Shown in pieces: positions 1-64,000 of a DNA stretch of 64,000 nt. Each line of letters starts with the position of its first letter. Position 1 is the stretch's first letter. The stretch comes from Fibrobacteria bacterium (GTDB lineage Bacteria > Fibrobacterota > Fibrobacteria > UBA5070): NCBI GenBank assembly GCA_035352895.1, contig DAOPYN010000017.1, positions 1 through 64,000 on the forward strand, read 5' to 3'. The position numbers and the translations under genes were made by a program. The notes beneath the pieces were generated by a model that worked only from the letters and a program-made list of their open reading frames with translations, was not told where the DNA came from and ran no database searches.

Positions 1-30
1 CTGAAAGCTGCCCGTCTAAAGACGGGGGTT

Positions 31-192
31 TCAACCTAGGACAGGAACAATGAACCCCGTGGAGGCCACGCCCAGGCGCTTGAGCAGCTCGCGCTGCAGG
101 AAGGCTTCGTCGCCACGCCGACGATGCCAGGCCAACACATCGCGCAGATAGAGTCGGAAATCCGTATAATCGTGGAGTTCAGGTCGCACCAT
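31..192 (-). pseudogene. Short ORF (54-74 aa before a stop) whose N-terminus resembles the Fibrobacter paralogous family TIGR02147. Possibly truncated or frameshifted at the window edge.
   Basis: Motif HDYTDFRLYLRDVLAWHRRRG...FLQRELLKRLG resembles the YTDYRRFLQDYY...FSWREFAKLAGF start of TIGR02147 proteins, which are about 270 aa. Here a stop follows after about 54 aa. Confidence 0.3.
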
Positions 193-303
193 GGGTGGTG
201 AGGAATCTAGGCTCACGCACCGATTGACGCAACCGACTCCCGCGAGGAATCCCACAAATTCCTCCGCAAGCGGAGTACAGTCGGACGTCGCGACCGATCG
301 GCG

Positions 304-909
304 TCAATGCCCCGCGGGAGCCCCGGGCAATCCCGCCAGGAAACCCGCAAGCATCTCCTTGCCTTCCAGCCATTCGCCCAGCCCCGCGGCATCGCCCAGG
401 TGGTGGCGTCTGCCGACATCCACGAACCGGGAACCGAACACCTCGGCCCAGTGCGCCAGGACGGGTGAGGCGATGTAGGGATCATCCTGGCTTCCCACCA
501 TGAGGCTGGGAAACGGAAGTTTCTTCCGCGGCAGCGGGCTGAACCCCTTGATCTCGGGAGGGAACCCCGTCCGTTCCACGTCGGGCATGGCCACCAAAAA
601 CGCACCTACCACGCTTCCCAATGCGCCTTGGGCGGCGGCGTGGGCGATGGTGGCCACTCCCAGGCTGTGCCCCACCAGGACCACGGGCCGCGTCTGTCGC
701 GAAACCACCTCGCAAAGGCGGTCCACCCAGGTCTGCAGGACTGGAAACCCCCAGCTGGCCTGCACCACCCGCACGATGGAGGGATGGTCGGCTTCCCAAA
801 GACTCTGCCAATGCGATGGGCTGGAGCCTCCCCAACCCGGCACATTCACCAACGTCCACGGTCCCTCGTCGATGTTCATCAATTCCATCCACTCCCGTTC
901 TTTGGCCAA
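304..909 (-). CDS. Alpha/beta-fold serine hydrolase (YdeN/RBBP9-like esterase)
   Basis: GHSLG nucleophile-elbow motif; about 200 aa, single domain; compact hydrolase fold pattern. Confidence 0.7.
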   Translation of the reverse strand: MAKEREWMELMNIDEGPWTLVNVPGWGGSSPSHWQSLWEADHPSIVRVVQASWGFPVLQTWVDRLCEVVSRQTRPVVLVGHSLGVATIAHAAAQGALGSVVGAFLVAMPDVERTGFPPEIKGFSPLPRKKLPFPSLMVGSQDDPYIASPVLAHWAEVFGSRFVDVGRRHHLGDAAGLGEWLEGKEMLAGFLAGLPGAPAGH

Positions 910-951
910 CGGCCTTTGGTTCCCACAGACGTTCGTGGCTGAAAACTAGGT

Positions 952-2229
952 TTGCCCGCGACTTCCATGAATTCACTCCAAGCCCTCCGATCCGGACGCC
1001 TATCGGGCGCGACCCATGTGCGCCTGTGCGAAGGCCTGGAGACCTTCCCTCCGGAGCTCCTGGACCTCGCGCCCACGTTGCGGATCCTGGATCTTTCGGG
1101 AAACCGCCTGTCCCACCTCCCCTTGGACCTCCCGCGGCTGGAAAACCTGGAGATCCTGTTCTGTTCGGGGAATCGTTTCGAACACCTGCCGGAGGTCCTT
1201 GGGGACTGCCTCAACCTGGAAATGGTGGGATTCAAATCCAACCGGATCCGCACGGTGGACCCCACCTCGCTGCCCAAGCGCCTGCGGTGGCTCATCCTCA
1301 CCGACAACCAGGTGGACTCGCTCCCGGAAACACTGGGCGATCGGCCCCGGCTCCAGAAGTTGATGCTGGCGGGGAACCGCCTCTGCTCGCTCCCCGAATC
1401 CCTCCGCGACCATGGTGCGCTGGAACTTCTGCGGATCGCGGCCAACCGGCTGGACCACATCCCGGATTGGTTGTTTTCCCTTCCGAAACTCGCCTGGCTG
1501 GCCACCTCGGGCAATCCCGGATCGTTCCGCGGAAAATCTTCCACCCAACCGCCCATCCCCTGGAACGCCGTGTCCGTGGGCGACCTGCTGGGCCAGGGAG
1601 CCTCGGGGGAAACCTTCCGCGCCACCTGGGAGCATCGCCCGATCGCCCTGAAGCTGTTCAAGGGAGCCACAACCTCCGACGGCACTCCGGACGACGAGAT
1701 GGAGACGTGCCTCGCGGCCGGGACCCATCCGCATCTGCCGGGGGTTCTGGGACGGATCGAGGGCCATCCGGAAGGACGACACGGCTTGGCGATGGAGCTG
1801 TTGCCGGAGGGATCCACCGTGTTGGGAAATCCTCCGGACTTCCGCTCCTGCACCCGCGACACCTATCCCGCCCACCTGCGGTTTTCGCCGGAGGAGATCC
1901 GGCAAGTCGCCTCCGCGGTGGCCTTGGCCTGCGCCCACCTGGCCGCCAAGGGGATCTCCCATGGCGACCTCTACGCGCACAACATCCTGGTGTCGGGGGC
2001 CCGGACCTACCTGACGGATTTTGGCGCCGCCAACCGGTGGGATGCAACCGACTCCCTCGAGCGCGCTCGCTGGTACGCCCTGGAGGCCCGCGCTTTCGGG
2101 TGTCTGCTGGACGATCTCGCGGAGCGGTGCGGAGGAGCACCACCGGACTCGCTGCGACAGCTTCGCGACGCGTGTCTGGATCCGCATCCGGGGCATCGTC
2201 CCCGGGTGGAGGACTGGCGGATCGAATGA
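952..2229 (+). CDS. Leucine-rich-repeat protein fused to a eukaryotic-like Ser/Thr protein kinase domain
   Basis: N-terminal LRRs (LDLSGNRLSHLP, FCSGNRFEHLP, LTDNQVDSLP, LAGNRLCSLP, IAANRLDHIP). Kinase Gly-loop GQGASGETF with downstream VAIK-like IALK, catalytic HGDLYAHNIL, and DFG (TDFGAA). Confidence 0.75.
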   Translation: MPATSMNSLQALRSGRLSGATHVRLCEGLETFPPELLDLAPTLRILDLSGNRLSHLPLDLPRLENLEILFCSGNRFEHLPEVLGDCLNLEMVGFKSNRIRTVDPTSLPKRLRWLILTDNQVDSLPETLGDRPRLQKLMLAGNRLCSLPESLRDHGALELLRIAANRLDHIPDWLFSLPKLAWLATSGNPGSFRGKSSTQPPIPWNAVSVGDLLGQGASGETFRATWEHRPIALKLFKGATTSDGTPDDEMETCLAAGTHPHLPGVLGRIEGHPEGRHGLAMELLPEGSTVLGNPPDFRSCTRDTYPAHLRFSPEEIRQVASAVALACAHLAAKGISHGDLYAHNILVSGARTYLTDFGAANRWDATDSLERARWYALEARAFGCLLDDLAERCGGAPPDSLRQLRDACLDPHPGHRPRVEDWRIE

Positions 2230-2303
2230 ACCACCCCGCAGCAAGCCCGAAGTGATCGACACTGGACCATCCGGTCCATTGGACTGTATTTTGGTCCGCA
2301 CCG

Positions 2304-2993
2304 ATGAAAACCCGTTCCAGATCCCTCGCGGGATTGATTCTCCTCCTGGTCCCCCACGCCTGGAGCCAGGCTGCCGGCCATTCCGTTTCCCGTCCGGATG
2401 CTCCGACGGCCGATTCCTCCGCGACCGCGAACGCCCCTTCGCGTTCCTCTCCGGCGACGTTCGACGATCCGGTGCTCGACTCCCTTCGCGACGCGGAATC
2501 CAAGCGTCGACAGGAACTGCGGGAAGCGCTGGGCCTGGACTCTTCCGGGGCGCCCGCCCCACAAAGCAATTCCACCAAAGGCCACTGGCGCGCGGGCCTG
2601 CACGCCAGCGCCCACGATGTCGGACTGCTTCTGGGGGCCTCGGTGCGAACCTCGCCCCTCTCCCTGGGATTCGACGGCTGGGTGAGGCCGGGGGTCTTCA
2701 CCAAGGAAGTGAGGACCACTCCCACCCGGCGGGCCCAATACAAGGAAGTGCTTTGGGGATTCGTCCCCTGGGTGCAGGCGGAGATCGGATCCGAATTCCG
2801 TCTGGCACTGGTCGCCTCGCTGGACATGACCATGGGAACCTGGTACGGAACCAACAAGTCCCCTGATTCGGACATCCAACCCGCCTTGGGAGTCAAACTC
2901 CTGTTTCCCCAATATTTCCAGTTCGGCCTGCGTGGAACGATCGGCGAGGGCTTGCTGGGACGCGTTCGAGGAGAAGCCGTATGCGAATTCTGA
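2304..2993 (+). CDS. Secreted hypothetical protein (signal peptide)
   Basis: N-terminus MKTRSRSLAGLILLLVPHAWSQAAG is signal-peptide-like; coding GC3 bias. Confidence 0.45.
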   Translation: MKTRSRSLAGLILLLVPHAWSQAAGHSVSRPDAPTADSSATANAPSRSSPATFDDPVLDSLRDAESKRRQELREALGLDSSGAPAPQSNSTKGHWRAGLHASAHDVGLLLGASVRTSPLSLGFDGWVRPGVFTKEVRTTPTRRAQYKEVLWGFVPWVQAEIGSEFRLALVASLDMTMGTWYGTNKSPDSDIQPALGVKLLFPQYFQFGLRGTIGEGLLGRVRGEAVCEF

Positions 2994-3409
2994 CCCCTCC
3001 CACGCTGGGAGCCCTGCTTGCCGCCGTGGGGCTGTCTGCTTGCCAGAGCGAGGAATGCAAGAACAAACTGTGCGGAACGGAACCCTCGCGCCCCAAGGAT
3101 CCGTTGACGGTCTCCATCCAGGTTTCCTCGACCTACAACTGGGACAGCATCTTCGTGGAGCTCCACTCCGGCGACGAGGTGGAATCCGGAAGGCTGCTGC
3201 AGAGTTGGACCCTGAAGGAGGGACTCACGCCCCTCTCGGTGCAGGTGGGCGATGGAAAATACAGCGCCAAGGCCACGTACATGCGCACGGGCGACACACT
3301 GGAGGTCTTCGATTCTGACAATGCGTCCTGGGACTCGAACACCGACGAATGCGATTGCGTCACCGGCTGGACCCGCAACAACGGGAAACTGGACCTGAGC
3401 GGGTACTGA
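2981..3409 (+). CDS. Hypothetical lipoprotein
   Basis: Lipobox LAAVGLSAC followed by Q; overlaps the upstream gene stop by a few nt. Confidence 0.45.
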   Translation: MRILTPPTLGALLAAVGLSACQSEECKNKLCGTEPSRPKDPLTVSIQVSSTYNWDSIFVELHSGDEVESGRLLQSWTLKEGLTPLSVQVGDGKYSAKATYMRTGDTLEVFDSDNASWDSNTDECDCVTGWTRNNGKLDLSGY

Positions 3410-3484
3410 GGGCAGCCTCCTCCAGATGACGGTCGGATCCTGTCACCTCCTCGTGAACTTTCCGTCGCCGCCCGCCTCTCCCGA

Positions 3485-4915
3485 TCAGGGAAGGCCGATC
3501 GAGGCGACTTCCTGGTCGACGCCCTGCTTCACCCGCAGGATGGAGATTCCCTTGGGAGATTGGGGGACCTCGAAGACGTTGAGTCCCGCCGTGGCCTGGA
3601 TGGTGCCGGACCACAGCGTGCGTCCGCGCAGGTCGGTCAGGGCGATCGTGGCCGGCCCGGCGGAAGCGGCGGTGTAGGTGCCGCTCACCGCGCCCTCCCT
3701 GGCATGGACCACCAACCTTCCGGAAACAGTCGAAGGACGTTCGTCCACCCCCGACACTCCCCACCCCGATTTCATGGCGTCCATCAGGGACTGGTCGTAC
3801 ACCTTGGCGTTGCCGCGGTCGATGATGGTGAAGTTCATGTCGCCGGTGTAGTAGGTGTCCCAGGCGAAAGGAATCACGCCATGGGCGCGTGCGGACTTGG
3901 CCACGTACTTGTAGTAGGCGACGCGCCCCTTCTTGTGGAGATCCAGGTTCGCACCGGACAACGTGGTACGCAAACCGGCTCCCCATTCCCCGATGATCGC
4001 GGGAATCCCCTTGTCGACGAACTTGCGCTTCAGGACGTTGAACTGGGAATCGACGAATACCTCCTCGCCCCAGGTGGGGTTGTGGGCGGCATCCGTGGTG
4101 GAATGGTTGCCCTGGCCCCAGTAGAAGAACTGGTTGCCCCACGACTCGTCCTTGGTCATGAGGGTGTACTGGTACGGATAGAAGTGCGCCTCGAACATGA
4201 GGCGCCCCGCCACCTTGTCGGTGGGATAGACGCTGTAGTTCGTGCGGATCAATTCGATGTCCGTGCGTGGGCCCTGGAAGATCAGCGTGCGCGTGGCGTT
4301 GTTGCCGCCGGTGGCGCGCACCGCGTCGATCATGGTCTGGTGGTAGGAATTGAGCACGCCCACGCGGTCGGCCCCGAAAGCGGTCCCGTAGGCGTCCTGC
4401 ACCGCCGGCTCGTTGGCGCTGGCGAACAGGAGGTGGTGGTCGTAGTCCTTGAAGTAGTTGGCGATCTGGGTCCAGTAGGCCTTCTGCTTCACGTTGACCG
4501 ACGCCTGCGACCCCACATCGATGTGTTCCTCCAGCCAGCCCTTGTCCCAGTGGCTGTTGAGCACCACGTACAGGCCGTCCTTGATGCAGTAGTCCACCAC
4601 CGTCTTCACTTCCTGGAGCCAGGCCTCGCTGATCACGTTGTTGCTGGCATGGGTGTCCCAACCGCAGGGGATGCGGATGGAGCGGAACCCAGCGGCCTTG
4701 GCGGCGTCGATCATCGCCTGGGTGGGGACGTGGTTGGACCAGTAGGGCTTGCCTCCGGGAGTCTCCATGGTGTTCCCGATGTTCCATCCCAATCCCATGT
4801 CGGCGGCGATGGTGGCGGCGGTGGGAAGGTCGGCGGCCTGCGAAAGGCCCACCAGCGCTCCCACCAAGGCGGCCAGGCGTGTCCCCCTGAAGTGGCGGAA
4901 ATCCATCGAATCCAT
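3485..4915 (-). CDS. Glycoside hydrolase family 5 endoglucanase/mannanase-type enzyme with Arg-rich C-terminal domain
   Basis: Signal-peptide-like N-terminus; GH5 catalytic acid/base ASANEP and nucleophile IIGEWG; C-terminal ~75 aa basic domain shared with other CAZymes here. Confidence 0.85.
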   Translation of the reverse strand: MDSMDFRHFRGTRLAALVGALVGLSQAADLPTAATIAADMGLGWNIGNTMETPGGKPYWSNHVPTQAMIDAAKAAGFRSIRIPCGWDTHASNNVISEAWLQEVKTVVDYCIKDGLYVVLNSHWDKGWLEEHIDVGSQASVNVKQKAYWTQIANYFKDYDHHLLFASANEPAVQDAYGTAFGADRVGVLNSYHQTMIDAVRATGGNNATRTLIFQGPRTDIELIRTNYSVYPTDKVAGRLMFEAHFYPYQYTLMTKDESWGNQFFYWGQGNHSTTDAAHNPTWGEEVFVDSQFNVLKRKFVDKGIPAIIGEWGAGLRTTLSGANLDLHKKGRVAYYKYVAKSARAHGVIPFAWDTYYTGDMNFTIIDRGNAKVYDQSLMDAMKSGWGVSGVDERPSTVSGRLVVHAREGAVSGTYTAASAGPATIALTDLRGRTLWSGTIQATAGLNVFEVPQSPKGISILRVKQGVDQEVASIGLP

Positions 4916-5261
4916 CGTGTGCTCCTTGCGATCCAGAACCGACCATCACCCCGGAAGAATTCCCTCTTCCGCCCCACCCCCCAAAAAGGTCCCTGGAGTG
5001 GTGCTGGTAAGATGGGTCTTGAGCCCCCAAAGCGCAGGCCGAAGGTTTTCCCACGCCCCCCCCTCAGCTTCCCTTGCTCTACCTGGCGCGGACAATCCCC
5101 CTTCGCCCGCTCGCAGGCCGCACCAGCAATGGCTTCACGGGCATCGCCTCCTCCGTACGCCGTCGCCTTGGCACACATTCCATCCGGGGCAATGTTTTCT
5201 TCCATGATTTTTGCCCTCCCCCTGAAATCGGACGTGGCCCGACATGGAGAGATGCCTCGGT

Positions 5262-6149
5262 TCACTGGATCCGCGGGTCGTCCGTGTCCAGGATGAATTG
5301 CCAGGAGGCCGTGTAGGGGTGCAGCCAACCTTCCTCTTGCAGCACCCAGAACAGGCCTTCCTCGACGGCAAGCCGAGGGTTTCCCACCAGCACCACCCGG
5401 CAGGAGGCGGGGTATTCCACCCGGACCTCCACCGAGACGTGCAATCGCCGGTGCCTTTCGCCGGCCAGCGTCCGGATGCGCACCTGCGCAGGGTTGAGGG
5501 CCAGCGCCCAGCGCGCCTCGGGTTTGCCGATCGCGTATTCGGAAAGCGGCCAGGCCACCTTTCCCTCCCAATTCCTGTCCACGGAGTCGGGAGTCGCCGG
5601 CTTGCGCTTGCGGAAGTCGCCCACCAGGGCGCGGATCCGTTGGGAACCCAGCGGGAATTCCGAATCGAAGCGGCGCACCCCTTCCTCTGGCGCAGCCAGG
5701 GTCATGAGCAAGGTTTCCCGGGACACTTCCGGATAGAGCGGGAGCGCGGCCGCCCCCATGGCGAGGTTCAGGCCGTAAATTCCCAGCTTGTCCTGGAAGG
5801 TGAACTGCGCAAGCTTCCCTTTGGTCCGGGGAAGCGCGGCCAACCGCTGGATCTTGCCATTCACCTCTTCCACGAGGTATCCGGAAGCTGCCACCATCCC
5901 CACCACCCAGACCACCCCAAGCACCCCTCGCATCGCCCACACCCGGGGGCTAGCCGCCCCCGTGGGCCACACCACCACCAACGCGAAAACAGCGAAGGAC
6001 GCCCCGGACAGGCACCCGAACACCAGAAGCCAAACCGCGAGGAAGAAACAGACCAAGCTCAGGACAGACAGGAGAAGGCCCAGAGCCAGCCGGATCAGCT
6101 TTGTGGGCCCCCATTTCCAAGGGCTTGGCATCGGCAGGTACTCGTTCAT
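5262..6149 (-). CDS. Hypothetical membrane protein (2 N-terminal TM helices, soluble C-terminal domain)
   Basis: Hydrophobic segments LIRLALGLLLSVLSLVCFFLAVWLLVFGCL and AVFALVVVWP; start taken at MNEYLP to abut the upstream gene. Confidence 0.4.
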   Translation of the reverse strand: MNEYLPMPSPWKWGPTKLIRLALGLLLSVLSLVCFFLAVWLLVFGCLSGASFAVFALVVVWPTGAASPRVWAMRGVLGVVWVVGMVAASGYLVEEVNGKIQRLAALPRTKGKLAQFTFQDKLGIYGLNLAMGAAALPLYPEVSRETLLMTLAAPEEGVRRFDSEFPLGSQRIRALVGDFRKRKPATPDSVDRNWEGKVAWPLSEYAIGKPEARWALALNPAQVRIRTLAGERHRRLHVSVEVRVEYPASCRVVLVGNPRLAVEEGLFWVLQEEGWLHPYTASWQFILDTDDPRIQ

Positions 6150-6631
6150 CTGCCCCCCTCGGACCGGACCCGGAGTCCTCCGATATTGCCGAGCGAATCC
6201 GGGATGGCGACGTCGACAAACAGGACGCCTTCGCAACATCCACCGCCGCCCGGCGAGTGGACGACATCGAAAGAGGCCAGGAGGGTATCCGACCTCATCA
6301 GCTCCGCGCTCTGGATGCGCTCATCCGTAGGAACGAAATACCTCCTGGCGAGGCCGGTACCAACGCCCGTGTCCACCGCAAGGATCTCCTTCCCCGCGAC
6401 CGAACGAAGGACCAAGCCTCCAAACAGGCCGGAATCTCCCGCTTGTGAAACCGAAACCGAGATCTCGTTCGGTTTTGAAACACAGGAACAGGCATACTCC
6501 GGTGGAATCTCCGGCTCCTTCCGGAAGCAGCCCACCAAGTTGATCACCGCCGCATGGAGAAGGCACCAACGAAAAAGCCTCGATCCGAATCGACGCTCCC
6601 GGTTCCCTCGATCGCGATCCGCATCGTGCAT
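6146..6631 (-). CDS. Hypothetical lipoprotein
   Basis: Lipobox-like INLVGCF; GC3 bias; immediately upstream of and co-directional with the 5262-6149 gene. Confidence 0.35.
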   Translation of the reverse strand: MHDADRDRGNRERRFGSRLFRWCLLHAAVINLVGCFRKEPEIPPEYACSCVSKPNEISVSVSQAGDSGLFGGLVLRSVAGKEILAVDTGVGTGLARRYFVPTDERIQSAELMRSDTLLASFDVVHSPGGGGCCEGVLFVDVAIPDSLGNIGGLRVRSEGGR

Positions 6632-6845
6632 CCCCGGTCCCTCCTAGACAACGAATGGAGCCACGCACGAACCTGGTGTCAACAATCCAGGTCGTTTCCG
6701 TGACGGGGGACACACCTCATCATCGGCGAGCCGCCGCCGCTGCCACCGCCCCTGTTCATTGCGATGTAGGGGCGATTCGTGAATCGCCCCTACATCGCCC
6801 ATCGGGCAACGGCAGCCATTCCCACCGACCCATCCTGCCCACCAA

Positions 6846-6930
6846 ACCCACCCGACCAGCGAAGCGATGTCGGGGAACCGGCAATCAAATGCAGCCCGCC
6901 CGACCAGCGAAACGGCGTCGGCAAACCGGC
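6846..6930. repeat. Imperfect tandem direct repeat, ~42 bp x2, in the intergenic region
   Basis: cccgaccagcgaagcgatgtcggggaaccggcaatcaaatgc / cccgaccagcgaaacggcgtcggcaaaccggcaatcaaatgc. Confidence 0.6.
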
Positions 6931-7188
6931 AATCAAATGCCGCTGAAGGGCGATGGGGTCCAGGGGGCGAGGTTCATCGCAGGCCGTGGGCCAGTCCCCT
7001 CCGGCAATGAGCCGGAGGGGGTGAACACCCGCATCGCAGCGAAGCTGCGACCAGCCCCACGGCCGGAGAGTCCGAGCCCCCTGGTGGCGGTTCCCCAAGG
7101 GGCGCCAGTGCCCCTTGGGCCGCGGGACACGGGGCGCGGCCACCCCGTGCAAAGCCGGACACGCAGTGTCAAAGCCCGTGCAGCGAGC

Positions 7189-7226
7189 AAAAGAAAAGGC
7201 CCCCGACCATCAGGTCGAAGGCCCCG
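7189..7226 (-). terminator. Rho-independent terminator of thrS
   Basis: Minus strand reads GGCCUUCGACC-UGAU-GGUCGGGGGCC (stem with two U-G wobbles) followed by UUUUCUUUUG, about 25 nt after the thrS stop. Confidence 0.5.
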
Positions 7227-7252
7227 CGCAGCGGAAAACCCCGCAACAGACG

Positions 7253-9163
7253 TCAGCGCTTGGCGGCAACCTCAGCGGCGACGAACTCGACGAACTCGGC
7301 GACCGACTTGGCCCCCAGATCCCCCACTCCCCGCTGGCGGACGGAAACCGTCCCGGAAGCGGCCTCCTTTTCGCCCACCACCAGGATGAACGGCAGGCGC
7401 TGGCCTTCCGCCTCGCGGATCTTGTAGCCGAGCTTCTGGTTCTGCTCGTCCACGGTCACGCGGATCCCGGCCTTGCGCAGCTGGGAGGCGGTGGCGCGGG
7501 CGGCGTCCAGGTACTTCTCGGAGACCGGCAGGATGGTGGCCTGCACGGGCGCGAGCCAGGCGGGGAAGGCGCCCGCGTAGTTCTCGATGAGGATGCCGAT
7601 GAACCGCTCGAGCGATCCCAGGATGGCGCGGTGCAGCATGATGGGCGTGTGGCGCGCGCCGTCCTCGCCCACGTACTGGGCCCCCAGCCGCTCGGGCAGG
7701 TTGGGGTCCACCTGGATGGTGCCGCACTGCCAGTGGCGACCCAGGCAGTCCTTGAGGGTGAATTCCAACTTGGGTCCGTAGAAGGCGCCTTCGCCGGGGT
7801 TCAGGATGGTATCCAGGCCCGCGAACTGGCAGGCGTCGGCCAGCGCCTTCTCCACGCGATCCCACGATTCGTCCGTTCCCACGCGCTTTTCGGGACGGGT
7901 GGAGAACTTCACGATCACTTCGTGGAATCCGAAGTCGGCGTACATCTCCTTCAGCAGCTTGCAGAAGTCCGCCACTTCCTGTCCGATCTGTTCCGGAGTG
8001 CAGAAGATGTGGGCGTCGTCCTGCACGAAGGCCCGCACGCGCATGATGCCGTGGAGGGTGCCGGAGGGTTCGTTGCGCACGCACGATCCGAACTCGGCCA
8101 TGCGGAGCGGCAGCTCGCGGTAGCTGCGCAGCCCCTGGTTGAAGATCTGGATGTGGCCCGGGCAGTTCATGGGCTTGATCGCGTAGATGCGCTTTTCGGA
8201 TTCCGTCACGAACATGTTGTCCTGGTACTTGTCCCAGTGTCCGGACTTCTCCCACAGCGTCTTGGAGGCCACGCTGGGGGTGTTCACCTCCACGTAGCCG
8301 GCATCCTGGATCTTCTCGCGCACGTAGTTCTGCAGGGTGCGGTAGAGCGCCCAGCCCTGCGGATGCCAGAACACCATGCCGGGCATGTCGTCCTGCAGGT
8401 GGAACAGCTCCAGCTTGCGGCCGATCACCCGGTGGTCGCGCTTCTTGGCCTCTTCCAGGGCCGTCACGTGGGCCTCCAGGGCCTTCTTGTCGTGGAAGGC
8501 GGTGGCGTAGATGCGCTGCAGCATGGCCCGCTTCTCGTCGCCGCGCCAGTAAGCGCCGGCCACGGAAAGGAGCTTCACGTACTTCAGGAATCCCGTGTGC
8601 GGCACGTGGGGGCCGCGGCAGAGATCGAAGAAGTCTCCCTGGGTGTAGTAGCTGACGGTGGAATCCGTCCACTCCTGCATCATCTCCACCTTGTAGGGCT
8701 CGGCCTGCTCGCCCCAGCGGGAGATGGCCTCCAGGCGGTCGATGTCGTGACGATCGATCGACAATTTCCGACCGGCAAGGTCGGACATCTTCGATTCGAT
8801 GGCCGCGAAGTCGTCGGGCGTGAACTTGTGGGGCGAATCGATGTCGTAGTAGAAGCCGTTCTCGATGACCGGCCCGATGGCGAGCTTGGTGCCGGGGAAG
8901 AGCTCCACGATGGCCTGGGCCATGAGGTGGGCGCTGGAGTGGCGCACGATCTCCAGGGATTCGGCGTCCTTGGAGGTCAGGATGCGGAACGCCCCCGACC
9001 CGGGAAGGGCCCGCTTGAGGTCCCACTGCTTTCCGTCGACCACCACGGCCACGGCGGCTTCGGCCAGCCGGGGGGAGATGGACATCGCGATGTCCAGGCC
9101 GGTAGTGCCCGCGGTCACCTGCTTTTCCGATCCGTCGGGCAGTGTGAGCTTGAGCGTATCCAT
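7253..9163 (-). CDS. thrS: Threonyl-tRNA synthetase
   Basis: Full-length class II aaRS with TGS/editing N-terminus (start MDTLKLTLPDG), HxxxH editing motif, class II motifs, C-terminal anticodon-binding domain. The ORF extends to 9220 with alternative upstream Met codons. Confidence 0.95.
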   Translation of the reverse strand: MDTLKLTLPDGSEKQVTAGTTGLDIAMSISPRLAEAAVAVVVDGKQWDLKRALPGSGAFRILTSKDAESLEIVRHSSAHLMAQAIVELFPGTKLAIGPVIENGFYYDIDSPHKFTPDDFAAIESKMSDLAGRKLSIDRHDIDRLEAISRWGEQAEPYKVEMMQEWTDSTVSYYTQGDFFDLCRGPHVPHTGFLKYVKLLSVAGAYWRGDEKRAMLQRIYATAFHDKKALEAHVTALEEAKKRDHRVIGRKLELFHLQDDMPGMVFWHPQGWALYRTLQNYVREKIQDAGYVEVNTPSVASKTLWEKSGHWDKYQDNMFVTESEKRIYAIKPMNCPGHIQIFNQGLRSYRELPLRMAEFGSCVRNEPSGTLHGIMRVRAFVQDDAHIFCTPEQIGQEVADFCKLLKEMYADFGFHEVIVKFSTRPEKRVGTDESWDRVEKALADACQFAGLDTILNPGEGAFYGPKLEFTLKDCLGRHWQCGTIQVDPNLPERLGAQYVGEDGARHTPIMLHRAILGSLERFIGILIENYAGAFPAWLAPVQATILPVSEKYLDAARATASQLRKAGIRVTVDEQNQKLGYKIREAEGQRLPFILVVGEKEAASGTVSVRQRGVGDLGAKSVAEFVEFVAAEVAAKR

Positions 9164-9256
9164 GGCCAGTTCTCCGTGTTGTATGTTGGATCGACCCTCC
9201 GCGATCTTCGCGGAGGACAAGGAACGAAAACTAGAAAGAGCCGGGCGGGAATCCCT

Positions 9257-10390
9257 TCAGGGCGCGGGGCTTCCCATGCGGCGAAGCCACCGGTAGTGGG
9301 ACGCGATCCCCTTCCACAGGCTCCCGTGGTCGTGGAACGCCACGCCGTGGCACCGGCAGACCTCCTCGACCAGCGGAGAGAGGGCCGGGTAGTGCACATG
9401 GCAGATGCGCGGGAACAGGTGGTGTTCTATCTGGTAGTTCAGGCCACCCAGCCACCAGGTGGCCAATGGGTTCCCGCGGCTGAAATCCACCGTGGTGCGC
9501 ACCTGGTGGCGCGCCCATCCGATGGCCATCCGACCCGTATCAGCATCCACCCGCGGAAATTCCGCATCCTCCACCGCATGGGCCAGCTGGAACACCACCG
9601 CCAAGGTCGTTCCCAGCACCACGCTGCCCAGCAGGTAGCAGGCCACCACCGCGGGAAGAGGATGGAATCGCGCGGGAACCACCAGCACCAGGGCGAAGAA
9701 CACCGCGCGTCCCGCCAGGAATTGGACCAGTTCCACCCCCTTGGGTCGCGGCATGCGCCGTTGGCCGAGCCTGCCCACCAGGACGTCGCGGAAATCGTCG
9801 AACCACTGCCACTTCAGGGCCAGGATCCCGTAGAGTGGCCAGATGTACAGGTGCTGGAACCGATGCAGGACGCGCCGGGGATGGTCGGGGCTCACCCTGC
9901 CGAAGGGCCCCAGGTCGATGTCCGTGTCGTGCCCGGCAAGGTTCACGTACATGTGGTGCAGCACGTCGTGCTTCCATCGCCACACGTACGAGCTCGCACC
10001 GATCAGATCCAGGGTGCCGGCGGCCAGGTGGTTGATCCACCGATGGCGCGAGTAGGCCTGGTGGCCACCGTCATGCTGGATGTTGAACCCGATCCCGGCC
10101 ACCACCAGCGCCAGGAAGACCACCAGGACCACAACGACCACCGCGGGGAGATCGGCCAGCAGGAGAGTCAGGTAGAGGCCCGCTGCCATTCCCAAGAACA
10201 CGGCCGACTTGAGCCACATGGAACCGTTGTCGCGCGGCGAAGTCCCGGAATCCTGGAAATAGGCATCCACGGTCTTGCGCAGGTCCAGCTCGAACGCGTC
10301 GGGTCGATCGAAGCGAGGCACCACGGAGCGGGCACCAGGAGCGATGGTGGGCATGGCCATCGGCTCGATGTTCGGGACGTCGCTGGTCAT
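9257..10390 (-). CDS. Membrane fatty-acid (acyl-lipid/acyl-CoA) desaturase
   Basis: Three histidine boxes HDGGH, HDVLHH, QIEHHLFP; multiple TM helices. Confidence 0.85.
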   Translation of the reverse strand: MTSDVPNIEPMAMPTIAPGARSVVPRFDRPDAFELDLRKTVDAYFQDSGTSPRDNGSMWLKSAVFLGMAAGLYLTLLLADLPAVVVVVLVVFLALVVAGIGFNIQHDGGHQAYSRHRWINHLAAGTLDLIGASSYVWRWKHDVLHHMYVNLAGHDTDIDLGPFGRVSPDHPRRVLHRFQHLYIWPLYGILALKWQWFDDFRDVLVGRLGQRRMPRPKGVELVQFLAGRAVFFALVLVVPARFHPLPAVVACYLLGSVVLGTTLAVVFQLAHAVEDAEFPRVDADTGRMAIGWARHQVRTTVDFSRGNPLATWWLGGLNYQIEHHLFPRICHVHYPALSPLVEEVCRCHGVAFHDHGSLWKGIASHYRWLRRMGSPAP

Positions 10391-10483
10391 CGTCGGCGTC
10401 TTCCTTTTTGAACGGAACCAAGAACAAAAACGGCCGGGAATCGCTCCCTGCGGAGGAATCCCGGCCGTTTCTTGTCATCGAGA

Positions 10484-10557
10484 ATGGGCTGTACTGGAAT
10501 CGAACCAGTGACCCCTACCATGTCAAGGTAGTACTCTAACCAGCTGAGCTAACAGCC
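10484..10557 (-). tRNA. tRNA-Val (anticodon GAC)
   Basis: The reverse complement folds as a cloverleaf: acceptor GGGCTGT/ACAGCCC, anticodon loop TTGACAT, T-arm GGTTCGATTCC; the discriminator A is encoded but CCA is not. Confidence 0.85.
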
Positions 10558-10718
10558 CGACGAGGGGAAAAAGATAACCCGGCTTCCCCAGATGGCAAGG
10601 GGCGGAGGATCGAAATAAACCACCCCGCAGCAAGCCCTTCGCCAAGCTCAGGACAGGCTTTCGGGGAATCCGGCCCGAAGTGGTTGACTGCGATCGCCTG
10701 AAGGTGTCGAGCGAGGCC

Positions 10719-11240
10719 TCAGGGAAGGATCTCCACCTTGGTCCCGATCTTGACCTTCCCCCAAAGGGAGTCCATGCCTCGGTCGGTCACAGCGATGCAG
10801 CCTGCGGTCCAATCGTAGGCGACATGTCCTCCATGGATGCAGATGGACCCGCCCATCCTGGTGGATTGCGGAGGAAGTCGGCCGGCCCTGTGGGCCTGCA
10901 GAATGGATAGGTATTCCCTCCGGTCGATCACTCCCGATTCCAATCCCCGTTTGGCATCGTCACTGGAGGGATAGTCGATCAGGAACGATTTGTAGAAAGG
11001 ACTGTTGGGATTGCGGGAAAGGATCGTGTACACCCCCTCCGGAGTCTTGTTGTCCCCCATCCGCAACTTGGAGCCCGAATCCCCCGCTCCGGCTCCCAAG
11101 GCCACGTAGTAGACACCCATCGTATCCTCGCCATTCATGACCCACAACCTCCGCTCGGCTTTGGTCACGCGCAGGTGGAAACCGGATAGATCGGGCAATG
11201 CGAGCAGACACGACATGACCACGAAAAGCATTGGGGGCAA
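10719..11240 (-). CDS. L,D-transpeptidase (YkuD domain)
   Basis: Catalytic motif ICIHGG...TAGCIAV (His/Cys of YkuD fold); N-terminal hydrophobic signal-like segment. Confidence 0.8.
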   Translation of the reverse strand: MPPMLFVVMSCLLALPDLSGFHLRVTKAERRLWVMNGEDTMGVYYVALGAGAGDSGSKLRMGDNKTPEGVYTILSRNPNSPFYKSFLIDYPSSDDAKRGLESGVIDRREYLSILQAHRAGRLPPQSTRMGGSICIHGGHVAYDWTAGCIAVTDRGMDSLWGKVKIGTKVEILP

Positions 11241-11388
11241 CCTCCGAACCAGGGAAAGGAGGTGCTCCCGAGGACATAGGGAAAGCGAAAGGGAAAGGGG
11301 GCAACCTCACCCACAATCTATCGCCGCGACCGCTCTTGGCAACGGAGATTTCCTGTCAGGATCTTGTCACATCGGATTCAGGGAATCG

Positions 11389-12312
11389 TCAGCTGCGGAT
11401 GCGCCACAGGAGCACCCAGACCACGCCCAGGATGATCCACAGCTTCACCTCGGCCGAACGCCTTCCCCAAGCCTTGGAGCCATGAGTATGCAGACTCCAG
11501 AAGGCGGTCCAGGCGAGCCCGGTGGTCAGGGCCAATCCCGCGATGTAGGCGCCCATCCAGTCGGGGGTGGAACTGAAGATCCGGTAGAGCACGTAGTAGA
11601 TGGTGAACGCCAACGGGAGCAAGGCCAGCTGGGCGGATCGGCGCTCCCCGAACAGGATGGGAAAGGTCCGCGCCCCCATGGCCCGATCTCCTTCCACATC
11701 CTGGATGTCCTTGAAGAGCTCCCGCACCAGCGTGAGGGAGAAGGCGCAGACCATGAGCACGGAAACCTGACGGTTCCAACCCGGACCGCAGAGCGATCCA
11801 TAGGCGACCGTGGCCGCGCAGACGGCGGCCACCGCGGCGTTGCCCACCAGGGGCTTGGACTTGAGGTCGCGATCGTAGATGAACAGGACCGTGGCCACCG
11901 TCACGGCGATGATCAAAGCGTCCACGTAGGCGTAGGCGGCGATCATCAAACCCAGGGCCAGGCACCACCCGGCAAGGCGCAGCGCGGTGGTCAAATCAAG
12001 CGCACCCGTGACCAGGACGCGATCGGGGCGATTCACCTTGTCGGCGGAAAGATCGCAGATGTCGTTGTAGATGTTACCAAAAGCCGCGATCAGGAAGGCC
12101 GAAACAGCCAAAAGCCAAGGCTTGTCCCGCGAAAGGGTGGATCCGGCCGCCCAGGAACCGGCAAGACTCGTCGCCGATGCGACGAGACAATTCCCGATCC
12201 GGATCAGACGAAATCCGGAATGAATTTTGCGGAATTCCACCAAGACCAAAAAGTTAGCCACTCCAGTCTCTCGGACCACTCCGAGATGAACCTTCCTGGT
12301 GGATTCAACCAC
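11389..12312 (-). CDS. UbiA-family polyprenyltransferase (integral membrane)
   Basis: Asp-rich motifs NDICDLSADK and DIQDVEGD; about 8 predicted TM helices. Confidence 0.8.
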   Translation of the reverse strand: MVESTRKVHLGVVRETGVANFLVLVEFRKIHSGFRLIRIGNCLVASATSLAGSWAAGSTLSRDKPWLLAVSAFLIAAFGNIYNDICDLSADKVNRPDRVLVTGALDLTTALRLAGWCLALGLMIAAYAYVDALIIAVTVATVLFIYDRDLKSKPLVGNAAVAAVCAATVAYGSLCGPGWNRQVSVLMVCAFSLTLVRELFKDIQDVEGDRAMGARTFPILFGERRSAQLALLPLAFTIYYVLYRIFSSTPDWMGAYIAGLALTTGLAWTAFWSLHTHGSKAWGRRSAEVKLWIILGVVWVLLWRIRS

Positions 12313-12623
12313 AAAACAGAATACTGCCAGAAAAAATTCACAAACCCACTAGCCAATCGTTTCGGCCGGTGATAACTTCTGTTCAGAGGAGGGACGTACA
12401 AGGGTTTACCCAGGCACGTCATCGGTCGAATAGGCTCTGGCAGCGGGGATAGAAAGCAATCGGGGAATGCAACCGCCATCCTGTTCGACCCTCCTCGACC
12501 TCGGACTCCTGGGAAGGGGCTCAAGGTCGAGGATCCTCGGAACGCAGAACCAGGCCAAGGCCTGGTTTTTTGTTTTGGTCCCAGACCGACCACGCCGGGG
12601 ATCCAGGCTGGTATCTTGTGCCC

Positions 12624-12980
12624 ATGCTTGGAACGATCGAACTCGACTCGCTGGCCATCCCCTGCATCGTGGGCATCCTCCCCTTCGAACGCGTCGAGGA
12701 GCAGCCCGTCTTCGTCGACCTGGAATTGGATCTGGACTTCGGCCCGGCGGCCGGATCGGAATCCATCGAGGACACGGTAGACTACGCCGCCTTGGCCGAA
12801 TCCATCCACGAACTGGTCAAGGAAGCCAAGTTCCAACTCATCGAGACCATGGCCGAGGAGATCGCCAAGTTCGTGCTGGCCCGGCACTCCATGGTGGAAA
12901 CCGTCCGCGTGCGCATCCACAAGCCCCGGGCGGTGCCCCAGGCGAAGGACACGCGGGTCCGGGTCGAAAGGTCCCGTTGA
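12624..12980 (+). CDS. folB: Dihydroneopterin aldolase
   Basis: About 118 aa; FolB pattern MLGTIELDSLAIPCIVGILPFER...VFVDLELD; the ORF has alternative upstream starts from 12570. Confidence 0.8.
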   Translation: MLGTIELDSLAIPCIVGILPFERVEEQPVFVDLELDLDFGPAAGSESIEDTVDYAALAESIHELVKEAKFQLIETMAEEIAKFVLARHSMVETVRVRIHKPRAVPQAKDTRVRVERSR

Positions 12981-13711
12981 CTTCCGCGACCAAGACCGCC
13001 CTGGTCACCGGTTCCAGCGTCCGCACCGGACGGGCCATCGCCCGGAGGCTCGCCCGCGACGGATACCACGTGGTGGTCCACGGCAGGGAGAACGCCCTGG
13101 ACCAGGCCGACGAGACCGTCCGGCTCTGCCGGGAGGCGGGATCCACGGCCGAGATCGCCCTGGCCGAGATCGCCAGCGAGGATGGATGCCGGAAATTGTC
13201 AGAACAGGTGGATGGTCCGCTGCATCTCCTGGTGCACAACGTGGGGATCTACCGCACCGGCCCCCTGATGGAGATGCCGGTATCCGACTGGACGGAGACC
13301 CTCCGCACCAATCTGGACGCGCCGTTTTTCCTGACGCGGCTTCTCGTGGACCGCATGCCTCCGGGCAGCTCGATCGTGGCCCTGGGCTACGTGGGGTCGG
13401 GCAAGGCGGCCGGATCCACCCGCACGGGCGCGTACTCGGTGTCCAAGACGGGGCTCCTGGTCCTGGTGAGGTCGCTGGCCATGGAACTGGGACCTCGCGG
13501 CATCCGCGTGAACATGGTCTCGCCGGGGCAGCTGGAGAACTCCGTTGACCTTCCCGAGGACATCGCGCGTCGCGTTCCCCTGGGAAGACCGGGCCGGGCG
13601 CTGGACGTCGCCGAGGCGGTGGCCTGGCTCGCCTCCGAACAGGCGGGCTACATCACCGGCCAGGAACTGGAAGTGGCCGGAGGACTCATGCTAGGTTTGA
13701 AGGGACAATGA
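12977..13711 (+). CDS. Short-chain dehydrogenase/reductase, FolM/pteridine-reductase-like, translationally coupled to folB
   Basis: TTG start overlaps the folB stop (TTGA); Rossmann TALVTGSSVRTGRAIA; catalytic Y-x3-K (YSVSK); the context next to folB suggests a pterin reductase. Confidence 0.7.
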   Translation: MTSATKTALVTGSSVRTGRAIARRLARDGYHVVVHGRENALDQADETVRLCREAGSTAEIALAEIASEDGCRKLSEQVDGPLHLLVHNVGIYRTGPLMEMPVSDWTETLRTNLDAPFFLTRLLVDRMPPGSSIVALGYVGSGKAAGSTRTGAYSVSKTGLLVLVRSLAMELGPRGIRVNMVSPGQLENSVDLPEDIARRVPLGRPGRALDVAEAVAWLASEQAGYITGQELEVAGGLMLGLKGQ

Positions 13712-14844
13712 TCCACCTCCTCCCCATCGCACTGGCTCTTTCCGCCGCTCCCACCCTCCAGACGCTGCGTTGCGACGGCGTCTGCACGCCCACCCCCTCC
13801 GGAATGGACATCGTGGTTCCACTGGGGGACACCGTCCAGTTCTCGTGGCAGGGTCTGCGCGCGCACCGCGGCCCCAAGGAGGGAGTGCGGCTGGACGGAC
13901 AAATCCTGACTCTGTCCCCCGTCGCCGTCGGGAAGACCAACCACCGCCTGGCCACGTCGTCGGGTCGCGATCCTTGGGAATTGACCGTGGAAGGGGTCCC
14001 GCTTCGGCGCCTGGACCTGGAAATCCGGGCGGTGGGAACCGACCCCCGGGTCCTGCGCTGGAAGGCCCGGGTGGTGGAGACGGAGATCAACCGCCTGCTG
14101 GGGCGCTCGGGCCTGTCGCTGTCGTTCACCCAAGGATCGCCCATCTACCTGGACCGCAAGGAGTGGGACCTGAACCGCAACGAGAGGCTGGACCTCTGGC
14201 GCAACGGGACGGTCGAGAGCCCGGCCCCCGAACAGGTGAAGCTGGTGGGACAACTGCTGCGGCGCGGTCTGGAATTTCCCAAGGTGGTGCTCCTGCAGGA
14301 GAAATCACGGGTGGGCTGGAGCCCCAAGGAAGAGGTCCGCGCCGGCGACACCCTCCTGAGGCTCGCCGACAACGACCCGCTGGTGTGGAGGGATCGCCAG
14401 GGAACCCCCATGCGCTACGTGCTGGAAAGCCCCCGCCGGGATCGTTCGGACACCTTCCTGGTGACCGGCTATCTGCCCGGTGGCGCGCTTCGCATCGCCA
14501 CCTCCTCCGGCGGCTGGAAGTGGGACCACCCGATCACCGACCTGGTCCTGCGTCCGGATCTGGACGCCCCCGCCTTCGGATTCGTGGACTTGACCCAGGA
14601 AAAGGCCCCTCCCGTCCTTCTGATCCCCGCCACGGACACCAGTTCGATGCGCCATGCCCGGATCCTCGCGCACGAAGTCGGGCACCTGTTCGGATTGCGC
14701 GACACCTCGGCGGGCAACAATCTCATGTCCGCGTTGCTGCGCATGGAAATCGCCGATCCCGTCCTGGAGGCCGAACAGGTCAGGGATCTGGCGCGACGGA
14801 TGACCGAGATGGGGATTCCGACGTTGGACAGAGCGCGGCGGTGA
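13708..14844 (+). CDS. Secreted zinc-metalloprotease-like protein (HExxH)
   Basis: Signal peptide MIHLLPIALALSAAPTL; HEVGHLFGL zincin motif near the C-terminus; ATGA overlap with the upstream SDR stop. Confidence 0.5.
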   Translation: MIHLLPIALALSAAPTLQTLRCDGVCTPTPSGMDIVVPLGDTVQFSWQGLRAHRGPKEGVRLDGQILTLSPVAVGKTNHRLATSSGRDPWELTVEGVPLRRLDLEIRAVGTDPRVLRWKARVVETEINRLLGRSGLSLSFTQGSPIYLDRKEWDLNRNERLDLWRNGTVESPAPEQVKLVGQLLRRGLEFPKVVLLQEKSRVGWSPKEEVRAGDTLLRLADNDPLVWRDRQGTPMRYVLESPRRDRSDTFLVTGYLPGGALRIATSSGGWKWDHPITDLVLRPDLDAPAFGFVDLTQEKAPPVLLIPATDTSSMRHARILAHEVGHLFGLRDTSAGNNLMSALLRMEIADPVLEAEQVRDLARRMTEMGIPTLDRARR

Positions 14845-15229
14845 CGTCGGGGGCGGCCATGGGCCGTCCCGAAGGGCCCACCATGGCGCCGACCATCCTG
14901 GCCTCCAGGTGGACGATTCCCGTCCAACCCACGACCCTCTGGTGGAACACCATCCGAAGGCGCCCTTCCATGGCCACGCGGGTCTCCACCCGAAACCGGT
15001 CCTGGGGCCGCAGCGACCTGCGGTAGTCCAGTTCCGCCCGCACCAGCACCAACTGGCGGCCCTCCCTGGACAGGGCCACGAAATCGACGCCGTGGTCCAG
15101 GAGGAACCGGTGGCGGGCGTGCTCCAGGTAATTCTGGTACACCGCGTTGTTGACCACTCCCTGGAGATCGCATTCGTGGTCGCGCACCTCGAATTCCACG
15201 CAGTGGACGGTTTTTGTCTGCTCAGGCAC
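14780..15229 (-). CDS. Acyl-CoA thioesterase, 4HBT/YbgC family
   Basis: Hotdog-fold pattern HCVEFEVRDHECDLQGVVNNAVYQNYLEHARHRFL; GTG start 4 nt after the suhB-like stop. Its 3' end overlaps the convergent metalloprotease gene by about 65 nt. Confidence 0.65.
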   Translation of the reverse strand: MPEQTKTVHCVEFEVRDHECDLQGVVNNAVYQNYLEHARHRFLLDHGVDFVALSREGRQLVLVRAELDYRRSLRPQDRFRVETRVAMEGRLRMVFHQRVVGWTGIVHLEARMVGAMVGPSGRPMAAPDVTAALCPTSESPSRSSVAPDP

Positions 15230-16001
15230 GCTGTCCCTCCTGGATGCGGTCCAGGAGCTGGCCATGGATGCGGCCGTTGGTGGCCACCGTCTGCAACCCG
15301 AAGATGTCGTGGGGGTTTCCCAGGTAGTCGGACACCTTGCCACCGGCCTCCTCCACCAGGAGCACTCCCGCGGCGCAATCCCAAGGCTGCAGGAAGGACT
15401 CCCAATAGCCGTCCAGACGCCCGCAGGCGACGTAGGCCAGGTCGATGCCGGCCGTTCCCATCCTCCGGATGCCGCGGGCGTGCGGGACCACGGCGGCGAA
15501 GGTCTCCAGCGTGCGATTGGGGTTTTCGCGGATGCTGTAGGGAAAACCCGTGGCCAACAGCGAGCGCTCCAGTTCCGTGGCCTCGGTCACGCGGATGGGC
15601 CGTCCGTTCAGGAACGCTCCCCCACCCCGCTGGGCCCAGAACATCTCGTCGCGGATGGGCTCGTACACGACTCCGGCCACGGTGGTGTCGCGATGGCGAA
15701 GTCCGATGCACACGGCGAAGAAGGGGATCCCGTAGGCGAAGCTCACCGTGCCGTCCAGCGGATCGAAGATCCAGGTCCATTCCGCGTCGGGCCGGGCCTG
15801 GTTCTCCTCCTCCTCCCCGATCTGGGCGTGGTCGGGGAACCTCTCCTGGATCCACTCCCGCAGGAAGCGTTCGGAGGCCTTGTCGTATTCGGTGACCAGG
15901 TCCGTGGCGCGTCCCTTCTCGGAAAGCTCGCGGACCTGCCCGAAACCCTCCCGGAGGATCCTGCCGCTTTCCCGGGCGGCCTCCTTCAAGTGTTCGATCA
16001 T
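15222..16001 (-). CDS. suhB: Inositol monophosphatase family protein
   Basis: Metal-binding motifs WIFDPLDGT and GRLDGYWE (IMPase signatures). Confidence 0.85.
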   Translation of the reverse strand: MIEHLKEAARESGRILREGFGQVRELSEKGRATDLVTEYDKASERFLREWIQERFPDHAQIGEEEENQARPDAEWTWIFDPLDGTVSFAYGIPFFAVCIGLRHRDTTVAGVVYEPIRDEMFWAQRGGGAFLNGRPIRVTEATELERSLLATGFPYSIRENPNRTLETFAAVVPHARGIRRMGTAGIDLAYVACGRLDGYWESFLQPWDCAAGVLLVEEAGGKVSDYLGNPHDIFGLQTVATNGRIHGQLLDRIQEGQRA

Positions 16002-16054
16002 GATGTAGGGCAATGGTAGAAAGGCGCCGCGCGGGAAGGTACCTTGTCGCCTCG

Positions 16055-17209
16055 ATGCCGTATCCGACCATCCACACCGATTTCTCCCGCGTTCCTTCCC
16101 CCTGCTACGTGCTGGACCAGGCGCGGCTGCGCGCGAACCTGGAACTGCTCCAGCGGGTGCAGCGGGAATCCGGCGCCAAGGTCATCTGCGCCCTCAAGGG
16201 ATATTCCTTCTGGAGGTCGTTTCCACTGGTGCGCCAATACCTGGCCGGAGCGACGGCGAGCTCCCTGAACGAGGCCATCCTGGCCAGTTCCGAGATGGGC
16301 GGCGAGCTCCACGTGTACGCCCCCGGATACGCCGACGACGAGATCGACCGGATCCTGGACATGGCCGGGCACATCACCTTCAACAGCTTCTCCCAGTGGG
16401 CGAAGTTCCGCGACCGCACCTTGTCACACCCCCGCAGGCCATCTCCCGGCATCCGCGTGAACCCACAGTACAGCCAGGTGGAAACCGACCTTTACAACCC
16501 CTGCGCGCCCTTCTCGCGCCTGGGAGTGGTGGCTGACGAATTCCGTCCGGACCAGCTGGAAGGGATCGAGGGCCTGCATGTGCATGCGCTGTGCGAGCAG
16601 AACGCCGACGCCTTCGAGGGCTTGCTGGGCGCCTTCGAGGAGAGGTTCGGGAAATTCCTGCCGGCGATGAAATGGGTGAACTTCGGAGGCGGCCACCACA
16701 TCACGCGCGAAGACTACGAGGTGGACCGCCTGGTGAGGCTCCTGGTGGATTTCCGCCGCCGCCATCCCCACCTGGAAGTGGTGCTGGAACCCGGCGAGGC
16801 GGTGGGCTGGCGCACGGGCGAGCTGGTGGCTTCCGTCCTGGACGTGGTGCGCAACGGAATGGACCTCGCGATCCTGGATGTTTCCGTGAGCGCACACATG
16901 CCCGACTGCCTGGAGATGCCCTATCGCCCCGCCATCCTGGACGCGGGCGAGCCCGGCGAAAAGCCGCATCTGTACAGGCTGGGCGGCGGCACCTGCCTGG
17001 CCGGCGACGTGCTGGGCGACTATTCGTTCGATCGGCCGCTGGTGCCCGGCGACCGGATCGTGCTCCTGGACATGATCCACTACACCATGGTCAAGACCAC
17101 CTTCTTCAACGGCGTCCGCCATCCGTCCATCGCCACTTGGACGGAAAACGGCACCTTGGAGGTGCACCGGACCTTCGGATACGAGGCCTTCAAGGATAAG
17201 CTGGGCTGA
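16055..17209 (+). CDS. nspC: Carboxynorspermidine/carboxyspermidine decarboxylase
   Basis: PLP fold-III decarboxylase pattern (YVLD..L..N...L, CALKAYSF-like, HVHALCEQ, GGGHHIT); about 385 aa. Confidence 0.75.
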   Translation: MPYPTIHTDFSRVPSPCYVLDQARLRANLELLQRVQRESGAKVICALKGYSFWRSFPLVRQYLAGATASSLNEAILASSEMGGELHVYAPGYADDEIDRILDMAGHITFNSFSQWAKFRDRTLSHPRRPSPGIRVNPQYSQVETDLYNPCAPFSRLGVVADEFRPDQLEGIEGLHVHALCEQNADAFEGLLGAFEERFGKFLPAMKWVNFGGGHHITREDYEVDRLVRLLVDFRRRHPHLEVVLEPGEAVGWRTGELVASVLDVVRNGMDLAILDVSVSAHMPDCLEMPYRPAILDAGEPGEKPHLYRLGGGTCLAGDVLGDYSFDRPLVPGDRIVLLDMIHYTMVKTTFFNGVRHPSIATWTENGTLEVHRTFGYEAFKDKLG

Positions 17210-17376
17210 CCCTCAGCAGTTGGCGCTTGAGGCACCCAGCCGAGGCCCCGCCACCGCCCTTCGATACGGCGCCGTTGACGCCACTCAGGGAACGGCTGAT
17301 CCTATCGAAGGGCGGCTGATCACTCAGGGAACGATGGCGGCCATCCATTCCCATCCCTTCCGCGAATGCGTGCGGA

Positions 17377-19082
17377 TCAGCGAGACAGGGTGGCCATGGG
17401 CACCACCGATTCCCACCCCTCGGCGCGCATGCGCAGGAACCGCATGCCGGTGGAGGCGGAAGGCAGACCGAAGATCTGCTCCTGCCCGACCACCTCGATG
17501 GTTCCCAGGGAGCGGACTTCCTTCCCGTCCAGGGAGATCAGGCTGAATTCCACCGGCCCGCGCCGGTCCAGGGTGACGCGCAGCTGGTCGCCGGAGAGTT
17601 CCACGCGGGATCCGCGGACTGGGCGCCCCACGATGCCGTTGATCTTGGTGAACATCGCCGACACCTGCTTGTCGCCGTTCATCACCAGGGTGAGGGTGTC
17701 CTTGTTGCCGGACACCGAACCCGTCCAATTGGTGAACTGGTAGTCGGTCTGCAGGGTCGCCTTCAGTTTCACGACGGTGCCGGAATCGAAGGAGGTCCCC
17801 GAAGGCGTGGCCGTGATGGTTCCCCCGGTGGGATTGTTGATCTGCAGGTTGTACTTCTTGATCTGGCTGAAGTTCGCGGTGATGTTCAGGTTCGCGTTCA
17901 CCACCACGGTGAGGGTGTCCTTGTTGCCGGAAGCTCCACCGCTCCATCCGGTGAACACGAAGCCGTTCTGCGCCGTGGCCTTCAGCTTCACGGCCGTGCC
18001 GGAGGCGAAGCTGGTTCCCGTGGGGTTGACGGAGACGCTGCCGCCGTTGGCCGCGGTGACGTTCAGGGTGTAGTTGGTGGGTTGGGGATCGGAACTGCAG
18101 TTCGCGACGCGGGCCTCGGAATGGATGGAGCTGATGGTGTTGGTCCAGGACGATCCCGGGAAAGCCTCCATGAGGCCGATCACACCGTCGGCCATGCGCG
18201 ACTTGATGGTGCTCACGTTGCCCCAGTTGGAGTTGGGGCTGGTCAGGGTGCCACCGGTGCCGTAGCCGTCGTCGGCGATGATGGGCAGCTTGGTCAGCTG
18301 GTGGACCTTGGCCCAGGTCATGGGGTTGCCGTTGGCCACGTTGTTCCCGGGCTGGGACACGCCTCCGGAAGTGTTCATGTACTTGAACTTGGACAACGGA
18401 AGGCTGGTGAACCAGTTGTCGGGAGCCCAAGGCGAAATGTCCATGGAGATTTCGGCCGAGGGCATGGCGGCCGTGATCGTGTTGGCGATCTCGGTGATGA
18501 AGCTCGCCGCGTCGGCGAAGGAAAGCGGGCTGGAGTTGCCGTTCTGGTTGGAAGCGTACTGGTAGAAGTCGGGTTCCAGGGCCCAGATCATGGGCTTGTT
18601 GCCGTACTTGGAATTGGCGTACTGGGCATAGGCCTTGTACTGGTCCAGGATCTTGGCCTTGTTCTCGCGGATGTACTTGGTGCCATCCGTGCAGAGGGTC
18701 TTGTTGGAACCCATGTTGCAGTCGGACAGGTTCATGGCGAGCTTGGCTCCCTCGGCGATGATGTACGTGTACCACACCGGCCGGGCGTTCAGGGTCTTGG
18801 CCATGTTCAGGAAGGTGCCTTCCGGGGTGTCCAGAGGCTTGGGCGCCACCTTTCCCCCTTCGTAGGCGTAGCCCACGAACATCGCCACGAAATCCAGGTC
18901 CTTGGGAATGTCCAGGTCGTTGGGGTTGGTGGTGCAACCCATGTAGCCGCACTTCTTGGTGGAGGCCTGCTTCAAGTCCACACCCACGTTGAAGCCGCAG
19001 GAGGTAAACTCCGCAGCCTGGGCCAGATTCACGGAAACCAGGGTGGCCATGGCGGCCGTGGAAAGTGCGCTCCACTTCATCG
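17377..19082 (-). CDS. Secreted carbohydrate-active-enzyme-like protein: unassigned N-terminal catalytic-like domain, two divergent InlB B-repeat domains and an Arg-rich C-terminal domain
   Basis: Signal peptide MKWSALSTAAMATLVSVNLAQAA; two ~80 aa repeats (YTLNVTAANGGSVSVNPTGTSFASGTAVKL..FTGWSGG / YNLQINNPTGGTITATPSGTSFDSGTVVKL..FTNWTGS) typical of InlB B-repeats; C-terminal basic domain. Confidence 0.6.
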
Positions 19083-19348
19083 AATCGGTTCTCCCTTTGA
19101 AACAAACCGGGAATGCCAGGTCAGGTCGGAATGTAGGCGGGTGGCATTGCCATCGCTCCTCGTTTCCCGGCAAAGGGTCCTCTTTTCGGGAGTGCCCTTT
19201 TCTGGAGAGTCCAAACTCCCCCGGAGGTGGCTTCCCGCCGCACTCCATCCTTGGCTCCCCGAAAAACCGATGCATGGCACTTGCGTTTCCGAAGCGCAAA
19301 AACGATATTATTGAATACTGATTCAGTTATCATGTGGGAGGCACTTCG

Positions 19349-19954
19349 ATGCGCAAGAAGGAAGGGGACAAGTCCAACGAGATCTTGAACGCCGCCACCC
19401 AGGTGTTCGCTCGCGACGGGTTCGACAAGGCGCAGGTCGCGGCGATCTCCACCGCCGCCGGAGTGGGAACCGGCTCCATCTACCTCTACTTCACGGGAAA
19501 AGCCGATATCCTGCGAGCGCTGTTCTCGAGGTTTTGGGATCATCTGGCAAAGGAAATGGCCAACCTAGAAACCTCCGACCCGCTTCTTCGGCTGAACGAC
19601 CAGCTGGGATTGTTCTTCGACCGCCTGGCCGTCAACCGCGACTTCGCCCGCACCTACCTGCGGGACCACCACCGTTTCCTGGAATTCGCCGACCTGGAAA
19701 GCAAGCAGGGATATCTGTCCTGCGTCGAACAGGGAAGGAATGCCTTCTTGGAGATCGCCGCCAGCCACAACGCGCACGAAACCCCTCCCGGGAACGAATC
19801 CACCGACCTGTCCCAATCGATCCTCTTCGGCGGAGTCCGCGCCTCGCTGGAACACCTGCTCACCTCGGAACTTCCTGCCGCAAGGGTACGAAGCCGCATG
19901 CTCACCATGGCCATGGCGGGAATCCTCGCCGCCACCCGGGAGAACGAACCATGA
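19349..19954 (+). CDS. TetR-family transcriptional regulator
   Basis: N-terminal HTH ILNAATQVFARDGFDKAQVAAISTAAGVGTGSIYLYF. Confidence 0.8.
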   Translation: MRKKEGDKSNEILNAATQVFARDGFDKAQVAAISTAAGVGTGSIYLYFTGKADILRALFSRFWDHLAKEMANLETSDPLLRLNDQLGLFFDRLAVNRDFARTYLRDHHRFLEFADLESKQGYLSCVEQGRNAFLEIAASHNAHETPPGNESTDLSQSILFGGVRASLEHLLTSELPAARVRSRMLTMAMAGILAATRENEP

Positions 19955-21417
19955 CCTCTCCATCGGTCAGCTCCGCGTTCCTGACCCTGTCGCTTTCCTG
20001 CCTGGCCGGTGCCTCGGAAAAGAGCCTCCAGCAGGCCATCGTCCAGCTGGAAAACGGAAACCTCGCCCTCAAGGCCCAAAGCCGCAAGGCCGAGACCGCC
20101 ACGGAACAGAAACTCGCCGCCCGGGGCAATTTCCTTCCCGTGGTTCGGCTGGACGTGGGGCTCACCCACCTGGATCGCGACATCGTGCTGGACATGGACC
20201 CCATCCGCGACGCCATGGTCCAGCTGCAGACCTCCGATGCGGTGTCCTTGTCCAAGCTGGACTACGCGATGAAGAACCCGACTTCGCCGGCCATGCCCGC
20301 GGCCGCCCAGATGGCGGTGAAAAACGGCGCCGCAGCCCAACTGAACACCGCCCTGCCCCATTTCGTGAAGACCTCCAAGGAGCAGGACGACTGGGAAGCC
20401 GCGGTGGTGGCCTACCAGCCGCTCTTCCACGGTGGACGCATCCTGGCGGCCCAACGGGTGGCGGGATCCCGGGAGAAGGCCGCCATGGCGGACCTCGCGC
20501 GGCAGACCAACGATCTGCGCCGCGACTTCACGAAGCTCTACCTGCAGGCGAGCCTGCTCCGCTCCAGCATCGCCCTGCGGAACGAATCGATCGGGGCGAT
20601 CGAGCACCACCGGCTACGCGCCAGGACGATGGTCGAGCAGGGCATGGCCGATCGGGCCGCGCTGTTGCGCGCCGAGATGACCCTGGCGGAAGCGAGGACA
20701 TCGCTCTCCGACGACAGCGCGAAGCTGGAGTCGATCGCCCTCACGCTGGCCCAGATGGCAGGTTCCGACGAGCCCATCACCCCCTCCGACACCCTGCGTC
20801 CCCCACCCTCTCCTCCGCCGCAGGAAGGACTGGAGGAACGCATCGAGGGGCAGAATCCCCTCCTGGCCTCGCTGGCCGCCCAGCAGGAACTCGCCAGGCG
20901 AGCGATCGACGTGAAGACCGCCGACTTCCTTCCCGAGATCGGGGCCTTCGGGAAGTACGAACTCAACCAGGACGCGGCCAAGGCGGCGATGGCACCCTGC
21001 TGGGTGGTGGGCGTGAAGGGCTCGGTGAACCTCTTCCGAGGCGGCGGCGACTGGTACGGCCGGATGGCCGCCCGTTCCACCGAGCTGGAGGTCGCCGCTC
21101 TCAGGAACGAGGCTCGCAACGCCCTGGTGGCGCAATCGAAACGTCAATTCCTGTCGTGCAAGCAGTCGCGCACCCGCTGGCTGAACCTCCGCTCCCAGGC
21201 GGAACTGGCCCGCGAGAACCATCGCGTGGTCTCGATGCGCTTCGAGCAGGGCCTGGCCACCTCCCTGGAGGTGGTGGACGCCTGGCTCGCCATGCAGAAG
21301 GCGGATCTTGACCGCGTCGCCGCCGCCGGGGACGCATGGATCTCGATGCAGGAGATCCTATGGGCTGCGGGTCGCACCGACGAATTCGTGAACCTCTGGA
21401 ACGGAGCTGGGAAATGA
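19951..21417 (+). CDS. Outer-membrane efflux protein (TolC-like OEP)
   Basis: ATGA overlap with the TetR stop; signal peptide; two coiled-coil/OEP repeats; length about 488 aa. Confidence 0.75.
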   Translation: MTSPSVSSAFLTLSLSCLAGASEKSLQQAIVQLENGNLALKAQSRKAETATEQKLAARGNFLPVVRLDVGLTHLDRDIVLDMDPIRDAMVQLQTSDAVSLSKLDYAMKNPTSPAMPAAAQMAVKNGAAAQLNTALPHFVKTSKEQDDWEAAVVAYQPLFHGGRILAAQRVAGSREKAAMADLARQTNDLRRDFTKLYLQASLLRSSIALRNESIGAIEHHRLRARTMVEQGMADRAALLRAEMTLAEARTSLSDDSAKLESIALTLAQMAGSDEPITPSDTLRPPPSPPPQEGLEERIEGQNPLLASLAAQQELARRAIDVKTADFLPEIGAFGKYELNQDAAKAAMAPCWVVGVKGSVNLFRGGGDWYGRMAARSTELEVAALRNEARNALVAQSKRQFLSCKQSRTRWLNLRSQAELARENHRVVSMRFEQGLATSLEVVDAWLAMQKADLDRVAAAGDAWISMQEILWAAGRTDEFVNLWNGAGK

Positions 21418-22379
21418 ACGCAATGGCAACGCATGTCTCGAGGGCATCCTTCCTCGCCGCCCTGGCGATGTTCGCTGGCTGCCGCAGCACTCCCCCGGAC
21501 CTGATCGGAATGGCCGACGGTCGCGAAATCCTGGTCTCAGCGAAGATCGCCGGCAGGCTCGCCGACGTGCGGGTCGCGGAGGGAGACCTGGTCAAGGCCG
21601 GAGACACCCTGGCGGTCCTGGCCAGTCCCGAGGTGTCCGCCAAGGTGAAGCAGGCGGCGGGTGCCGCCAAGAGCGCATCGGCCCGCCTGCGCATGGCCCG
21701 TAAGGGCGCGCGCGACGAGGAGATCCGCATGGCCACCACCCAGCTGATCCAGGCCACCGAGGCGCGCAAGCTGGCGGAATCGACCTGGAAGCGCGTATCG
21801 AAGCTCCTGGCCGACAGCGCGGTCCCCCGCCAGCAGGCGGACGAGTCGGAGTTCCGCTGGCGCACCGCCCAGGAGACGGAATCCGCCGCCGCCGCGAAGC
21901 TGGACATGGTGAGGAACGGCGCCCGGCCGGAGGAGCTGGAGGCCGCCGAGGGTCTTCTGCAGAGCGCATCGAACGCCTTGGACGAGGCGCGTTCCTGGCA
22001 GAAGGAGACCGTGGTGCTGGCCCCCTGCGACGGCGTCGTGCAGAAGCGCTACCTGGGTGCCGGCGAGATCATGGGCGCGGGTTCGCCAATCCTGGTCCTT
22101 CTGAGGCCCCAGGACACCTGGGTGGCCCTGCCCGTGCGGGAGGACCAGCTTGCCGGATTCAAGGTGGGAACCACCCTGACTGGACGGATTCCGGCGCTAG
22201 ACCGGGACTCGGTGGCGTTCAAGGTGACCTGGATGACCTCCATGGGCGACTTCGCCACCTGGCGCTCCACCAACCGCAAGGGGGACGCCGACCTGAGATC
22301 CTTCGAGGTCCGCCTGATGCCGCTCACCCCGGAACCGGGTTTCCTTCCGGGCATGACCGTGCGCTTCCCGGGGAAGTGA
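21414..22379 (+). CDS. HlyD-family membrane fusion protein (lipoprotein)
   Basis: ATGA overlap with the OEP stop; lipobox MFAGC; biotin-lipoyl-like and coiled-coil segments. Confidence 0.8.
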   Translation: MNAMATHVSRASFLAALAMFAGCRSTPPDLIGMADGREILVSAKIAGRLADVRVAEGDLVKAGDTLAVLASPEVSAKVKQAAGAAKSASARLRMARKGARDEEIRMATTQLIQATEARKLAESTWKRVSKLLADSAVPRQQADESEFRWRTAQETESAAAAKLDMVRNGARPEELEAAEGLLQSASNALDEARSWQKETVVLAPCDGVVQKRYLGAGEIMGAGSPILVLLRPQDTWVALPVREDQLAGFKVGTTLTGRIPALDRDSVAFKVTWMTSMGDFATWRSTNRKGDADLRSFEVRLMPLTPEPGFLPGMTVRFPGK

Positions 22380-22383
22380 GACC

Positions 22384-24657
22384 ATGGGACCGGCGAACTG
22401 GGCGCGGCAGGAGCTCTCGCGGTGGCGGACCAGCCCGTCGCGGCTGCTCCTGGCCCTCTCCCCGCTGGTGGTCACCGCCTTCTGCCTGTCCGTCTACCAG
22501 GCCAGGGTGGTGCGCGACCTTCCCGTCGCGGTGGTGGACCAGGACCACTCAGGGATCTCCAGGGCCCTGATCCGGGACATGGACGCCTCCCCGCAGATGG
22601 AGGTCGTCCAGGTGCCCGACGCCGAGCAGGCCATGGACGGATTCCGACGCGGCAGTTGGCGCGCGGTGGTGCTGGTGCCCCAGGGGATGGACCGCGAGAC
22701 CCGCGCAGGGCGGAGTTCCGAACTGGTGGTGTGGAGGGACGCCACCAATCCCATGGCCGCCAACCAGATCTACTCGGCGATGGCGACCATCGTCGCGACG
22801 GAGAACGGACGGCTGGTGGCGGGCAGGCTCGCCGTGGCGGGACTTCCCCTCTCGCAGGCCAAGGAAATGGCCATGCCCCTGCGGGCCGATCCGCGCGCCA
22901 TCACCAACCCCTCCTTCGACTACCTCTCCAACTTCGCCCCCGGCCTGTTCCCCGTGTTCCTCCAGATGGCCCTCATGCTGGCGGCGGGCACCATGCTCCC
23001 GGCGGGATGGAAGGGATCTTCCCGTCCGCTCGCGGAACTCGCCGGCAGATCCATCCCGTGGATCGCCCTCCAGATCCTGTCCACGCTCGTCTATTTCTCG
23101 TGGATCGCACCGCTCCTGGGCGCTCCCGCGGCGTCCCCTGCGGGAACCGTCGCGCTGGCGACCCTCCTCTCGCTGGCGAGCCTGGCCACGGGCGCGGTCT
23201 TCGGCAGGCTGGTCCAGAGCCCGGTGAAGGCTACCCAGTTCCTGCTGGCATTCAACACCCCGGCCTTTCCGCTGTCCGGCTACACCTTCCCGGAATGGGC
23301 CATGCCGCCGCTTCTTTCCAAGCTCGCGAGCCCCCTGCCGTTTTCCTTGTACATCGACGCCTACCGCGGCATGGCCGGCTGGTCGACCGACCGCCCCATC
23401 CTTGCCTGGCTGGGACTCCTGGGATGGCTGGTCGTCCCGCTGGCGATCCTGGCCATCCCGGGGAAGGGAGGCGGCCAGGAGACGGAAACCGTCAACCGTC
23501 CCGATCCCGTGTCCGGAGGATGGGGACATGCGCTGGTGCGGGAGTTCCGCCGCCTGACCAGGACCCCGGGGCTCTCCACCATCTTCCTGGCCGCGCCTCT
23601 TCTGTACCTGTGCCTGTACGGATCCATGTACATGGACAAGGAGGAGCGCCGCATCCCGCTGGCCATGGTATCCGAAGGCGGATCCAAGCTCGCGCGCGAG
23701 CTGTCGACCAACCTCTCGGCACACCCCCAGATCCGACTTCTGCCCATGACCCGACAGGAGGCGCGGCAGGCGCTTTCCAGGAACGCGGTCCGCGGCGTGC
23801 TGGAGGTCCCGGATGACCTGGACATCCGCATGCGACGCCGGGAAGCCACGGCGATCCCCCTGCTGTTCGTGGCCGACCGCTTCCTTCCCGCCAACGACCT
23901 GCAGAGATCGGTCGGCGAAGTGCTCACTTCCATGGGCACCCGGGAACGGCTGCTGTTCCTGGAATCGAAGGGACTTCCGCCCGCGATCGCCAAGGATCGC
24001 GCTTGCGCGCTGGTGATGGACGACCGTCCCCTGGGCAATCCCCACGAGACCTACGGCGACTTCATGCTTCCCATCCTGGGGATCCTGATCATGCACCAGC
24101 TGTGCCTGGTGGGATCGGCGTTCGCCGCCGCCGCGAGCGCAGGTGCGCATCGCGCCAGGGATTTCGCGGCGCGCACCGCCCTGTTCACTGGATGGTTCGG
24201 ACTGTGGCTCTTCCTTTGGGTGGCCGTCGCCATGCCCTTGCTTTCGGTGCCCCTCTCGCCCCACCTCCCCGGCCTGATCGCGCTGTCGCTCGTGGGAATG
24301 GTGGCGGTTTCGCTCCTGGGAAGCCTCCTGGGAATGATCGCTGGCGACCCTCAGATGGCCACCCAGCTTCTGGCCTTCACCAGCTACCCGTTCTTCTTCG
24401 CCTCGGGCGCCAGTTGGCCCCGCGAGATGTTCCCGGGCTGGGTGGACTTTCTGGCCAACGCGATCCCCCTGGCTCCGTGGATCACCGCGGGAAACCGCGC
24501 CATGCGATTGGGTGCCGGGCTTCCCGAGATCGCAGGCGAGATCGCGCACTTGGGGATCCTCGCCTGCGCATTGGCTGCAGGCCTGTGGATCGTATGCCGG
24601 TTCCAACCGGGACGCGCCAAGCGCGAAATCGGCCCCACCCGGCCCCTCGATTCCTAG
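22384..24657 (+). CDS. Fused tandem ABC-2-type permease (two YhhJ-like membrane domains in one 757-aa polypeptide)
   Basis: Two repeats each of N-terminal TM, large extracytoplasmic loop and 5 TM helices; no Walker A/B; directly follows the HlyD gene. Confidence 0.75.
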   Translation: MGPANWARQELSRWRTSPSRLLLALSPLVVTAFCLSVYQARVVRDLPVAVVDQDHSGISRALIRDMDASPQMEVVQVPDAEQAMDGFRRGSWRAVVLVPQGMDRETRAGRSSELVVWRDATNPMAANQIYSAMATIVATENGRLVAGRLAVAGLPLSQAKEMAMPLRADPRAITNPSFDYLSNFAPGLFPVFLQMALMLAAGTMLPAGWKGSSRPLAELAGRSIPWIALQILSTLVYFSWIAPLLGAPAASPAGTVALATLLSLASLATGAVFGRLVQSPVKATQFLLAFNTPAFPLSGYTFPEWAMPPLLSKLASPLPFSLYIDAYRGMAGWSTDRPILAWLGLLGWLVVPLAILAIPGKGGGQETETVNRPDPVSGGWGHALVREFRRLTRTPGLSTIFLAAPLLYLCLYGSMYMDKEERRIPLAMVSEGGSKLARELSTNLSAHPQIRLLPMTRQEARQALSRNAVRGVLEVPDDLDIRMRRREATAIPLLFVADRFLPANDLQRSVGEVLTSMGTRERLLFLESKGLPPAIAKDRACALVMDDRPLGNPHETYGDFMLPILGILIMHQLCLVGSAFAAAASAGAHRARDFAARTALFTGWFGLWLFLWVAVAMPLLSVPLSPHLPGLIALSLVGMVAVSLLGSLLGMIAGDPQMATQLLAFTSYPFFFASGASWPREMFPGWVDFLANAIPLAPWITAGNRAMRLGAGLPEIAGEIAHLGILACALAAGLWIVCRFQPGRAKREIGPTRPLDS

Positions 24658-24667
24658 ATTGCCCCGC

Positions 24668-24704
24668 TCCTCCACGACCGGAGGAGATCCGCGCGAAGCG
24701 GATC
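24668..24704 (+). terminator. Two adjacent GC-rich hairpins after the permease stop (possible U-tract-less terminator or speA leader structure)
   Basis: ctcctcc-acgacc-ggaggag and gatccgc-gcgaa-gcggatc perfect 7-bp inverted repeats; no T-run. Confidence 0.3.
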
Positions 24705-24733
24705 CGCTGCACAACCTCCCATAGACGCGGAGC

Positions 24734-26638
<1,905 letters not shown>

Positions 26639-26699
26639 GCCGGCAAGGCGCCTCCGATCCATCCGCCTTGCCGGAGCGGATGGATCCGCGATGCCATCG

Positions 26700-28079
26700 C
26701 TACCAGACCGCGACCAATCCCAGAGGTGAAGGCGAACCCACCGCGGCCACCGCGTGCACGCCGCGGGACAGAGCGGGTGCTCGACCCGCGCCGTCGCGCA
26801 GGGAAACACGGGCTTCCAAGGCTCCGGTCATGGAGCGGATCTCCACCTCCTGCAACGTGCGGTCCCCGGTGTCCAGGAGCCCATCGCGAAGCGTGACGCC
26901 ACCGCGGCCGGAGCGCACCTGGGGCCGCGCGGAGGAAAGGCTCGCCACCCCATCCAGGATTCCCTGGCGGAAGGCTTCGTAGGAAGGCTTGGCGCGGTAC
27001 TGCTCGTCGAACACGAGCGCGCTCTGGCCCATGCGCCAGTAGGCGTTTGTATTGTCCGCCACGCCCCAGAAGCAGATCCAGTTGGCGCCACCGCCCACCG
27101 CGGCGGCGGCCATCTGGCGGTACTGGCGCGACTGGGTGGAATCGAAGGAGGCGTTGCGGTGGGCGCTGGTCGCCGCGGCGATGGGATCGGCGTCGCCATA
27201 GTCCACCTCGGTGATGTACACCTCCAGGCCCAGCTTGCGGTATTCGGCCACCGCCGCCTTCAGCTTGGACCAGTCGTAGGTCACGTCCGTGCGGAAGTGT
27301 CCCTGGAACCCCACCGCGTCCAGCGGGACTCCTGTGTTCAGGAGGTGCTTCACCAGCTGGTAGAAGGCCTTGGCCTTGCGCGATCCGTCCCAGAACTCGA
27401 TGCCGTAGTCGCGCAGTTCCAGCTTGCCGTTGGTGCGCTTGCGGGCAATTTCGAATGCCTTGCGGATGTAGACCGGATGCTTGCCGTAGATCTTGTTGGA
27501 GGCCGGAAGTCCCGACTTGTCCTCTTCCCAGCCCATCTTCTGCCAGGGGTTGGTGTTGGCCACGCTGGACGAATCCCAATACGACCCGTCCCACATGAAG
27601 GCCTCGTTGACCACGTTCCAGTAGTCGACCTTGGTGGCGTTCCCGTTGGAGGTCATCGCGAAGTCGATCCACTTCTGCAACAGGGTCTCCAGTTCCGAAG
27701 GCGTCCATCTCCCCTCGTTGAGCCAGGTGGGGAAATAGGTGGGGGATCCGGCCAGCAGGTGGAGGGACACCTTCTTGCCCTGGGATTTGGCGATCTCGAT
27801 GACCTTGTTGGGATTGGTCATGTCGAAGCCGACCCCGGAAAGGCCTGTGCCCTTCCACGTGTCCCAGGAAGGGTAGGAGGTGGTCTGCACCAGCCCGAAT
27901 TCGCGCCCGATCACGGACTTGACCGAGTCTGCTCGTTTCCAGGACACCACGCCCTCCTTGTCGGAAGAACCGACCTCGGCGGTGGCCCCCATCAGGATAC
28001 CGTTCTGCGTGAGACCTCCGGCACCCAATGCGGGAATGGCCGCGGCCATGGCGATGGAAAGGGTCAGATTGGAATGCAT
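26700..28079 (-). CDS. Glycoside hydrolase family 10 endo-1,4-beta-xylanase with Arg-rich C-terminal domain
   Basis: Signal peptide MHSNLTLSIAMAAAIPALGAGG; GH10 acid/base WNVVNEAF and nucleophile YITEVDY; C-terminal basic domain. Confidence 0.85.
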   Translation of the reverse strand: MHSNLTLSIAMAAAIPALGAGGLTQNGILMGATAEVGSSDKEGVVSWKRADSVKSVIGREFGLVQTTSYPSWDTWKGTGLSGVGFDMTNPNKVIEIAKSQGKKVSLHLLAGSPTYFPTWLNEGRWTPSELETLLQKWIDFAMTSNGNATKVDYWNVVNEAFMWDGSYWDSSSVANTNPWQKMGWEEDKSGLPASNKIYGKHPVYIRKAFEIARKRTNGKLELRDYGIEFWDGSRKAKAFYQLVKHLLNTGVPLDAVGFQGHFRTDVTYDWSKLKAAVAEYRKLGLEVYITEVDYGDADPIAAATSAHRNASFDSTQSRQYRQMAAAAVGGGANWICFWGVADNTNAYWRMGQSALVFDEQYRAKPSYEAFRQGILDGVASLSSARPQVRSGRGGVTLRDGLLDTGDRTLQEVEIRSMTGALEARVSLRDGAGRAPALSRGVHAVAAVGSPSPLGLVAVW

Positions 28080-28186
28080 GGAAGGCGTCTCCGGAAATGG
28101 GCGTTGAGTTGCTTGGACTCCTGGTGGGGAACTTACGGGCCAGGCCCCGGACACGCCGGGGGGAAAGCGACCCAACCCATCCATTC

Positions 28187-28203
28187 TGTATCCTTTGTAT
28201 CCT
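28187..28203 (+). promoter_or_regulatory. Direct repeat TGTATCC-TT-TGTATCC (9-bp register) 12-14 nt upstream of the regulator start codon; the same motif precedes the paralogous regulator at 35157-35172
   Basis: tcTGTATCCttTGTATCCttttccccacggATG here. On the minus strand at 35144-35173 the motif reads cTGTATCaacTGTATtgttcggaccATG. Confidence 0.45.
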
Positions 28204-28214
28204 TTTCCCCACGG

Positions 28215-29570
28215 ATGAAACACCTACGCGAATCGCTGATCGCCCGATCCGGCAGAGAAGGGCAGCCTCTGCCTTCGGTGCGAGCCCTGGCCCACGCGCA
28301 CCAGGTGACTCCCCGCACCATGCACAGGGCGCTGAAATCCCTGGAGCGGGAAGGGCTGGTCCATGCGCTGGATCGCAAGGGGTTCTTCTGGGGAAGGAAC
28401 CCTCCCCCACCCGCGCCGCTGGCCGCATCCTCCCGTTCCCGGTCGGAGGACGTGCGCGAGCGGCTCCTGGAAGACCTCCGGAGGGGAGTCTTCCATCCGC
28501 ACAAGCCCCTGCCGGACTCCCGGACCCTGGGGGAGGTCCACGGGATCGGCGCGCGGAGGATGTCGCTTTTGTTGTCGGATCTTGTCAACAACGGATGGCT
28601 GGTGCGCAAGGGGAGATCGCTCCACATCCCCCCTCCCACGCCGGGGCGCTCCCGCGCCACCGTGGCGGTGGTGTCGCGCTGCGACGAGCATGGCATGCTC
28701 CTGTTGGATTCGGAACGGGAAACGGACTTCCTGAAGTCCGTGCGGATCCAATCGCGGGAACTGGCGCTGGAACCACTCTTCGCGGGGTGGCACGAAAGCC
28801 CTTCCGGTGGACGACTCCTGGACCACCAGGGATCGCCCCTGCGTCTGGACCGCCAGCCGCTGCCGCTCCTGGGCATCCTCGCCTCCACCTGGCTGATCCA
28901 GGATCCGCAAGATCTCATCGCGCACCTGCGATCGGCAAAGGTGCCGCTTTCCGTCTGGTGGGAGCATCCCGCCTCGAGCTTTCCCCACCTCCGATCCGGT
29001 TCGCTGGTGGGTTTCAACCTTTCCTTCGGAGCGAGTGCCGGATGGGAGGCGGGCAGGCATCTGCGGACCATGGGCATCCGATCGCTGGCGTTCGTCTCGC
29101 CCTTCCACGCCTCGGAGTGGTCGCGCTCGCGCCTGGAGGGATTGCGTCAAGCGATGGAAGGGACCGGCATCGAAGTGCTGGAACGGGTGGACGCCACCTG
29201 GGAAAGCGCCTGGCACCTGCGCCAGGACGCGGGAAGCGCACCCGAAGGGGAACGCAGGCTGCGCTCCCTGGTGGAGGGCCTGGTCTCCCCGGCCGACCTC
29301 GCCGACCATCCCGACTGGGTTGTCGTCAACGACCACGTGGCCGTCCACCTGATCGGGATCTGCCGGGAACGGTCGATCCCGCGTCCGCGCATCCTCTCGT
29401 TCGACAACACATCGGCCAGCGAGGCCCACCAGTTCGACTCCTTCGAGTTCCACACCGACGGCATGGTCCGCCAGATGCTCCAGCAGACGCTCCACCCCAA
29501 CGCCAAGCTCTTCCAGGATGGCGGACTCCACGAGATGATGGGCCGGCTGGTGGTGCGCGAACGCAGGTGA
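28215..29570 (+). CDS. GntR-type wHTH transcriptional regulator with large C-terminal sugar-binding-like (LacI/PBP-type) domain
   Basis: N-terminal LPSVRALAHAHQVTPRTMHRALKSLEREGLVHALDRKGFFW (GntR wHTH); about 350-aa C-terminal domain; 448-aa paralog at 33800-35146. Confidence 0.7.
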   Translation: MKHLRESLIARSGREGQPLPSVRALAHAHQVTPRTMHRALKSLEREGLVHALDRKGFFWGRNPPPPAPLAASSRSRSEDVRERLLEDLRRGVFHPHKPLPDSRTLGEVHGIGARRMSLLLSDLVNNGWLVRKGRSLHIPPPTPGRSRATVAVVSRCDEHGMLLLDSERETDFLKSVRIQSRELALEPLFAGWHESPSGGRLLDHQGSPLRLDRQPLPLLGILASTWLIQDPQDLIAHLRSAKVPLSVWWEHPASSFPHLRSGSLVGFNLSFGASAGWEAGRHLRTMGIRSLAFVSPFHASEWSRSRLEGLRQAMEGTGIEVLERVDATWESAWHLRQDAGSAPEGERRLRSLVEGLVSPADLADHPDWVVVNDHVAVHLIGICRERSIPRPRILSFDNTSASEAHQFDSFEFHTDGMVRQMLQQTLHPNAKLFQDGGLHEMMGRLVVRERR

Positions 29571-29703
29571 CCGCGCCGATCGCCTTCCGACCTCGCGCCC
29601 CGGGATCGCGGCCGCGTTATCCATCTTTCCCTTCCATGAACCGAATCGCGGCCTCCACGCTCCTTGGCATCGTTCGGGTCTCGCCTTCGCCCCGGCCTCG
29701 GCC

Positions 29704-30885
29704 ATGGATGAAGGCATGGCCACCCACTTCCTGGGAGTGGGCTACCCCTACGGCGCCTGCGGGGTCCCCGACGAGGTCGCCGCGTGGGAAGGCGCCCAGG
29801 ACACCCTTTCGGGCCAAGCCAACCCGTTTGACTACGTGGCCCTGAACGTGTACCACACCCCGGGTCGCTACGACATGCCCGCCCCGCACCCCATGGTGGG
29901 CGCGGACACCGCCTACATGGGCATGTACGACAACGGCCGCAACTGCGGCCGCTGGATCCGCTTCGAGCTCGGCGACACCTGCGACGGGGCCAACGACGGC
30001 GCGAAGAATGCCGATTTCTGTCGCGGCGGGACCGGATGGCACCCCAACGCCTACACCGGATCCGGAGGCTACGCGATCGTCTTCGACCAGTGCACCGACG
30101 GCAACGCATGGTGCCGCGACTCCAGGTACCACCTGGATCTCCACACACCCATCCTCTCGCATCTGCGCAAGGACGGCGCGCTCCTTCCCGCGCTCGCCCA
30201 ACCGGTGCTGGGACCGGACGGCAAACCGCAAGGGGACAAGAACAACCCCTGGGCCATCTACTACCAGGTGTCCGGGTTCCTGAATCCCAAGGTCCGGTGG
30301 GAGTTCGTGCCCGCGCCCTCCTACCAGGGCGAGCCCCGCTTCTGGTTTTCCGTGGATTCCAAGCCGTACTACTACCGCCTAATGGTGACCCATCTTCCGG
30401 ACGGCATCCATGGCGTGGAGCAACTGGTGGGATCCACGTGGAAGCCGGCGAAGATGGAAGGCGACATGGGACAGCTCTGGATCCTTCCCGATCCATCCAC
30501 CAGCTCCGTGACCGTGCGGTTGATCGATGCCCACGACAAGCCGGTGATGGGCGGGCGCAGCTGGAGCATGAACTTCCCCACCGCCTGCGGCGGCGTGTGC
30601 GAGAAACCCGCCACGGCGGCCGCCAACGTGGTGGGAAGCGGAGGCGTCCTGTCCACCTCGTCGACACCGCGCAACCGATCCATCCATCCCCGCGTCCTGG
30701 CGGATGGAACCCTGTGGATTCCCGGCACGCCCCAGGGATGGATCCAACTCCATCGACCGGATGGCCGAGCACTGGAACGCCTGGAGATCCGATCGGCGAT
30801 CGCGCGTCCCACCTCCCGCGGCCTGGTCGTCGTTCGCTGGACCCACGAGGGAATCGCCCGATCCGCATTCCTCTTGCTCCCCTGA
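29704..30885 (+). CDS. Expansin-like / GH45-like DPBB-domain protein with Arg-rich C-terminal domain; N-terminal region possibly frameshifted
   Basis: THFLGVGYPYGACG (expansin D1 GACG motif), YHLDLH (HFD-like motif), aromatic-rich second domain, C-terminal basic domain; a signal-peptide-like MNRIAASTLLGIV lies in another frame just upstream. Confidence 0.5.
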   Translation: MDEGMATHFLGVGYPYGACGVPDEVAAWEGAQDTLSGQANPFDYVALNVYHTPGRYDMPAPHPMVGADTAYMGMYDNGRNCGRWIRFELGDTCDGANDGAKNADFCRGGTGWHPNAYTGSGGYAIVFDQCTDGNAWCRDSRYHLDLHTPILSHLRKDGALLPALAQPVLGPDGKPQGDKNNPWAIYYQVSGFLNPKVRWEFVPAPSYQGEPRFWFSVDSKPYYYRLMVTHLPDGIHGVEQLVGSTWKPAKMEGDMGQLWILPDPSTSSVTVRLIDAHDKPVMGGRSWSMNFPTACGGVCEKPATAAANVVGSGGVLSTSSTPRNRSIHPRVLADGTLWIPGTPQGWIQLHRPDGRALERLEIRSAIARPTSRGLVVVRWTHEGIARSAFLLLP

Positions 30886-30963
30886 TCCTTCATCGGAATC
30901 GGTGCGCGACGGACACCTCCGCCATGCTAGATTCACCGGCACGCACTTCCATCCAGGACCACA

Positions 30964-32209
30964 GATGAAATCCGCAATCCGCATCGTTCCCGCACTGCTG
31001 GGTCTTTCGGCGACCGGCTGGTCGGGCGCCGTGACCACGGTGCCCTGGAACGGCCACAAGGGCGCCATCACCTTCACCTTCGACGACGGCTGCTCCACCC
31101 ATCTGACCAACGTCCTTCCCGCCCTGAAGGACCGGAAGCTCACGGCGACGTTCTTCCTCATCGGAAACTCCGATTTCTCCTCGCGCAAGGAGCAGTGGAA
31201 GGCCGCGGCCCTCGAGGGCCACGAGCTGGCCAACCACACCACCCTGCACGACGATCCGAGGTCCCTGGACTCGGCCAAGATCGCCACCGAGATCGGCGAC
31301 CAGGCCAAGGCGCTGCGCGCGGTGGATCCCGCCGTGGAAGCCGTGACCCTGGCCTATCCCTACTGCGGCACCAACGACATGGTGAACCGGATCGCCGACC
31401 GCGAGAACATCATCGCCCGCACCTGCGGCGGCTCCGGCCTCTTCGCCTGGAACTCCGTTCCCTCCGAGTGGATGAGCATGACCTCCTTCATCCTCCAGGA
31501 CGACGCTTCGGTCCCCGATGCGCTCAAGCAGATCGACAAGGCGGCCTCCGACAATTCCTGGCTGGTCACGCTCAACCACGGCATCGGCGGCGACTGGAAC
31601 TTCATCGGGACCACCCAGGCGATCTCCATGTTCGACCGTGCCGTCGCATCGAAGGCCTGGGTGGCCACCTACCAGACCGTGGCCGCCTACTGGCGCGCGT
31701 CCAAGACCATGGACACGGTGAAGGCCAGCCCGTTCTCGGCCGGCTGGGACCTGCGCTGGACCTCGCCGCATCCCCGCATGCCCAGAAGCGTGAAGCTCCG
31801 CGTCAAGCTCGACACCAACGTGTTCAGAAGCTCGCCCAACGTGACCCAGGACGGCACCCCCATCGCCCGCGAAGCGGACGGCTCCTACGTGATCGAATTC
31901 ATGAAGCTCGCCCTGAACGTGTTCAAGTCGAGTTCCGCGACCCCCCGGAGGAGCCATCCTCATCAGCCGACGGTCGTCCGATCGAACAACCTCGGAGAAT
32001 GGCATCTGGAGGGGATCGAAGACGGAGTCTACTCCTATGCGCTGCTGCAAGCCGATGGCACCAGGATCGGCGAAGGAAACCTGGTGGCGCGGGGGCGTTC
32101 GGCCACCGTCACCTCGCGTTCCGACTCCCCTCGCGCGGACGTGCTGGAATTGCGTTCTCTCACAGGTCAGGCAGACCGCAGTCTGATCCGCCTCCCAGCC
32201 CTGCGCTGA
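30964..32209 (+). CDS. Carbohydrate esterase family 4 polysaccharide deacetylase (acetyl-xylan-esterase-like), secreted
   Basis: Signal peptide MKSAIRIVPALLGLSATGWSGA; NodB motif ITFTFDDG; His motifs of CE4; Arg-rich C-terminus. Confidence 0.8.
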
Positions 32210-32308
32210 AGGGCGTTCGCCGCGACAGGCGTGCCGCATCGCATTCCATCCCGCACGGATTCCGGTTTCGCATTGATTCGTGGCTCGCCCGGAAGGCGTA
32301 CCTGCGCC

Positions 32309-33580
32309 TCAGGTGCCGATCGGATTTCGAGGTTTCGACAGGACCGCCCGCAACCCGGCCAGGATCGCCACCCCCACCACACACCAACCCACCCCGACCA
32401 ACCCGAAGCGATCCGCCATCCTTCCCACCAACGGTGCGCCGATCATCACGCAGAAGGAAGATAGCTGGGCTTCCACCGACAGCACCGCCGCGCCGTACCT
32501 GGAATCCGACGCATCGTCCAGCCGGTCGATGAGCAAGGGTCTCCATACGTTCTCCAGGACCACCATCAAGACGAATCCCGACAGAGACAGGGCCGCGGCT
32601 CCGGCGAAGGAGCCTTCCGAACGGATCCCGAGCACGATCGACGATCCCACCAGCAGCAGCCCCAACCACAGGAAGGGAAACCGGCTTCTGGACAAACGAT
32701 CCAACCGATGCGACTGCCTGCTTGCCAAGGCCGACACGACATTCAATCCGAAGTAGAGAACGGCCAGGACGATGGAAGAACGCCGGAACCCATCCAGCCC
32801 GGAAAGCGCGCCACCAAGAGCCAGGAATGCGGTCGATCCCACCACCAACGGTTGCAGGTAACCTCGCACGGACTTTCCCGTCGCCTGGAGGATCGCCGAC
32901 TGGACGAACAACCCGCGCAGCTCCCGATGGGCCAGACAGGCCCGCGTCTCGCTCCACATGGTCCGGAAAAGGCCGCCTGCGGACCTCGACGTCCTTCCGA
33001 TCTCGCCCTCCAGGATCTTTGGATAGGTCCCCACGTTGAACAAGTTCAGGACGTATGGAACGATGGCCCAAAGGAACACGCGCTCGTAGCTTCCGGAGAT
33101 CAGCACCATCGCGCCGGAAAGCAAAGCGGACACGGCCGAGCCCAGTTTCGACCACGAACGTGTGAAGCCATAGATCCGCGGCTTCTCGGATTCCCTCCCG
33201 GTCAGACGCAGATGATGGAAGATCATCGCCTTGTGGGTACCGGAGCGGAAGGATTCCCCGACGGCGAAAGCGAACATGGAAACGAACAACCAAGGAATCG
33301 ATCGCGTCAGGCCGAAGCCCAGGAAGGAGGCGATGTAGGCGCAGAAGCAAACGAGCAGGGAGGTCTTGCGACCATGGAAATCCGCCAGGAAACCCGCAGG
33401 GACGCCCATCAGGTTCACGCAAACCTCGCGGAAGGAAAACAAGAGTCCGATCTGGAAGAACGACAGTCCCTTGGCTTGGAGCACCAGAAAGAAAAACGGC
33501 TCGTAGTACTGCTGGTTCTTCAGGAACCCGTAGAGGCTGAATCTCCACAGGAGCGGATCCGGAGAGCGATCGATCGACAT
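32309..33580 (-). CDS. MFS transporter
   Basis: About 12 TM helices; MFS loop motif GFLADFHGRK between TM2/3. Confidence 0.8.
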   Translation of the reverse strand: MSIDRSPDPLLWRFSLYGFLKNQQYYEPFFFLVLQAKGLSFFQIGLLFSFREVCVNLMGVPAGFLADFHGRKTSLLVCFCAYIASFLGFGLTRSIPWLFVSMFAFAVGESFRSGTHKAMIFHHLRLTGRESEKPRIYGFTRSWSKLGSAVSALLSGAMVLISGSYERVFLWAIVPYVLNLFNVGTYPKILEGEIGRTSRSAGGLFRTMWSETRACLAHRELRGLFVQSAILQATGKSVRGYLQPLVVGSTAFLALGGALSGLDGFRRSSIVLAVLYFGLNVVSALASRQSHRLDRLSRSRFPFLWLGLLLVGSSIVLGIRSEGSFAGAAALSLSGFVLMVVLENVWRPLLIDRLDDASDSRYGAAVLSVEAQLSSFCVMIGAPLVGRMADRFGLVGVGWCVVGVAILAGLRAVLSKPRNPIGT

Positions 33581-33799
33581 CGGTCTCCAATCATAGGAAC
33601 CAACCGGCCGTCAATGGAGCCCGCCCCGTTTCCGGCGCCATCAGCACCGGTCGCTGTCGGTTCTCCTGGACGATTTCCCCGCCCCGGCGACTTCTCCCGG
33701 AGGGATGGACGGACAATCGAAGACAACATCCGTCTGGAATCCGGATCACCCCCAGCGACGGGGCAAGCCGGATCCTCGCCTTTCCCTGGAAGCGAATCC

Positions 33800-35146
33800 C
33801 TATCCGCGCAGGACCAGCCGACCCACCATTTCCTGGACCACTTCCCGTTCGCCCAGAAGCGCCGTTGGATGGAACAGGTGGTGGAGCATCCTCCTCACCA
33901 TCCCTTCGGTGTGGAACTCGAAGGAATCGAAGCGATGGGATTCGCTCGCGGAGGTCGCGTCGAAGGAAACGATCCGTGGCCGATCCCATCCGCGTTCCCT
34001 GACAAGTTCCAGAAGCACCACCGCGGCCATGTCGTTGACCACCACCCATACGGGTACATCCCGCAGAGTGGGATCGTCCAGGAACCCGGAAAGGACCCTG
34101 CGCAGGATGCGCTCGCCACCGCGCGGGCCGCGCCCGATCTCGTCCATGTGCCAACGGCTGTGGTAACGGACCTCGATGCACTCGCGGACGGTTCCCCCCG
34201 TGGCGGAAAGCGCCCTGCGCAAGCCCAAAAGTCTCGCCCGCGACCAGTCGTTTCCATGGTATGGGGAGATCCAGGCCGCTTCCGGACAACCTTCGGAGGC
34301 CAGGCGGGCACCGACGGCCTCGCCGGGCCCGGATCCGAAGGAAAGATTGAATGCCGCCATCGCGGATCCGGCCACGCGGGAGGGGCGGTAGTCCTCCACG
34401 GCACGCTCCCACCATACGGAAACGGGCAGGGACCAGCGGCGCACCGCGGCCAGCAGCCTCTGGGGATCGTGGACCAACCAAGTGGACACGATCACCCCGA
34501 TGGGAACGCCGGAGTGATGCATCTCTTCCAGCAAGGCACCGGAGGCGTCCAGGAACCGGATCCCCGCCGGGGTCTCGTGGCAGCCCACCACGTGCACGCG
34601 CAGATCCCGTTCCGATGCCTCCCGCCGCACCGATTTCATGAAATCGATCTCGCGCTCGGTGTCCAGGAGGATCCGTCCCCGATCGTCGCACCGGACCACC
34701 ACCAGCACCGCCCCCAGGGAGCCCTGCAGGACCGGGGAAGGAAGGAAGTACGACCTGCCTCGGCGCACCAGCATGCCCGCGGCGACGCGTTCTTCCAGAA
34801 ATTGTCCAATCCTTCGCGGGGAAACCCCGTAGAGGATCGCCAGTTCCTTGCGCGCGGGAAGCGCCTTGGAGGGATGGAACACCCCACGCCGAAGATCTGT
34901 CCCGAGCCTTTCCCGCCCGTCGCGTTCGGCATCGGAGATTCCCGGCGCGGCAAGGTCGGGGCGAGCCCCCCAGAAGGCCCCCTTGCGGTCCAGAACGTGG
35001 ATTTCGCCGCGCGAGGCGAGATCGCCCAACGCCTTCTGGACGGTCTGCGGAGACGCTCCGAAGGTTTGGGCCAGGGAACGGATGGAAGGGAGGGGGCCAT
35101 GGGTCGCGCGGGCTTCCAGCAGCCGTTGGACGACGAGTTCACGCAT
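33800..35146 (-). CDS. GntR-type regulator with C-terminal sugar-binding-like domain (paralog of 28215-29570)
   Basis: Colinear similarity to the other regulator along the full length (e.g. RRGVFHP, VWWE, RPRI(L/V)SFD.TSASE.H.FDSFEFHT.GMVR.ML). Confidence 0.7.
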   Translation of the reverse strand: MRELVVQRLLEARATHGPLPSIRSLAQTFGASPQTVQKALGDLASRGEIHVLDRKGAFWGARPDLAAPGISDAERDGRERLGTDLRRGVFHPSKALPARKELAILYGVSPRRIGQFLEERVAAGMLVRRGRSYFLPSPVLQGSLGAVLVVVRCDDRGRILLDTEREIDFMKSVRREASERDLRVHVVGCHETPAGIRFLDASGALLEEMHHSGVPIGVIVSTWLVHDPQRLLAAVRRWSLPVSVWWERAVEDYRPSRVAGSAMAAFNLSFGSGPGEAVGARLASEGCPEAAWISPYHGNDWSRARLLGLRRALSATGGTVRECIEVRYHSRWHMDEIGRGPRGGERILRRVLSGFLDDPTLRDVPVWVVVNDMAAVVLLELVRERGWDRPRIVSFDATSASESHRFDSFEFHTEGMVRRMLHHLFHPTALLGEREVVQEMVGRLVLRG

Positions 35147-35277
35147 GGTCCGAACAATACAGTTGATACAGTCATGCAGGCAAGGCGCGATTTCCAGTGG
35201 CGTTCACCGAACCGAACCGGCTAGGTTCCCCAATCAGGAACGGGTCTTCCACGGCGAAGCCCTCCGGAAAAGGGAAA

Positions 35278-36345
35278 CACATGTTGCGGAGATGGGTATT
35301 GATGGCGATGGCGGCTCTGGCCCCGGTCGGGGCCGCGGAGATGAAGATCGGCGCCTGGGTGGGAGGTTTCTACGGAGAGAGCTACCCCCAGCCGGAGAAG
35401 GAGAACGTGGATTCGTTCCAGGTCCTTCAGGGAAGGAAGCTGGATTTGATCAGCTACTTCGCCATGTTCAACGAATCCTGGGCCAACACCCGCCCCTACG
35501 CGAAGGTGGCCGACGCCAACGGATCCATCCTGCTGGTCACCTGGATGGCCAACGGATACCCTCTGGACTCCATCCTCGCGGGTCGTGCGGACCTGCGCAT
35601 CCGGGCCTACGCCGCCGGCATCAAGGCCTGGAAGAAGGAGGTCTGGCTGCGTCCCCTCCACGAGGCCAACGGCGACTGGTACGATTGGGGCATCGGGAAG
35701 GCGGGCTCCGGAAACACCAGCGCCAAGTGCATCGCCGCCTGGAAGCACATCGTCAAGATCTTCCGCGACTCGGCGGTGACCAACGTGAAGTGGGTGTGGA
35801 CCACCAACGCCACCAACAGCGGTTCGGGCACCAGCCTGATGGGCCACTACCCCGGCGACGACTGGGTGGACTACAACTCCATCGACGGCTACAACTGGGG
35901 AAACACCCAGAGCTGGTCCACCTGGAAGAGCTTCGAGGAGACCTTCACCCCGGCCTACTCGCTTCTGGCCAAGCAGTCCAAGCCCATCCTCATCGCGGAA
36001 TTCTCCTCCACCGAACACGGTGGCGACAAGGCCGCCTGGATCAAGGAGATGTTCCAGGTCCTCCCCACGAAGTTCCCGAAGATCATGGGCTTGATGTGGT
36101 TCTCCCAGTCCAAGAGCGCCGAAGCCGATTGGGCCCTGAACACATCCCCGGCCGCCCTGGAGGCCTGGAAGGAAGGGATCGCCCAGTTCCCCTTTTCTTC
36201 GGCTGCTCCCCGGATCGCGCCCGCGTCCGCCGCGAAGCCCGCACCCAGACTGCAAGGAGGGTCGCTCCAGTGGGGCTTGACCCCCGCCAACACGGATCGC
36301 GGCGAAACCTTCAGCGCCTCCGGTCGGTTGCAGCGCGGACGCTGA
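35278..36345 (+). CDS. Glycoside hydrolase family 26 (beta-mannanase-type), secreted
   Basis: Signal peptide MLRRWVLMAMAALAPVGAAE; GH26 acid/base region WLRPLHEANGDWYDWG; nucleophile region ILIAEFSS. Confidence 0.7.
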   Translation, partial: HMLRRWVLMAMAALAPVGAAEMKIGAWVGGFYGESYPQPEKENVDSFQVLQGRKLDLISYFAMFNESWANTRPYAKVADANGSILLVTWMANGYPLDSILAGRADLRIRAYAAGIKAWKKEVWLRPLHEANGDWYDWGIGKAGSGNTSAKCIAAWKHIVKIFRDSAVTNVKWVWTTNATNSGSGTSLMGHYPGDDWVDYNSIDGYNWGNTQSWSTWKSFEETFTPAYSLLAKQSKPILIAEFSSTEHGGDKAAWIKEMFQVLPTKFPKIMGLMWFSQSKSAEADWALNTSPAALEAWKEGIAQFPFSSAAPRIAPASAAKPAPRLQGGSLQWGLTPANTDRGETFSASGRLQRGR

Positions 36346-36348
36346 GAC

Positions 36349-38427
36349 TCAGGGAAGAACGGTGTGGAGCTGCCCTCCCAAGGGCAGCAGCCGGATGGCG
36401 ACGGATCCGTGGAGCGATTCGGGAAGCTCGGAGGTAGTCCGGGCTCCCAGCACCTGGAGAAGCTCTCCGGAAACGGAGCGCACCTCGAACCGGGCGTTCT
36501 CGGGCAAGTCGCCGGACACGATCAGCTTCCTTCCCTCCAAGCGGAAGCTGCGGACCTGGGCCACCGGTTGGACCGAAGCCACGGGAGGGGGAACTTCCTT
36601 GGCGGTCCACATCTGGTTTTTCGTGGCCCAATAGCGATACGGCATGACCTTGGCGCCATCGGCCAGGGACTTCTCGCCGCCATCCACGTCCAGCGACTTG
36701 CCGGAGCAGCCGTTGACGATCTGCAGGGTCCCGGTGCCGTCGTCGACGACCTTCCAGCGGCTGGCCGATCCGGTGTCGGCGACCACCACCAGCTCGGCGC
36801 CGTCCTGGACCGACGAGCCCGCCACCGACAGCCGTTTGCCGTCCTGCTCCAGGGCCCATTCGCCGCCGTCCAGCTTCCGCGCCTTCCACGCCTGGGAGGC
36901 CTTGCCGGAATCCGTCCACTGGACGATGCCGGAGGCCGAAGCGGTGAGCGCCTTCCCGCTGTGGGATGCCTTGAAGGTGTACCACTTGCCGTCCGACAGA
37001 GGCGAGACGGGAACGATCTCCCACTGCTGGTTGGCCTTCCCCTTGTAGATCCCCAGGGCGATGCCGCCGGGAGCGGAGGCGGGGATCTCCATGATCTTGC
37101 CCAGGGTGTTCTCGGCGATCATCCGCCACGTCCCGGGAGCGGAGGCCACCAGGTGCCACTTCTGGTTCCACGCATCCGACGGCGTGTACTGGAGGATCTT
37201 GGCGCCCACCTCCCGCGAGGCGCCGTTGACGTCCATGCGCATCCCGGACAGCACCGAGGAGAACCGGTACTCGGAATTGCCCAGGCTCTCCAGCTTCCAG
37301 CGCTGCGCGATGGTGCCGGAATCCGTCACCACGGCCACGGGACCCGTGCTGGACTTGGAGGGTGCGGCCAGGACCTTGCCGGTTTCCTTTGAACGGATGG
37401 TGTAGATGCCGGTCTGGAAGAACGGCTCGCCGCGCACCCAGCCGGAATCGGCGACCGGGTACCAGCGGTCCATCCAGGGCATGGAGACCGCCCCGTTGGC
37501 GATGCTGAAGGGAAGGAGCACCGTGCGCGAGGATGCGAAGTCGTTGACCGACCAGCGGTCGCCCATGTAGACGAAATCCGTCCCGTTGTTCCCCGGCATG
37601 GGGAACGACCACCCCACCTGCGATTCGTAGGTGTGCGTCCCCGCCACGCCCAGGGTCTTGCCCGCCGACCACGGACCGGCCAGGGTCTTGGCCGTGAAGT
37701 AGCGGTTGTCGTTGAAGTCCCAACCCGTGCACCACGACATCAGCCAGTAGTACATCCCTCCGGACTTCACGATCGCATGGCCCTCGCACTCCATGTCGTC
37801 GGAGGCGTTGCCCCGGTAGATCTCGCGGACCACCTTGGTGTAGGTGTCGTCCAGCTCGAAGAGGCTCACGTTCTGGTTGCCCTTGGTGGTGCAGATCAGG
37901 TAGGCCTTGCCGTCGGCGTCCTGGTAGACGTTCAGATCGCGACTGTCCAGTTCCAACGGCCGGAAATGCCCCTGGAACTTGTAGTCGCCGTCGATCTTGT
38001 CGGAGGTGGCCCAGGCGACCTCGGCCACACTGTAGGCGTTGTGGCCCTCGTAGTGCATCCAGATCACGAATTGGCCGGTCTTCTTGTTGTGCAGGATCTT
38101 GGCCCGCTCCACGGTGGCCTTGTTGTCCAACAACGGATCCGAATCGTGCCGGAGGATCTGCTTGACGAAGGTCCAGTGCACCAGATCCTTGGAGGAATAC
38201 AGGTTGATCCCCACGAAATAGGAGTTGTCGGCGGCCCGATCCATGCCCCAGTGGTAGTAGATGCCGTCCACCTGGATGATCCCGCCTTCGGTGGCGGCCA
38301 CCACCTGGCCACGGTTGTCCTTCCAGTCGCCTCCGGGCACGATGGGCTCGGGGCAGGCCCAGGCGCTCCCCACGGAGAGAAGCAAGGTTCCGGCGATCGA
38401 TGCGAAGGCGCGAATTCCAGCGGCCAT
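36349..38427 (-). CDS. Glycoside hydrolase family 43 (5-bladed propeller) + ricin-type beta-trefoil CBM13 repeats + Arg-rich C-terminal domain
   Basis: Signal peptide; GH43 N-terminus GIYYHWGMDRA...LYSSKDLVHW; Q-x-W lectin repeats (QRWKL, QKWHL, QQWEIV, QAWKA, SRWKV, QMWTA); C-terminal basic domain. Confidence 0.85.
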   Translation of the reverse strand: MAAGIRAFASIAGTLLLSVGSAWACPEPIVPGGDWKDNRGQVVAATEGGIIQVDGIYYHWGMDRAADNSYFVGINLYSSKDLVHWTFVKQILRHDSDPLLDNKATVERAKILHNKKTGQFVIWMHYEGHNAYSVAEVAWATSDKIDGDYKFQGHFRPLELDSRDLNVYQDADGKAYLICTTKGNQNVSLFELDDTYTKVVREIYRGNASDDMECEGHAIVKSGGMYYWLMSWCTGWDFNDNRYFTAKTLAGPWSAGKTLGVAGTHTYESQVGWSFPMPGNNGTDFVYMGDRWSVNDFASSRTVLLPFSIANGAVSMPWMDRWYPVADSGWVRGEPFFQTGIYTIRSKETGKVLAAPSKSSTGPVAVVTDSGTIAQRWKLESLGNSEYRFSSVLSGMRMDVNGASREVGAKILQYTPSDAWNQKWHLVASAPGTWRMIAENTLGKIMEIPASAPGGIALGIYKGKANQQWEIVPVSPLSDGKWYTFKASHSGKALTASASGIVQWTDSGKASQAWKARKLDGGEWALEQDGKRLSVAGSSVQDGAELVVVADTGSASRWKVVDDGTGTLQIVNGCSGKSLDVDGGEKSLADGAKVMPYRYWATKNQMWTAKEVPPPVASVQPVAQVRSFRLEGRKLIVSGDLPENARFEVRSVSGELLQVLGARTTSELPESLHGSVAIRLLPLGGQLHTVLP

Positions 38428-38591
38428 GTCAAGTCTCCCGGGTCGTGAGGTGCGAACTGGGAATCTAGCCGCCCCGGATGGGCTACCGTGCCTGCTTTGT
38501 CCCGGCCAGGTCGAAAATTCTACAACAGGCCCCGAATGGCTACCTTGGGTTCCCCAATAACAAAGCCTATTTCGTTCCGGGGAGCCCCCAA

Positions 38592-40649
38592 ATGGCCAAG
38601 CCCTTCTACGTCACCACGCCCATCTACTACGTCAACGACGTCCCCCATATCGGACACGCCTACACCTCCGTCCTGGCCGACGTCCTGGCCCGGTGGCACC
38701 GTCTGCTGGGCGACGAGGTCTTCTTCCTGACCGGCACCGACGAGCACGGCCAGAAGGTCCAGGAGGCCGCGGCCAAGGCCGGTCGCACCCCGCAGGAACA
38801 CGTGGACCTCACCAGCCAGCGGTTCCGCGAGATGGGAAAGCTCCTGGGTCTGACCAACGACCGTTTCATCCGCACCACGGATGGCGACCACACCACCTAC
38901 GTGCAGAAGGTCCTGCAGGAGCTGTGGGACAAGGGCGAGATCTACAAGTCGGCCTACAAGGGCCTCTACAACGTGCGCGACGAGCGGTTCTATTCGGAGT
39001 CCGACATCCGCGAAGGCCGCGGACCGGGGCCGGACGAGGTTGTGGAAGAGGTGGAGGAGGTCAACTACTTCTTCCGGATGTCCCGCTACCAGGAACGCCT
39101 GGTGGCCCACATCCACGAGAATCCCGCCTGGATCGTGCCGGAGTACCGGAAAAACGAGGTGCTGGGCTTCCTGCGCCAGCCCCTGGGCGACCTGTGCATC
39201 AGCCGTCCCAAGACGCGCCTGTCCTGGGGAATCGAGCTTCCCTTCGACCGCGACTTCGTGACCTACGTCTGGTTCGATGCCCTGCTCAACTACGTGACCG
39301 GCGTGCTTCCTTCCAAGCGCGGGGATGGATCCGCCTGGTGGCCGGCCAGCGTGCACTTGATTGGAAAGGACATCCTGACCACCCACAGCGTGTATTGGCC
39401 TTCCATGCTCATGGGAGCGGGAATCGATCTGCCCAAGCAGATCCTGGCGCACGGCTGGTGGATGGCCGACGGTCAGAAAATGTCAAAGTCGCTAGGCAAC
39501 GTGGTGGACCCCTTCGAGGTGGCCCGCAAGTACGAATCCGTGGGCGGCGTGGAAGCCTTCCGGTTCTTCTTGATGCGCGAGATGGTGGTGGGCCAGGACA
39601 GTTCGTTCTCCGACGCAGGCATGGTGAAGGTGGTCAATGGCGACCTCGCCAACGACATCGGCAACATCGTCTCCCGCATCCGCAAGCAGGTGGCCACCCA
39701 GTTCGAAGGGAAGATCCCGGCTCTGCCCTCGTCGCTTTCCGATCTGTCGCGGGGCCTGCGCGACAAGGCCGTCTCGGTGATCTCCGAGGTGGAAAACCTC
39801 ATGCGCCTGTTCCGCGTGAGTTTCGCTCTGGAAGAGGCGATGTCGCTGGCGCGCGCCATCAACAGCTACCTGGAGGCCACCGCCCCCTGGAAGCTCGCCA
39901 AGGACCCGGCCAAGCTCCAGGAACTGGCCGAAGTCCTCGCCGTTTCCTCCGAAGCCTTGCGGATCCTGCTGGTGCTGGTGTCGCCGGTGATCCCCAACAA
40001 GGCATCCGAGGCCCTCTCGCTCATGGGCGAATCCGCGGTGGCGGGCAAGCTCGCGTGGGGTCTTCTTCCGGCCGGGCGCCCCTTCGCCGACGGCCCCGTG
40101 TTGTTCCCCCGTCTGGAAGTGAAGAAGCCTGAGCCCAAGGCGGCACCCGCACCGGCGCCCAAAGCCCAACCGGTCAAGGATCCGTTCGAGGCCGTGGACT
40201 TCCGCATCGCGAAGATTGTCTCCGCCGAAGACCATCCTTCCGCCGAAAAACTCCTGGTGCTGCAACTGGATGTGGGGGAATTGGGTCCCCGTCAGGTCTG
40301 CGCGGGCATCAAGGCGTATTTCCCGGCCGCAAGCCTTCCGGGCCGCAAGGTGCTTCTGGTGGCCAACCTGAAGAAGGCCAAGCTCCGCGGGGTGGAATCC
40401 ATGGGCATGATCCTGGCCGCCGACAATGCGGACGGCACGGTGCACCTCCTGGAGCCCCAGGGGGAAGCCGGCGCTTTCGCCACGGTGGAAGGACTGGACC
40501 ACATTCCCGGTGCCAACATCGGCATCGAGGCCGTGGATCCGGTGAAACTGGTGGTGCGCGCAGGCAGGCTGCACTACGGCCAGAAGCCGGTTTCCGCCGG
40601 TGGACAGCCCGTGAATTGCTCGGCAGAAGACGAAGCTTCGGTGCATTGA
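38592..40649 (+). CDS. metG: Methionyl-tRNA synthetase with C-terminal EMAP/tRNA-binding domain
   Basis: HIGH motif (PHIGHAYT), KMSKS, anticodon-binding domain, C-terminal OB-fold (VDFRIAKIVSAEDHP). Confidence 0.95.
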   Translation: MAKPFYVTTPIYYVNDVPHIGHAYTSVLADVLARWHRLLGDEVFFLTGTDEHGQKVQEAAAKAGRTPQEHVDLTSQRFREMGKLLGLTNDRFIRTTDGDHTTYVQKVLQELWDKGEIYKSAYKGLYNVRDERFYSESDIREGRGPGPDEVVEEVEEVNYFFRMSRYQERLVAHIHENPAWIVPEYRKNEVLGFLRQPLGDLCISRPKTRLSWGIELPFDRDFVTYVWFDALLNYVTGVLPSKRGDGSAWWPASVHLIGKDILTTHSVYWPSMLMGAGIDLPKQILAHGWWMADGQKMSKSLGNVVDPFEVARKYESVGGVEAFRFFLMREMVVGQDSSFSDAGMVKVVNGDLANDIGNIVSRIRKQVATQFEGKIPALPSSLSDLSRGLRDKAVSVISEVENLMRLFRVSFALEEAMSLARAINSYLEATAPWKLAKDPAKLQELAEVLAVSSEALRILLVLVSPVIPNKASEALSLMGESAVAGKLAWGLLPAGRPFADGPVLFPRLEVKKPEPKAAPAPAPKAQPVKDPFEAVDFRIAKIVSAEDHPSAEKLLVLQLDVGELGPRQVCAGIKAYFPAASLPGRKVLLVANLKKAKLRGVESMGMILAADNADGTVHLLEPQGEAGAFATVEGLDHIPGANIGIEAVDPVKLVVRAGRLHYGQKPVSAGGQPVNCSAEDEASVH

Positions 40650-40703
40650 ACCACCCCGCAGCAATGCTGCGGGGAATCGGACCCCACGAGATTGAGCTAG
40701 TAT

Positions 40704-42401
40704 TTGGTGACTATGCAAGACGAAGATCTCCAGTTGGATGCCGCCCAAGAACCGGTGGCCCAGGACTCCCAGACCGACTCCCAAGCCGACGCCGTCGCCT
40801 CGCTCCAGGTGGACGACACCTCCGAGGACACCGCCGGTTTCGATCCTGCTGCCCTCGCCCAGGAAACCCAGGACACCCTGGCACAGGCCGACGACGATGT
40901 CGAGGACATCGTCGAGCCGGACCCGCCGCTGCCCGATTTCACCTTCGAGCAGGCCTCCGATACCATGAAGGAAGCCGTGGCCAAGCAAGGCTGGACCGCA
41001 CCCATGCTGGTGCAGCGCAAGGCCATCCCGTACCTGTTGGCCGGCCAGGACCTGATCACCCAATCCCGGACGGGATCCGGCAAGACCGGCGCCTTCATGA
41101 TCCCACTGGTGGAGATCTGCGAGATCAGCCACCCCGAACCCCAAGCCCTGATCCTGGTCCCCACCCGCGAGCTGGCTCTCCAAGTGGCCCGCGAGGCGGA
41201 ACTGATCGGTGCATCCAAAGGGGTGAGGTCGGTGGTGGTCTACGGCGGCGTGGGCTACGAGAAGCAGATCGAAGGCCTGCGCGACGCCCACATCGTGATC
41301 GGCACTCCCGGACGCGTGATCGACATGATCCAGAAGGGGCACTTCAAGCTGCGCTCGGTGCGCGACCTGGTCATGGACGAGGCGGACGAAATGCTTTCGA
41401 TGGGGTTCTACCCCGACATGGCACGCATCCGCCAGATGCTCCCCAAGGACCGTTGCACCTACATGTTCTCGGCGACCATCACCGAGAACGTGAAGCACTT
41501 GGCCAGGGAATTCCTGCGCAATCCCAAGTTCCTGTCGCTTTCCCAGAAGAAGCGCGCGGTGGACGCCATCAGCCACCGCTACGTGGTGGTGGACAAGCTC
41601 GCCAAGGACAAGGCCGTGTTCGAAATCCTTGAACACGACCATCCGGAAATGGCGTTCATCTTCTGCAACACCAAGCGCGACGTGGCGTACCTGTCCGACT
41701 ACCTGCGCTCGTGGGGACTCTCCGCCGAGCCCTTCTCCGGCGACATGAGCCAGCAGGCCCGCGAAAAGGTGATGAACCGCTTCCGCAAGCGCGAGACCCG
41801 GTATTTGGTCACCACGGACGTCGCCGCCCGCGGCATCGACATCTCGGACATCCCCTGCGTGATCCAGTACGAGCTCCCCATGGAGCCCGACGTCTACGTG
41901 CACCGCGCCGGCCGCACCGCCCGTGCGGGCAAGTCCGGCGTGGCTTGGACCGTGGCCTCCGAGCTGGAAGAGCTTGGCGTCAAGGCCATTGGCCGGCGCT
42001 TCGACATCCGCTTCGAGAAGGTCCCCGCCGCCAAGGCGGAATCCGCCGGGGCCATCCTCCTGGAGCGCTGCGTCGGCCTGCTCGAGCGCTCCGACCGCGA
42101 CTCCAGCCGCGCCGTCCGCCGCGGTGCGGAGAAACTGGAAAAGCTCCTTCCCGAGCTTCTGGAATCGGAATCCACCCGCATGGGCCTGGCGTTGCTCCTG
42201 TCCAAAGCCTACCGCGAGGAATTCTACGGCCAGAAGGACGCCTCGCTCACCGGCCAGGAGATGGCCAAGATCGGCGTGGAAGAGGAAGGCGAAGAACGCC
42301 ACCACGGTGGAGGCGGACGCCACCATGGAGGTGGCTCGCACGGTGGACGTTCCGGTGGCGGTGGCAAGTTCGGCGGAGGCGGGGGACGCCGCAGACGCTG
42401 A
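40704..42401 (+). CDS. DEAD-box ATP-dependent RNA helicase with Gly/Arg-rich C-terminal tail
   Basis: Q-motif, Walker A GSGKTGAF, DEAD, SAT, HRAGRTARAG; C-terminal HHGGGGRHHGGGSHGGRSGGGGKFGGGGGRRRR. Confidence 0.9.
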   Translation: MVTMQDEDLQLDAAQEPVAQDSQTDSQADAVASLQVDDTSEDTAGFDPAALAQETQDTLAQADDDVEDIVEPDPPLPDFTFEQASDTMKEAVAKQGWTAPMLVQRKAIPYLLAGQDLITQSRTGSGKTGAFMIPLVEICEISHPEPQALILVPTRELALQVAREAELIGASKGVRSVVVYGGVGYEKQIEGLRDAHIVIGTPGRVIDMIQKGHFKLRSVRDLVMDEADEMLSMGFYPDMARIRQMLPKDRCTYMFSATITENVKHLAREFLRNPKFLSLSQKKRAVDAISHRYVVVDKLAKDKAVFEILEHDHPEMAFIFCNTKRDVAYLSDYLRSWGLSAEPFSGDMSQQAREKVMNRFRKRETRYLVTTDVAARGIDISDIPCVIQYELPMEPDVYVHRAGRTARAGKSGVAWTVASELEELGVKAIGRRFDIRFEKVPAAKAESAGAILLERCVGLLERSDRDSSRAVRRGAEKLEKLLPELLESESTRMGLALLLSKAYREEFYGQKDASLTGQEMAKIGVEEEGEERHHGGGGRHHGGGSHGGRSGGGGKFGGGGGRRRR

Positions 42402-42408
42402 AAGAGAA

Positions 42409-42438
42409 AGCCTCTCCGAACGGAGAGGCTTTTTTTTA
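42409..42438 (+). terminator. Rho-independent terminator, likely bidirectional (convergent helicase / glycosyltransferase genes)
   Basis: aagcctctccg-aac-ggagaggctt followed by T8. The stop codon of the minus-strand gene sits inside the T-tract, and the minus-strand view shows a hairpin plus UUCUCUUU. Confidence 0.8.
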
Positions 42439-43524
42439 TCCCCGGCGCCGAAGACCTTCCGCCAATCCTGCCCGGGTAGCCTCCAGATAGGCACGTCCCC
42501 ATTGCTGGCAAGGCTCCAGATGGTTTCCCTCTGCCCATTCGTTCCATGCATTCACGAAGACCAGATCATCGTCCCCGCGCAAGGGCGACTTGGCCACCGT
42601 GGCGGCAAGCCACTCCCGATAGGCCTCGGGAGTGGATCCGAGGAAGATGGTCGCACCCTTCCTGCGGCGGGCGGAATTGTCCCACATGGGAGTCACGCAA
42701 GGATACAAGGTCCACCCAGGAGAGGGCCGGTCGAGGGCATCGCGAACCAACTGGGGATAGGACCAGATGCCATGGTCCATCCAGACCCGGGAAGCCAGCC
42801 CCCAATGCATGAGCTGGCGCCTCCAAAAGGAGCGTCGCAGGGGACGACCAAGCAACGTGCGGTCGGGTTGGAACTCGACGGCCGCATCGAAGTAGGAGGG
42901 CAGACTGGCGTGCTCGTCGGGGAAGCTCTCCACGCGGACCAGATGCACTCCCGGCAATCCGGCCTTGCAAGCCTCTTCGCGGAGGATCTCGGCGAACCGC
43001 CCGCAACCTTCGATCCTGGAGGCGCGGTAGATCAGGAACACGGGCTTGCCTCCGACCCGCAGCCAGCGCGGGTCCGCGAAGGCACCCACCAGCCAGCGGG
43101 AATGCGCCCGGAAATCTTCATCGTCCGTCCGCTGCGCAAGGAGGATTTCCGTTTCCCCTCCATCCCAGGCCCGCGTCCAGTTCTCGTTGGCCCAACAGAG
43201 GCAGAAGGGCATGTCCGGCTTGCCGGAGTCCAGGATCTCCTGGAAGGGACGTTCCAGAAGCCTCTTCCCACCGAACCAGTAGTGGTAGAAGCAGAACGCG
43301 TGGACCCCGTATTCACCGGCCAGGTCGGCCTGGGCCTGCCGCGCCTCGGGCAGACGCAGATCGTAGAAACCAAGATCCGCGGGAAGGTGCGGCTGCTGGT
43401 GCCCGTCGAACAGGGGACGAGCCCGGGTCACGTTGGTCCATTCGGTGAAGCCCTTGCCCCACCAGGCGTCGTTCTCGGCGATGGGATGGTACTGCGGCAG
43501 GTGGAACGCGACGATCCTTGTCAT
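42436..43524 (-). CDS. WbsX-like glycosyltransferase (GH99-like fold; polysaccharide biosynthesis)
   Basis: The pattern IVAFHLPQYHPIAENDAWWGKGFTEWTNV...FCFYHYWF is characteristic of the WbsX family; ATGA coupling to the upstream gene. Confidence 0.65.
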   Translation of the reverse strand: MTRIVAFHLPQYHPIAENDAWWGKGFTEWTNVTRARPLFDGHQQPHLPADLGFYDLRLPEARQAQADLAGEYGVHAFCFYHYWFGGKRLLERPFQEILDSGKPDMPFCLCWANENWTRAWDGGETEILLAQRTDDEDFRAHSRWLVGAFADPRWLRVGGKPVFLIYRASRIEGCGRFAEILREEACKAGLPGVHLVRVESFPDEHASLPSYFDAAVEFQPDRTLLGRPLRRSFWRRQLMHWGLASRVWMDHGIWSYPQLVRDALDRPSPGWTLYPCVTPMWDNSARRRKGATIFLGSTPEAYREWLAATVAKSPLRGDDDLVFVNAWNEWAEGNHLEPCQQWGRAYLEATRAGLAEGLRRRG

Positions 43525-45014
43525 CTGGCGTCTCCGAGATGCCGGATGCGACGCGCGGGAACCCCTCCGACGATCTCGCCGGGCGCCACATCGCGGACCA
43601 CCACGGCATTCGCCCCGACCACAGCTCCCTTCCCGACACGGACGCCGGAAAGGATGCAGGCTCCTTCCCCGATCCACACGTCGTCCTCGATCAGGACTGG
43701 CCCCCGAGAGTGGAGTGGACAATCCCTGGCAGGAGTCTGGAGCATCGAAGGCCCCATATCTCCATGGGAGTGGTCGGTGATCAGCGCGTTCGCGCCGACG
43801 ATCACGTTGTTTCCGATTTCGATGCGGTCGATGGCCCCGACGTGGACACCGTTGTTGAGGGCCACATGGTCACCGATCAATATGACCGGCCGGTAGGTGG
43901 CGCCCTGGTAGTGGTCCCATGCTTCCAACCGCACGTCGGCGCAGGCCCAGAAATCCCGACCGATGCGGATGTGTTCTCCTCCAACCACATGCCAGGGATG
44001 CTTCACGCTCCCCCCCGGACCGAGGCTGGCGAGCACTGTCCGCAAGGCATCGTGCGCGGCCCTGTCCATCCGCTTTCGCAGGGCGAGATAGCGCTTGGCG
44101 CGCAGTCTCCGGGAAAGGTTCTCCAACCGCAAGGGACGGATCCATCGGCGCAACAGGGCGGGAAGCAGGGTCTTCCGGAACACGGGACGCCACCAGGAAG
44201 TCTTCCAGAGATGCCCCAGGCCATTCAAAGTCAGAGGCATGTCGCGCACCACCAGGAGCCCCACGGTCTGGAGGTTCTCCTCGAAGACCTTTTCCACGGT
44301 CTCGCGGGAGAACCCGGTACGGCGGCAATCGGCAAGCAGGTCCAAGAAATTCCTTGTGAAGACCTGCAGTCCATCGTAGCCACCGGAGTTCCCTCCACGG
44401 CAGATGGCGATCGGCTTGGTGGCAACAAGTCCGCGGTTGTGGGCATCCACCGTATGGATGCAGATCGATGCGGGAACGAGGTTGGTTCCGATCCTCGATT
44501 CGATGAATGGGAGGTCCACCGCATCCTTGCGCACCACGATCCCGGTGGCGGCGGTGAAATACAGCGAGACCTTCCGCAGGAAAGCATCCGCATCGAGGTC
44601 TTCCCAGTCCGCTCCGACCGGTTCTGAACGGTATCCACTGCAGAAGACGTCCTGCCAGTCCTGGCTGGCGAAGAGGAAGGGAGGCTCGCCGTGCTCCTCG
44701 ATCCCCCGGATGATGGATTCCAGCGCGTCGGAAACCGGCAGATCGTCGTCGCAGAGGATCCAGACGTAGCGACCGAGCCCGGCGGAAAGGCACGCGATCA
44801 TGTTCCGATCCGATCCGATGTTCGTCGGATGCCGCACATGCTTGACCCGCCCACCGAAACACGCCACCACATCGGGAGTCGCATCCGGAGATGCATTGTC
44901 CAGGACGACGCATTCGACGCGTTCGTCCAACTGCGGGACCAGCTTCTCCAGGGTTTCCCGGAGGTGCCGCGCCCTGTTGTAGGTGGGAATGGCTACGGTG
45001 AGGATCGGATCCAT
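43521..45014 (-). CDS. Bifunctional family-2 glycosyltransferase / left-handed-beta-helix (hexapeptide) acetyltransferase fusion
   Basis: N-terminal GT2 (LTVAIPTYNRARHL..DNASPD..ILCDDD) and C-terminal hexapeptide repeats (IGDHVALNNGVHVGAI..IGNNVIVGANALI..IGEGACILSGVRVGKGAVVGANAVV) lie in one uninterrupted frame. Confidence 0.7.
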   Translation of the reverse strand: MDPILTVAIPTYNRARHLRETLEKLVPQLDERVECVVLDNASPDATPDVVACFGGRVKHVRHPTNIGSDRNMIACLSAGLGRYVWILCDDDLPVSDALESIIRGIEEHGEPPFLFASQDWQDVFCSGYRSEPVGADWEDLDADAFLRKVSLYFTAATGIVVRKDAVDLPFIESRIGTNLVPASICIHTVDAHNRGLVATKPIAICRGGNSGGYDGLQVFTRNFLDLLADCRRTGFSRETVEKVFEENLQTVGLLVVRDMPLTLNGLGHLWKTSWWRPVFRKTLLPALLRRWIRPLRLENLSRRLRAKRYLALRKRMDRAAHDALRTVLASLGPGGSVKHPWHVVGGEHIRIGRDFWACADVRLEAWDHYQGATYRPVILIGDHVALNNGVHVGAIDRIEIGNNVIVGANALITDHSHGDMGPSMLQTPARDCPLHSRGPVLIEDDVWIGEGACILSGVRVGKGAVVGANAVVVRDVAPGEIVGGVPARRIRHLGDAR

Positions 45015-45015
45015 T

Positions 45016-46296
45016 TCAGTCTGCGAGCTGAACCAAGCGGGTCTTCCAGGCCAGCCGTGGACGCACCTGCCCCCACCAGTCGCCGGTGAATTCGCCTCGC
45101 ATCGACCCGGAGTCGTGTCCAAGGAACGAAATCGCCTCGGGGACGTTCACTTCGATCCGGGAAACGTCCGTCACGAGGAATGCACTGACCAGATATTGCT
45201 TGTCATTGAGGAAATCGGGAGGCAATGTGCAACGCGAAACGTATACACCCTTGGCGTGGGGAGCGGTACCGATGGGATCCTCTCCCAGGATCGCCGATGG
45301 GCTGTTTCCGGAGGCGAGGATCACCCCGGCTCCGGCGTCCAGGAGATGGATGCTCACACCGGCGTTCACTCCATCCCGGAGGACCTCGTATTCGATCTCC
45401 ACATGGATCGCACGACCGATGTCCACGGCGCTTGCGGTTTCGCCGTCCGAAATGACCCTGATGGCGAGCAACCGGACGTTCTCCCCTGCGGGAGCCTCCT
45501 CCGGCGACCAGACCCGTTCGTCCGCAGCGGCTCCTGCAAGCTGCAAATACCTCTGGGTAGCGAGTTCCACGGAACCATCGAAATCCACACCACCTCGATC
45601 GAGGACCACGCCGCGCTTGCACAGCGAGGCCACGCTGGACATGTTGTGGGAAACGAACACCACCGTGCGTCCGTTCTTGGAAACCGCGTCCATCTTGCCC
45701 AGGCATTTGCGCTGGAACTGGGCATCTCCGACGGCGAGAACCTCGTCCACGAGAAGGATTTCCGTCTCGAGGTGAGCCGCAACGGCGAAGGCCAACCGCA
45801 TGTACATGCCGCTCGAATAGCGCTTCACCGGAGTGTCGACGAATGCCCCGACATTGGCGAATTCGACGATCTCGTCGAATTTCGCGCGTACTTCCGCGCG
45901 GGACATCCCGAGGATGGCGCCGGAAAGGAAGATGTTCTCGCGACCGGACAGATCCTGATGGAACCCTGTCCCGACTTCGAGGAGGGATCCGATGCGTCCG
46001 CGCAGGATGGCCTCTCCGGAGGTGGGGCGCACGATGCGGGAGAGGGTCTTGAGGAGGGTGGACTTCCCGGCACCGTTGCGACCGACCAACCCCACGCTCT
46101 CGCCGGGTTGGATGGTGAGGGAAATGTCCCGAAGTCCCCAAAAATCCTTGTACTGGTCCTTGGGCAGCCTCCCCTTGGCGAGACTCCTCAGCCAATGGCC
46201 GATCTCGTCGCCAAGATCGGAGCCGAATTTTCCCTGCGCGCTTTGCCGGATCCGGTACCGCTTGGAGAGGTTTTGGAGTTCGATGGCTGGCAGCAT
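45016..46296 (-). CDS. wzt: Polysaccharide ABC transporter ATP-binding protein with C-terminal carbohydrate-binding domain (Wzt-like)
   Basis: Walker A GRNGAGKST, signature YSSGM, Walker B LLVDE; about 180-aa C-terminal beta-rich extension as in O-antigen Wzt; ATGA overlap with wzm. Confidence 0.85.
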   Translation of the reverse strand: MLPAIELQNLSKRYRIRQSAQGKFGSDLGDEIGHWLRSLAKGRLPKDQYKDFWGLRDISLTIQPGESVGLVGRNGAGKSTLLKTLSRIVRPTSGEAILRGRIGSLLEVGTGFHQDLSGRENIFLSGAILGMSRAEVRAKFDEIVEFANVGAFVDTPVKRYSSGMYMRLAFAVAAHLETEILLVDEVLAVGDAQFQRKCLGKMDAVSKNGRTVVFVSHNMSSVASLCKRGVVLDRGGVDFDGSVELATQRYLQLAGAAADERVWSPEEAPAGENVRLLAIRVISDGETASAVDIGRAIHVEIEYEVLRDGVNAGVSIHLLDAGAGVILASGNSPSAILGEDPIGTAPHAKGVYVSRCTLPPDFLNDKQYLVSAFLVTDVSRIEVNVPEAISFLGHDSGSMRGEFTGDWWGQVRPRLAWKTRLVQLAD

Positions 46297-47129
46297 CAGA
46301 TGTAATCCGCGAAATCCTTTTCCACCCGCCGGAAGACCCATGCGCCGAAAAGGAAGATGACGACCGACCCGATCAGGGAGGTCCAGACGGACCACAGGGG
46401 AGGAAGGGCGGAACCGGTCAAGGCATGCCGGAACAGGAGGACCGGAGCGCTCATGGGATTGGCCAGAAGCGGCCCCACCCACGGCGCGGGGACCACCTCC
46501 AGGGGATAGGCGACCGGAGTCGCCCAGATCCAGGCCTGGACAAGAAACGGCGCGATCTGGCGAAGGTCCCTGAATCGGATGTTCAGGGAGGAAAACAGCA
46601 TCCCCATCCCACCCGCCATCAGGAGAGTCGGAACCAAAGCCACCGGGATCCACAGGAGTCCGACTCCCGCCAGGCCCAACGCCATGCAGATGGGAGCGAG
46701 GATGACCAACGAGACGACGAAGTCGGCAAGGACGGAAACCGTCGCCGACAGGGGCAGCAGGAGTCGAGGGAAGTAGACCTTGGTGATCAACCGCTCGTCC
46801 TGGATGAGGCTCGCGCTGCCGCGTTCCATCCCCTGCGAGAACACCGTCCAGATCACGATCCCGGAAAGCACGAACAACGGATAGGGAACCCCCTGGGTGG
46901 GCACCTTCACGAACACCCCGAACACGAGCCAGTAGAGGAGACCGGTCATCCCCGGCTGCAGGAGCATCCACACCATCCCGAAGAACGTCTGGGCGTACCG
47001 GATGTTGATCTGCCTCCAGACCAGGACGGAGAACAAGCCACGAGCGGCCCACAGGTCCACCAGGCTTTGGAGCACGGGAGGATCGGCCGCACCGATCCTC
47101 ACTTCACGAATGGCACCGGAGGAGCTCAT
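46296..47129 (-). CDS. wzm: ABC-2 polysaccharide export permease (Wzm-like)
   Basis: 6 TM helices; ABC-2 signature region; directly coupled to the ATPase gene. Confidence 0.85.
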   Translation of the reverse strand: MSSSGAIREVRIGAADPPVLQSLVDLWAARGLFSVLVWRQINIRYAQTFFGMVWMLLQPGMTGLLYWLVFGVFVKVPTQGVPYPLFVLSGIVIWTVFSQGMERGSASLIQDERLITKVYFPRLLLPLSATVSVLADFVVSLVILAPICMALGLAGVGLLWIPVALVPTLLMAGGMGMLFSSLNIRFRDLRQIAPFLVQAWIWATPVAYPLEVVPAPWVGPLLANPMSAPVLLFRHALTGSALPPLWSVWTSLIGSVVIFLFGAWVFRRVEKDFADYI

Positions 47130-47195
47130 CGGGAAACCGCGGCGTTGAGGGTGTCGTGGATGATGGTCGATGGCATGAAGTCCGGCAAAGATAGC

Positions 47196-49187
47196 TCAGG
47201 GATCCTGCCAACCCTGCCTGCGTCGGGCCTCGAGCAAAAGCGCCCGGAGTTCTTCCTTCGCACGGGACGTGGAGAATGTTTCCTCCAGGAGTTTCCTGGC
47301 CTCCTGGGCGACGAGACTCCAAGCATGGGAATCCGTGTAGAGTTCGATGGTCGCCTGGGCGAAGGTTTCCGCGTCGTCGGCGATACGGGCGCTCCGGCGA
47401 TCCTCCAGGCCCATTCCCTCGGCCCCGATCCGAGTTGTCACCACCGGAAGACCCGCCGCCATGGCCGAATTGATCTTCCCCTTCACCCCGGCCCCGAATC
47501 GAAGCGGCACCACCATCAGCCGCACGGAATCCAGGATCGGATCCAGCTCCTGGACATATCCGACCACTTCCACCGCATCGGAAGCCAGGGCCTGCACCTC
47601 GGGAACCATGTTGCTGCCCACCACCAGGAGACGGACTTCGGGCAGCCGTTTGCGCACCAGCGGAAGAACTTCCGTGGCGAAGAAGGAGACGGCGTCGATG
47701 TTGGGATTGTGCTTGAAGCTTCCCAGGAACAGGAGATGCTCGCGGCCTTCGAACGGCTTGATCCGCGAAGGGACTTCCATGATGTTCGAAAGGATGCGGA
47801 TCTTCGCGCCCGCGGATGCCTCCCGGAGCAAGGGGAGTTCCGCGGCGCTCACCACCCAGGTGAGATCCGCCAGGCGGGCGCCCTCGCATTCCATTTTCCG
47901 GTAGGACTGCGCGAGTCGATGGATTCGGGCACTGCCGGACACTTCGAATTCGCGCCCCAAGCGCAGGAAATGGAGATCTACCGTGTCGTAGACGAGGAGC
48001 GCCCTCGAAGCGCGCTGCCTGACGGCCTTCCAATGGCGCGTGAACACCCTGGGTCGGCTGAGGACCACCACATCCAACTCAGAACCGTGTCGGCGCAGGT
48101 ATTCCGGCAGGGACCGCGAAGCGGGAGACCGCACGACTTCGATTCCCTCGCGCTCCAGCTCCCGCCAACGATCCGGCGTCCCCAGCGATCCGTCCAGCGC
48201 GAAGAAACGCACGTCGAATCCCGCCTCGCGGGCCGACCGCAGGAGACCCACCACCCGGACCGAACCGGAATCGAAGTCCGGTCGCGGGAATTGGCTGTCG
48301 ACGAAGAGGAACACCGGTCGAGGACGACGCACCGACGCCAGTTGCAATGAGGAACGAGGCGGTGCGTGATCGCGATCGAGAACCTCCGCCCAGCGTTCGC
48401 GGAACTTGGTCCGGTTCACCGCCTGGAATCGTTTGGTTCCCGTGGATTCGTCCGTGCCGGAACTGATCCCCTCGTGGTGGATCACCACGCTGGCAGGCTG
48501 CACATAGACCGTCTTCCCCGCCTGCCGGACACGGAAGGCGAGATCGGAATCCTCGTAGTAGGCGGGCGCGAAGTGGCTGTCGAAACCACCAAGTTCCCGG
48601 AACAATCCGGTGGGAAGGCAGATCGAGGCTCCGGAACAGTAGTCGACTTCGCGAAGATGGCAGAACTGGTGGTGATCGGGATTTCCCAGACGACCGTGGT
48701 TGCGAGCGGATCCGTCGCGCCAGACGATTCCTCCGCATTCCTGCAGCTTCCCGTTGGGATAGACGAGCTTGGAGCCGACCAATCCCGCATCGGGTCGGAT
48801 GCGGAAGGTCCCGACGAGCTCGTCCAGCCATCCCGGCTGCACCTCGGTGTCGTTGTTCAGGAAGACCAGGAATTGCCCCCGCGAGACCGCGGCCCCGGCG
48901 TTGGATGCGCCGATGAACCCCAGGTTGGTCGGATTCCGAAACAGATGCACTCCGTGCACCCATTCCAGCTCCCGCGGTGTCCCTCCCGGAGTACAATCGT
49001 CCACCACCACCACTTCGAAGGAAATCCGTGTCCGATGGCCGGCCAGGGATTCCATGCATCTCAGGGTGATCGCACCATGACCGTAGACGGGAACCACGAT
49101 GGAGACGAGAGGGTCGTCCACGACGGCGAACCGGAGCGGATTCCTCGCGGAGGTCCGCTGCTGCCCCTCCCCTTCCGAGTTCCCCAT
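47196..49187 (-). CDS. Two-domain glycosyltransferase (N-terminal GT2, C-terminal GT4)
   Basis: GT2: VSIVVPVYGHG...VVVDDCT...DSD; the C-terminal GT-B region carries the E-x7-E-like motif (EGMGLE); the ORF extends to 49331 with alternative starts. Confidence 0.7.
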   Translation of the reverse strand: MGNSEGEGQQRTSARNPLRFAVVDDPLVSIVVPVYGHGAITLRCMESLAGHRTRISFEVVVVDDCTPGGTPRELEWVHGVHLFRNPTNLGFIGASNAGAAVSRGQFLVFLNNDTEVQPGWLDELVGTFRIRPDAGLVGSKLVYPNGKLQECGGIVWRDGSARNHGRLGNPDHHQFCHLREVDYCSGASICLPTGLFRELGGFDSHFAPAYYEDSDLAFRVRQAGKTVYVQPASVVIHHEGISSGTDESTGTKRFQAVNRTKFRERWAEVLDRDHAPPRSSLQLASVRRPRPVFLFVDSQFPRPDFDSGSVRVVGLLRSAREAGFDVRFFALDGSLGTPDRWRELEREGIEVVRSPASRSLPEYLRRHGSELDVVVLSRPRVFTRHWKAVRQRASRALLVYDTVDLHFLRLGREFEVSGSARIHRLAQSYRKMECEGARLADLTWVVSAAELPLLREASAGAKIRILSNIMEVPSRIKPFEGREHLLFLGSFKHNPNIDAVSFFATEVLPLVRKRLPEVRLLVVGSNMVPEVQALASDAVEVVGYVQELDPILDSVRLMVVPLRFGAGVKGKINSAMAAGLPVVTTRIGAEGMGLEDRRSARIADDAETFAQATIELYTDSHAWSLVAQEARKLLEETFSTSRAKEELRALLLEARRRQGWQDP

Positions 49188-49329
49188 CAGCCTTCGGACC
49201 CGACGCCACAATGCCTTTCTCACGGCGGCAAAGATAGCTCGCTGGTCGCTTGGACTATTTTTCCTTTCCTTGGACCGAGAACGGAACGGCAATCCCGGGA
49301 GCACGCCCTCCCCGCTGGTTGAGGCTTGC

Positions 49330-50199
49330 ATGGTCCTCTACCGGTCCACCCACTGCATCGAAGAATCGCTTGCTTCCCTACCCGCTCCCCATGGGGCGGT
49401 CCTCGTCGAAAACCTCCCCGGCGACGGTTCGTCGGAAGCCGCGCTTCGCGTCCGGCCAGATGCGAAGGTGATCCGTCCGGGCAGGAACCTCGGCTTCGGG
49501 GGAGGATGCAATCTCGCCTTCCGCCACTCCACGGCACCATACCTGCTTCTGCTCAATCCGGACGCATCCCTCCACCGTGATTGTCTGGATGTCCTCGTCG
49601 CCCACATGGAGGCCAATCCCCGGTGCGGGGCGGCTGGCCCCCTGGTGCTGCGATCGACCGATGGAACCATCGATTCGGCGGGGATGGAGAGACTCGCTCC
49701 CGGATGGACTCGCGACCGGAACCGAGGATTGCCATCCTCCAGCGCACCCGAAGGTGGTTCCGTCCAGTGCCTGTCGGCAGGAGTTCTCCTTCTCCGACGC
49801 AGCGCGCTCGAAGACGCCGGTCGGTTCCCCGATGCGTTCTGGACGGACCTGTTCCTCTACAGCGAGGATGTCGAGCTCTCCTTCGCCCTGCACAGGAGAG
49901 GATGGGATCTCCATTTCGAACCGAGGGCCTTGGCGTTCCACGCCGTGGGAGGTTCCAATCCGCCTCGACGCACCATTCGAGCGATGTCGGCCCGGAATCG
50001 TCTCCTCACCGGGATGGTCCACTCGACTCGGAAGGATCTGATCCACCTTCCCACCCTGCTGCGGTGGGCATGGAGGATCACCCTCGATCTCCCTCGCCTC
50101 GTGGACAATTTCCTTCTTCCCGAATTGCGCCGCTGCTTCTGGCCCCTGGTCGGACAGGTGGGCGAACGGAGACGGAACCTGCGGACCACCGACTCCTAG
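49330..50199 (+). CDS. Family-2 glycosyltransferase (divergent from the polysaccharide operon)
   Basis: GT2-like motifs (NLGFGGGCN, LLLNPDA); the start is uncertain and the N-terminus is short. Confidence 0.5.
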   Translation: MVLYRSTHCIEESLASLPAPHGAVLVENLPGDGSSEAALRVRPDAKVIRPGRNLGFGGGCNLAFRHSTAPYLLLLNPDASLHRDCLDVLVAHMEANPRCGAAGPLVLRSTDGTIDSAGMERLAPGWTRDRNRGLPSSSAPEGGSVQCLSAGVLLLRRSALEDAGRFPDAFWTDLFLYSEDVELSFALHRRGWDLHFEPRALAFHAVGGSNPPRRTIRAMSARNRLLTGMVHSTRKDLIHLPTLLRWAWRITLDLPRLVDNFLLPELRRCFWPLVGQVGERRRNLRTTDS

Positions 50200-50912
50200 A
50201 AGTTGCGCACCATCACCAACCCCGGCGCCCCGTTCCAGGATGGCACCATGGTCCAGCTGGAATCGCGTCGCTGGTTCCAGGACCGGACCACCCGATTGCA
50301 CACCAGCCCCAGTCCAGCCGAGAAGGCCACGTCGGAGCTCCAATGCCAGTTGTCGTGGACACGCGAGAGCGAGGTGCCGAGGGCCACCGCGTAGAGGCCG
50401 CCAGCCAGCCAGGGGTATTCCGAATACTCCAGGGCGTAGGCCGTAAGCAGCCCCCAGGCCGATCCCGAGTGACCGGAAGGGAAGGAAGCCCTGCTCTCGC
50501 GGAATCCTGGCCCATAGAACTCGTAGGGGGATTCCGCGTAACGCGGACGCTGGCGCTGGGCGCCGAACTTGCCCGCCACGACGATCATCTGGGTGAGGGA
50601 CCAGGCCTCCAGACCGTTGCGGGAAGCCCGAGCCAATCGCGGCGCCCTTCCGCCCGAACCAGCCCACCACAAGCCACCGGCCAGCGGCAGGGACCAATAT
50701 CCGTCACCAACGGATTTGGCGACGACCGCAACGTTTTCCGTCGCCGCGTTCTGGTGAGACTGGGACCAATCCTTGATATCCCCGTCCAAGGTGAAAAGCA
50801 ATCCGGTCGCGGCCATGGTACCCGCCGCGATCCCCGTCTCCGTGACGGTCCAAACGCCGCGCGAGGAGTCGCTCCCCGCACCGGCCAGGACCATCAGGAG
50901 CGCGCCAATCAC
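50196..50912 (-). CDS. PAP2-family phosphatase (acid phosphatase / phosphatidic acid phosphatase type)
   Basis: PAP2 motifs PSGHS and SRVHDNWHWSSDV; TM segments. Confidence 0.75.
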   Translation of the reverse strand: MIGALLMVLAGAGSDSSRGVWTVTETGIAAGTMAATGLLFTLDGDIKDWSQSHQNAATENVAVVAKSVGDGYWSLPLAGGLWWAGSGGRAPRLARASRNGLEAWSLTQMIVVAGKFGAQRQRPRYAESPYEFYGPGFRESRASFPSGHSGSAWGLLTAYALEYSEYPWLAGGLYAVALGTSLSRVHDNWHWSSDVAFSAGLGLVCNRVVRSWNQRRDSSWTMVPSWNGAPGLVMVRNF

Positions 50913-52141
50913 ACCTGTTCCAATTCCAGGAGATCCCGGATGGTCTGCCGCCGGCGGATCAGGCGTGCAGTGCCGCCATCCATCAGCACCTCAGGCAGGA
51001 GGCCTCGGCTGTTGTAGTTGGAGGACATCGCCGCACCGTAGGCTCCAGCGTCGTGGAAGACGGCAAGGTCACCGACCTTGGCCGCGGGAAGATCGCGCGG
51101 GATCACCACGCCACCCTCCTCCTGGGTGAAGACGTCGCCGGATTCGCACAAGGGCCCGCCGACCACGGTGGGAACCATGGCACCCTCGAGGACCTTCCCC
51201 TCGCGGGCGAAGGAGATCTCGTGGAAGGAGCCGTACATGGAGGGCCGCACCAGGTCGTTGAAGCCGGCATCCACCAGCACGAAACGGTTGGAGCCCTGCA
51301 TCTTGGTGGCGCGCACCTCGGAAACCAGCTTGCCGGATTCCGCCACCAGGAAGCGCCCGGGCTCGATCTCCAGGTTCACCTTGTGGCCGAGCATGGATTC
51401 GATTTCCTTGCGGGCCGCGTCCCAGAGCTGGAAATAGGATTCGGTGTCCACGTGCTGTCCATCCAGGCGGTACGGGATGGGCAGGCCGCCACCGGCGGAA
51501 ATGGCTTCCAGGTCTCTTCCCGAGGAACGGACCTGGGCCACCATGGCGTCGCACACGGACTTGAGGTGCTCGAAATCCGCACCCGACCCGATGTGCATGT
51601 GGAAGCCCACGAAGTGGAGCTTGCGCCGATCGATGATCTCGAAGGCCTGTTCCAGGTTGCCGTGCCAGATTCCGTGCTTGGAACTTTCCCCTCCCGTGTT
51701 GGTCTTGCGGGAATGGCCGTGGCCGAACCCGGGATTCACGCGCAGCCACACCCGATGGCCGGGCGAGCGCTCCCCGAGCTGTTCGAGCATGTCGGGCGAA
51801 CCGGCGTTGACCGGAACCCCCAGCTGCACCACCCGATCCAGGGTGGGGCGATCCAGGATGTCGGCGGTGAAGACCACCGGAGATGGCTCCCCTCCCACGG
51901 TGTAGCCGGCTGCGAGCGCACGTTCCAGTTCCCCCGCGGACACGGCATCCACCGCCACTCCCAGTCCCCGCAGAAGCCGCAGGATGTGGGTGTTGGAGCA
52001 AGCCTTCTGCGCGAAGCGGATCGTGTCGAACGCCTTCAGTCGCCCCACGCGTTCCTGGATGGTGGCCTGGTCGTAGACGTAGACGGGAGTGCCCTGTTCG
52101 GCGGCGATTTTTGCGAGTGCTGCGGCGTCGAAAGACTTCAT
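50909..52141 (-). CDS. lysA: Diaminopimelate decarboxylase
   Basis: PLP fold-III decarboxylase; FAQKACSN (Lys of PLP site), HIGSG, EPGR, CESGD motifs; 410 aa. Confidence 0.9.
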   Translation of the reverse strand: MKSFDAAALAKIAAEQGTPVYVYDQATIQERVGRLKAFDTIRFAQKACSNTHILRLLRGLGVAVDAVSAGELERALAAGYTVGGEPSPVVFTADILDRPTLDRVVQLGVPVNAGSPDMLEQLGERSPGHRVWLRVNPGFGHGHSRKTNTGGESSKHGIWHGNLEQAFEIIDRRKLHFVGFHMHIGSGADFEHLKSVCDAMVAQVRSSGRDLEAISAGGGLPIPYRLDGQHVDTESYFQLWDAARKEIESMLGHKVNLEIEPGRFLVAESGKLVSEVRATKMQGSNRFVLVDAGFNDLVRPSMYGSFHEISFAREGKVLEGAMVPTVVGGPLCESGDVFTQEEGGVVIPRDLPAAKVGDLAVFHDAGAYGAAMSSNYNSRGLLPEVLMDGGTARLIRRRQTIRDLLELEQV

Positions 52142-53136
52142 GGTCCGGGCAAAGATAGCCCTTGCGGATCGGCGACGCCACCAGGAAATGCTGCCTGGAC
52201 GGCGGCCTGGAAATCGGAGGGCCAGGGACTCTCGAAGCGAAGTTCCCGACCATCGGGATGGATCAATCGCAACGCCCGGGCGTGCAGGCACTGGCGCCGA
52301 ATCGCCTGCACGATGGTCCGGGCCTGCGTGCGCTCCATGGGCTGGATCTGCACCAGCCTTCCCTCCCCGCCTCCATACAATTCGTCCCCCACGACGGGGT
52401 GTCCCCGGTAGGCGAGATGCACGCGGATCTGGTGGGTGCGACCGGTTTCCAGCGAGCACTCCACCAGACTCGCGACTCCGGCTTGCCGGACCCGAAAACG
52501 GGTCGCCGCGCTTCGCCCGTCGGCCACCACGGCCATGCGGGTCCGGTGGTGGGGATCGCGTCCGATGGGGGCATCCACCCGTTCGGAAGCCGGAATTCCC
52601 CAGGCCAGGGCGTCGTAGGTGCGGGAAAGCGAGCGATCCACCAGTTGCGAGGCCAGGGACCGGTGGGCGTCGTCGTCGAGGGCCACCACCAGGAGCCCGG
52701 AGGTGTCGCGATCCAGGCGATGCACGATTCCGGGTCGTGTCGGCCCGTTGATGCCCGACAAGTTCCGGTAGCGATGGGCCAGCGCGTTGGCGAGGGTCCC
52801 GTCGGGGCAACCCGCTCCGGGATGGACGGTCAGACCGGCGGGCTTGTCGATCACCGCCATGCGCGCATCCTCCCACACCACGGAAAGGGGAATGTCCTGG
52901 GGCTCGACGGGACGTTCGGGATCGGCCTTCACCGGCCAGCCCAAGACCTGGACGAACTGGCCCGGCTCCATCCGGAAAGACGCCTTGCGGGCCTCCCCGT
53001 CCACCAGGACCTGTCCGGACTTCAGCCACCCCTGGACGAGCGTGCGCGACCAATGCGGGAACCTGCCCGCGAGGTAGCGGTCCCACCGTTCGTCGAAGGA
53101 CTCCTCCTCCACCTGCCAAGAGGAAGGAGCGGTCAT
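52138..53136 (-). CDS. rluD: RluA-family 23S rRNA pseudouridine synthase (RluD-like, S4 domain)
   Basis: N-terminal S4-like domain; catalytic HRLDRDTSGLLV; C-terminal TGRTHQIRVHLA. Confidence 0.85.
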   Translation of the reverse strand: MTAPSSWQVEEESFDERWDRYLAGRFPHWSRTLVQGWLKSGQVLVDGEARKASFRMEPGQFVQVLGWPVKADPERPVEPQDIPLSVVWEDARMAVIDKPAGLTVHPGAGCPDGTLANALAHRYRNLSGINGPTRPGIVHRLDRDTSGLLVVALDDDAHRSLASQLVDRSLSRTYDALAWGIPASERVDAPIGRDPHHRTRMAVVADGRSAATRFRVRQAGVASLVECSLETGRTHQIRVHLAYRGHPVVGDELYGGGEGRLVQIQPMERTQARTIVQAIRRQCLHARALRLIHPDGRELRFESPWPSDFQAAVQAAFPGGVADPQGLSLPGP

Positions 53137-53772
53137 GCCCCAGACGACTCCTGGTCGGATTCCGGCCGAGGAACGTGGCGCGCGGCGCGGTGGTCGTGGA
53201 TGCGGACCAGGCGCATCTCGCCCCAGATCGCCAGCACCACGCCGTAGACGATGGCGCAATCGGCGATGTTGAAGGTTGGCCAGCGCCAGGAGAGACCGGG
53301 GACACCGAGAGAAATGAAATCCACGACGTGGCGGTACAGGCAGCGGTCCAGGAGGTTGCCGTAGGCTCCACCCAGGATCAGAGCCGCGCCGGTGCGCACC
53401 AGCGGATCGCGTCGGCGCCTCCACAGCCGCAGCAGAAACCAGGTGGCTCCCCCCACGAGAAGGACATAGAAGACCGTGGTGGGCAGAAACGGAAGCAGCC
53501 GTTGGGGATTCAGGGAGAAGGCGGCCCCGGAGTTGTAGGCCACGAACAGCCAGAAGAAATCCCCCAGGAGCCGCACCGCGATGTCCTCGCGGAACCCGCT
53601 GGTGAAGCGGCTTCCCGCAAGATATAGAGCCATCTGCTTGGTTGCCTGGTCCAAGAGGAACACGGAAAGCGCCAGAAGGAAGCTGGGAAGGGGATGGGCC
53701 AGGAGGTGGAGTTTCCGGCGCCAGCCGCGCAGACGCTCCGCGGCGCGCGACATCCGGAGGTGGACGTTCATG
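53133..53772 (-). CDS. lspA: Lipoprotein signal peptidase (signal peptidase II)
   Basis: 4 TM helices; conserved NSGAAFS and FNIAD motifs. Confidence 0.85.
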
Positions 53773-54859
53773 CCATCGACTCGCGCAGTTGCTTCCGGAG
53801 GAGGTTGTTCCTGGATGCGAACTGGAATTTGAGGGCGAGATTGGACCAGCAGGTGACCACGGTGGTCCACAGGATCCGCCGCACCTGGGGACGGGTGATC
53901 TTGACGCGTCCGGCCAGGGCGGCGGCCGGGTCCCCGGCCAGGAGGGACAAGGTGTCCTGCGACATCAGGAGTGGCCAGAGGCAGAACAACCGCAGCCGGA
54001 AGCGGTACCAAGGCAGGTCCAGGATGTAGGCCTGGGCGGCGCGGACCTCGCGATCGGCGAGCCGGACCAGATCCAGAAGCACCTGCGAGGCCGCCTGTCG
54101 GTGATCTTCCTCCCAAAGCTCGCACGGTCGGACCCCCCTGGCTTGGCAGATGTCCTCGGGAACGAAGATGGTGCGTCGGGTCCCGTCGGCGGGAATGTCG
54201 CGAGCGATGTTCACCAGTTGCAGGGCCAGCCCGAAACCGACCGCATTTGCTTTCAGCTTGGCCTTGCGGGCTTGGGACATTCCCGAACCGGCGAACAGGT
54301 CCGTGAGCATGAGACCGACGGTCCCCGCGACGAAATAGCAGTAGTCCAGGAGCTCCTGGCTGGTTCCCAGCTGGAACCAACCGTCGGCTTCCCTCTTCAA
54401 CGCGTAGTGGATCATGCCTCCGCACATTTCCCGGACCCGTTCGTCCACCGGCTTGCGAAGCTCCACGGGAACGGTCCGGTAGACGGAGAAGACATGGTGG
54501 CAATGGACCACCAGGAAGCGGTCGGGATGGTCGTCGCTTCGCCAATCCGGGGGAAGGGCCTCGACGAAGGAACGGATGTCGCCGGGATCGCCGCCCTTGC
54601 CGTCGAAGCAGCGCACGAACTTCTCCAACAGCTCCTGTCGGACCTCCGGGGGCATCTGGCGGTCGTCCTCCACGGTGTCGGCGATCCGCATGAACAGGTA
54701 GGCCAACCGCACGACTTCCTCGAGATCGCGAGGCAGGACGCGGATGTTCAGGGCGAAGGTGCGGGACACCTCCTGCAACCAGGCTCGACAAAACTCGGAG
54801 GATACCGTCGGATCGCCTTGAAGGACCCGTCTCTTGATCTCACTGGTGGCGATGGGCAT
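53768..54859 (-). CDS. Squalene/phytoene synthase family protein (trans-isoprenyl diphosphate synthase, head-to-head)
   Basis: SQS_PSY motifs: Asp-rich (ADTVED), YCYFVAGTVGLM, (V)NIARD(I). Confidence 0.75.
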   Translation of the reverse strand: MPIATSEIKRRVLQGDPTVSSEFCRAWLQEVSRTFALNIRVLPRDLEEVVRLAYLFMRIADTVEDDRQMPPEVRQELLEKFVRCFDGKGGDPGDIRSFVEALPPDWRSDDHPDRFLVVHCHHVFSVYRTVPVELRKPVDERVREMCGGMIHYALKREADGWFQLGTSQELLDYCYFVAGTVGLMLTDLFAGSGMSQARKAKLKANAVGFGLALQLVNIARDIPADGTRRTIFVPEDICQARGVRPCELWEEDHRQAASQVLLDLVRLADREVRAAQAYILDLPWYRFRLRLFCLWPLLMSQDTLSLLAGDPAAALAGRVKITRPQVRRILWTTVVTCWSNLALKFQFASRNNLLRKQLRESMA

Positions 54860-54934
54860 ATGGGTACGTAAAGATAGCCCTCGCCCGGATCGGACATGGA
54901 CGCGGACGGAGCGATGGGGCTTGGCTCCGCGGGA

Positions 54935-55341
54935 TCAAGTGGAGGCAGGGGACTCCTCGAGAAGCTCCGCAAGCACGGGATCGATGAGGTCGGCGCACTG
55001 CTCGATGCACCGTGCCTGCTCCAGGATGATCTGGTCGCGATGGCTTTGCGCATGGTGGCGAAGCCACTCGGCGACCACCTTCTGGCGCTCGGAGGGGTTC
55101 AGAGCATCCAGACTGCCGTTCATGGACTCGCGGATGAATTCCGCCTGTGCCCTCATGTAGGCCTGCATGTCGAAGGGCTGGTTGGACCGGATCACGAAGA
55201 ACTTGGCCATCACCTGCAAGGGAGGACGATTGCTGGCGGGAACGAATTCGGAAACGAACTTTCGCCACTCCTCCCGATGCTGCCGGAAGAATCGCACGAT
55301 TTGCTCGCCGAGCACGTTCCTCTCGCAACCGGCCTGATCCA
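54935..55341 (-). CDS. Hypothetical protein (about 135 aa, soluble)
   Basis: Good coding composition with Lys/Phe/Ile, unlike the spurious GC ORFs; no recognised motif. Confidence 0.4.
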
Positions 55342-55450
55342 TCCAACCTCCAGAAGAGACCCCGGAACCAAACATAGGCACGTTCCACAAAAGCGGGAAG
55401 GTGCCCCCACCCGCACGGCCGGTGGAAGGGTAGCTTTGTCTTCCGTGGGA

Positions 55451-55978
55451 ATGCGAGGCTTGGCGACGACGGCAATCCGGATCTGGCTTGGAACGCTCCG
55501 TTGGCGAGTCGCCACCCCCGTCCCCCCCGGACCGGCGGTCTTCGCCTTCTGGCACCGCCATGTGCCTCCGGCGGCGGCCTTCTTCCGGAAGTGGCGCGCG
55601 GCGGCCATGGTGTCGGCCTCCCGGGACGGACAATTCCTGGCCGACCTCCTGGCGGACGGGGGCCTGGAACTGGTGCGGGCATCCAGTTCGCAGGGGGCCT
55701 CCACCGGAGCCCGCAACCTCCTGAGGTCGCTGCGCGAAGGAAGGTCGGTGGTGACCGTCTGGGATGGACCGCGGGGGCCGGCCAACGTACCCAAGCAGGG
55801 CCCACAGTGGCTTGCGCGATCGTCCGGCAAACCCCTGTTCGATGTGCTTTTCGTTCCTCGTCTCGCCTTGAGACTGGGCGACTGGTCCAGGATGGAACTG
55901 CCCTTGCCCTTCTCGGTGGTCGAGGTCCGGTTCCAGCCATCGGCCCCCATGCGATCCGGCGGAGGCTCCCCGTGTTGA
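55451..55978 (+). CDS. DUF374-type lysophospholipid-acyltransferase-family protein
   Basis: The pattern VFAFWHRH...ASRDGQFLADLL...GARNLLRSLREGRSVVTVWDGPRGP matches the DUF374 family, which is often near Kdo/lipid A genes. Confidence 0.55.
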   Translation: MRGLATTAIRIWLGTLRWRVATPVPPGPAVFAFWHRHVPPAAAFFRKWRAAAMVSASRDGQFLADLLADGGLELVRASSSQGASTGARNLLRSLREGRSVVTVWDGPRGPANVPKQGPQWLARSSGKPLFDVLFVPRLALRLGDWSRMELPLPFSVVEVRFQPSAPMRSGGGSPC

Positions 55979-57582
55979 ACAGTCGCCACCGCACCCTGGC
56001 ACCGCTTCTGATCCTGATCGCCCTCGGATGGAACCTCTCCCTGTGGGGACTCCTCCACCTCTGGCAGGCGGAATCGCTCGAGCGCGGCCGCGAGCAGCTT
56101 CGCCTCCAGGCGGAATTCGTCGCCCAGCGCGCCGACGGATCTCCAGGGAGCTTGGCAGGGCTTCTGCCATCGGATATCCGAGTGGCGGTCTGCGATTCCT
56201 CCCAACGGCTCCTTCCACCCGACGATTCGGCCGCCTTCCGGTACGCTCCCGAACTCGCCGCTCCCAGCCTGGTGGTGGAAAGGGATCTTCCGGGAGGGCG
56301 GATCGTCCGACTCACCCGCCCCATCCGGGCAGGAGGAATCCCGGTCTCCGCTTGGATCCTTTCGGCGATCGCCGCTTTCGCCGGGTTCCTCCTTCCGGCC
56401 ATCCTTCTGGCGGTCTTCGTCCACCGCGAACGCCAGCGGACGCGGAACCTGGAATCGGTCGCCAAGGCGACCTCGGCCGGCCATGGCATCCACTTTCCCC
56501 ACCCCGACGAAGACGCCCAGCTGGTGGCCGGGCTCGCCGCCGAACTCCGACGCCGCCGGATCCGTTCGGCCTGGGCGGAGCGGCGCCTGGGCCGGCTCCT
56601 CGACTCCCTCGCCGAAGGCGTCCTCCTGCTGGATGGAAGGCAACGGATCTTCGCCTGCAATTCGTCGGCCTGCAAGACCCTGGGCATGGGAGTCCCCAAG
56701 GCGGCCTCGCGGGGACGCCCCGTGGTATCGGTGCTCGGCGACATCGAATTCCTGGACGACCTGCGGCGCGCGCTCGCCCGCGAGGGGACCTCCGTCTTTT
56801 CCATCGAACGCGAGGGGGCGGCCCACGAAGCCCGGGTCTGGCCGGCCTCGGTGGATTCCGACGGCAGGGGATGGATGATCTCCCTCCAGGATGTTACCGA
56901 CAGGTTGCGCGCGGAGCGGATGAAATCCCGGCTCGTCTCGGACGCATCCCACGAGTTCAAGACGCCCCTGACCTCCATCCGGGGTTGGACGGAAACCTTG
57001 CTGGAAGACGAAACGGACGAATTCCGTCGACGAGCTCTGGAGCGCATCGAGCAGGGAAGCCAGCATCTGGAGAACGTGGTGCGGGATCTTCTGGACCTGG
57101 GCCGGATGGGCGAACTCCCGGCCCGAAGGCGGGATCCCGTCGACCTGGAATCCATCTGCAGCGAGGCCATCGAGACCCTCGCCCCCCAGGCGGACGCCAA
57201 GCGCATCCGGATCGAACTGGAGTGTCCCACGCCAAGCACCGCGATCGGTCATCGAAACCAGCTCGTGCGCGCCATGATCAACCTACTGTCCAACGCGGTC
57301 CGCCACTCCCCTCCCCGCTCGAAGGTGGCGGTGGCGGTGCGCCGCGACGGATCCACATGGCGCATCGAGGTGACCGACCAGGGATCCGGACTGCCCCCCG
57401 AGGCCCTGGAGCATCTCTTCGAACGCTTCTACCGCCCCGACCATGGACGTTCCCGGGACATGGGTGGCACAGGCCTGGGTCTGGCCATCGTGAAGGAGAC
57501 CGCGCTTGCCCACGGGGGGCGTGCGGAAGTGGAAAGCCCACCCGGAAAAGGCGCCACCTTCCGGATGATCCTGCCGGTCTAG
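55972..57582 (+). CDS. Sensor histidine kinase (TM-periplasmic-TM, PAS-like, HisKA, HATPase_c)
   Basis: GTG start overlapping the upstream stop (GTGTTGA); H-box SHEFKTPLTSIRGW; N-box LLSNAVRHS; G-boxes DQGSGL and GGTGLGLAIV. Confidence 0.85.
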   Translation: MLNSRHRTLAPLLILIALGWNLSLWGLLHLWQAESLERGREQLRLQAEFVAQRADGSPGSLAGLLPSDIRVAVCDSSQRLLPPDDSAAFRYAPELAAPSLVVERDLPGGRIVRLTRPIRAGGIPVSAWILSAIAAFAGFLLPAILLAVFVHRERQRTRNLESVAKATSAGHGIHFPHPDEDAQLVAGLAAELRRRRIRSAWAERRLGRLLDSLAEGVLLLDGRQRIFACNSSACKTLGMGVPKAASRGRPVVSVLGDIEFLDDLRRALAREGTSVFSIEREGAAHEARVWPASVDSDGRGWMISLQDVTDRLRAERMKSRLVSDASHEFKTPLTSIRGWTETLLEDETDEFRRRALERIEQGSQHLENVVRDLLDLGRMGELPARRRDPVDLESICSEAIETLAPQADAKRIRIELECPTPSTAIGHRNQLVRAMINLLSNAVRHSPPRSKVAVAVRRDGSTWRIEVTDQGSGLPPEALEHLFERFYRPDHGRSRDMGGTGLGLAIVKETALAHGGRAEVESPPGKGATFRMILPV

Positions 57583-57633
57583 TGGTTCGCCTGTTCCCAA
57601 TCGCCCACTCCCGAAAAGCGGTATCATGCACAC

Positions 57634-57951
57634 ATGTTCTGGACCTTCGGTGGAACCTACCTGCTGGGAATCCAACTGATCACCGCCGCCACCTTCGCCT
57701 GGGCACGCTGGATGGATCCCTCCTTCGGTCAGGGATCGGGCTTCTGGATCGCCGGCTTGGGCACGCTTGTGCTGGGCCTTCTCGTGCTGTGCTTCGAGAC
57801 GGTGGGTCTGGTCTGGAGTCCCGACAGGAAACCCGTCCAGCAGGTCCTGCGCACCCTTGCCGCATTGGGACTCATGGTCGTGTCCGCATGGGGGCTCGCC
57901 CCCTTCGGCCAGGCGGCCATCATGCGTCTGGCCATGACCGGCGGACTCTGA
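57634..57951 (+). CDS. Small hypothetical membrane protein (3 TM)
   Basis: Hydrophobic segments; GC3 bias. Confidence 0.4.
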   Translation: MFWTFGGTYLLGIQLITAATFAWARWMDPSFGQGSGFWIAGLGTLVLGLLVLCFETVGLVWSPDRKPVQQVLRTLAALGLMVVSAWGLAPFGQAAIMRLAMTGGL

Positions 57952-58140
57952 GGCCTACGCCGAGCCCCCCGGTGGTTACCCAACCGTTGCCTTGGCAATA
58001 GGCCCGTCGAGCGTGTTCCCGCGATTCCGGTGACCTGCAGTTCAACGTTTTTTCTGCTCGTCTCCGGAAATCCCCCGTGGAATGAACCGTTTCAGGTGAT
58101 CTTGCGACCCAAGGCTCACATCTGTGCTTCCGAGGGACCC

Positions 58141-59943
58141 ATGAAATTCGGATTCAAACTCGCCCTGTTCGCAACGCTTTCCGGCACCGTCGCCGCCCAG
58201 GCCCAGAAATTCGCTCCCGCCGACTACCAGAAGGCGCTGTGGATGACCACGCGCTTCTACGGTGGCCAGCGCTCCGGACATGGCCCCAACTGGCTTCTGA
58301 TGGACCACAAGTACAAGGTCTCCTACGTGCGCGACAGCGCCGACGGCCGCGACCTGGTGGGTGGGTGGATGGACTGCGGCGATTTCCCGCTGTTTGGCCA
58401 GACCTTCTTCTACAGCACCTACGCCCTGCTCCAGGCCTACGACGCGTTCCCCACCGGATTCCCCGACCAATACCACGGGTTCGACTACAGCGACTACGCC
58501 GCCGCCAAGGACTTCACCTACGGCGCCAGCCAGCCCGATGGCATCCCCGACCTCCTCCAGGAAGTGAAATACGCCACCGACTGGATCCTCAAGGCGACGC
58601 CGGACAACCAGACGTTCTACTTCCAGAAGGGAACGGGCGGCAACTACAACGGCACTCCCTCCAAGCCCTACGGCGAGCACGGTCGCTGGGTGACCTCCGG
58701 ATTCTACAGCGCCGAATTCGAAGCCATCGAGGGCGGCGAATACGACCGGGGCCGTCCCATCTTCAAGCTGGGCAAGAGTTCCGGACTCCCCGGAGAGGTG
58801 GTGATCAACGACGGCTCCATGCCCTCGTTCGCGGCGGCGGCCCTGGCATTGATGTCCATCCACTACCGCAAGTACGACGCCAAGTACGCCGACACCTGCT
58901 TGGCCCACGCACGGATCGCCTTCGACTACGCCAAGGCCCAGAACAGGACCGGCGGCACGGGCTTGACGGGATTCTACGGCGGCAACGACAAGATGGACGA
59001 CGACATCGTCACCGCCGCCTCGAGCCTTTACAAGGCCACAGGCGAGCAGACCTTCAAGGACTTCGCCGTCCAGAAGAAGAACTTCAGGATCAACAAGGGC
59101 TACACCCTTGCCTACTCCACCAACGACGATCTGGCCCTGTACACGGGCTGGCAGTTCGCGGGGATCCAGGAATACAAGGATTCCCTGCGGATCGGATTCG
59201 TGGACCGCTACAAGAGCAAGGCCACGGGCGAAGCCGGCCTTTCCACGATCGGCGACAAATGGGGATTCCTGCGGTATCCGGCAAACCAGGCCTTCGTGGC
59301 CAGTCTCTACTCCAAGGCCACGAACGATGTCGGCTACGAAACCTTCATCTACAACCAGGTCGACTACATCATGGGAGCCAATCCCCCCAAGCAGGCATTC
59401 ATCGTCGGATTCTGCTCGGGCTGTTCCAAGACCGCCGATTGGCCCCACCATCGCAACGTGTACTTGAGCGACATGGACAATCCCAAGGCGATCAAGGCGA
59501 TCCCCGCCCGCAACAAGGAATTCGGGTACATGCTGGGCTTCACCAACAAGATCGCCGACAGCCTCAACCAGTACATCGACAACTACCAGCAGACGGAAGG
59601 CGGCCTCGACTACAATGCAGGGCTGGTGGGAGCGCTGGGCTACATCAACTCCAAGCTCAATCCCGTGGACACGTCCAAGCTGGGCGCAAGCGGCGTGCAG
59701 GTCGCACGCCCCCGGCAGGCCAATGCGCTGGTGCACCGCACTTCGCAGGGCCTGGTGGTCTCGCTGCCCTTCGGGGAGGCGATGCGCTCGGTGGTCGCCA
59801 AGGACCTCCGGGGACGCGAGATCGCTCGGTTCGCCCCTAACCGAACCGAATTGGTCTGGGACGCACCGGCGGGAACCTGGCTTTTGGAGGTGGTCTCGGG
59901 CTCCGGTACGGTCCACCGGACCAGGACGGTGGTCGCCCGCTAA
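58141..59943 (+). CDS. Glycoside hydrolase family 9 endoglucanase with Arg-rich C-terminal domain
   Basis: Signal peptide MKFGFKLALFATLSGTVAAQA; GH9-like DLVGGWMDCGDF and K-TADW-PHHR signature; C-terminal basic domain. Confidence 0.8.
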   Translation: MKFGFKLALFATLSGTVAAQAQKFAPADYQKALWMTTRFYGGQRSGHGPNWLLMDHKYKVSYVRDSADGRDLVGGWMDCGDFPLFGQTFFYSTYALLQAYDAFPTGFPDQYHGFDYSDYAAAKDFTYGASQPDGIPDLLQEVKYATDWILKATPDNQTFYFQKGTGGNYNGTPSKPYGEHGRWVTSGFYSAEFEAIEGGEYDRGRPIFKLGKSSGLPGEVVINDGSMPSFAAAALALMSIHYRKYDAKYADTCLAHARIAFDYAKAQNRTGGTGLTGFYGGNDKMDDDIVTAASSLYKATGEQTFKDFAVQKKNFRINKGYTLAYSTNDDLALYTGWQFAGIQEYKDSLRIGFVDRYKSKATGEAGLSTIGDKWGFLRYPANQAFVASLYSKATNDVGYETFIYNQVDYIMGANPPKQAFIVGFCSGCSKTADWPHHRNVYLSDMDNPKAIKAIPARNKEFGYMLGFTNKIADSLNQYIDNYQQTEGGLDYNAGLVGALGYINSKLNPVDTSKLGASGVQVARPRQANALVHRTSQGLVVSLPFGEAMRSVVAKDLRGREIARFAPNRTELVWDAPAGTWLLEVVSGSGTVHRTRTVVAR

Positions 59944-59979
59944 GGGGAAACCAGAGCGCCATCGGCTACATTTCCTCGC

Positions 59980-60129
59980 ATGCAGGAAACGTCGGTCAAC
60001 GGCCTCTCGCGGGGTTCGATCCACGCCCTGGTGGCAGTCGCGGACACCAAGGTGGCGATGCACGCCAGGATCCAGGACGGCCAGTCCTCCGGGTCCTTCG
60101 TTGCCCGCGCCTACCTGGGCGGAGACTGA
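59980..60129 (+). CDS. Unannotated 49-aa ORF immediately upstream of the radical SAM pair (candidate precursor/substrate peptide)
   Basis: ATG..TGA, MQETSVNGLSRGSIHALVAVADTKVAMHARIQDGQSSGSFVARAYLGGD; strong GC3 bias; 30 nt before the rSAM start; absent from the ORF track (shorter than the cutoff). Confidence 0.3.
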   Translation: MQETSVNGLSRGSIHALVAVADTKVAMHARIQDGQSSGSFVARAYLGGD

Positions 60130-60159
60130 CCCCACCCCTCCTTTCCCAAGGCCCCCGCA

Positions 60160-61179
60160 ATGAAGATCTCGCCCAAGCACCTGCGCTACTCCTGGAACTT
60201 CCTCCGCCGGGGAATGGCCCACCTGAACCTGCAGCTCCTGTACAACTGCAACTTCCGGTGCGGCATCTGCGACTTCTGGCACCCCGAATGGCAGGCCAAG
60301 CCCAAGCTTAGCCTGGCCCAGGTGGAGACCATCCTGGAAAAGCTCCGGGGACGCCCCCCGCTTCTGATCTCCATCGGTGGAGGCGAGCCCCTTCTGCATC
60401 CGGAGCTGGCCCCCATCGCGCGAGCGCTTTGCCGCGACCATTTCGCGGTGATGATCTGCAACGGCTGGTTCATGACCCGCGAGAAGGCCAGGGAACTTTG
60501 GGAAGCGGGTCTGTACGAGGTGTCGATTTCCGTCGACTACCTGTCCCCGCAACGGCACGACACCCACAGGAACATGCCGGGCGCCCACGGGAGGGCCATC
60601 GAAGCCCTGAAGTTGCTGGTCCAGGAGCGCGTGCACCCCCACCAGCGCGTGCACATGATCACGGTGGTGATGGACGACAACCTCGAGGACATCGAACCCC
60701 TGTGCGAACTCGCCGAATCCATCGGCGTCACCTACCTGGTGACCTTCCACAGCACCTCGCGGGGCCGCAAGGAGAAACGCGCCGCGCCGGCCGAAGTGGG
60801 GCGCCGACTGGTGGAGATCAAGAAGCGCCATCCGGAATCGTTCGTGGCGCTGCAAGGCTACCTGGAAGCGTACGCCGACGCCGGCGAAGACGGCGAGATC
60901 AAGCCCTGCCGGGCAGGAAGGAACCTGTTCAACATCGACAGCACGGGCGCCGTGTCCACCTGCATCGACCGTCTGGACGACCCGGTGGGCAACATCCTGG
61001 AAGACGACGTGGACACCCTGTACCGCCGCCTCGCCGACCAGCAGAGGACTTCCGATTGCGGTGCCTGCTGGACCAGCTGCCGGGGACCGGTGGAGACCAT
61101 GATGTACGGAAGGGAGCGTTTGCGGAACCTCCGCGACATGGACAACATGCTGAAGGACGTCCCCTTGGTCCGCACCTGA
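60160..61179 (+). CDS. Radical SAM enzyme with C-terminal SPASM/twitch-like Cys cluster
   Basis: CNFRCGICDF (CX3CX2C) at residues 29-38; GGGEPLL; C-terminal Cys set C-x..C(ID)...CGACWTSC. Confidence 0.85.
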   Translation: MKISPKHLRYSWNFLRRGMAHLNLQLLYNCNFRCGICDFWHPEWQAKPKLSLAQVETILEKLRGRPPLLISIGGGEPLLHPELAPIARALCRDHFAVMICNGWFMTREKARELWEAGLYEVSISVDYLSPQRHDTHRNMPGAHGRAIEALKLLVQERVHPHQRVHMITVVMDDNLEDIEPLCELAESIGVTYLVTFHSTSRGRKEKRAAPAEVGRRLVEIKKRHPESFVALQGYLEAYADAGEDGEIKPCRAGRNLFNIDSTGAVSTCIDRLDDPVGNILEDDVDTLYRRLADQQRTSDCGACWTSCRGPVETMMYGRERLRNLRDMDNMLKDVPLVRT

Positions 61180-62201
61180 TGCGCGCCGAGCTCGCCTACC
61201 TCCGCCACCTGTGGTGGCCGTCCGCCCGGCGCTGGGACCCGTTGCTCGCCATCTACTACCTCACCTGGTCGTGCGACTTCCGCTGTCCCTACTGCTCCGA
61301 CGGCCAGGGGAACCCCTACCCCTCCCAGAAGGCCCAGACCCTCCCGGCCAAGCGGGTGCTGGAATTGATGGGGATCGTGCGCCGGAACTGCCCGAACGTG
61401 GAGTTCACGGGCGGGGAACCCCTCCTCCACCCCGAGGTGGACCAGGTCCTGGAGGGACTGCCTGGGCTGGGGTTTGCAGACACCATACTGACCACCAACG
61501 GCTGGCACCTGGAAAGTCGGCTGGAACTCGTGGGACGCGCCATTACCAAGCTGGTGGTGAGCCTGGACACCTTGGACCACATCCTCGCCGAGCGCTGGTA
61601 CGGCAAGGGCGAAGGCACCCTGGAACGGATCCAGCGGGCCATCCAGGCCGCATCCCGACTGCCAAGGACGGAACTTGTCGTGTCGGCCGTGGCCACCGCG
61701 GAAAACTGCCGCGGCCTGCCCGAAGTGGCCCGCTTCGCCTGGGACCTGGGCGCGACCTTCGCCTGCTATCCCGAGCTTCGCGGCACCACCGCCCCGGAAG
61801 GGCTTCGCGAAGCCGACGGCTACGTGGATCTGTACCGGTTCTTGATCGAGCACAAGCGCAAGGGACGGAAGATCTTCGCCACCACCAAGGCCCTGGAGTG
61901 GATGCGCGATCTGGCCGCTTTCCCTTGCCACCCCTCCACGCTGGTGGCCATCGCTCCTGGGGGCTCGGTGATGTGGCCTTGCCTGGAAATCGGGAAGGTC
62001 GGCGGAAACCTCTTTTTGCAACCCGATCTCAACGCCCTCTACGCACAAGCCTGGGAAGCGCACGGCGGCCCTCCACGCTGCGGAAACCAGTGCCACAGCG
62101 CCTGCAGCCTGGGGTTTTCCTCCATCCTGGAACATCCATCCACCCTGCTCCGGGAGGCCTTCGCCGACATCCGCGGGGCGATCCGAAGGAGCACTCCTTG
62201 A
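61179..62201 (+). CDS. Second radical SAM enzyme with C-terminal SPASM/twitch-like Cys cluster
   Basis: TGATG overlap with the previous gene; CDFRCPYC; TGGEPLL; C-terminal CHPS...WPC...PRCGNQCHSAC. Confidence 0.85.
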   Translation: MRAELAYLRHLWWPSARRWDPLLAIYYLTWSCDFRCPYCSDGQGNPYPSQKAQTLPAKRVLELMGIVRRNCPNVEFTGGEPLLHPEVDQVLEGLPGLGFADTILTTNGWHLESRLELVGRAITKLVVSLDTLDHILAERWYGKGEGTLERIQRAIQAASRLPRTELVVSAVATAENCRGLPEVARFAWDLGATFACYPELRGTTAPEGLREADGYVDLYRFLIEHKRKGRKIFATTKALEWMRDLAAFPCHPSTLVAIAPGGSVMWPCLEIGKVGGNLFLQPDLNALYAQAWEAHGGPPRCGNQCHSACSLGFSSILEHPSTLLREAFADIRGAIRRSTP

Positions 62202-62785
62202 GCCTGACGATTTTCGACACCACATTCCGTTTTTCCAGCTGGTTCTGGATCTTCGTGGCCGTCTTTTCCATGCGCAATCTCGCGGAGACCCTCCTGGTGA
62301 AGAAGCGGGCCTCCGGGGAGGACGGCCACCGCACCGGCGCCACGAGCCTGGCCCTGTTCGTGACCGCCTATTTCGTGGCGGGGTTCGGAACCGGATTCTT
62401 CCTGACCCTGCACACTCCCCACCCCGTCCTGTTCTGGACGGGAATGGTGGGATTCGTCGCGCTGCACCGGGTGCGGACCTGGATCCTGAGAGACCACCTC
62501 AAGGAAGGCTGGAATCCCTTCACCACCCCGCGAACCGATTCCCAACTGGCGACCTCGGGCCCTTACCGCTTCCTGCGCCATCCGCTCTACGCACTGCATC
62601 TGGTGGAGCTGGGTTGCCTTTGGTTGATCCTTCCCAACGCGATCGCCGCGATCGCTTGGCTGGTGGACCTCGCCGCAACCCTGGCGCGGATCCCGGGAGA
62701 GGAACGCCTCCTGGCCCAGCGCTACGGCTCCATGTGGGACCAATACGCGCGCCGCACGCGCCGTATGGTTCCCTGGATCTGGTGA
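62198..62785 (+). CDS. ICMT/PEMT-family integral-membrane methyltransferase (isoprenylcysteine carboxyl methyltransferase-like)
   Basis: TTG start overlapping the rSAM stop (TTGA); TM helices; SAM-binding signature SGPYRFLRHPLY and C-terminal E..L...(Y/F)G..W..Y. Confidence 0.7.
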   Translation: MSLTIFDTTFRFSSWFWIFVAVFSMRNLAETLLVKKRASGEDGHRTGATSLALFVTAYFVAGFGTGFFLTLHTPHPVLFWTGMVGFVALHRVRTWILRDHLKEGWNPFTTPRTDSQLATSGPYRFLRHPLYALHLVELGCLWLILPNAIAAIAWLVDLAATLARIPGEERLLAQRYGSMWDQYARRTRRMVPWIW

Positions 62786-62804
62786 GACGGACGGATCGCC
62801 GACT

Positions 62805-64000
62805 TCAGGCGGGATCCGGGCAGACCCGGGGGAGTTTGCGAATCCAAACCCCTTCCAAGCGCCCCGCCGCATCGTAGAAGCAACGAAGCCCCAGCCACAG
62901 GCGATCGTCCGTCGTGCGTTCGGTGACCCAAGCATCCACGTCTCCCTGCGACCGCAGGGGCTTGCCCAGCACCGCCTGCATCTGGGAACGCGTCATGCCG
63001 GGACGAATCTTCCCCTTGGCCAACGCGGGGAACGCACCCACCAGCAAGGCGTCGGAGCCATCGTATCCAACCATCCCGAAGGACCAGAACCGCGCCTCTC
63101 CTTCCCCGGCTCCGCATCTGGAAACGCTCTGCGGAAAGATCCAGCGAGTGGTACCAAGGGAGGCGGGAAGGAGATCGGGAACCAAGGCCTGCTTGGCGGG
63201 GGCGGTCTCGCCCGGCAGGCCCGAAAGCGCCCAACGCTCCAAGAGCGACTTGGCGACGGAATCCGCCAAGGTGGGGAACTCCTTGCAGGCGATCCGATCC
63301 GGTTTCTCCCCTGCGGGAAGTCCCAGCAGACGACTGCAAAGACGGTTCCCGGTCGCCTGGACCTTGGGAGCGGTTCCGCTCAGGCGGATCGAAGCCAGGC
63401 GATTGCCCGAGACATCCACCCGACGCAGCTCCGAAGGCCCCTCGGCGACGATCTCCAGGATCTCCAGGCGATTACCGGAAAGATCGATCTCCTCCAGCGA
63501 CGGAGGCACCAGGATGGACACAAGGCGTTTTTTGTCCAAACCGATCCTGGCCGCTCGGAACTTCCGCAGCCCCACCAGGGGACGCAGATCCAGGACCGCG
63601 GGGGCGCCCGCGGCGAATCCGAAGGTGTCCACCGGTCGCGAGAGGGTGATCTCGCCCACATGCCCCCATAGGTCCGGCCAAGCGACGGCCATGGGCTCCA
63701 CCGGACTCGTGTACCAGCCGTGGAGGATTCTCGAAACGGCCACCAATTCGCGGTTGGCCGTGGTGTCGCCGTTCATGAAGAGATCGCTCCAGGCATTGGG
63801 ATCGCGACTGCGCTCGGACGGATCCAACTGGACCGGTTTGCGCCGCGATGCACCGGTATCCGCCTGGACGGGCATGGATGCAGCCTTCACGGAATCCTTC
63901 GCGGGCGTCCTGGGCGTTGCCTTCACGGAATCCACTGGCTTGCCGACCTTCGCAAGGCTTGGCGCGTCTTTTCGGGAGCCGACGACGTGCGTCGCCACCT
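62805..64000 (-). CDS. LRR-containing hypothetical protein (partial; N-terminus beyond the window end)
   Basis: LRRs IDLSGNRLEILEI, VDVSGNRLASIRL, ATGNRLCSRLL; convergent with the methyltransferase gene. Confidence 0.5.
   Translation of the reverse strand, partial: VATHVVGSRKDAPSLAKVGKPVDSVKATPRTPAKDSVKAASMPVQADTGASRRKPVQLDPSERSRDPNAWSDLFMNGDTTANRELVAVSRILHGWYTSPVEPMAVAWPDLWGHVGEITLSRPVDTFGFAAGAPAVLDLRPLVGLRKFRAARIGLDKKRLVSILVPPSLEEIDLSGNRLEILEIVAEGPSELRRVDVSGNRLASIRLSGTAPKVQATGNRLCSRLLGLPAGEKPDRIACKEFPTLADSVAKSLLERWALSGLPGETAPAKQALVPDLLPASLGTTRWIFPQSVSRCGAGEGEARFWSFGMVGYDGSDALLVGAFPALAKGKIRPGMTRSQMQAVLGKPLRSQGDVDAWVTERTTDDRLWLGLRCFYDAAGRLEGVWIRKLPRVCPDPA

Follow-up and report, generated by a model that had tools for sequence, protein, structure and literature searches.

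The window considered here, that is, the whole stretch of 64 kb that was analysed, contains two copies of a small module in which the gene of a predicted regulator (R1 or R2) is divergent from a gene for a secreted hydrolase, and a short direct repeat lies between the two genes, close to the regulator start. The features of both modules are as follows.

26700-28079, minus strand: secreted GH10 xylanase-type gene, divergent from R1 (Pfam PF00331, E 1e-40; gene call).
28187-28204, plus strand: candidate operator O-R1, two 9-bp direct repeats TGTATCCTT TGTATCCTT, scoring 26 bits with the position weight matrix (PWM) described below.
28215-29570, plus strand: regulator R1, 451 aa (Pfam, PDB sequence matches, AlphaFold2 and Foldseek; start backed by homologues).
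29704-32209, plus strand: genes 3′ of R1, for a 393-aa protein (29704-30885) and a CE4 polysaccharide deacetylase (30965-32209).
32309-33580, minus strand: MFS transporter gene 3′ of R2 (Pfam; gene call).
33800-35146, minus strand: regulator R2, 448 aa, a paralogue of R1 with the same three-part architecture (Pfam, BLAST).
35153-35170, minus strand: candidate operator O-R2, reading TGTATCAAC TGTATTGTT on the minus strand (35170-35153), PWM score of 35 bits.
35281-36345, plus strand: secreted GH26-type gene, divergent from R2 (Pfam PF02156, E 4e-11; metagenome gene call from 35302).

Several elements of this arrangement had been recognised in the initial annotation and were confirmed here. Thus, the divergent neighbours are indeed GH10 and GH26 genes, as indicated by the Pfam matches given above, and their products have signal-peptide-like N-termini; the regulators are paralogous (46% identity, E 1e-124); and the intergenic spacers, estimated at about 130 bp, measure 134-135 bp (28080-28214 between R1 and the GH10 gene, and 35147-35280 between R2 and the GH26 gene). 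We infer that R1 is probably co-transcribed with the genes of the 393-aa protein and the CE4 deacetylase, and R2 with that of the MFS transporter. The 393-aa protein has no match in Pfam or NCBIfam, and the R1 orthologues carry family-less or weakly beta-helix-like genes at the same position.

It had also been proposed that an identical TGTATC-N3-TGTAT element is placed in the same way upstream of both regulators. The pairing itself was borne out, as TGTATNNNNTGTAT, with at most one mismatch allowed, is found exactly twice in the 64 kb (O-R1 and O-R2), where 0.10 matches are expected. Likewise, none of 100 shuffles reached at least two matches to TGTAT-N4-TGTAT, and the degenerate pattern YGTRT-N4-YGTRT finds the same two sites and nothing else in the window (0.35 expected). 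By contrast, the lone hexamer TGTATC is not enriched (five found versus 5.6 expected); consequently, the signal resides in the pairing and placement of the repeats. Other parts of the proposal had to be amended. TGTATC-N3-TGTAT is common to both copies, but their variable letters differ, and the ends of the element were misplaced by 1-2 nt. Moreover, in a common register, the distance to the start codon differs by 4 nt: the 18-mer ends 10 nt before the R1 ATG (28215) and 6 nt before the R2 ATG (35146), the corresponding distances from the end of the second TGTAT being 14 and 10 nt. The element, 18 nt long, is unstructured, and TATCCT in the second repeat of O-R1 (28198-28203) resembles a −10 hexamer, as does TATTGT in O-R2. 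The small size of the motif is the one point in favour of a chance similarity between two AT-rich spacers, an explanation whose probability we regard as negligible, since 0.1 occurrences are expected per window and the same placement recurs in 43 of 44 independent loci (see below).

The products of both regulator genes had been described as GntR-type. A GntR winged helix is certainly present, but these are not plain members of the family, as each has two tandem heads and a LacI/GalR-type core. In R1, GntR winged helix 1 (residues 2-59) is followed by a disordered Pro-rich linker (60-75), a GntR-like winged helix 2 (76-137) and a LacI/PBP type I core (148-446). When scanned alone against Pfam PF00392, winged helix 1 scores above the curated cut-off in both proteins (E of 6e-13 for R1 and 1e-10 for R2), and winged helix 2 (residues 70-145 alone) matches profile positions 2-60 of 64 with an E of 1e-5 and 25.6 bits, slightly below the cut-off of 27 bits. 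Additionally, winged helix 2 matches the YvoA/NagR head in a PDB sequence search (E 5e-4), and the two heads are visible as an internal repeat by BLAST (E 0.006). The AlphaFold2 model of R1, with a mean pLDDT of 88, shows two helix-helix-helix-strand-strand units and an alpha/beta core. This core matches Pfam Peripla_BP_3 (E 2e-9), and its top Foldseek matches are the cores of LacI, Cra, CelR, RbsR and CcpA (E of about 1e-10). None of the NCBIfam models reaches its cut-off on the regulators. Judging from these matches and the predicted structure, the regulators are AraR-like chimeras (GntR head, LacI/GalR body) with a duplicated DNA-binding head. The presence of two tandem winged helices would be a natural, if unproven, reason for a head-to-tail operator. 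In our literature searches, no paper was found on tandem GntR domains, on this regulator family or on Fibrobacter regulators.

Close homologues of R1 and R2 come solely from Fibrobacterota metagenome bins. A HMMER pass over 1.84 billion representatives retrieved 33 clusters at E ≤1e-30 and 529 at E ≤1e-10, and the named members of the family belong to Fibrobacter sp., Fibrobacteraceae and Chitinivibrionales. The loci compared were 15 from genomes and 33 from metagenomes, and then five more of the R1 clade. Among the sampled loci, the divergent gene is of the GH10 type in 6/6 of one class and of the GH26 type in 3/4 of the other (secreted GH10 or GH26-type genes in 9/10 overall), and distant two-headed members of the family adjoin GH16 genes. 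Within the phylum, the secreted hydrolase, the control region and the two-headed regulator have been multiplied together as one cassette. The N-terminus is present in 39 loci, and 38 of these have a direct repeat with a 9-bp period directly 5′ of the regulator start; so do all five of the additional R1-clade loci (43/44 in total). The consensus of the region is tC-TGTATcAaC-TGTATtATT, with both repeats equally conserved, including the TG and the preceding C. Other arrangements are found in the distant members that adjoin GH16 genes. In L054 (2470-2502), the repeated units are ACTGTTAT-ACTGTTGC, in direct orientation with a period of 8 bp, and they lie 17 nt 5′ of the start, whereas the second homologue in L006 (3795-3825) has an inverted repeat, TTGCATC-N9-GATGCAA, across its start codon.

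The comparison of orthologous spacers is also informative. Between R1 and its orthologue in L001, all 18 positions of the 18-mer are kept, while the remaining spacer is 53% identical; between R2 and its orthologue in L013, the values are 18/18 and 61%. The preservation of every position amid such divergence constitutes a clean phylogenetic footprint. The same O-R1 18-mer is present in the orthologues L001, L056 and L057, and that of O-R2 is present in the orthologue L013 and in L030, L036 and L038. In addition, a PWM was built from the sites and used to scan the window and 246 kb of related loci (about 310 kb in all). At 12 bits or more, matches were found only at regulator starts, apart from one relic site in L011. 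This locus has two extra PWM matches, the first of which lies before another paralogue, truncated at the end of the contig. The second (1530-1680, minus strand) belongs to a relic region that retains an upstream box (described below), its 50-bp spacer and TGTATCATCTGTACTGTT beside a GH26-type gene; there, the regulator frame has shrunk to 11 codons and a PadR-like gene comes next. The relic operator may be served in trans by the paralogue in that locus, which has a near-identical operator. Overall, the footprint seen across the 44 other loci strongly supports the suggestion, made in the initial annotation, that an operator or promoter element would be shared by the two copies of a module formed by a sugar-responsive regulator and a carbohydrate-active enzyme (CAZyme).

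The position of the repeats with respect to the regulator gene is characteristic of the family. Of 37 unique loci, 27 have 5-8 nt between the end of the 18-mer and the start codon, and just 3 have a sequence resembling a Shine-Dalgarno (SD) within the 20 nt that precede the regulator start. GGAG-like sequences, recognised by eye, precede the starts of the divergent hydrolase genes. The exceptions in spacing are L004, with a 43-nt leader and an SD, and the low-GC clade, where the distance is 12-13 nt. The R1 start illustrates this situation: the metagenome gene call opens at Met36, which gives a protein of 416 aa and loses half of winged helix 1, but homologues place the true start at 28215, where no SD sequence precedes it, and the failure of the gene caller to find it fits a start of this kind. 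In most loci, the second unit contains TATyrT 6-8 nt 5′ of the SD-less ATG. As for the triplet located 17 bp upstream of this hexamer, the TTG type is the commonest (7/37 loci), and the similarity to TTGACA is also highest at this point, albeit weakly so. A simple sigma-70 consensus scan of both spacers of the window returned no promoter at the threshold of the tool; thus, the proposal of a −10 element and a leaderless mRNA derives from the spacing across the family and not from a consensus match. As the element is a few nucleotides away from an ATG that has no SD, it would overlap the core promoter of the regulator. Judged from this arrangement, the operator probably overlaps the spacer and the −10 of the regulator promoter, and the corresponding mRNA would be leaderless or nearly so.

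From these observations, it could be argued that the element is nothing other than a specialised core promoter, in which TATnnT, perhaps duplicated upstream, would serve as the −10 for a leaderless mRNA and the holoenzyme alone would recognise it. The position of TATyrT and the TTG-type triplet agree with this explanation. However, the repeats are equally conserved and their 9-bp period is unlike any −35/−10 geometry, the motif is found at no other gene in the approximately 310 kb scanned, and the clade-specific variants discussed below would not be expected at a holoenzyme site. We therefore regard recognition by the holoenzyme alone as quite improbable. In any case, the core-promoter reading is compatible with an operator that overlaps the −10, rather than being an alternative to it.

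A second conserved element is found in the intergenic regions, at a fixed distance from the repeats. In the window, its two copies are the following.

28129-28136, minus strand: distal box of the R1 side, GAACTTAC on the plus strand and GTAAGTTC toward the GH10 gene.
35221-35228, plus strand: distal box of the R2 side, CTAGGTTC toward the GH26 gene and GAACCTAG in the regulator orientation.

On the R1 side, precisely 50 bp separate the box from the first repeat, and 49 nt separate it from the start codon of the GH10 gene; on the R2 side, the box and the first O-R2 repeat are also 50 bp apart. Across the family, a box with the consensus GAAsyTAy scores well in 37 loci; in 33 of these, it precedes the first repeat by 49-52 bp, the spacing being exactly 50 bp in 23. 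The DNA between the box and the repeats shows no sequence conservation. The geometry is also maintained in L005 (2965-2993), where there are three 9-bp units (TGTATCATC TGTATTATC TGTATTATT) and not two, as in the otherwise identical L022: despite the third unit, neither the 50 bp between the box and the first unit nor the 7 nt before the ATG has changed. Such constancy bears on a further explanation, namely, that UGUAU, present twice in the 5′ UTR, is an RNA-level signal controlling translation of the regulator mRNA. The element is within 15 nt of the start codon, the usual place for ribosome binding, and an SD is absent, as this explanation would have it. Nevertheless, the fixed 50 bp lead to a box outside any plausible regulator transcript, which points to an architecture at the DNA level; besides, two DNA-binding winged helices are present in the protein encoded next to it, and direct repeats of the TGTAT type are known targets of GntR proteins (PMC4494728). 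Accordingly, an RNA-level signal seems highly unlikely.

Concerning the role of the box, the reverse complement of GAAsyTAy is rTArsTTC, which is TAnnnT-like, and its distance to the divergent start codon is 30-60 nt. Boxes are infrequent in the window, where GTARSTTC has three matches versus 1.5 expected. A box-like sequence, GAATCTAG (38461-38468), lies 33 nt 5′ of a GH43/ricin-lectin gene (36349-38427, minus strand) that has neither TGTAT repeats nor an adjacent regulator, and a low-GC relative has a perfect TATAAT at the position matching the box. Based on these observations, the distal box is probably a −10-like element of the divergent hydrolase promoter, the role being our guess. If so, the centre of the operator would be near −72 of that promoter, about six helical turns away. 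The box was also considered as a third, inverted half-site, as GTAGCTTC and TGTATCATC are alike at about 7 of 10 positions, and this reading was not adopted because no covariation between the box and the operator type was found.

Every protein clade has its own operator variant. For instance, R1, L001, L056 and L057 combine TPRT, at the beginning of the first recognition helix (helix 3 in winged helix 1), with TGTATCCTT, present twice, and sister proteins with 63-69% identity have TPLT or SPLT together with Y-A-Y-T letters and never CCTT. The combination of TPRT and TGTATCCTT appears again in L012, which belongs to a separate clade (49% identical to the CAAC group); this covariation is confounded by shared descent, with two independent lineages available. 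An Arg-G pair is the commonest predicted base-specific contact of GntR proteins, and in the FadR and AraR complexes the main contact is from an arginine of the recognition helix to a G (PMC4494728). As CC corresponds to GG on the opposite strand, such a contact favours readout by the adjacent protein over a shared factor. Going by this pattern, residue 34, at the N-terminus of the first recognition helix, would read at least some of the variable letters (Arg with CC/GG). It cannot be the whole code, as an identical helix, SPQTVQKAL, is found with different operators (CAAC/TGTT versus CATC/CATT), so other residues must contribute. Additionally, in the R1 clade both repeats have changed jointly, and winged helix 1 alone differs, with the helix of winged helix 2 remaining GARRM. 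A dimer that supplies winged helix 1 twice would fit this observation better than a single chain that reads both repeats.

The main competing explanation is that one shared (global) factor binds the element, such as a catabolite-control protein gating all the xylanase and mannanase modules. This would account for the near invariance of the TGTAT core and the distal box among paralogues that are merely 40-50% identical, and for the relic site in L011, which has been kept beside a GH26-type gene even though the regulator gene was lost. However, a paralogue could just as well serve that relic in trans, and the variable letters, which are clade-specific and preserved at 18/18 positions between orthologues, are difficult to reconcile with a single protein, particularly as the variant tracks residue 34 of the adjoining regulator in two lineages. 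Furthermore, in about 310 kb the motif is present at no other gene, which would be odd for a global regulator. We consequently consider a shared factor unlikely.

Thus, on the strength of the comparative data, it is likely that TGTAT-N4-TGTAT is the cognate operator of the adjoining regulator. Such an operator would consist of two 9-bp units (C-TGTAT-y-A-w) arranged head to tail, with a weak −35-like TTG on one side and the start codon on the other, and the TATnnT of its second unit, by its position upstream of the SD-less ATG, would place it on the core promoter of a leaderless regulator operon. Binding in the absence of a sugar effector would silence this operon, and an oligosaccharide bound to the LacI-type core would lift the silencing. 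The same bound protein could also act on the hydrolase promoter from about −72, either by an activation of the LysR-like or class I-like type or by cooperative repression. The variable letters of the units would keep the paralogues apart.

A more elaborate version of this mechanism can be put forward, albeit tentatively, as we consider that it is rather more likely to be wrong than right when all of its parts are taken jointly. According to this version, a single chain would bind both 9-bp units as an intramolecular pseudo-dimer, in which the second, conserved helix possibly acts as an anchor and the first one sets the identity of the paralogue. The complex would occupy the leaderless promoter of its own gene and, helically phased by the 50 bp, would also flank the hydrolase promoter on its upstream side. 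If this were true, one bound protein would be both an autorepressor and a sugar-dependent activator. Duplication would have spread the whole cassette (hydrolase, box, 50 bp, repeats and regulator) within Fibrobacterota, and single substitutions in the recognition helix (for instance, R34/L34/Q34) would have given rise to new specificities.

The initial annotation regarded direct repeats as unusual for GntR proteins. This is correct insofar as most GntR operators are palindromes, but there are documented direct-repeat operators, including those of FarR, NagQ, NanR and the MocR group (PMC4494728). In the window, no inverted partner of the unit was found with the PWM on either strand near O-R1 or O-R2, nor do these sites have the GT-Nx-AC palindrome. 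FarR/MngR, NagQ and NanR share with R1 and R2 the GntR winged helix and the direct-repeat operators, and the FarR unit, direct repeats of TGTATTAWTT (PMC4494728), almost equals the unit described here, TGTATTATT. By contrast, these proteins have one winged helix per chain, a UTRA or FCD effector domain and a different repeat period. A HutC-type membership was rejected, as there is no UTRA match in Pfam and the C-terminus has a LacI-type fold. MocR proteins (GabR, PdxR) also bind direct repeats and place their DNA-binding heads head to tail (PMC4494728), but they have an aminotransferase-like PLP domain and widely separated repeats (ATACCA in GabR). Membership in this group was rejected as well, because the PdxR, GabR and PtsJ models match the winged helix only, far below their cut-offs.

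In LysR-type regions, the regulator is divergent from its target, and a site on its own promoter, involved in autorepression, is about 65-75 bp upstream of the target start. The likeness to the modules described here lies in the layout of the divergent control region; the protein family and the DNA-binding fold differ. The most similar architecture is that of AraR of Bacillus subtilis, with a GntR winged helix at the N-terminus and a LacI/GalR-type sugar-binding core at the C-terminus (PMC1950556), that is, the same chimera of GntR head and LacI/GalR-type core that is seen in R1 and R2. AraR represses genes for the utilisation of hemicellulose sugars, regulates itself and recognises a half-site with TGTA(C) (PMC1950556, PMC4494728). 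Nevertheless, AraR has a single winged helix, and its operators are 16-bp palindromes to which it binds as a symmetric dimer, whereas R1 and R2 have two heads and a head-to-tail operator. Additionally, the AraR DNA-binding entries (4EGY and others) are absent among the PDB sequence matches to the regulators with an E up to 1, so this search provides no evidence of orthology between R1/R2 and AraR. The head-to-tail layout in association with a LacI-type body whose head is duplicated, the fixed geometry of the two promoters and the phylum-wide radiation appear to be undescribed.

Fibrobacterota are major degraders of plant cell walls. To our knowledge, hemicellulase switching in this phylum is essentially undescribed. 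The present analysis provides a testable cis-element with about 45 natural variants and a probable trans-factor, together with a first specificity rule, which would relate residue 34 to positions 6-7 of the unit, and a stereotyped bidirectional control region with a fixed geometry of 50 bp. The single-chain, two-headed architecture appears to be new to the GntR family and would explain a head-to-tail operator without the need for an unusual dimer. Orthogonal pairs of operators and regulators that sense xylo- or manno-oligosaccharides might also be useful as biosensor parts.

Two other sequences of the window deserve mention. An imperfect direct repeat, ATGGGCTACC (38478-38487) and AATGGCTACC (38535-38544), with copies about 57 bp apart, lies upstream of a methionyl-tRNA synthetase gene. 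Finally, an AT-rich inverted repeat, TGAAT-N4-ATTCA (19312-19325), is located just 5′ of a TetR-family gene, the first one of an efflux cluster (outer-membrane factor, membrane-fusion protein and ABC-2), and it is likely to be the operator of this TetR protein.

Follow-up and report, generated by a model that had tools for sequence, protein, structure and literature searches.

Probable diverged T9SS type A CTDs as candidate export signals on secreted enzymes of a high-GC Fibrobacteria bacterium

Seven proteins encoded in a 64-kb stretch of DNA (64,000 nucleotides, hereafter the window) carry a C-terminal tail, and profile comparisons together with predicted structures make it probable that each of these tails is a diverged T9SS type A CTD and a candidate outer-membrane export signal. 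Judged by their profiles, all seven share ancestry with accepted T9SS type A CTDs (PF18962/TIGR04183). Such tails are an expected trait of the phylum and constitute neither a new system nor a new mechanism.

All seven ORFs proposed in an earlier note on this DNA were found at their coordinates, each with a tail of ~68–75 aa ending 0–5 residues before the stop codon (7/7 tails). The C-termini lie where they had been placed, and the start of the CE4 tail had to be moved (about 31982–32209 instead of 32080–32209); the boundaries of the GH43-CBM13 tail are the limits of the HMM alignment. Pfam agrees with the enzyme labels given previously to the catalytic parts: GH5, Flg_new_2/InlB repeats, GH10, GH43 + RicinB (CBM13), GH9 and CE4. 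For the InlB-repeat protein, a search of PDB sequences gave no match to the N-terminal domain. Sec signal peptides are readable in 6 of the 7 tailed proteins, including GH43-CBM13 (N-terminal MAAGIRAFASIAGTLLLSVGSAWA), and in the seventh ('expansin-like') the signal peptide is out of frame.

Table 1. Positions of the tailed genes, their putative CTDs and associated features in the window.
Feature	Position	Gene or ORF	Strand	Invariant Gly codon	Basis
GH5 cellulase, putative CTD tail	3485..3724	3485-4915	-	3623-3625	HMM E 1.2e-4
InlB-B-repeat (Flg_new_2) protein, putative CTD tail	17377..17613	17377-19080	-	17524-17526	HMM E 9e-6
GH10 xylanase, putative CTD tail	26700..26906	26700-28079	-	26823-26825	hhalign E 1.2e-5
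'Expansin-like' gene, out-of-frame signal peptide (MNRIAASTLLGIV... in another frame)	29636..29703		+		three-frame translation
'Expansin-like' protein, putative CTD tail	30673..30885	29704-30885	+	30763-30765	HMM, hhalign
CE4 deacetylase, putative CTD tail	31982..32209	30965-32209	+	32057-32059	hhalign, AF2
GH26, possible half-tail, apparently truncated	36244..36345	35281-36345	+		by eye
GH43 + RicinB/CBM13 secreted enzyme	36349..38427		-		Pfam PF04616, PF14200, PF00652; orthologues found
GH43-CBM13, putative CTD tail	36349..36555		-	36466-36468	HMM boundaries, AF2 model
GH9 endoglucanase, putative CTD tail	59719..59943	58141-59943	+	59812-59814	hhalign

The seven tails as one family

Similarity between the window tails was near noise in pairwise BLAST, in which only the GH5 and InlB tails matched significantly (E 4e-5). 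Direct BLAST was therefore dropped in favour of orthologue-based profiles, as was plain MAFFT, which misaligned the CE4, 'expansin-like' and GH10 tails. An HMM trained on tails of GH43 orthologues, with the other window tails left out, recovered the InlB (E 9e-6), GH5 (E 1.2e-4) and 'expansin-like' (E 3.8e-4) tails among 594 six-frame ORFs, and the next match of this model lay at E 0.6, i.e. there was no false positive. HMM E values for the 'expansin-like' tail ranged from 2.6e-5 to 3.8e-4. Iterative HMM searches of the window and related loci remained stuck at 4 of the 7 tails, with GH9, GH10 and CE4 at E 0.1–0.5, and these three were resolved by profile–profile comparison.

When profiles of orthologue tails were compared by hhalign with the GH43 tails, E values of 1.7e-10 (GH9), 5.4e-8 (CE4; a 35-orthologue profile with 79 columns aligned), 3.5e-6 ('expansin-like') and 1.2e-5 (GH10; a five-orthologue profile with a score of 31 vs a shuffled maximum of 14.5) were obtained. 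The real scores amounted to 31–53, whereas the maxima after column shuffling (40 shuffles each) were 11–21. The 47 aligned tails, among them the seven window tails, share one invariant glycine. A C-terminal domain common to the seven proteins, as the earlier note had proposed, is thus supported by the HMM recovery, the profile–profile E values and the invariant glycine, and the column-shuffled controls, far below the real scores, speak against a likeness by composition only. On the strength of these profiles, the seven window tails form one family despite their weak pairwise similarity.

Relationship to type A CTDs and to the Fibrobacter basic terminal domain

The orthologues of GH43-CBM13, GH9, CE4 and GH10 form a continuum from window-type tails to tails called by PF18962 at the equivalent position, the PF18962-positive ones originating from Sporocytophaga, Ohtaekwangia, Chitinispirillia and one metagenome contig. 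In hhalign, window-type GH43 tails matched PF18962-positive tails with a probability of 95.9% (E 5e-9), and window-type GH9 tails matched PF18962-positive GH9 tails with a probability of 98.5% (E 2.2e-15). A GH10 orthologue from one related locus (L007), 44% identical, carries a canonical CTD ('FPNP...YNLTG...GLYLMRI'). With the curated cut-offs of TIGR04183 and PF18962 as the operational threshold, none of the seven window tails was called; six had no match to either model, and the GH5 tail scored 20.8 bits (E 2.9e-4) on TIGR04183, for which the cut-off is 23. TIGR04183 matched 9/32 GH43-orthologue tails (best E 9e-8) and PF18962 matched 7/47 mixed tails, with no other family recurrent among the tail matches. 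Among all PDB sequences, RgpB CTDs (5hfs, 7pq4, 5ag8, 5ag9) were the only ones that the tail profile matched from end to end, and the mirolase CTD was matched in part. Both the profile homology to type A CTDs and the equivalent position in Bacteroidota/Chitinispirillia orthologues favour the earlier suggestion that the tails are candidate T9SS sorting signals.

Type A CTDs form a compact Ig-like beta-sandwich of seven strands (3+4), and the tail, too, is predicted to fold into a seven-stranded beta-sandwich, the AF2 models of the GH43 (pLDDT 86) and CE4 (pLDDT 84) tails having seven strands each. Among the top Foldseek matches of these models are the RgpB CTD and, from T9SS translocon complexes, the substrate CTD chains 8gl8_D, 8gl6_D and 8glj_D; the matches are weak (E 0.01–0.5) and also extend to Ig-like CopC, FlgD and glycosidase accessory domains. 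The invariant glycine lies directly before beta4 and is aligned with RgpB G699 (the G of 'DMNGRR'), at which the mutation G699R blocks secretion (PMC11285876).

In common with RgpB-type CTDs, the tails are ~70 aa long and form the very end of secreted enzymes that depend on Sec, and they share with type A CTDs an 'x-D-x-x-G-R/K-x' beta3-beta4 loop followed by a 'G-x-Y/W/V-x-x-R' strand. The positions kept through extreme divergence are the glycine of the beta3-beta4 loop and the strand with the aromatic/Arg pattern. However, the N-terminal 'PNP' motif is missing from the window tails, nearly all Lys is Arg in window-type tails (R 9–12.5%, K 0.8–2%), and a terminal Pro, present in 22/33 GH43 and 15/38 GH9 tails, occurs in none of the PF18962-positive sets. 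The conserved basic residue of the C-terminal strand of type A CTDs is Lys in P. gingivalis; window-type C-termini are without the Lys typical of Bacteroidota CTDs and often end in Pro. Within the last 8 residues, Arg was found in 19/33, 19/38 and 23/35 tails of three orthologue sets, in which Lys is rare and many tails end in Pro.

Arg makes up 5.6–15% of the window tails vs 1.5–5.7% of the mature parts, and the pI values of the tails are 11.9, 11.5, 11.1, 9.2, 8.5, 6.2 and 5.7 (4/7 above 9, taken as the limit for a highly basic composition). The description of the tails as Arg-rich and basic therefore holds for the enrichment in Arg, while the basic charge applies to five tails (pI 8.5–11.9) and not to the acidic ones of InlB (pI 6.2) and CE4 (pI 5.7). 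Their Arg-rich look is mostly a replacement of Lys by Arg in the usual Lys/Arg-rich composition of CTDs, in a genome of 64% GC.

The small beta-sandwich fold is shared with another domain, the FlgD Ig-like domain (PF13860), with which secreted proteins of FCB-group bacteria often end. Weak matches to FlgD came from the GH5 tail (NF009277) and from the fold search (3c12/3osv), and one GH43 homologue (P0091) carries PF13860; this family was matched by 0/7 window tails, and the profile links of the tails were consistently stronger to Por_Secre_tail than to the FlgD Ig-like domain.

The contig belongs to a Fibrobacteria MAG and the tails stand on GH5, GH9, GH10, GH43 and CE4 enzymes. The likeness to the basic terminal domain (BTD)/Fpm-1 of Fibrobacter succinogenes, itself usually basic, concerns the phylum, the kinds of enzyme (GH5, GH9, GH10, GH43) and the C-terminal location. 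GH43 orthologues of Fibrobacter sp. carry a BTD-type tail at the equivalent position; these tails are ~45 aa long and Lys/Arg-rich (median pI 9.9), whereas the tails of the window are Arg-only and of full length, and no more than five of the seven are basic. Compared by hhalign with 30 short Fibrobacter-type tails of GH43 orthologues, the GH43 tails gave E 6.5e-5 (64%) and the GH9 tails E 1.3e-6 (90.5%), the match being limited to the beta3-beta7 part of window-type tails. Over this part, the kinship to the Fibrobacter basic terminal domain that had been suggested earlier is supported as homology to the short tails of Fibrobacter sp. The BTD has been reported in all Fibrobacteres (PMC4704652), and BTD/Fpm-1 has already been proposed to be a T9SS CTD (PMC6851124); this published idea is now extended from Fibrobacter to a distant branch.

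The branch in question is a lineage of uncultured high-GC Fibrobacteria from activated sludge and environmental samples. A lineage HMM detected 168 orthologue tails, on only 5 of which Pfam called PF18962. The curated Por_Secre_tail models overlook nearly all T9SS-type cargo in this lineage. A lineage-tuned profile would recover its secreted CAZymes and peptidases and would better predict surface- or vesicle-bound fibrolytic enzymes. A census with the 47-tail profile (1.84 billion representatives) gave 1,929 matches at E <= 1e-3 and was set aside as not clean, because giant WD40/NHL-like and PPC-like repeat proteins, which sum weak matches, lead the list; the domain match was C-terminal in only 10/149. 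In the related loci, the tag is also present on S8 peptidases, a GH29 fucosidase, GH2 and BNR/sortilin proteins. It therefore marks secreted proteins generally and not fibrolytic ones alone, so that, of the earlier proposal of a tagged fibrolytic set, the spread over several enzyme families stands and the restriction to fibrolytic proteins does not.

Proposed export route and alternative readings

If the tails act as type A CTDs, export would proceed as follows: (i) the N-terminal signal peptide would direct the enzyme to the periplasm by way of Sec, (ii) the T9SS translocon (SprA/Sov with PorV, and PorLM/GldLM as power) would recognise the folded CTD via the C-terminal strand and the beta3-beta4 loop bearing the invariant glycine, (iii) the enzyme would cross the outer membrane, and (iv) the CTD would probably be cut off by a PorU-type sortase, after which the enzyme may either be set free or stay bound to vesicles or the cell surface. 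We infer recognition, cleavage and attachment in this manner, as well as T9SS machinery in the genome of the tailed enzymes. A T9SS has been reported for Fibrobacterota (PMC11285876); T9SS components were found neither in the 64-kb window nor in ~190 kb of related loci (nine loci).

The lack of T9SS genes in this DNA leaves some room for a different role, namely that of an Ig-like module, accessory or anchoring (for example surface- or polysaccharide-binding, as the basic terminal domain was formerly seen), which has CTD ancestry but no part in T9SS export in this lineage. Such a role would also agree with the fold matches to many accessory beta-sandwiches of glycosidases, to FlgD and to CopC, with tails that remain under the curated T9SS-CTD thresholds, and with terminal residues unlike those of Bacteroidota CTDs. 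We nevertheless consider it unlikely, since the tails invariably form the very end of enzymes and peptidases that are unrelated to each other, orthologues have PF18962 at the equivalent position, the functionally essential beta3-beta4 glycine is kept, and BTD peptides are missing from mature F. succinogenes enzymes (PMC6851124). It is similarly improbable that the high-GC Fibrobacteria possess a CTD subtype (Arg-only, without PNP and often Pro-ended) whose recognition apparatus either diverged along with it or is independent of the T9SS; if true, the re-tuned CTD subtype would form a separate sorting class, the cargo of which is invisible to current annotation.

Two further readings have far less in their favour. 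The poor MAFFT alignment, the mostly non-significant BLAST matches between the window tails and the large profile search led by repeat proteins with many weak matches would be expected if the tails, as Arg-rich, beta-prone and partly disordered linkers of a high-GC genome, were alike by composition only and had no common origin. This is highly improbable, and the reading was rejected on the shuffling controls and fold predictions: composition-preserving column shuffles reached 11–21 vs 31–53 for the real comparisons, the confident AF2 models of two tails have seven strands, of the 594 ORFs the HMM recovered just those with three further tails, and the glycine is kept in 47/47 tails. Another C-terminal signal, such as PEP-CTERM/exosortase, LPXTG, GlyGly-, MYXO- or other CTERM, or the T9SS type B CTD (TIGR04131), which is another C-terminal T9SS export signal, has nothing specific to recommend it beyond C-terminal placement on secreted proteins. 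It is already disfavoured and scarcely credible, as no NCBIfam model of these signals was matched even at E <= 10 (TIGR04131 included), a hydrophobic helix at the terminus, a PEP motif and an LPXTG motif are all missing from the tails, and every profile link points to type A CTDs; genes for PorP/SprF-type partners adjacent to the tails were not present in the window.

The 'expansin-like' and GH26 genes

The 'expansin-like' protein had no match in Pfam, NCBIfam or PDB sequences. Between beta4 and beta6, its tail is short of ~6 residues, and a full-length tail is present on the orthologue in one related locus (L004). The out-of-frame position of its signal peptide points to a 1-nt indel near a GGG run; signal peptides are intact in the orthologues from L004 and a second related locus (L001).

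An eighth secreted enzyme of the window, GH26, looks to have only a truncated half-tail, for which the HMM match was not significant (E 7.7). It is encoded convergently with GH43 by a gene that reaches its stop codon a few residues past an '...SASGR' motif, and the GH26 orthologue in L001 has a like ending ('VDPVGRRRTAP').

The seven C-terminal tails as one family

All seven ORFs for which the earlier note proposed a shared C-terminal domain are present in the window, and their GH5, Flg_new_2/InlB B-repeat, GH10, GH43 with RicinB (CBM13), GH9 and CE4 domains were confirmed with Pfam; the seventh, "expansin-like" protein (Exp) had no match in Pfam, NCBIfam or PDB sequences. A typical N-terminal signal peptide was found in six of the seven. 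At the level of single sequences, the pairwise similarity of the tails was near noise (except for the GH5 and InlB-B-repeat proteins, E 4e-5) and a naive alignment was poor. Orthologue sets were gathered for the GH43-CBM13, GH9 and CE4 proteins, and orthologues of GH10 and Exp were added via syntenic and related loci. An HMM trained solely on the GH43-orthologue tails and run against the 594 six-frame ORFs of the window matched the InlB-B-repeat protein (9e-6), GH5 (1.2e-4) and Exp (3.8e-4), each at the extreme C-terminus, and the best remaining match had an E-value of 0.6. Profile-profile comparison of orthologue-tail alignments with the GH43 tails linked four groups to these: (i) GH9 (E 1.7e-10, probability 96.9%), (ii) CE4 (79 columns; E 5.4e-8, 94.8%), (iii) Exp (E 3.5e-6, 87.5%) and (iv) GH10 (E 1.2e-5, 81%).

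The tails could resemble one another by compositional bias only, and arginine is indeed raised in them (5.6-15% vs 1.5-5.7% in the mature parts). This explanation was rejected, since 40 composition-preserving column shuffles per alignment gave maximum scores of 11-21, far below the real profile-profile scores of 31-53; the single-family claim thus withstood the control. Moreover, when 47 tails were aligned together, all seven from the window among them, one glycine proved invariant.

The description of the tails as basic and Arg-rich held for arginine, but the InlB-B-repeat and CE4 tails are not basic, and the net charges of the tails stay low, between -1 and +6. Lysine is almost missing. As the K+R totals of window-type tails (12.5% R, 0.8% K) and PF18962-positive tails (3.6% R, 7.3% K) are alike, the Arg-richness is largely a GC-driven Lys-to-Arg swap; the GC content of the window is 64%. 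Another lineage trait is a terminal proline ("-V-[LV]-P"), frequent in the orthologue tails (P0002-P0031 and P0117-P0155), with 22 of 33 GH43 tails and 15 of 38 GH9 tails ending in it, but absent from all PF18962-positive orthologue tails. It may be a lineage-specific form of the C-terminal recognition motif.

Relationship to the T9SS type A sorting domain

In the position of the tail, GH43-CBM13 orthologues of Sporocytophaga and Ohtaekwangia (Bacteroidota) carry PF18962 (Por_Secre_tail, a Pfam call), as do GH9 orthologues of Chitinispirillia/Chitinivibrionales MAGs, one CE4 orthologue and a GH10 orthologue from a metagenome contig. With hhalign, PF18962-positive tails were matched by window-type GH43 tails (95.9%, E 5e-9) and the GH9 set (98.5%, E 2e-15). 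In scans of single tails, the T9SS type A sorting domain was the sole recurring family (TIGR04183 in 9/32, best 9e-8; PF18962 in 7/47). The window's own tails were all sub-threshold (at most 20.8 bits for GH5, with a cut-off of 23), and other sorting-signal models gave no match to them even at E <= 10. Among all PDB sequences, the GH43-tail profile matched end-to-end only the RgpB CTD (5hfs, 7pq4, 5ag8, 5ag9); the C-terminus of an uncharacterised protein was matched too, and the mirolase CTD along part of its length, all at marginal E-values (0.02-0.5).

AlphaFold predicted seven strands both for the GH43 tail (pLDDT 86) and for the CE4 tail, which deviates most (pLDDT 84); solved T9SS CTDs form a 3+4 beta-sandwich (PMC11285876). 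Foldseek matches in the PDB were weak (E 0.01-0.5), and many were generic Ig-like domains; they include the RgpB CTD and, from T9SS translocon complexes, the substrate-CTD chains 8gl8_D, 8gl6_D and 8glj_D. The invariant glycine lies two residues ahead of predicted strand 4 in both models and, in the HMMER alignment, opposite the G of RgpB "IFDMNGRRV", which is G699 (numbered back from K736); a G699R substitution prevents secretion (PMC11285876).

Orthologues of the GH43 protein from Fibrobacter sp. have a Lys/Arg-rich tail of only ~45 aa ("IIYDLNGRVIKR...GVYLVKK", median pI 9.9), whereas window-type tails are longer and nearly devoid of Lys. The short tail pairs with the beta3-beta7 part of window-type tails (E 6.5e-5, 1.3e-6) and also aligns to PF18962-positive tails (E 1e-6). 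The basic terminal domain (BTD) was reported from the cellulases of every member of the Fibrobacteres known at the time, with genomes of 37 to 54% GC (Abdul Rahman et al. 2016; PMC4704652), and in F. succinogenes BTD/Fpm-1 was proposed to be the TIGR04183 T9SS signal, mature enzymes being without BTD/Fpm-1 peptides (Raut et al. 2019; PMC6851124). The suggested likeness to the Fibrobacter BTD is therefore borne out, and its reading as a T9SS signal agrees with both data and literature. The window tails are diverged members of the T9SS type A CTD/Fibrobacter BTD family, a real and correctly interpreted feature of an uncultured high-GC Fibrobacteria lineage, and represent no new kind of system.

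The tailed enzymes would most likely be exported by Sec and, once the CTD has folded in the periplasm and been recognised by the T9SS translocon, cross the outer membrane; the CTD would then probably be removed and the enzyme attached to the cell surface or to vesicles. This analysis itself established homology, a predicted fold and the key glycine; the machinery, cleavage and attachment are proposed by analogy with Bacteroidota and F. succinogenes proteomics. No T9SS component genes were found in the 64-kb window or in nine related loci of 3-22 kb.

Detection and spread of the tag

Of 355 orthologues, 168 had a C-terminal tail that a lineage HMM detected, and just 5 of these 168 have a precomputed PF18962 call; standard annotation thus overlooks this subfamily, and recognising diverged tails is useful for annotation. 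Close orthologues are found in Fibrobacteres/Fibrobacterota MAGs as well as in metagenomes, those of activated sludge among them. The earlier note took the tag to mark a secreted fibrolytic set; in related loci it also occurs on S8 peptidases and BNR/sortilin proteins, besides a GH29 fucosidase, a GH2 and unknowns, and it is a general secretion tag that is not confined to fibrolytic enzymes. In two related genomes (loci L002 and L005), genes of DUF4423, which we take to be the Fibrobacter paralogous family TIGR02147, adjoin tailed enzymes (fucosidase, unknowns).

A global profile census was swamped by repeat proteins (P0356-P0504). Weak matches piled up in giant multi-repeat proteins (<=45 stretches per protein) with "v.vy.pdG..l...G.Y.v.v" (PPC-like) or WD40/NHL-like repeats, so the "D-x-G-R ... 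G-x-Y" pattern is also present in beta-repeats of no relation to the tails, and it inflates E-values computed over whole proteins.

Tailed proteins and their gene neighbourhood

Genes for tailed proteins are dispersed among housekeeping and other genes, among them those for ThrRS and MetRS (recognised by inspection and from how the syntenic locus L001 is annotated), two GntR-type regulators, a DEAD-box helicase, arginine decarboxylase, squalene/phytoene synthase, glycosyltransferases and a TolC/HlyD/ABC-2 efflux set.

Selected features of the window
Feature	Position	Strand	Remarks
Leucine-rich-repeat protein	943-2229	+	Fused to Ser/Thr kinase domain; unrelated to tails
InlB-B-repeat protein	17377-19080	-	Tailed
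Regulator 1	28185-29570	+	GntR HTH and Peripla_BP_3 sugar-binding domain
Exp signal peptide	29636-29703	+	Just upstream of Exp ORF, in another reading frame
Exp	29704-30885	+	Tailed; N-terminal "GMATHFLGVGYPYGACG" motif is sole hint of DPBB/expansin-type fold
Regulator 2	33800-35203	-	GntR HTH; C-terminus resembles regulator 1 by eye only
GH26 secreted enzyme	35281-36345	+	Apparent first half of tail only (36244-36345)
DEAD-box helicase	40701-42401	+	C-terminus Gly/Arg/His-rich, low complexity (…HHGGGGRHHGGGSHGGRSGGGGKFGGGGGRRRR)
Second LRR protein	62805-63998	-	C-terminus weakly BamE-like; unrelated to tails

Exp orthologues have the signal peptide in frame, which implies a 1-nt indel in Exp, probably close to a GGG run. 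The family is kept in related loci L001 and L004; the L001 orthologue is broken into two ORFs, at a different place. Assembly indels or pseudogenisation may account for these interruptions. In the InlB-B-repeat protein, the N-terminal domain (~300 aa) had no PDB match and only a weak Pfam match (Apiosidase-like, GH140; E 0.009); it may be an unclassified glycosidase.

The two regulators are paralogues adjoining the GH10/Exp/CE4 and GH26/GH43 genes, respectively, and likely exert local control of these CAZyme genes; the layout is kept in L001, L003 and L004. The GH26 half-tail, for which HMM support was not significant, stops a few residues past a "...SASGR" glycine motif, and the stop codon lies 3 nt from that of the convergent GH43 gene. 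In L001 (from an 82%-related genome) the orthologue is cut at the same point ("VDPVGRRRTAP"), though the spacer there is 70 nt.
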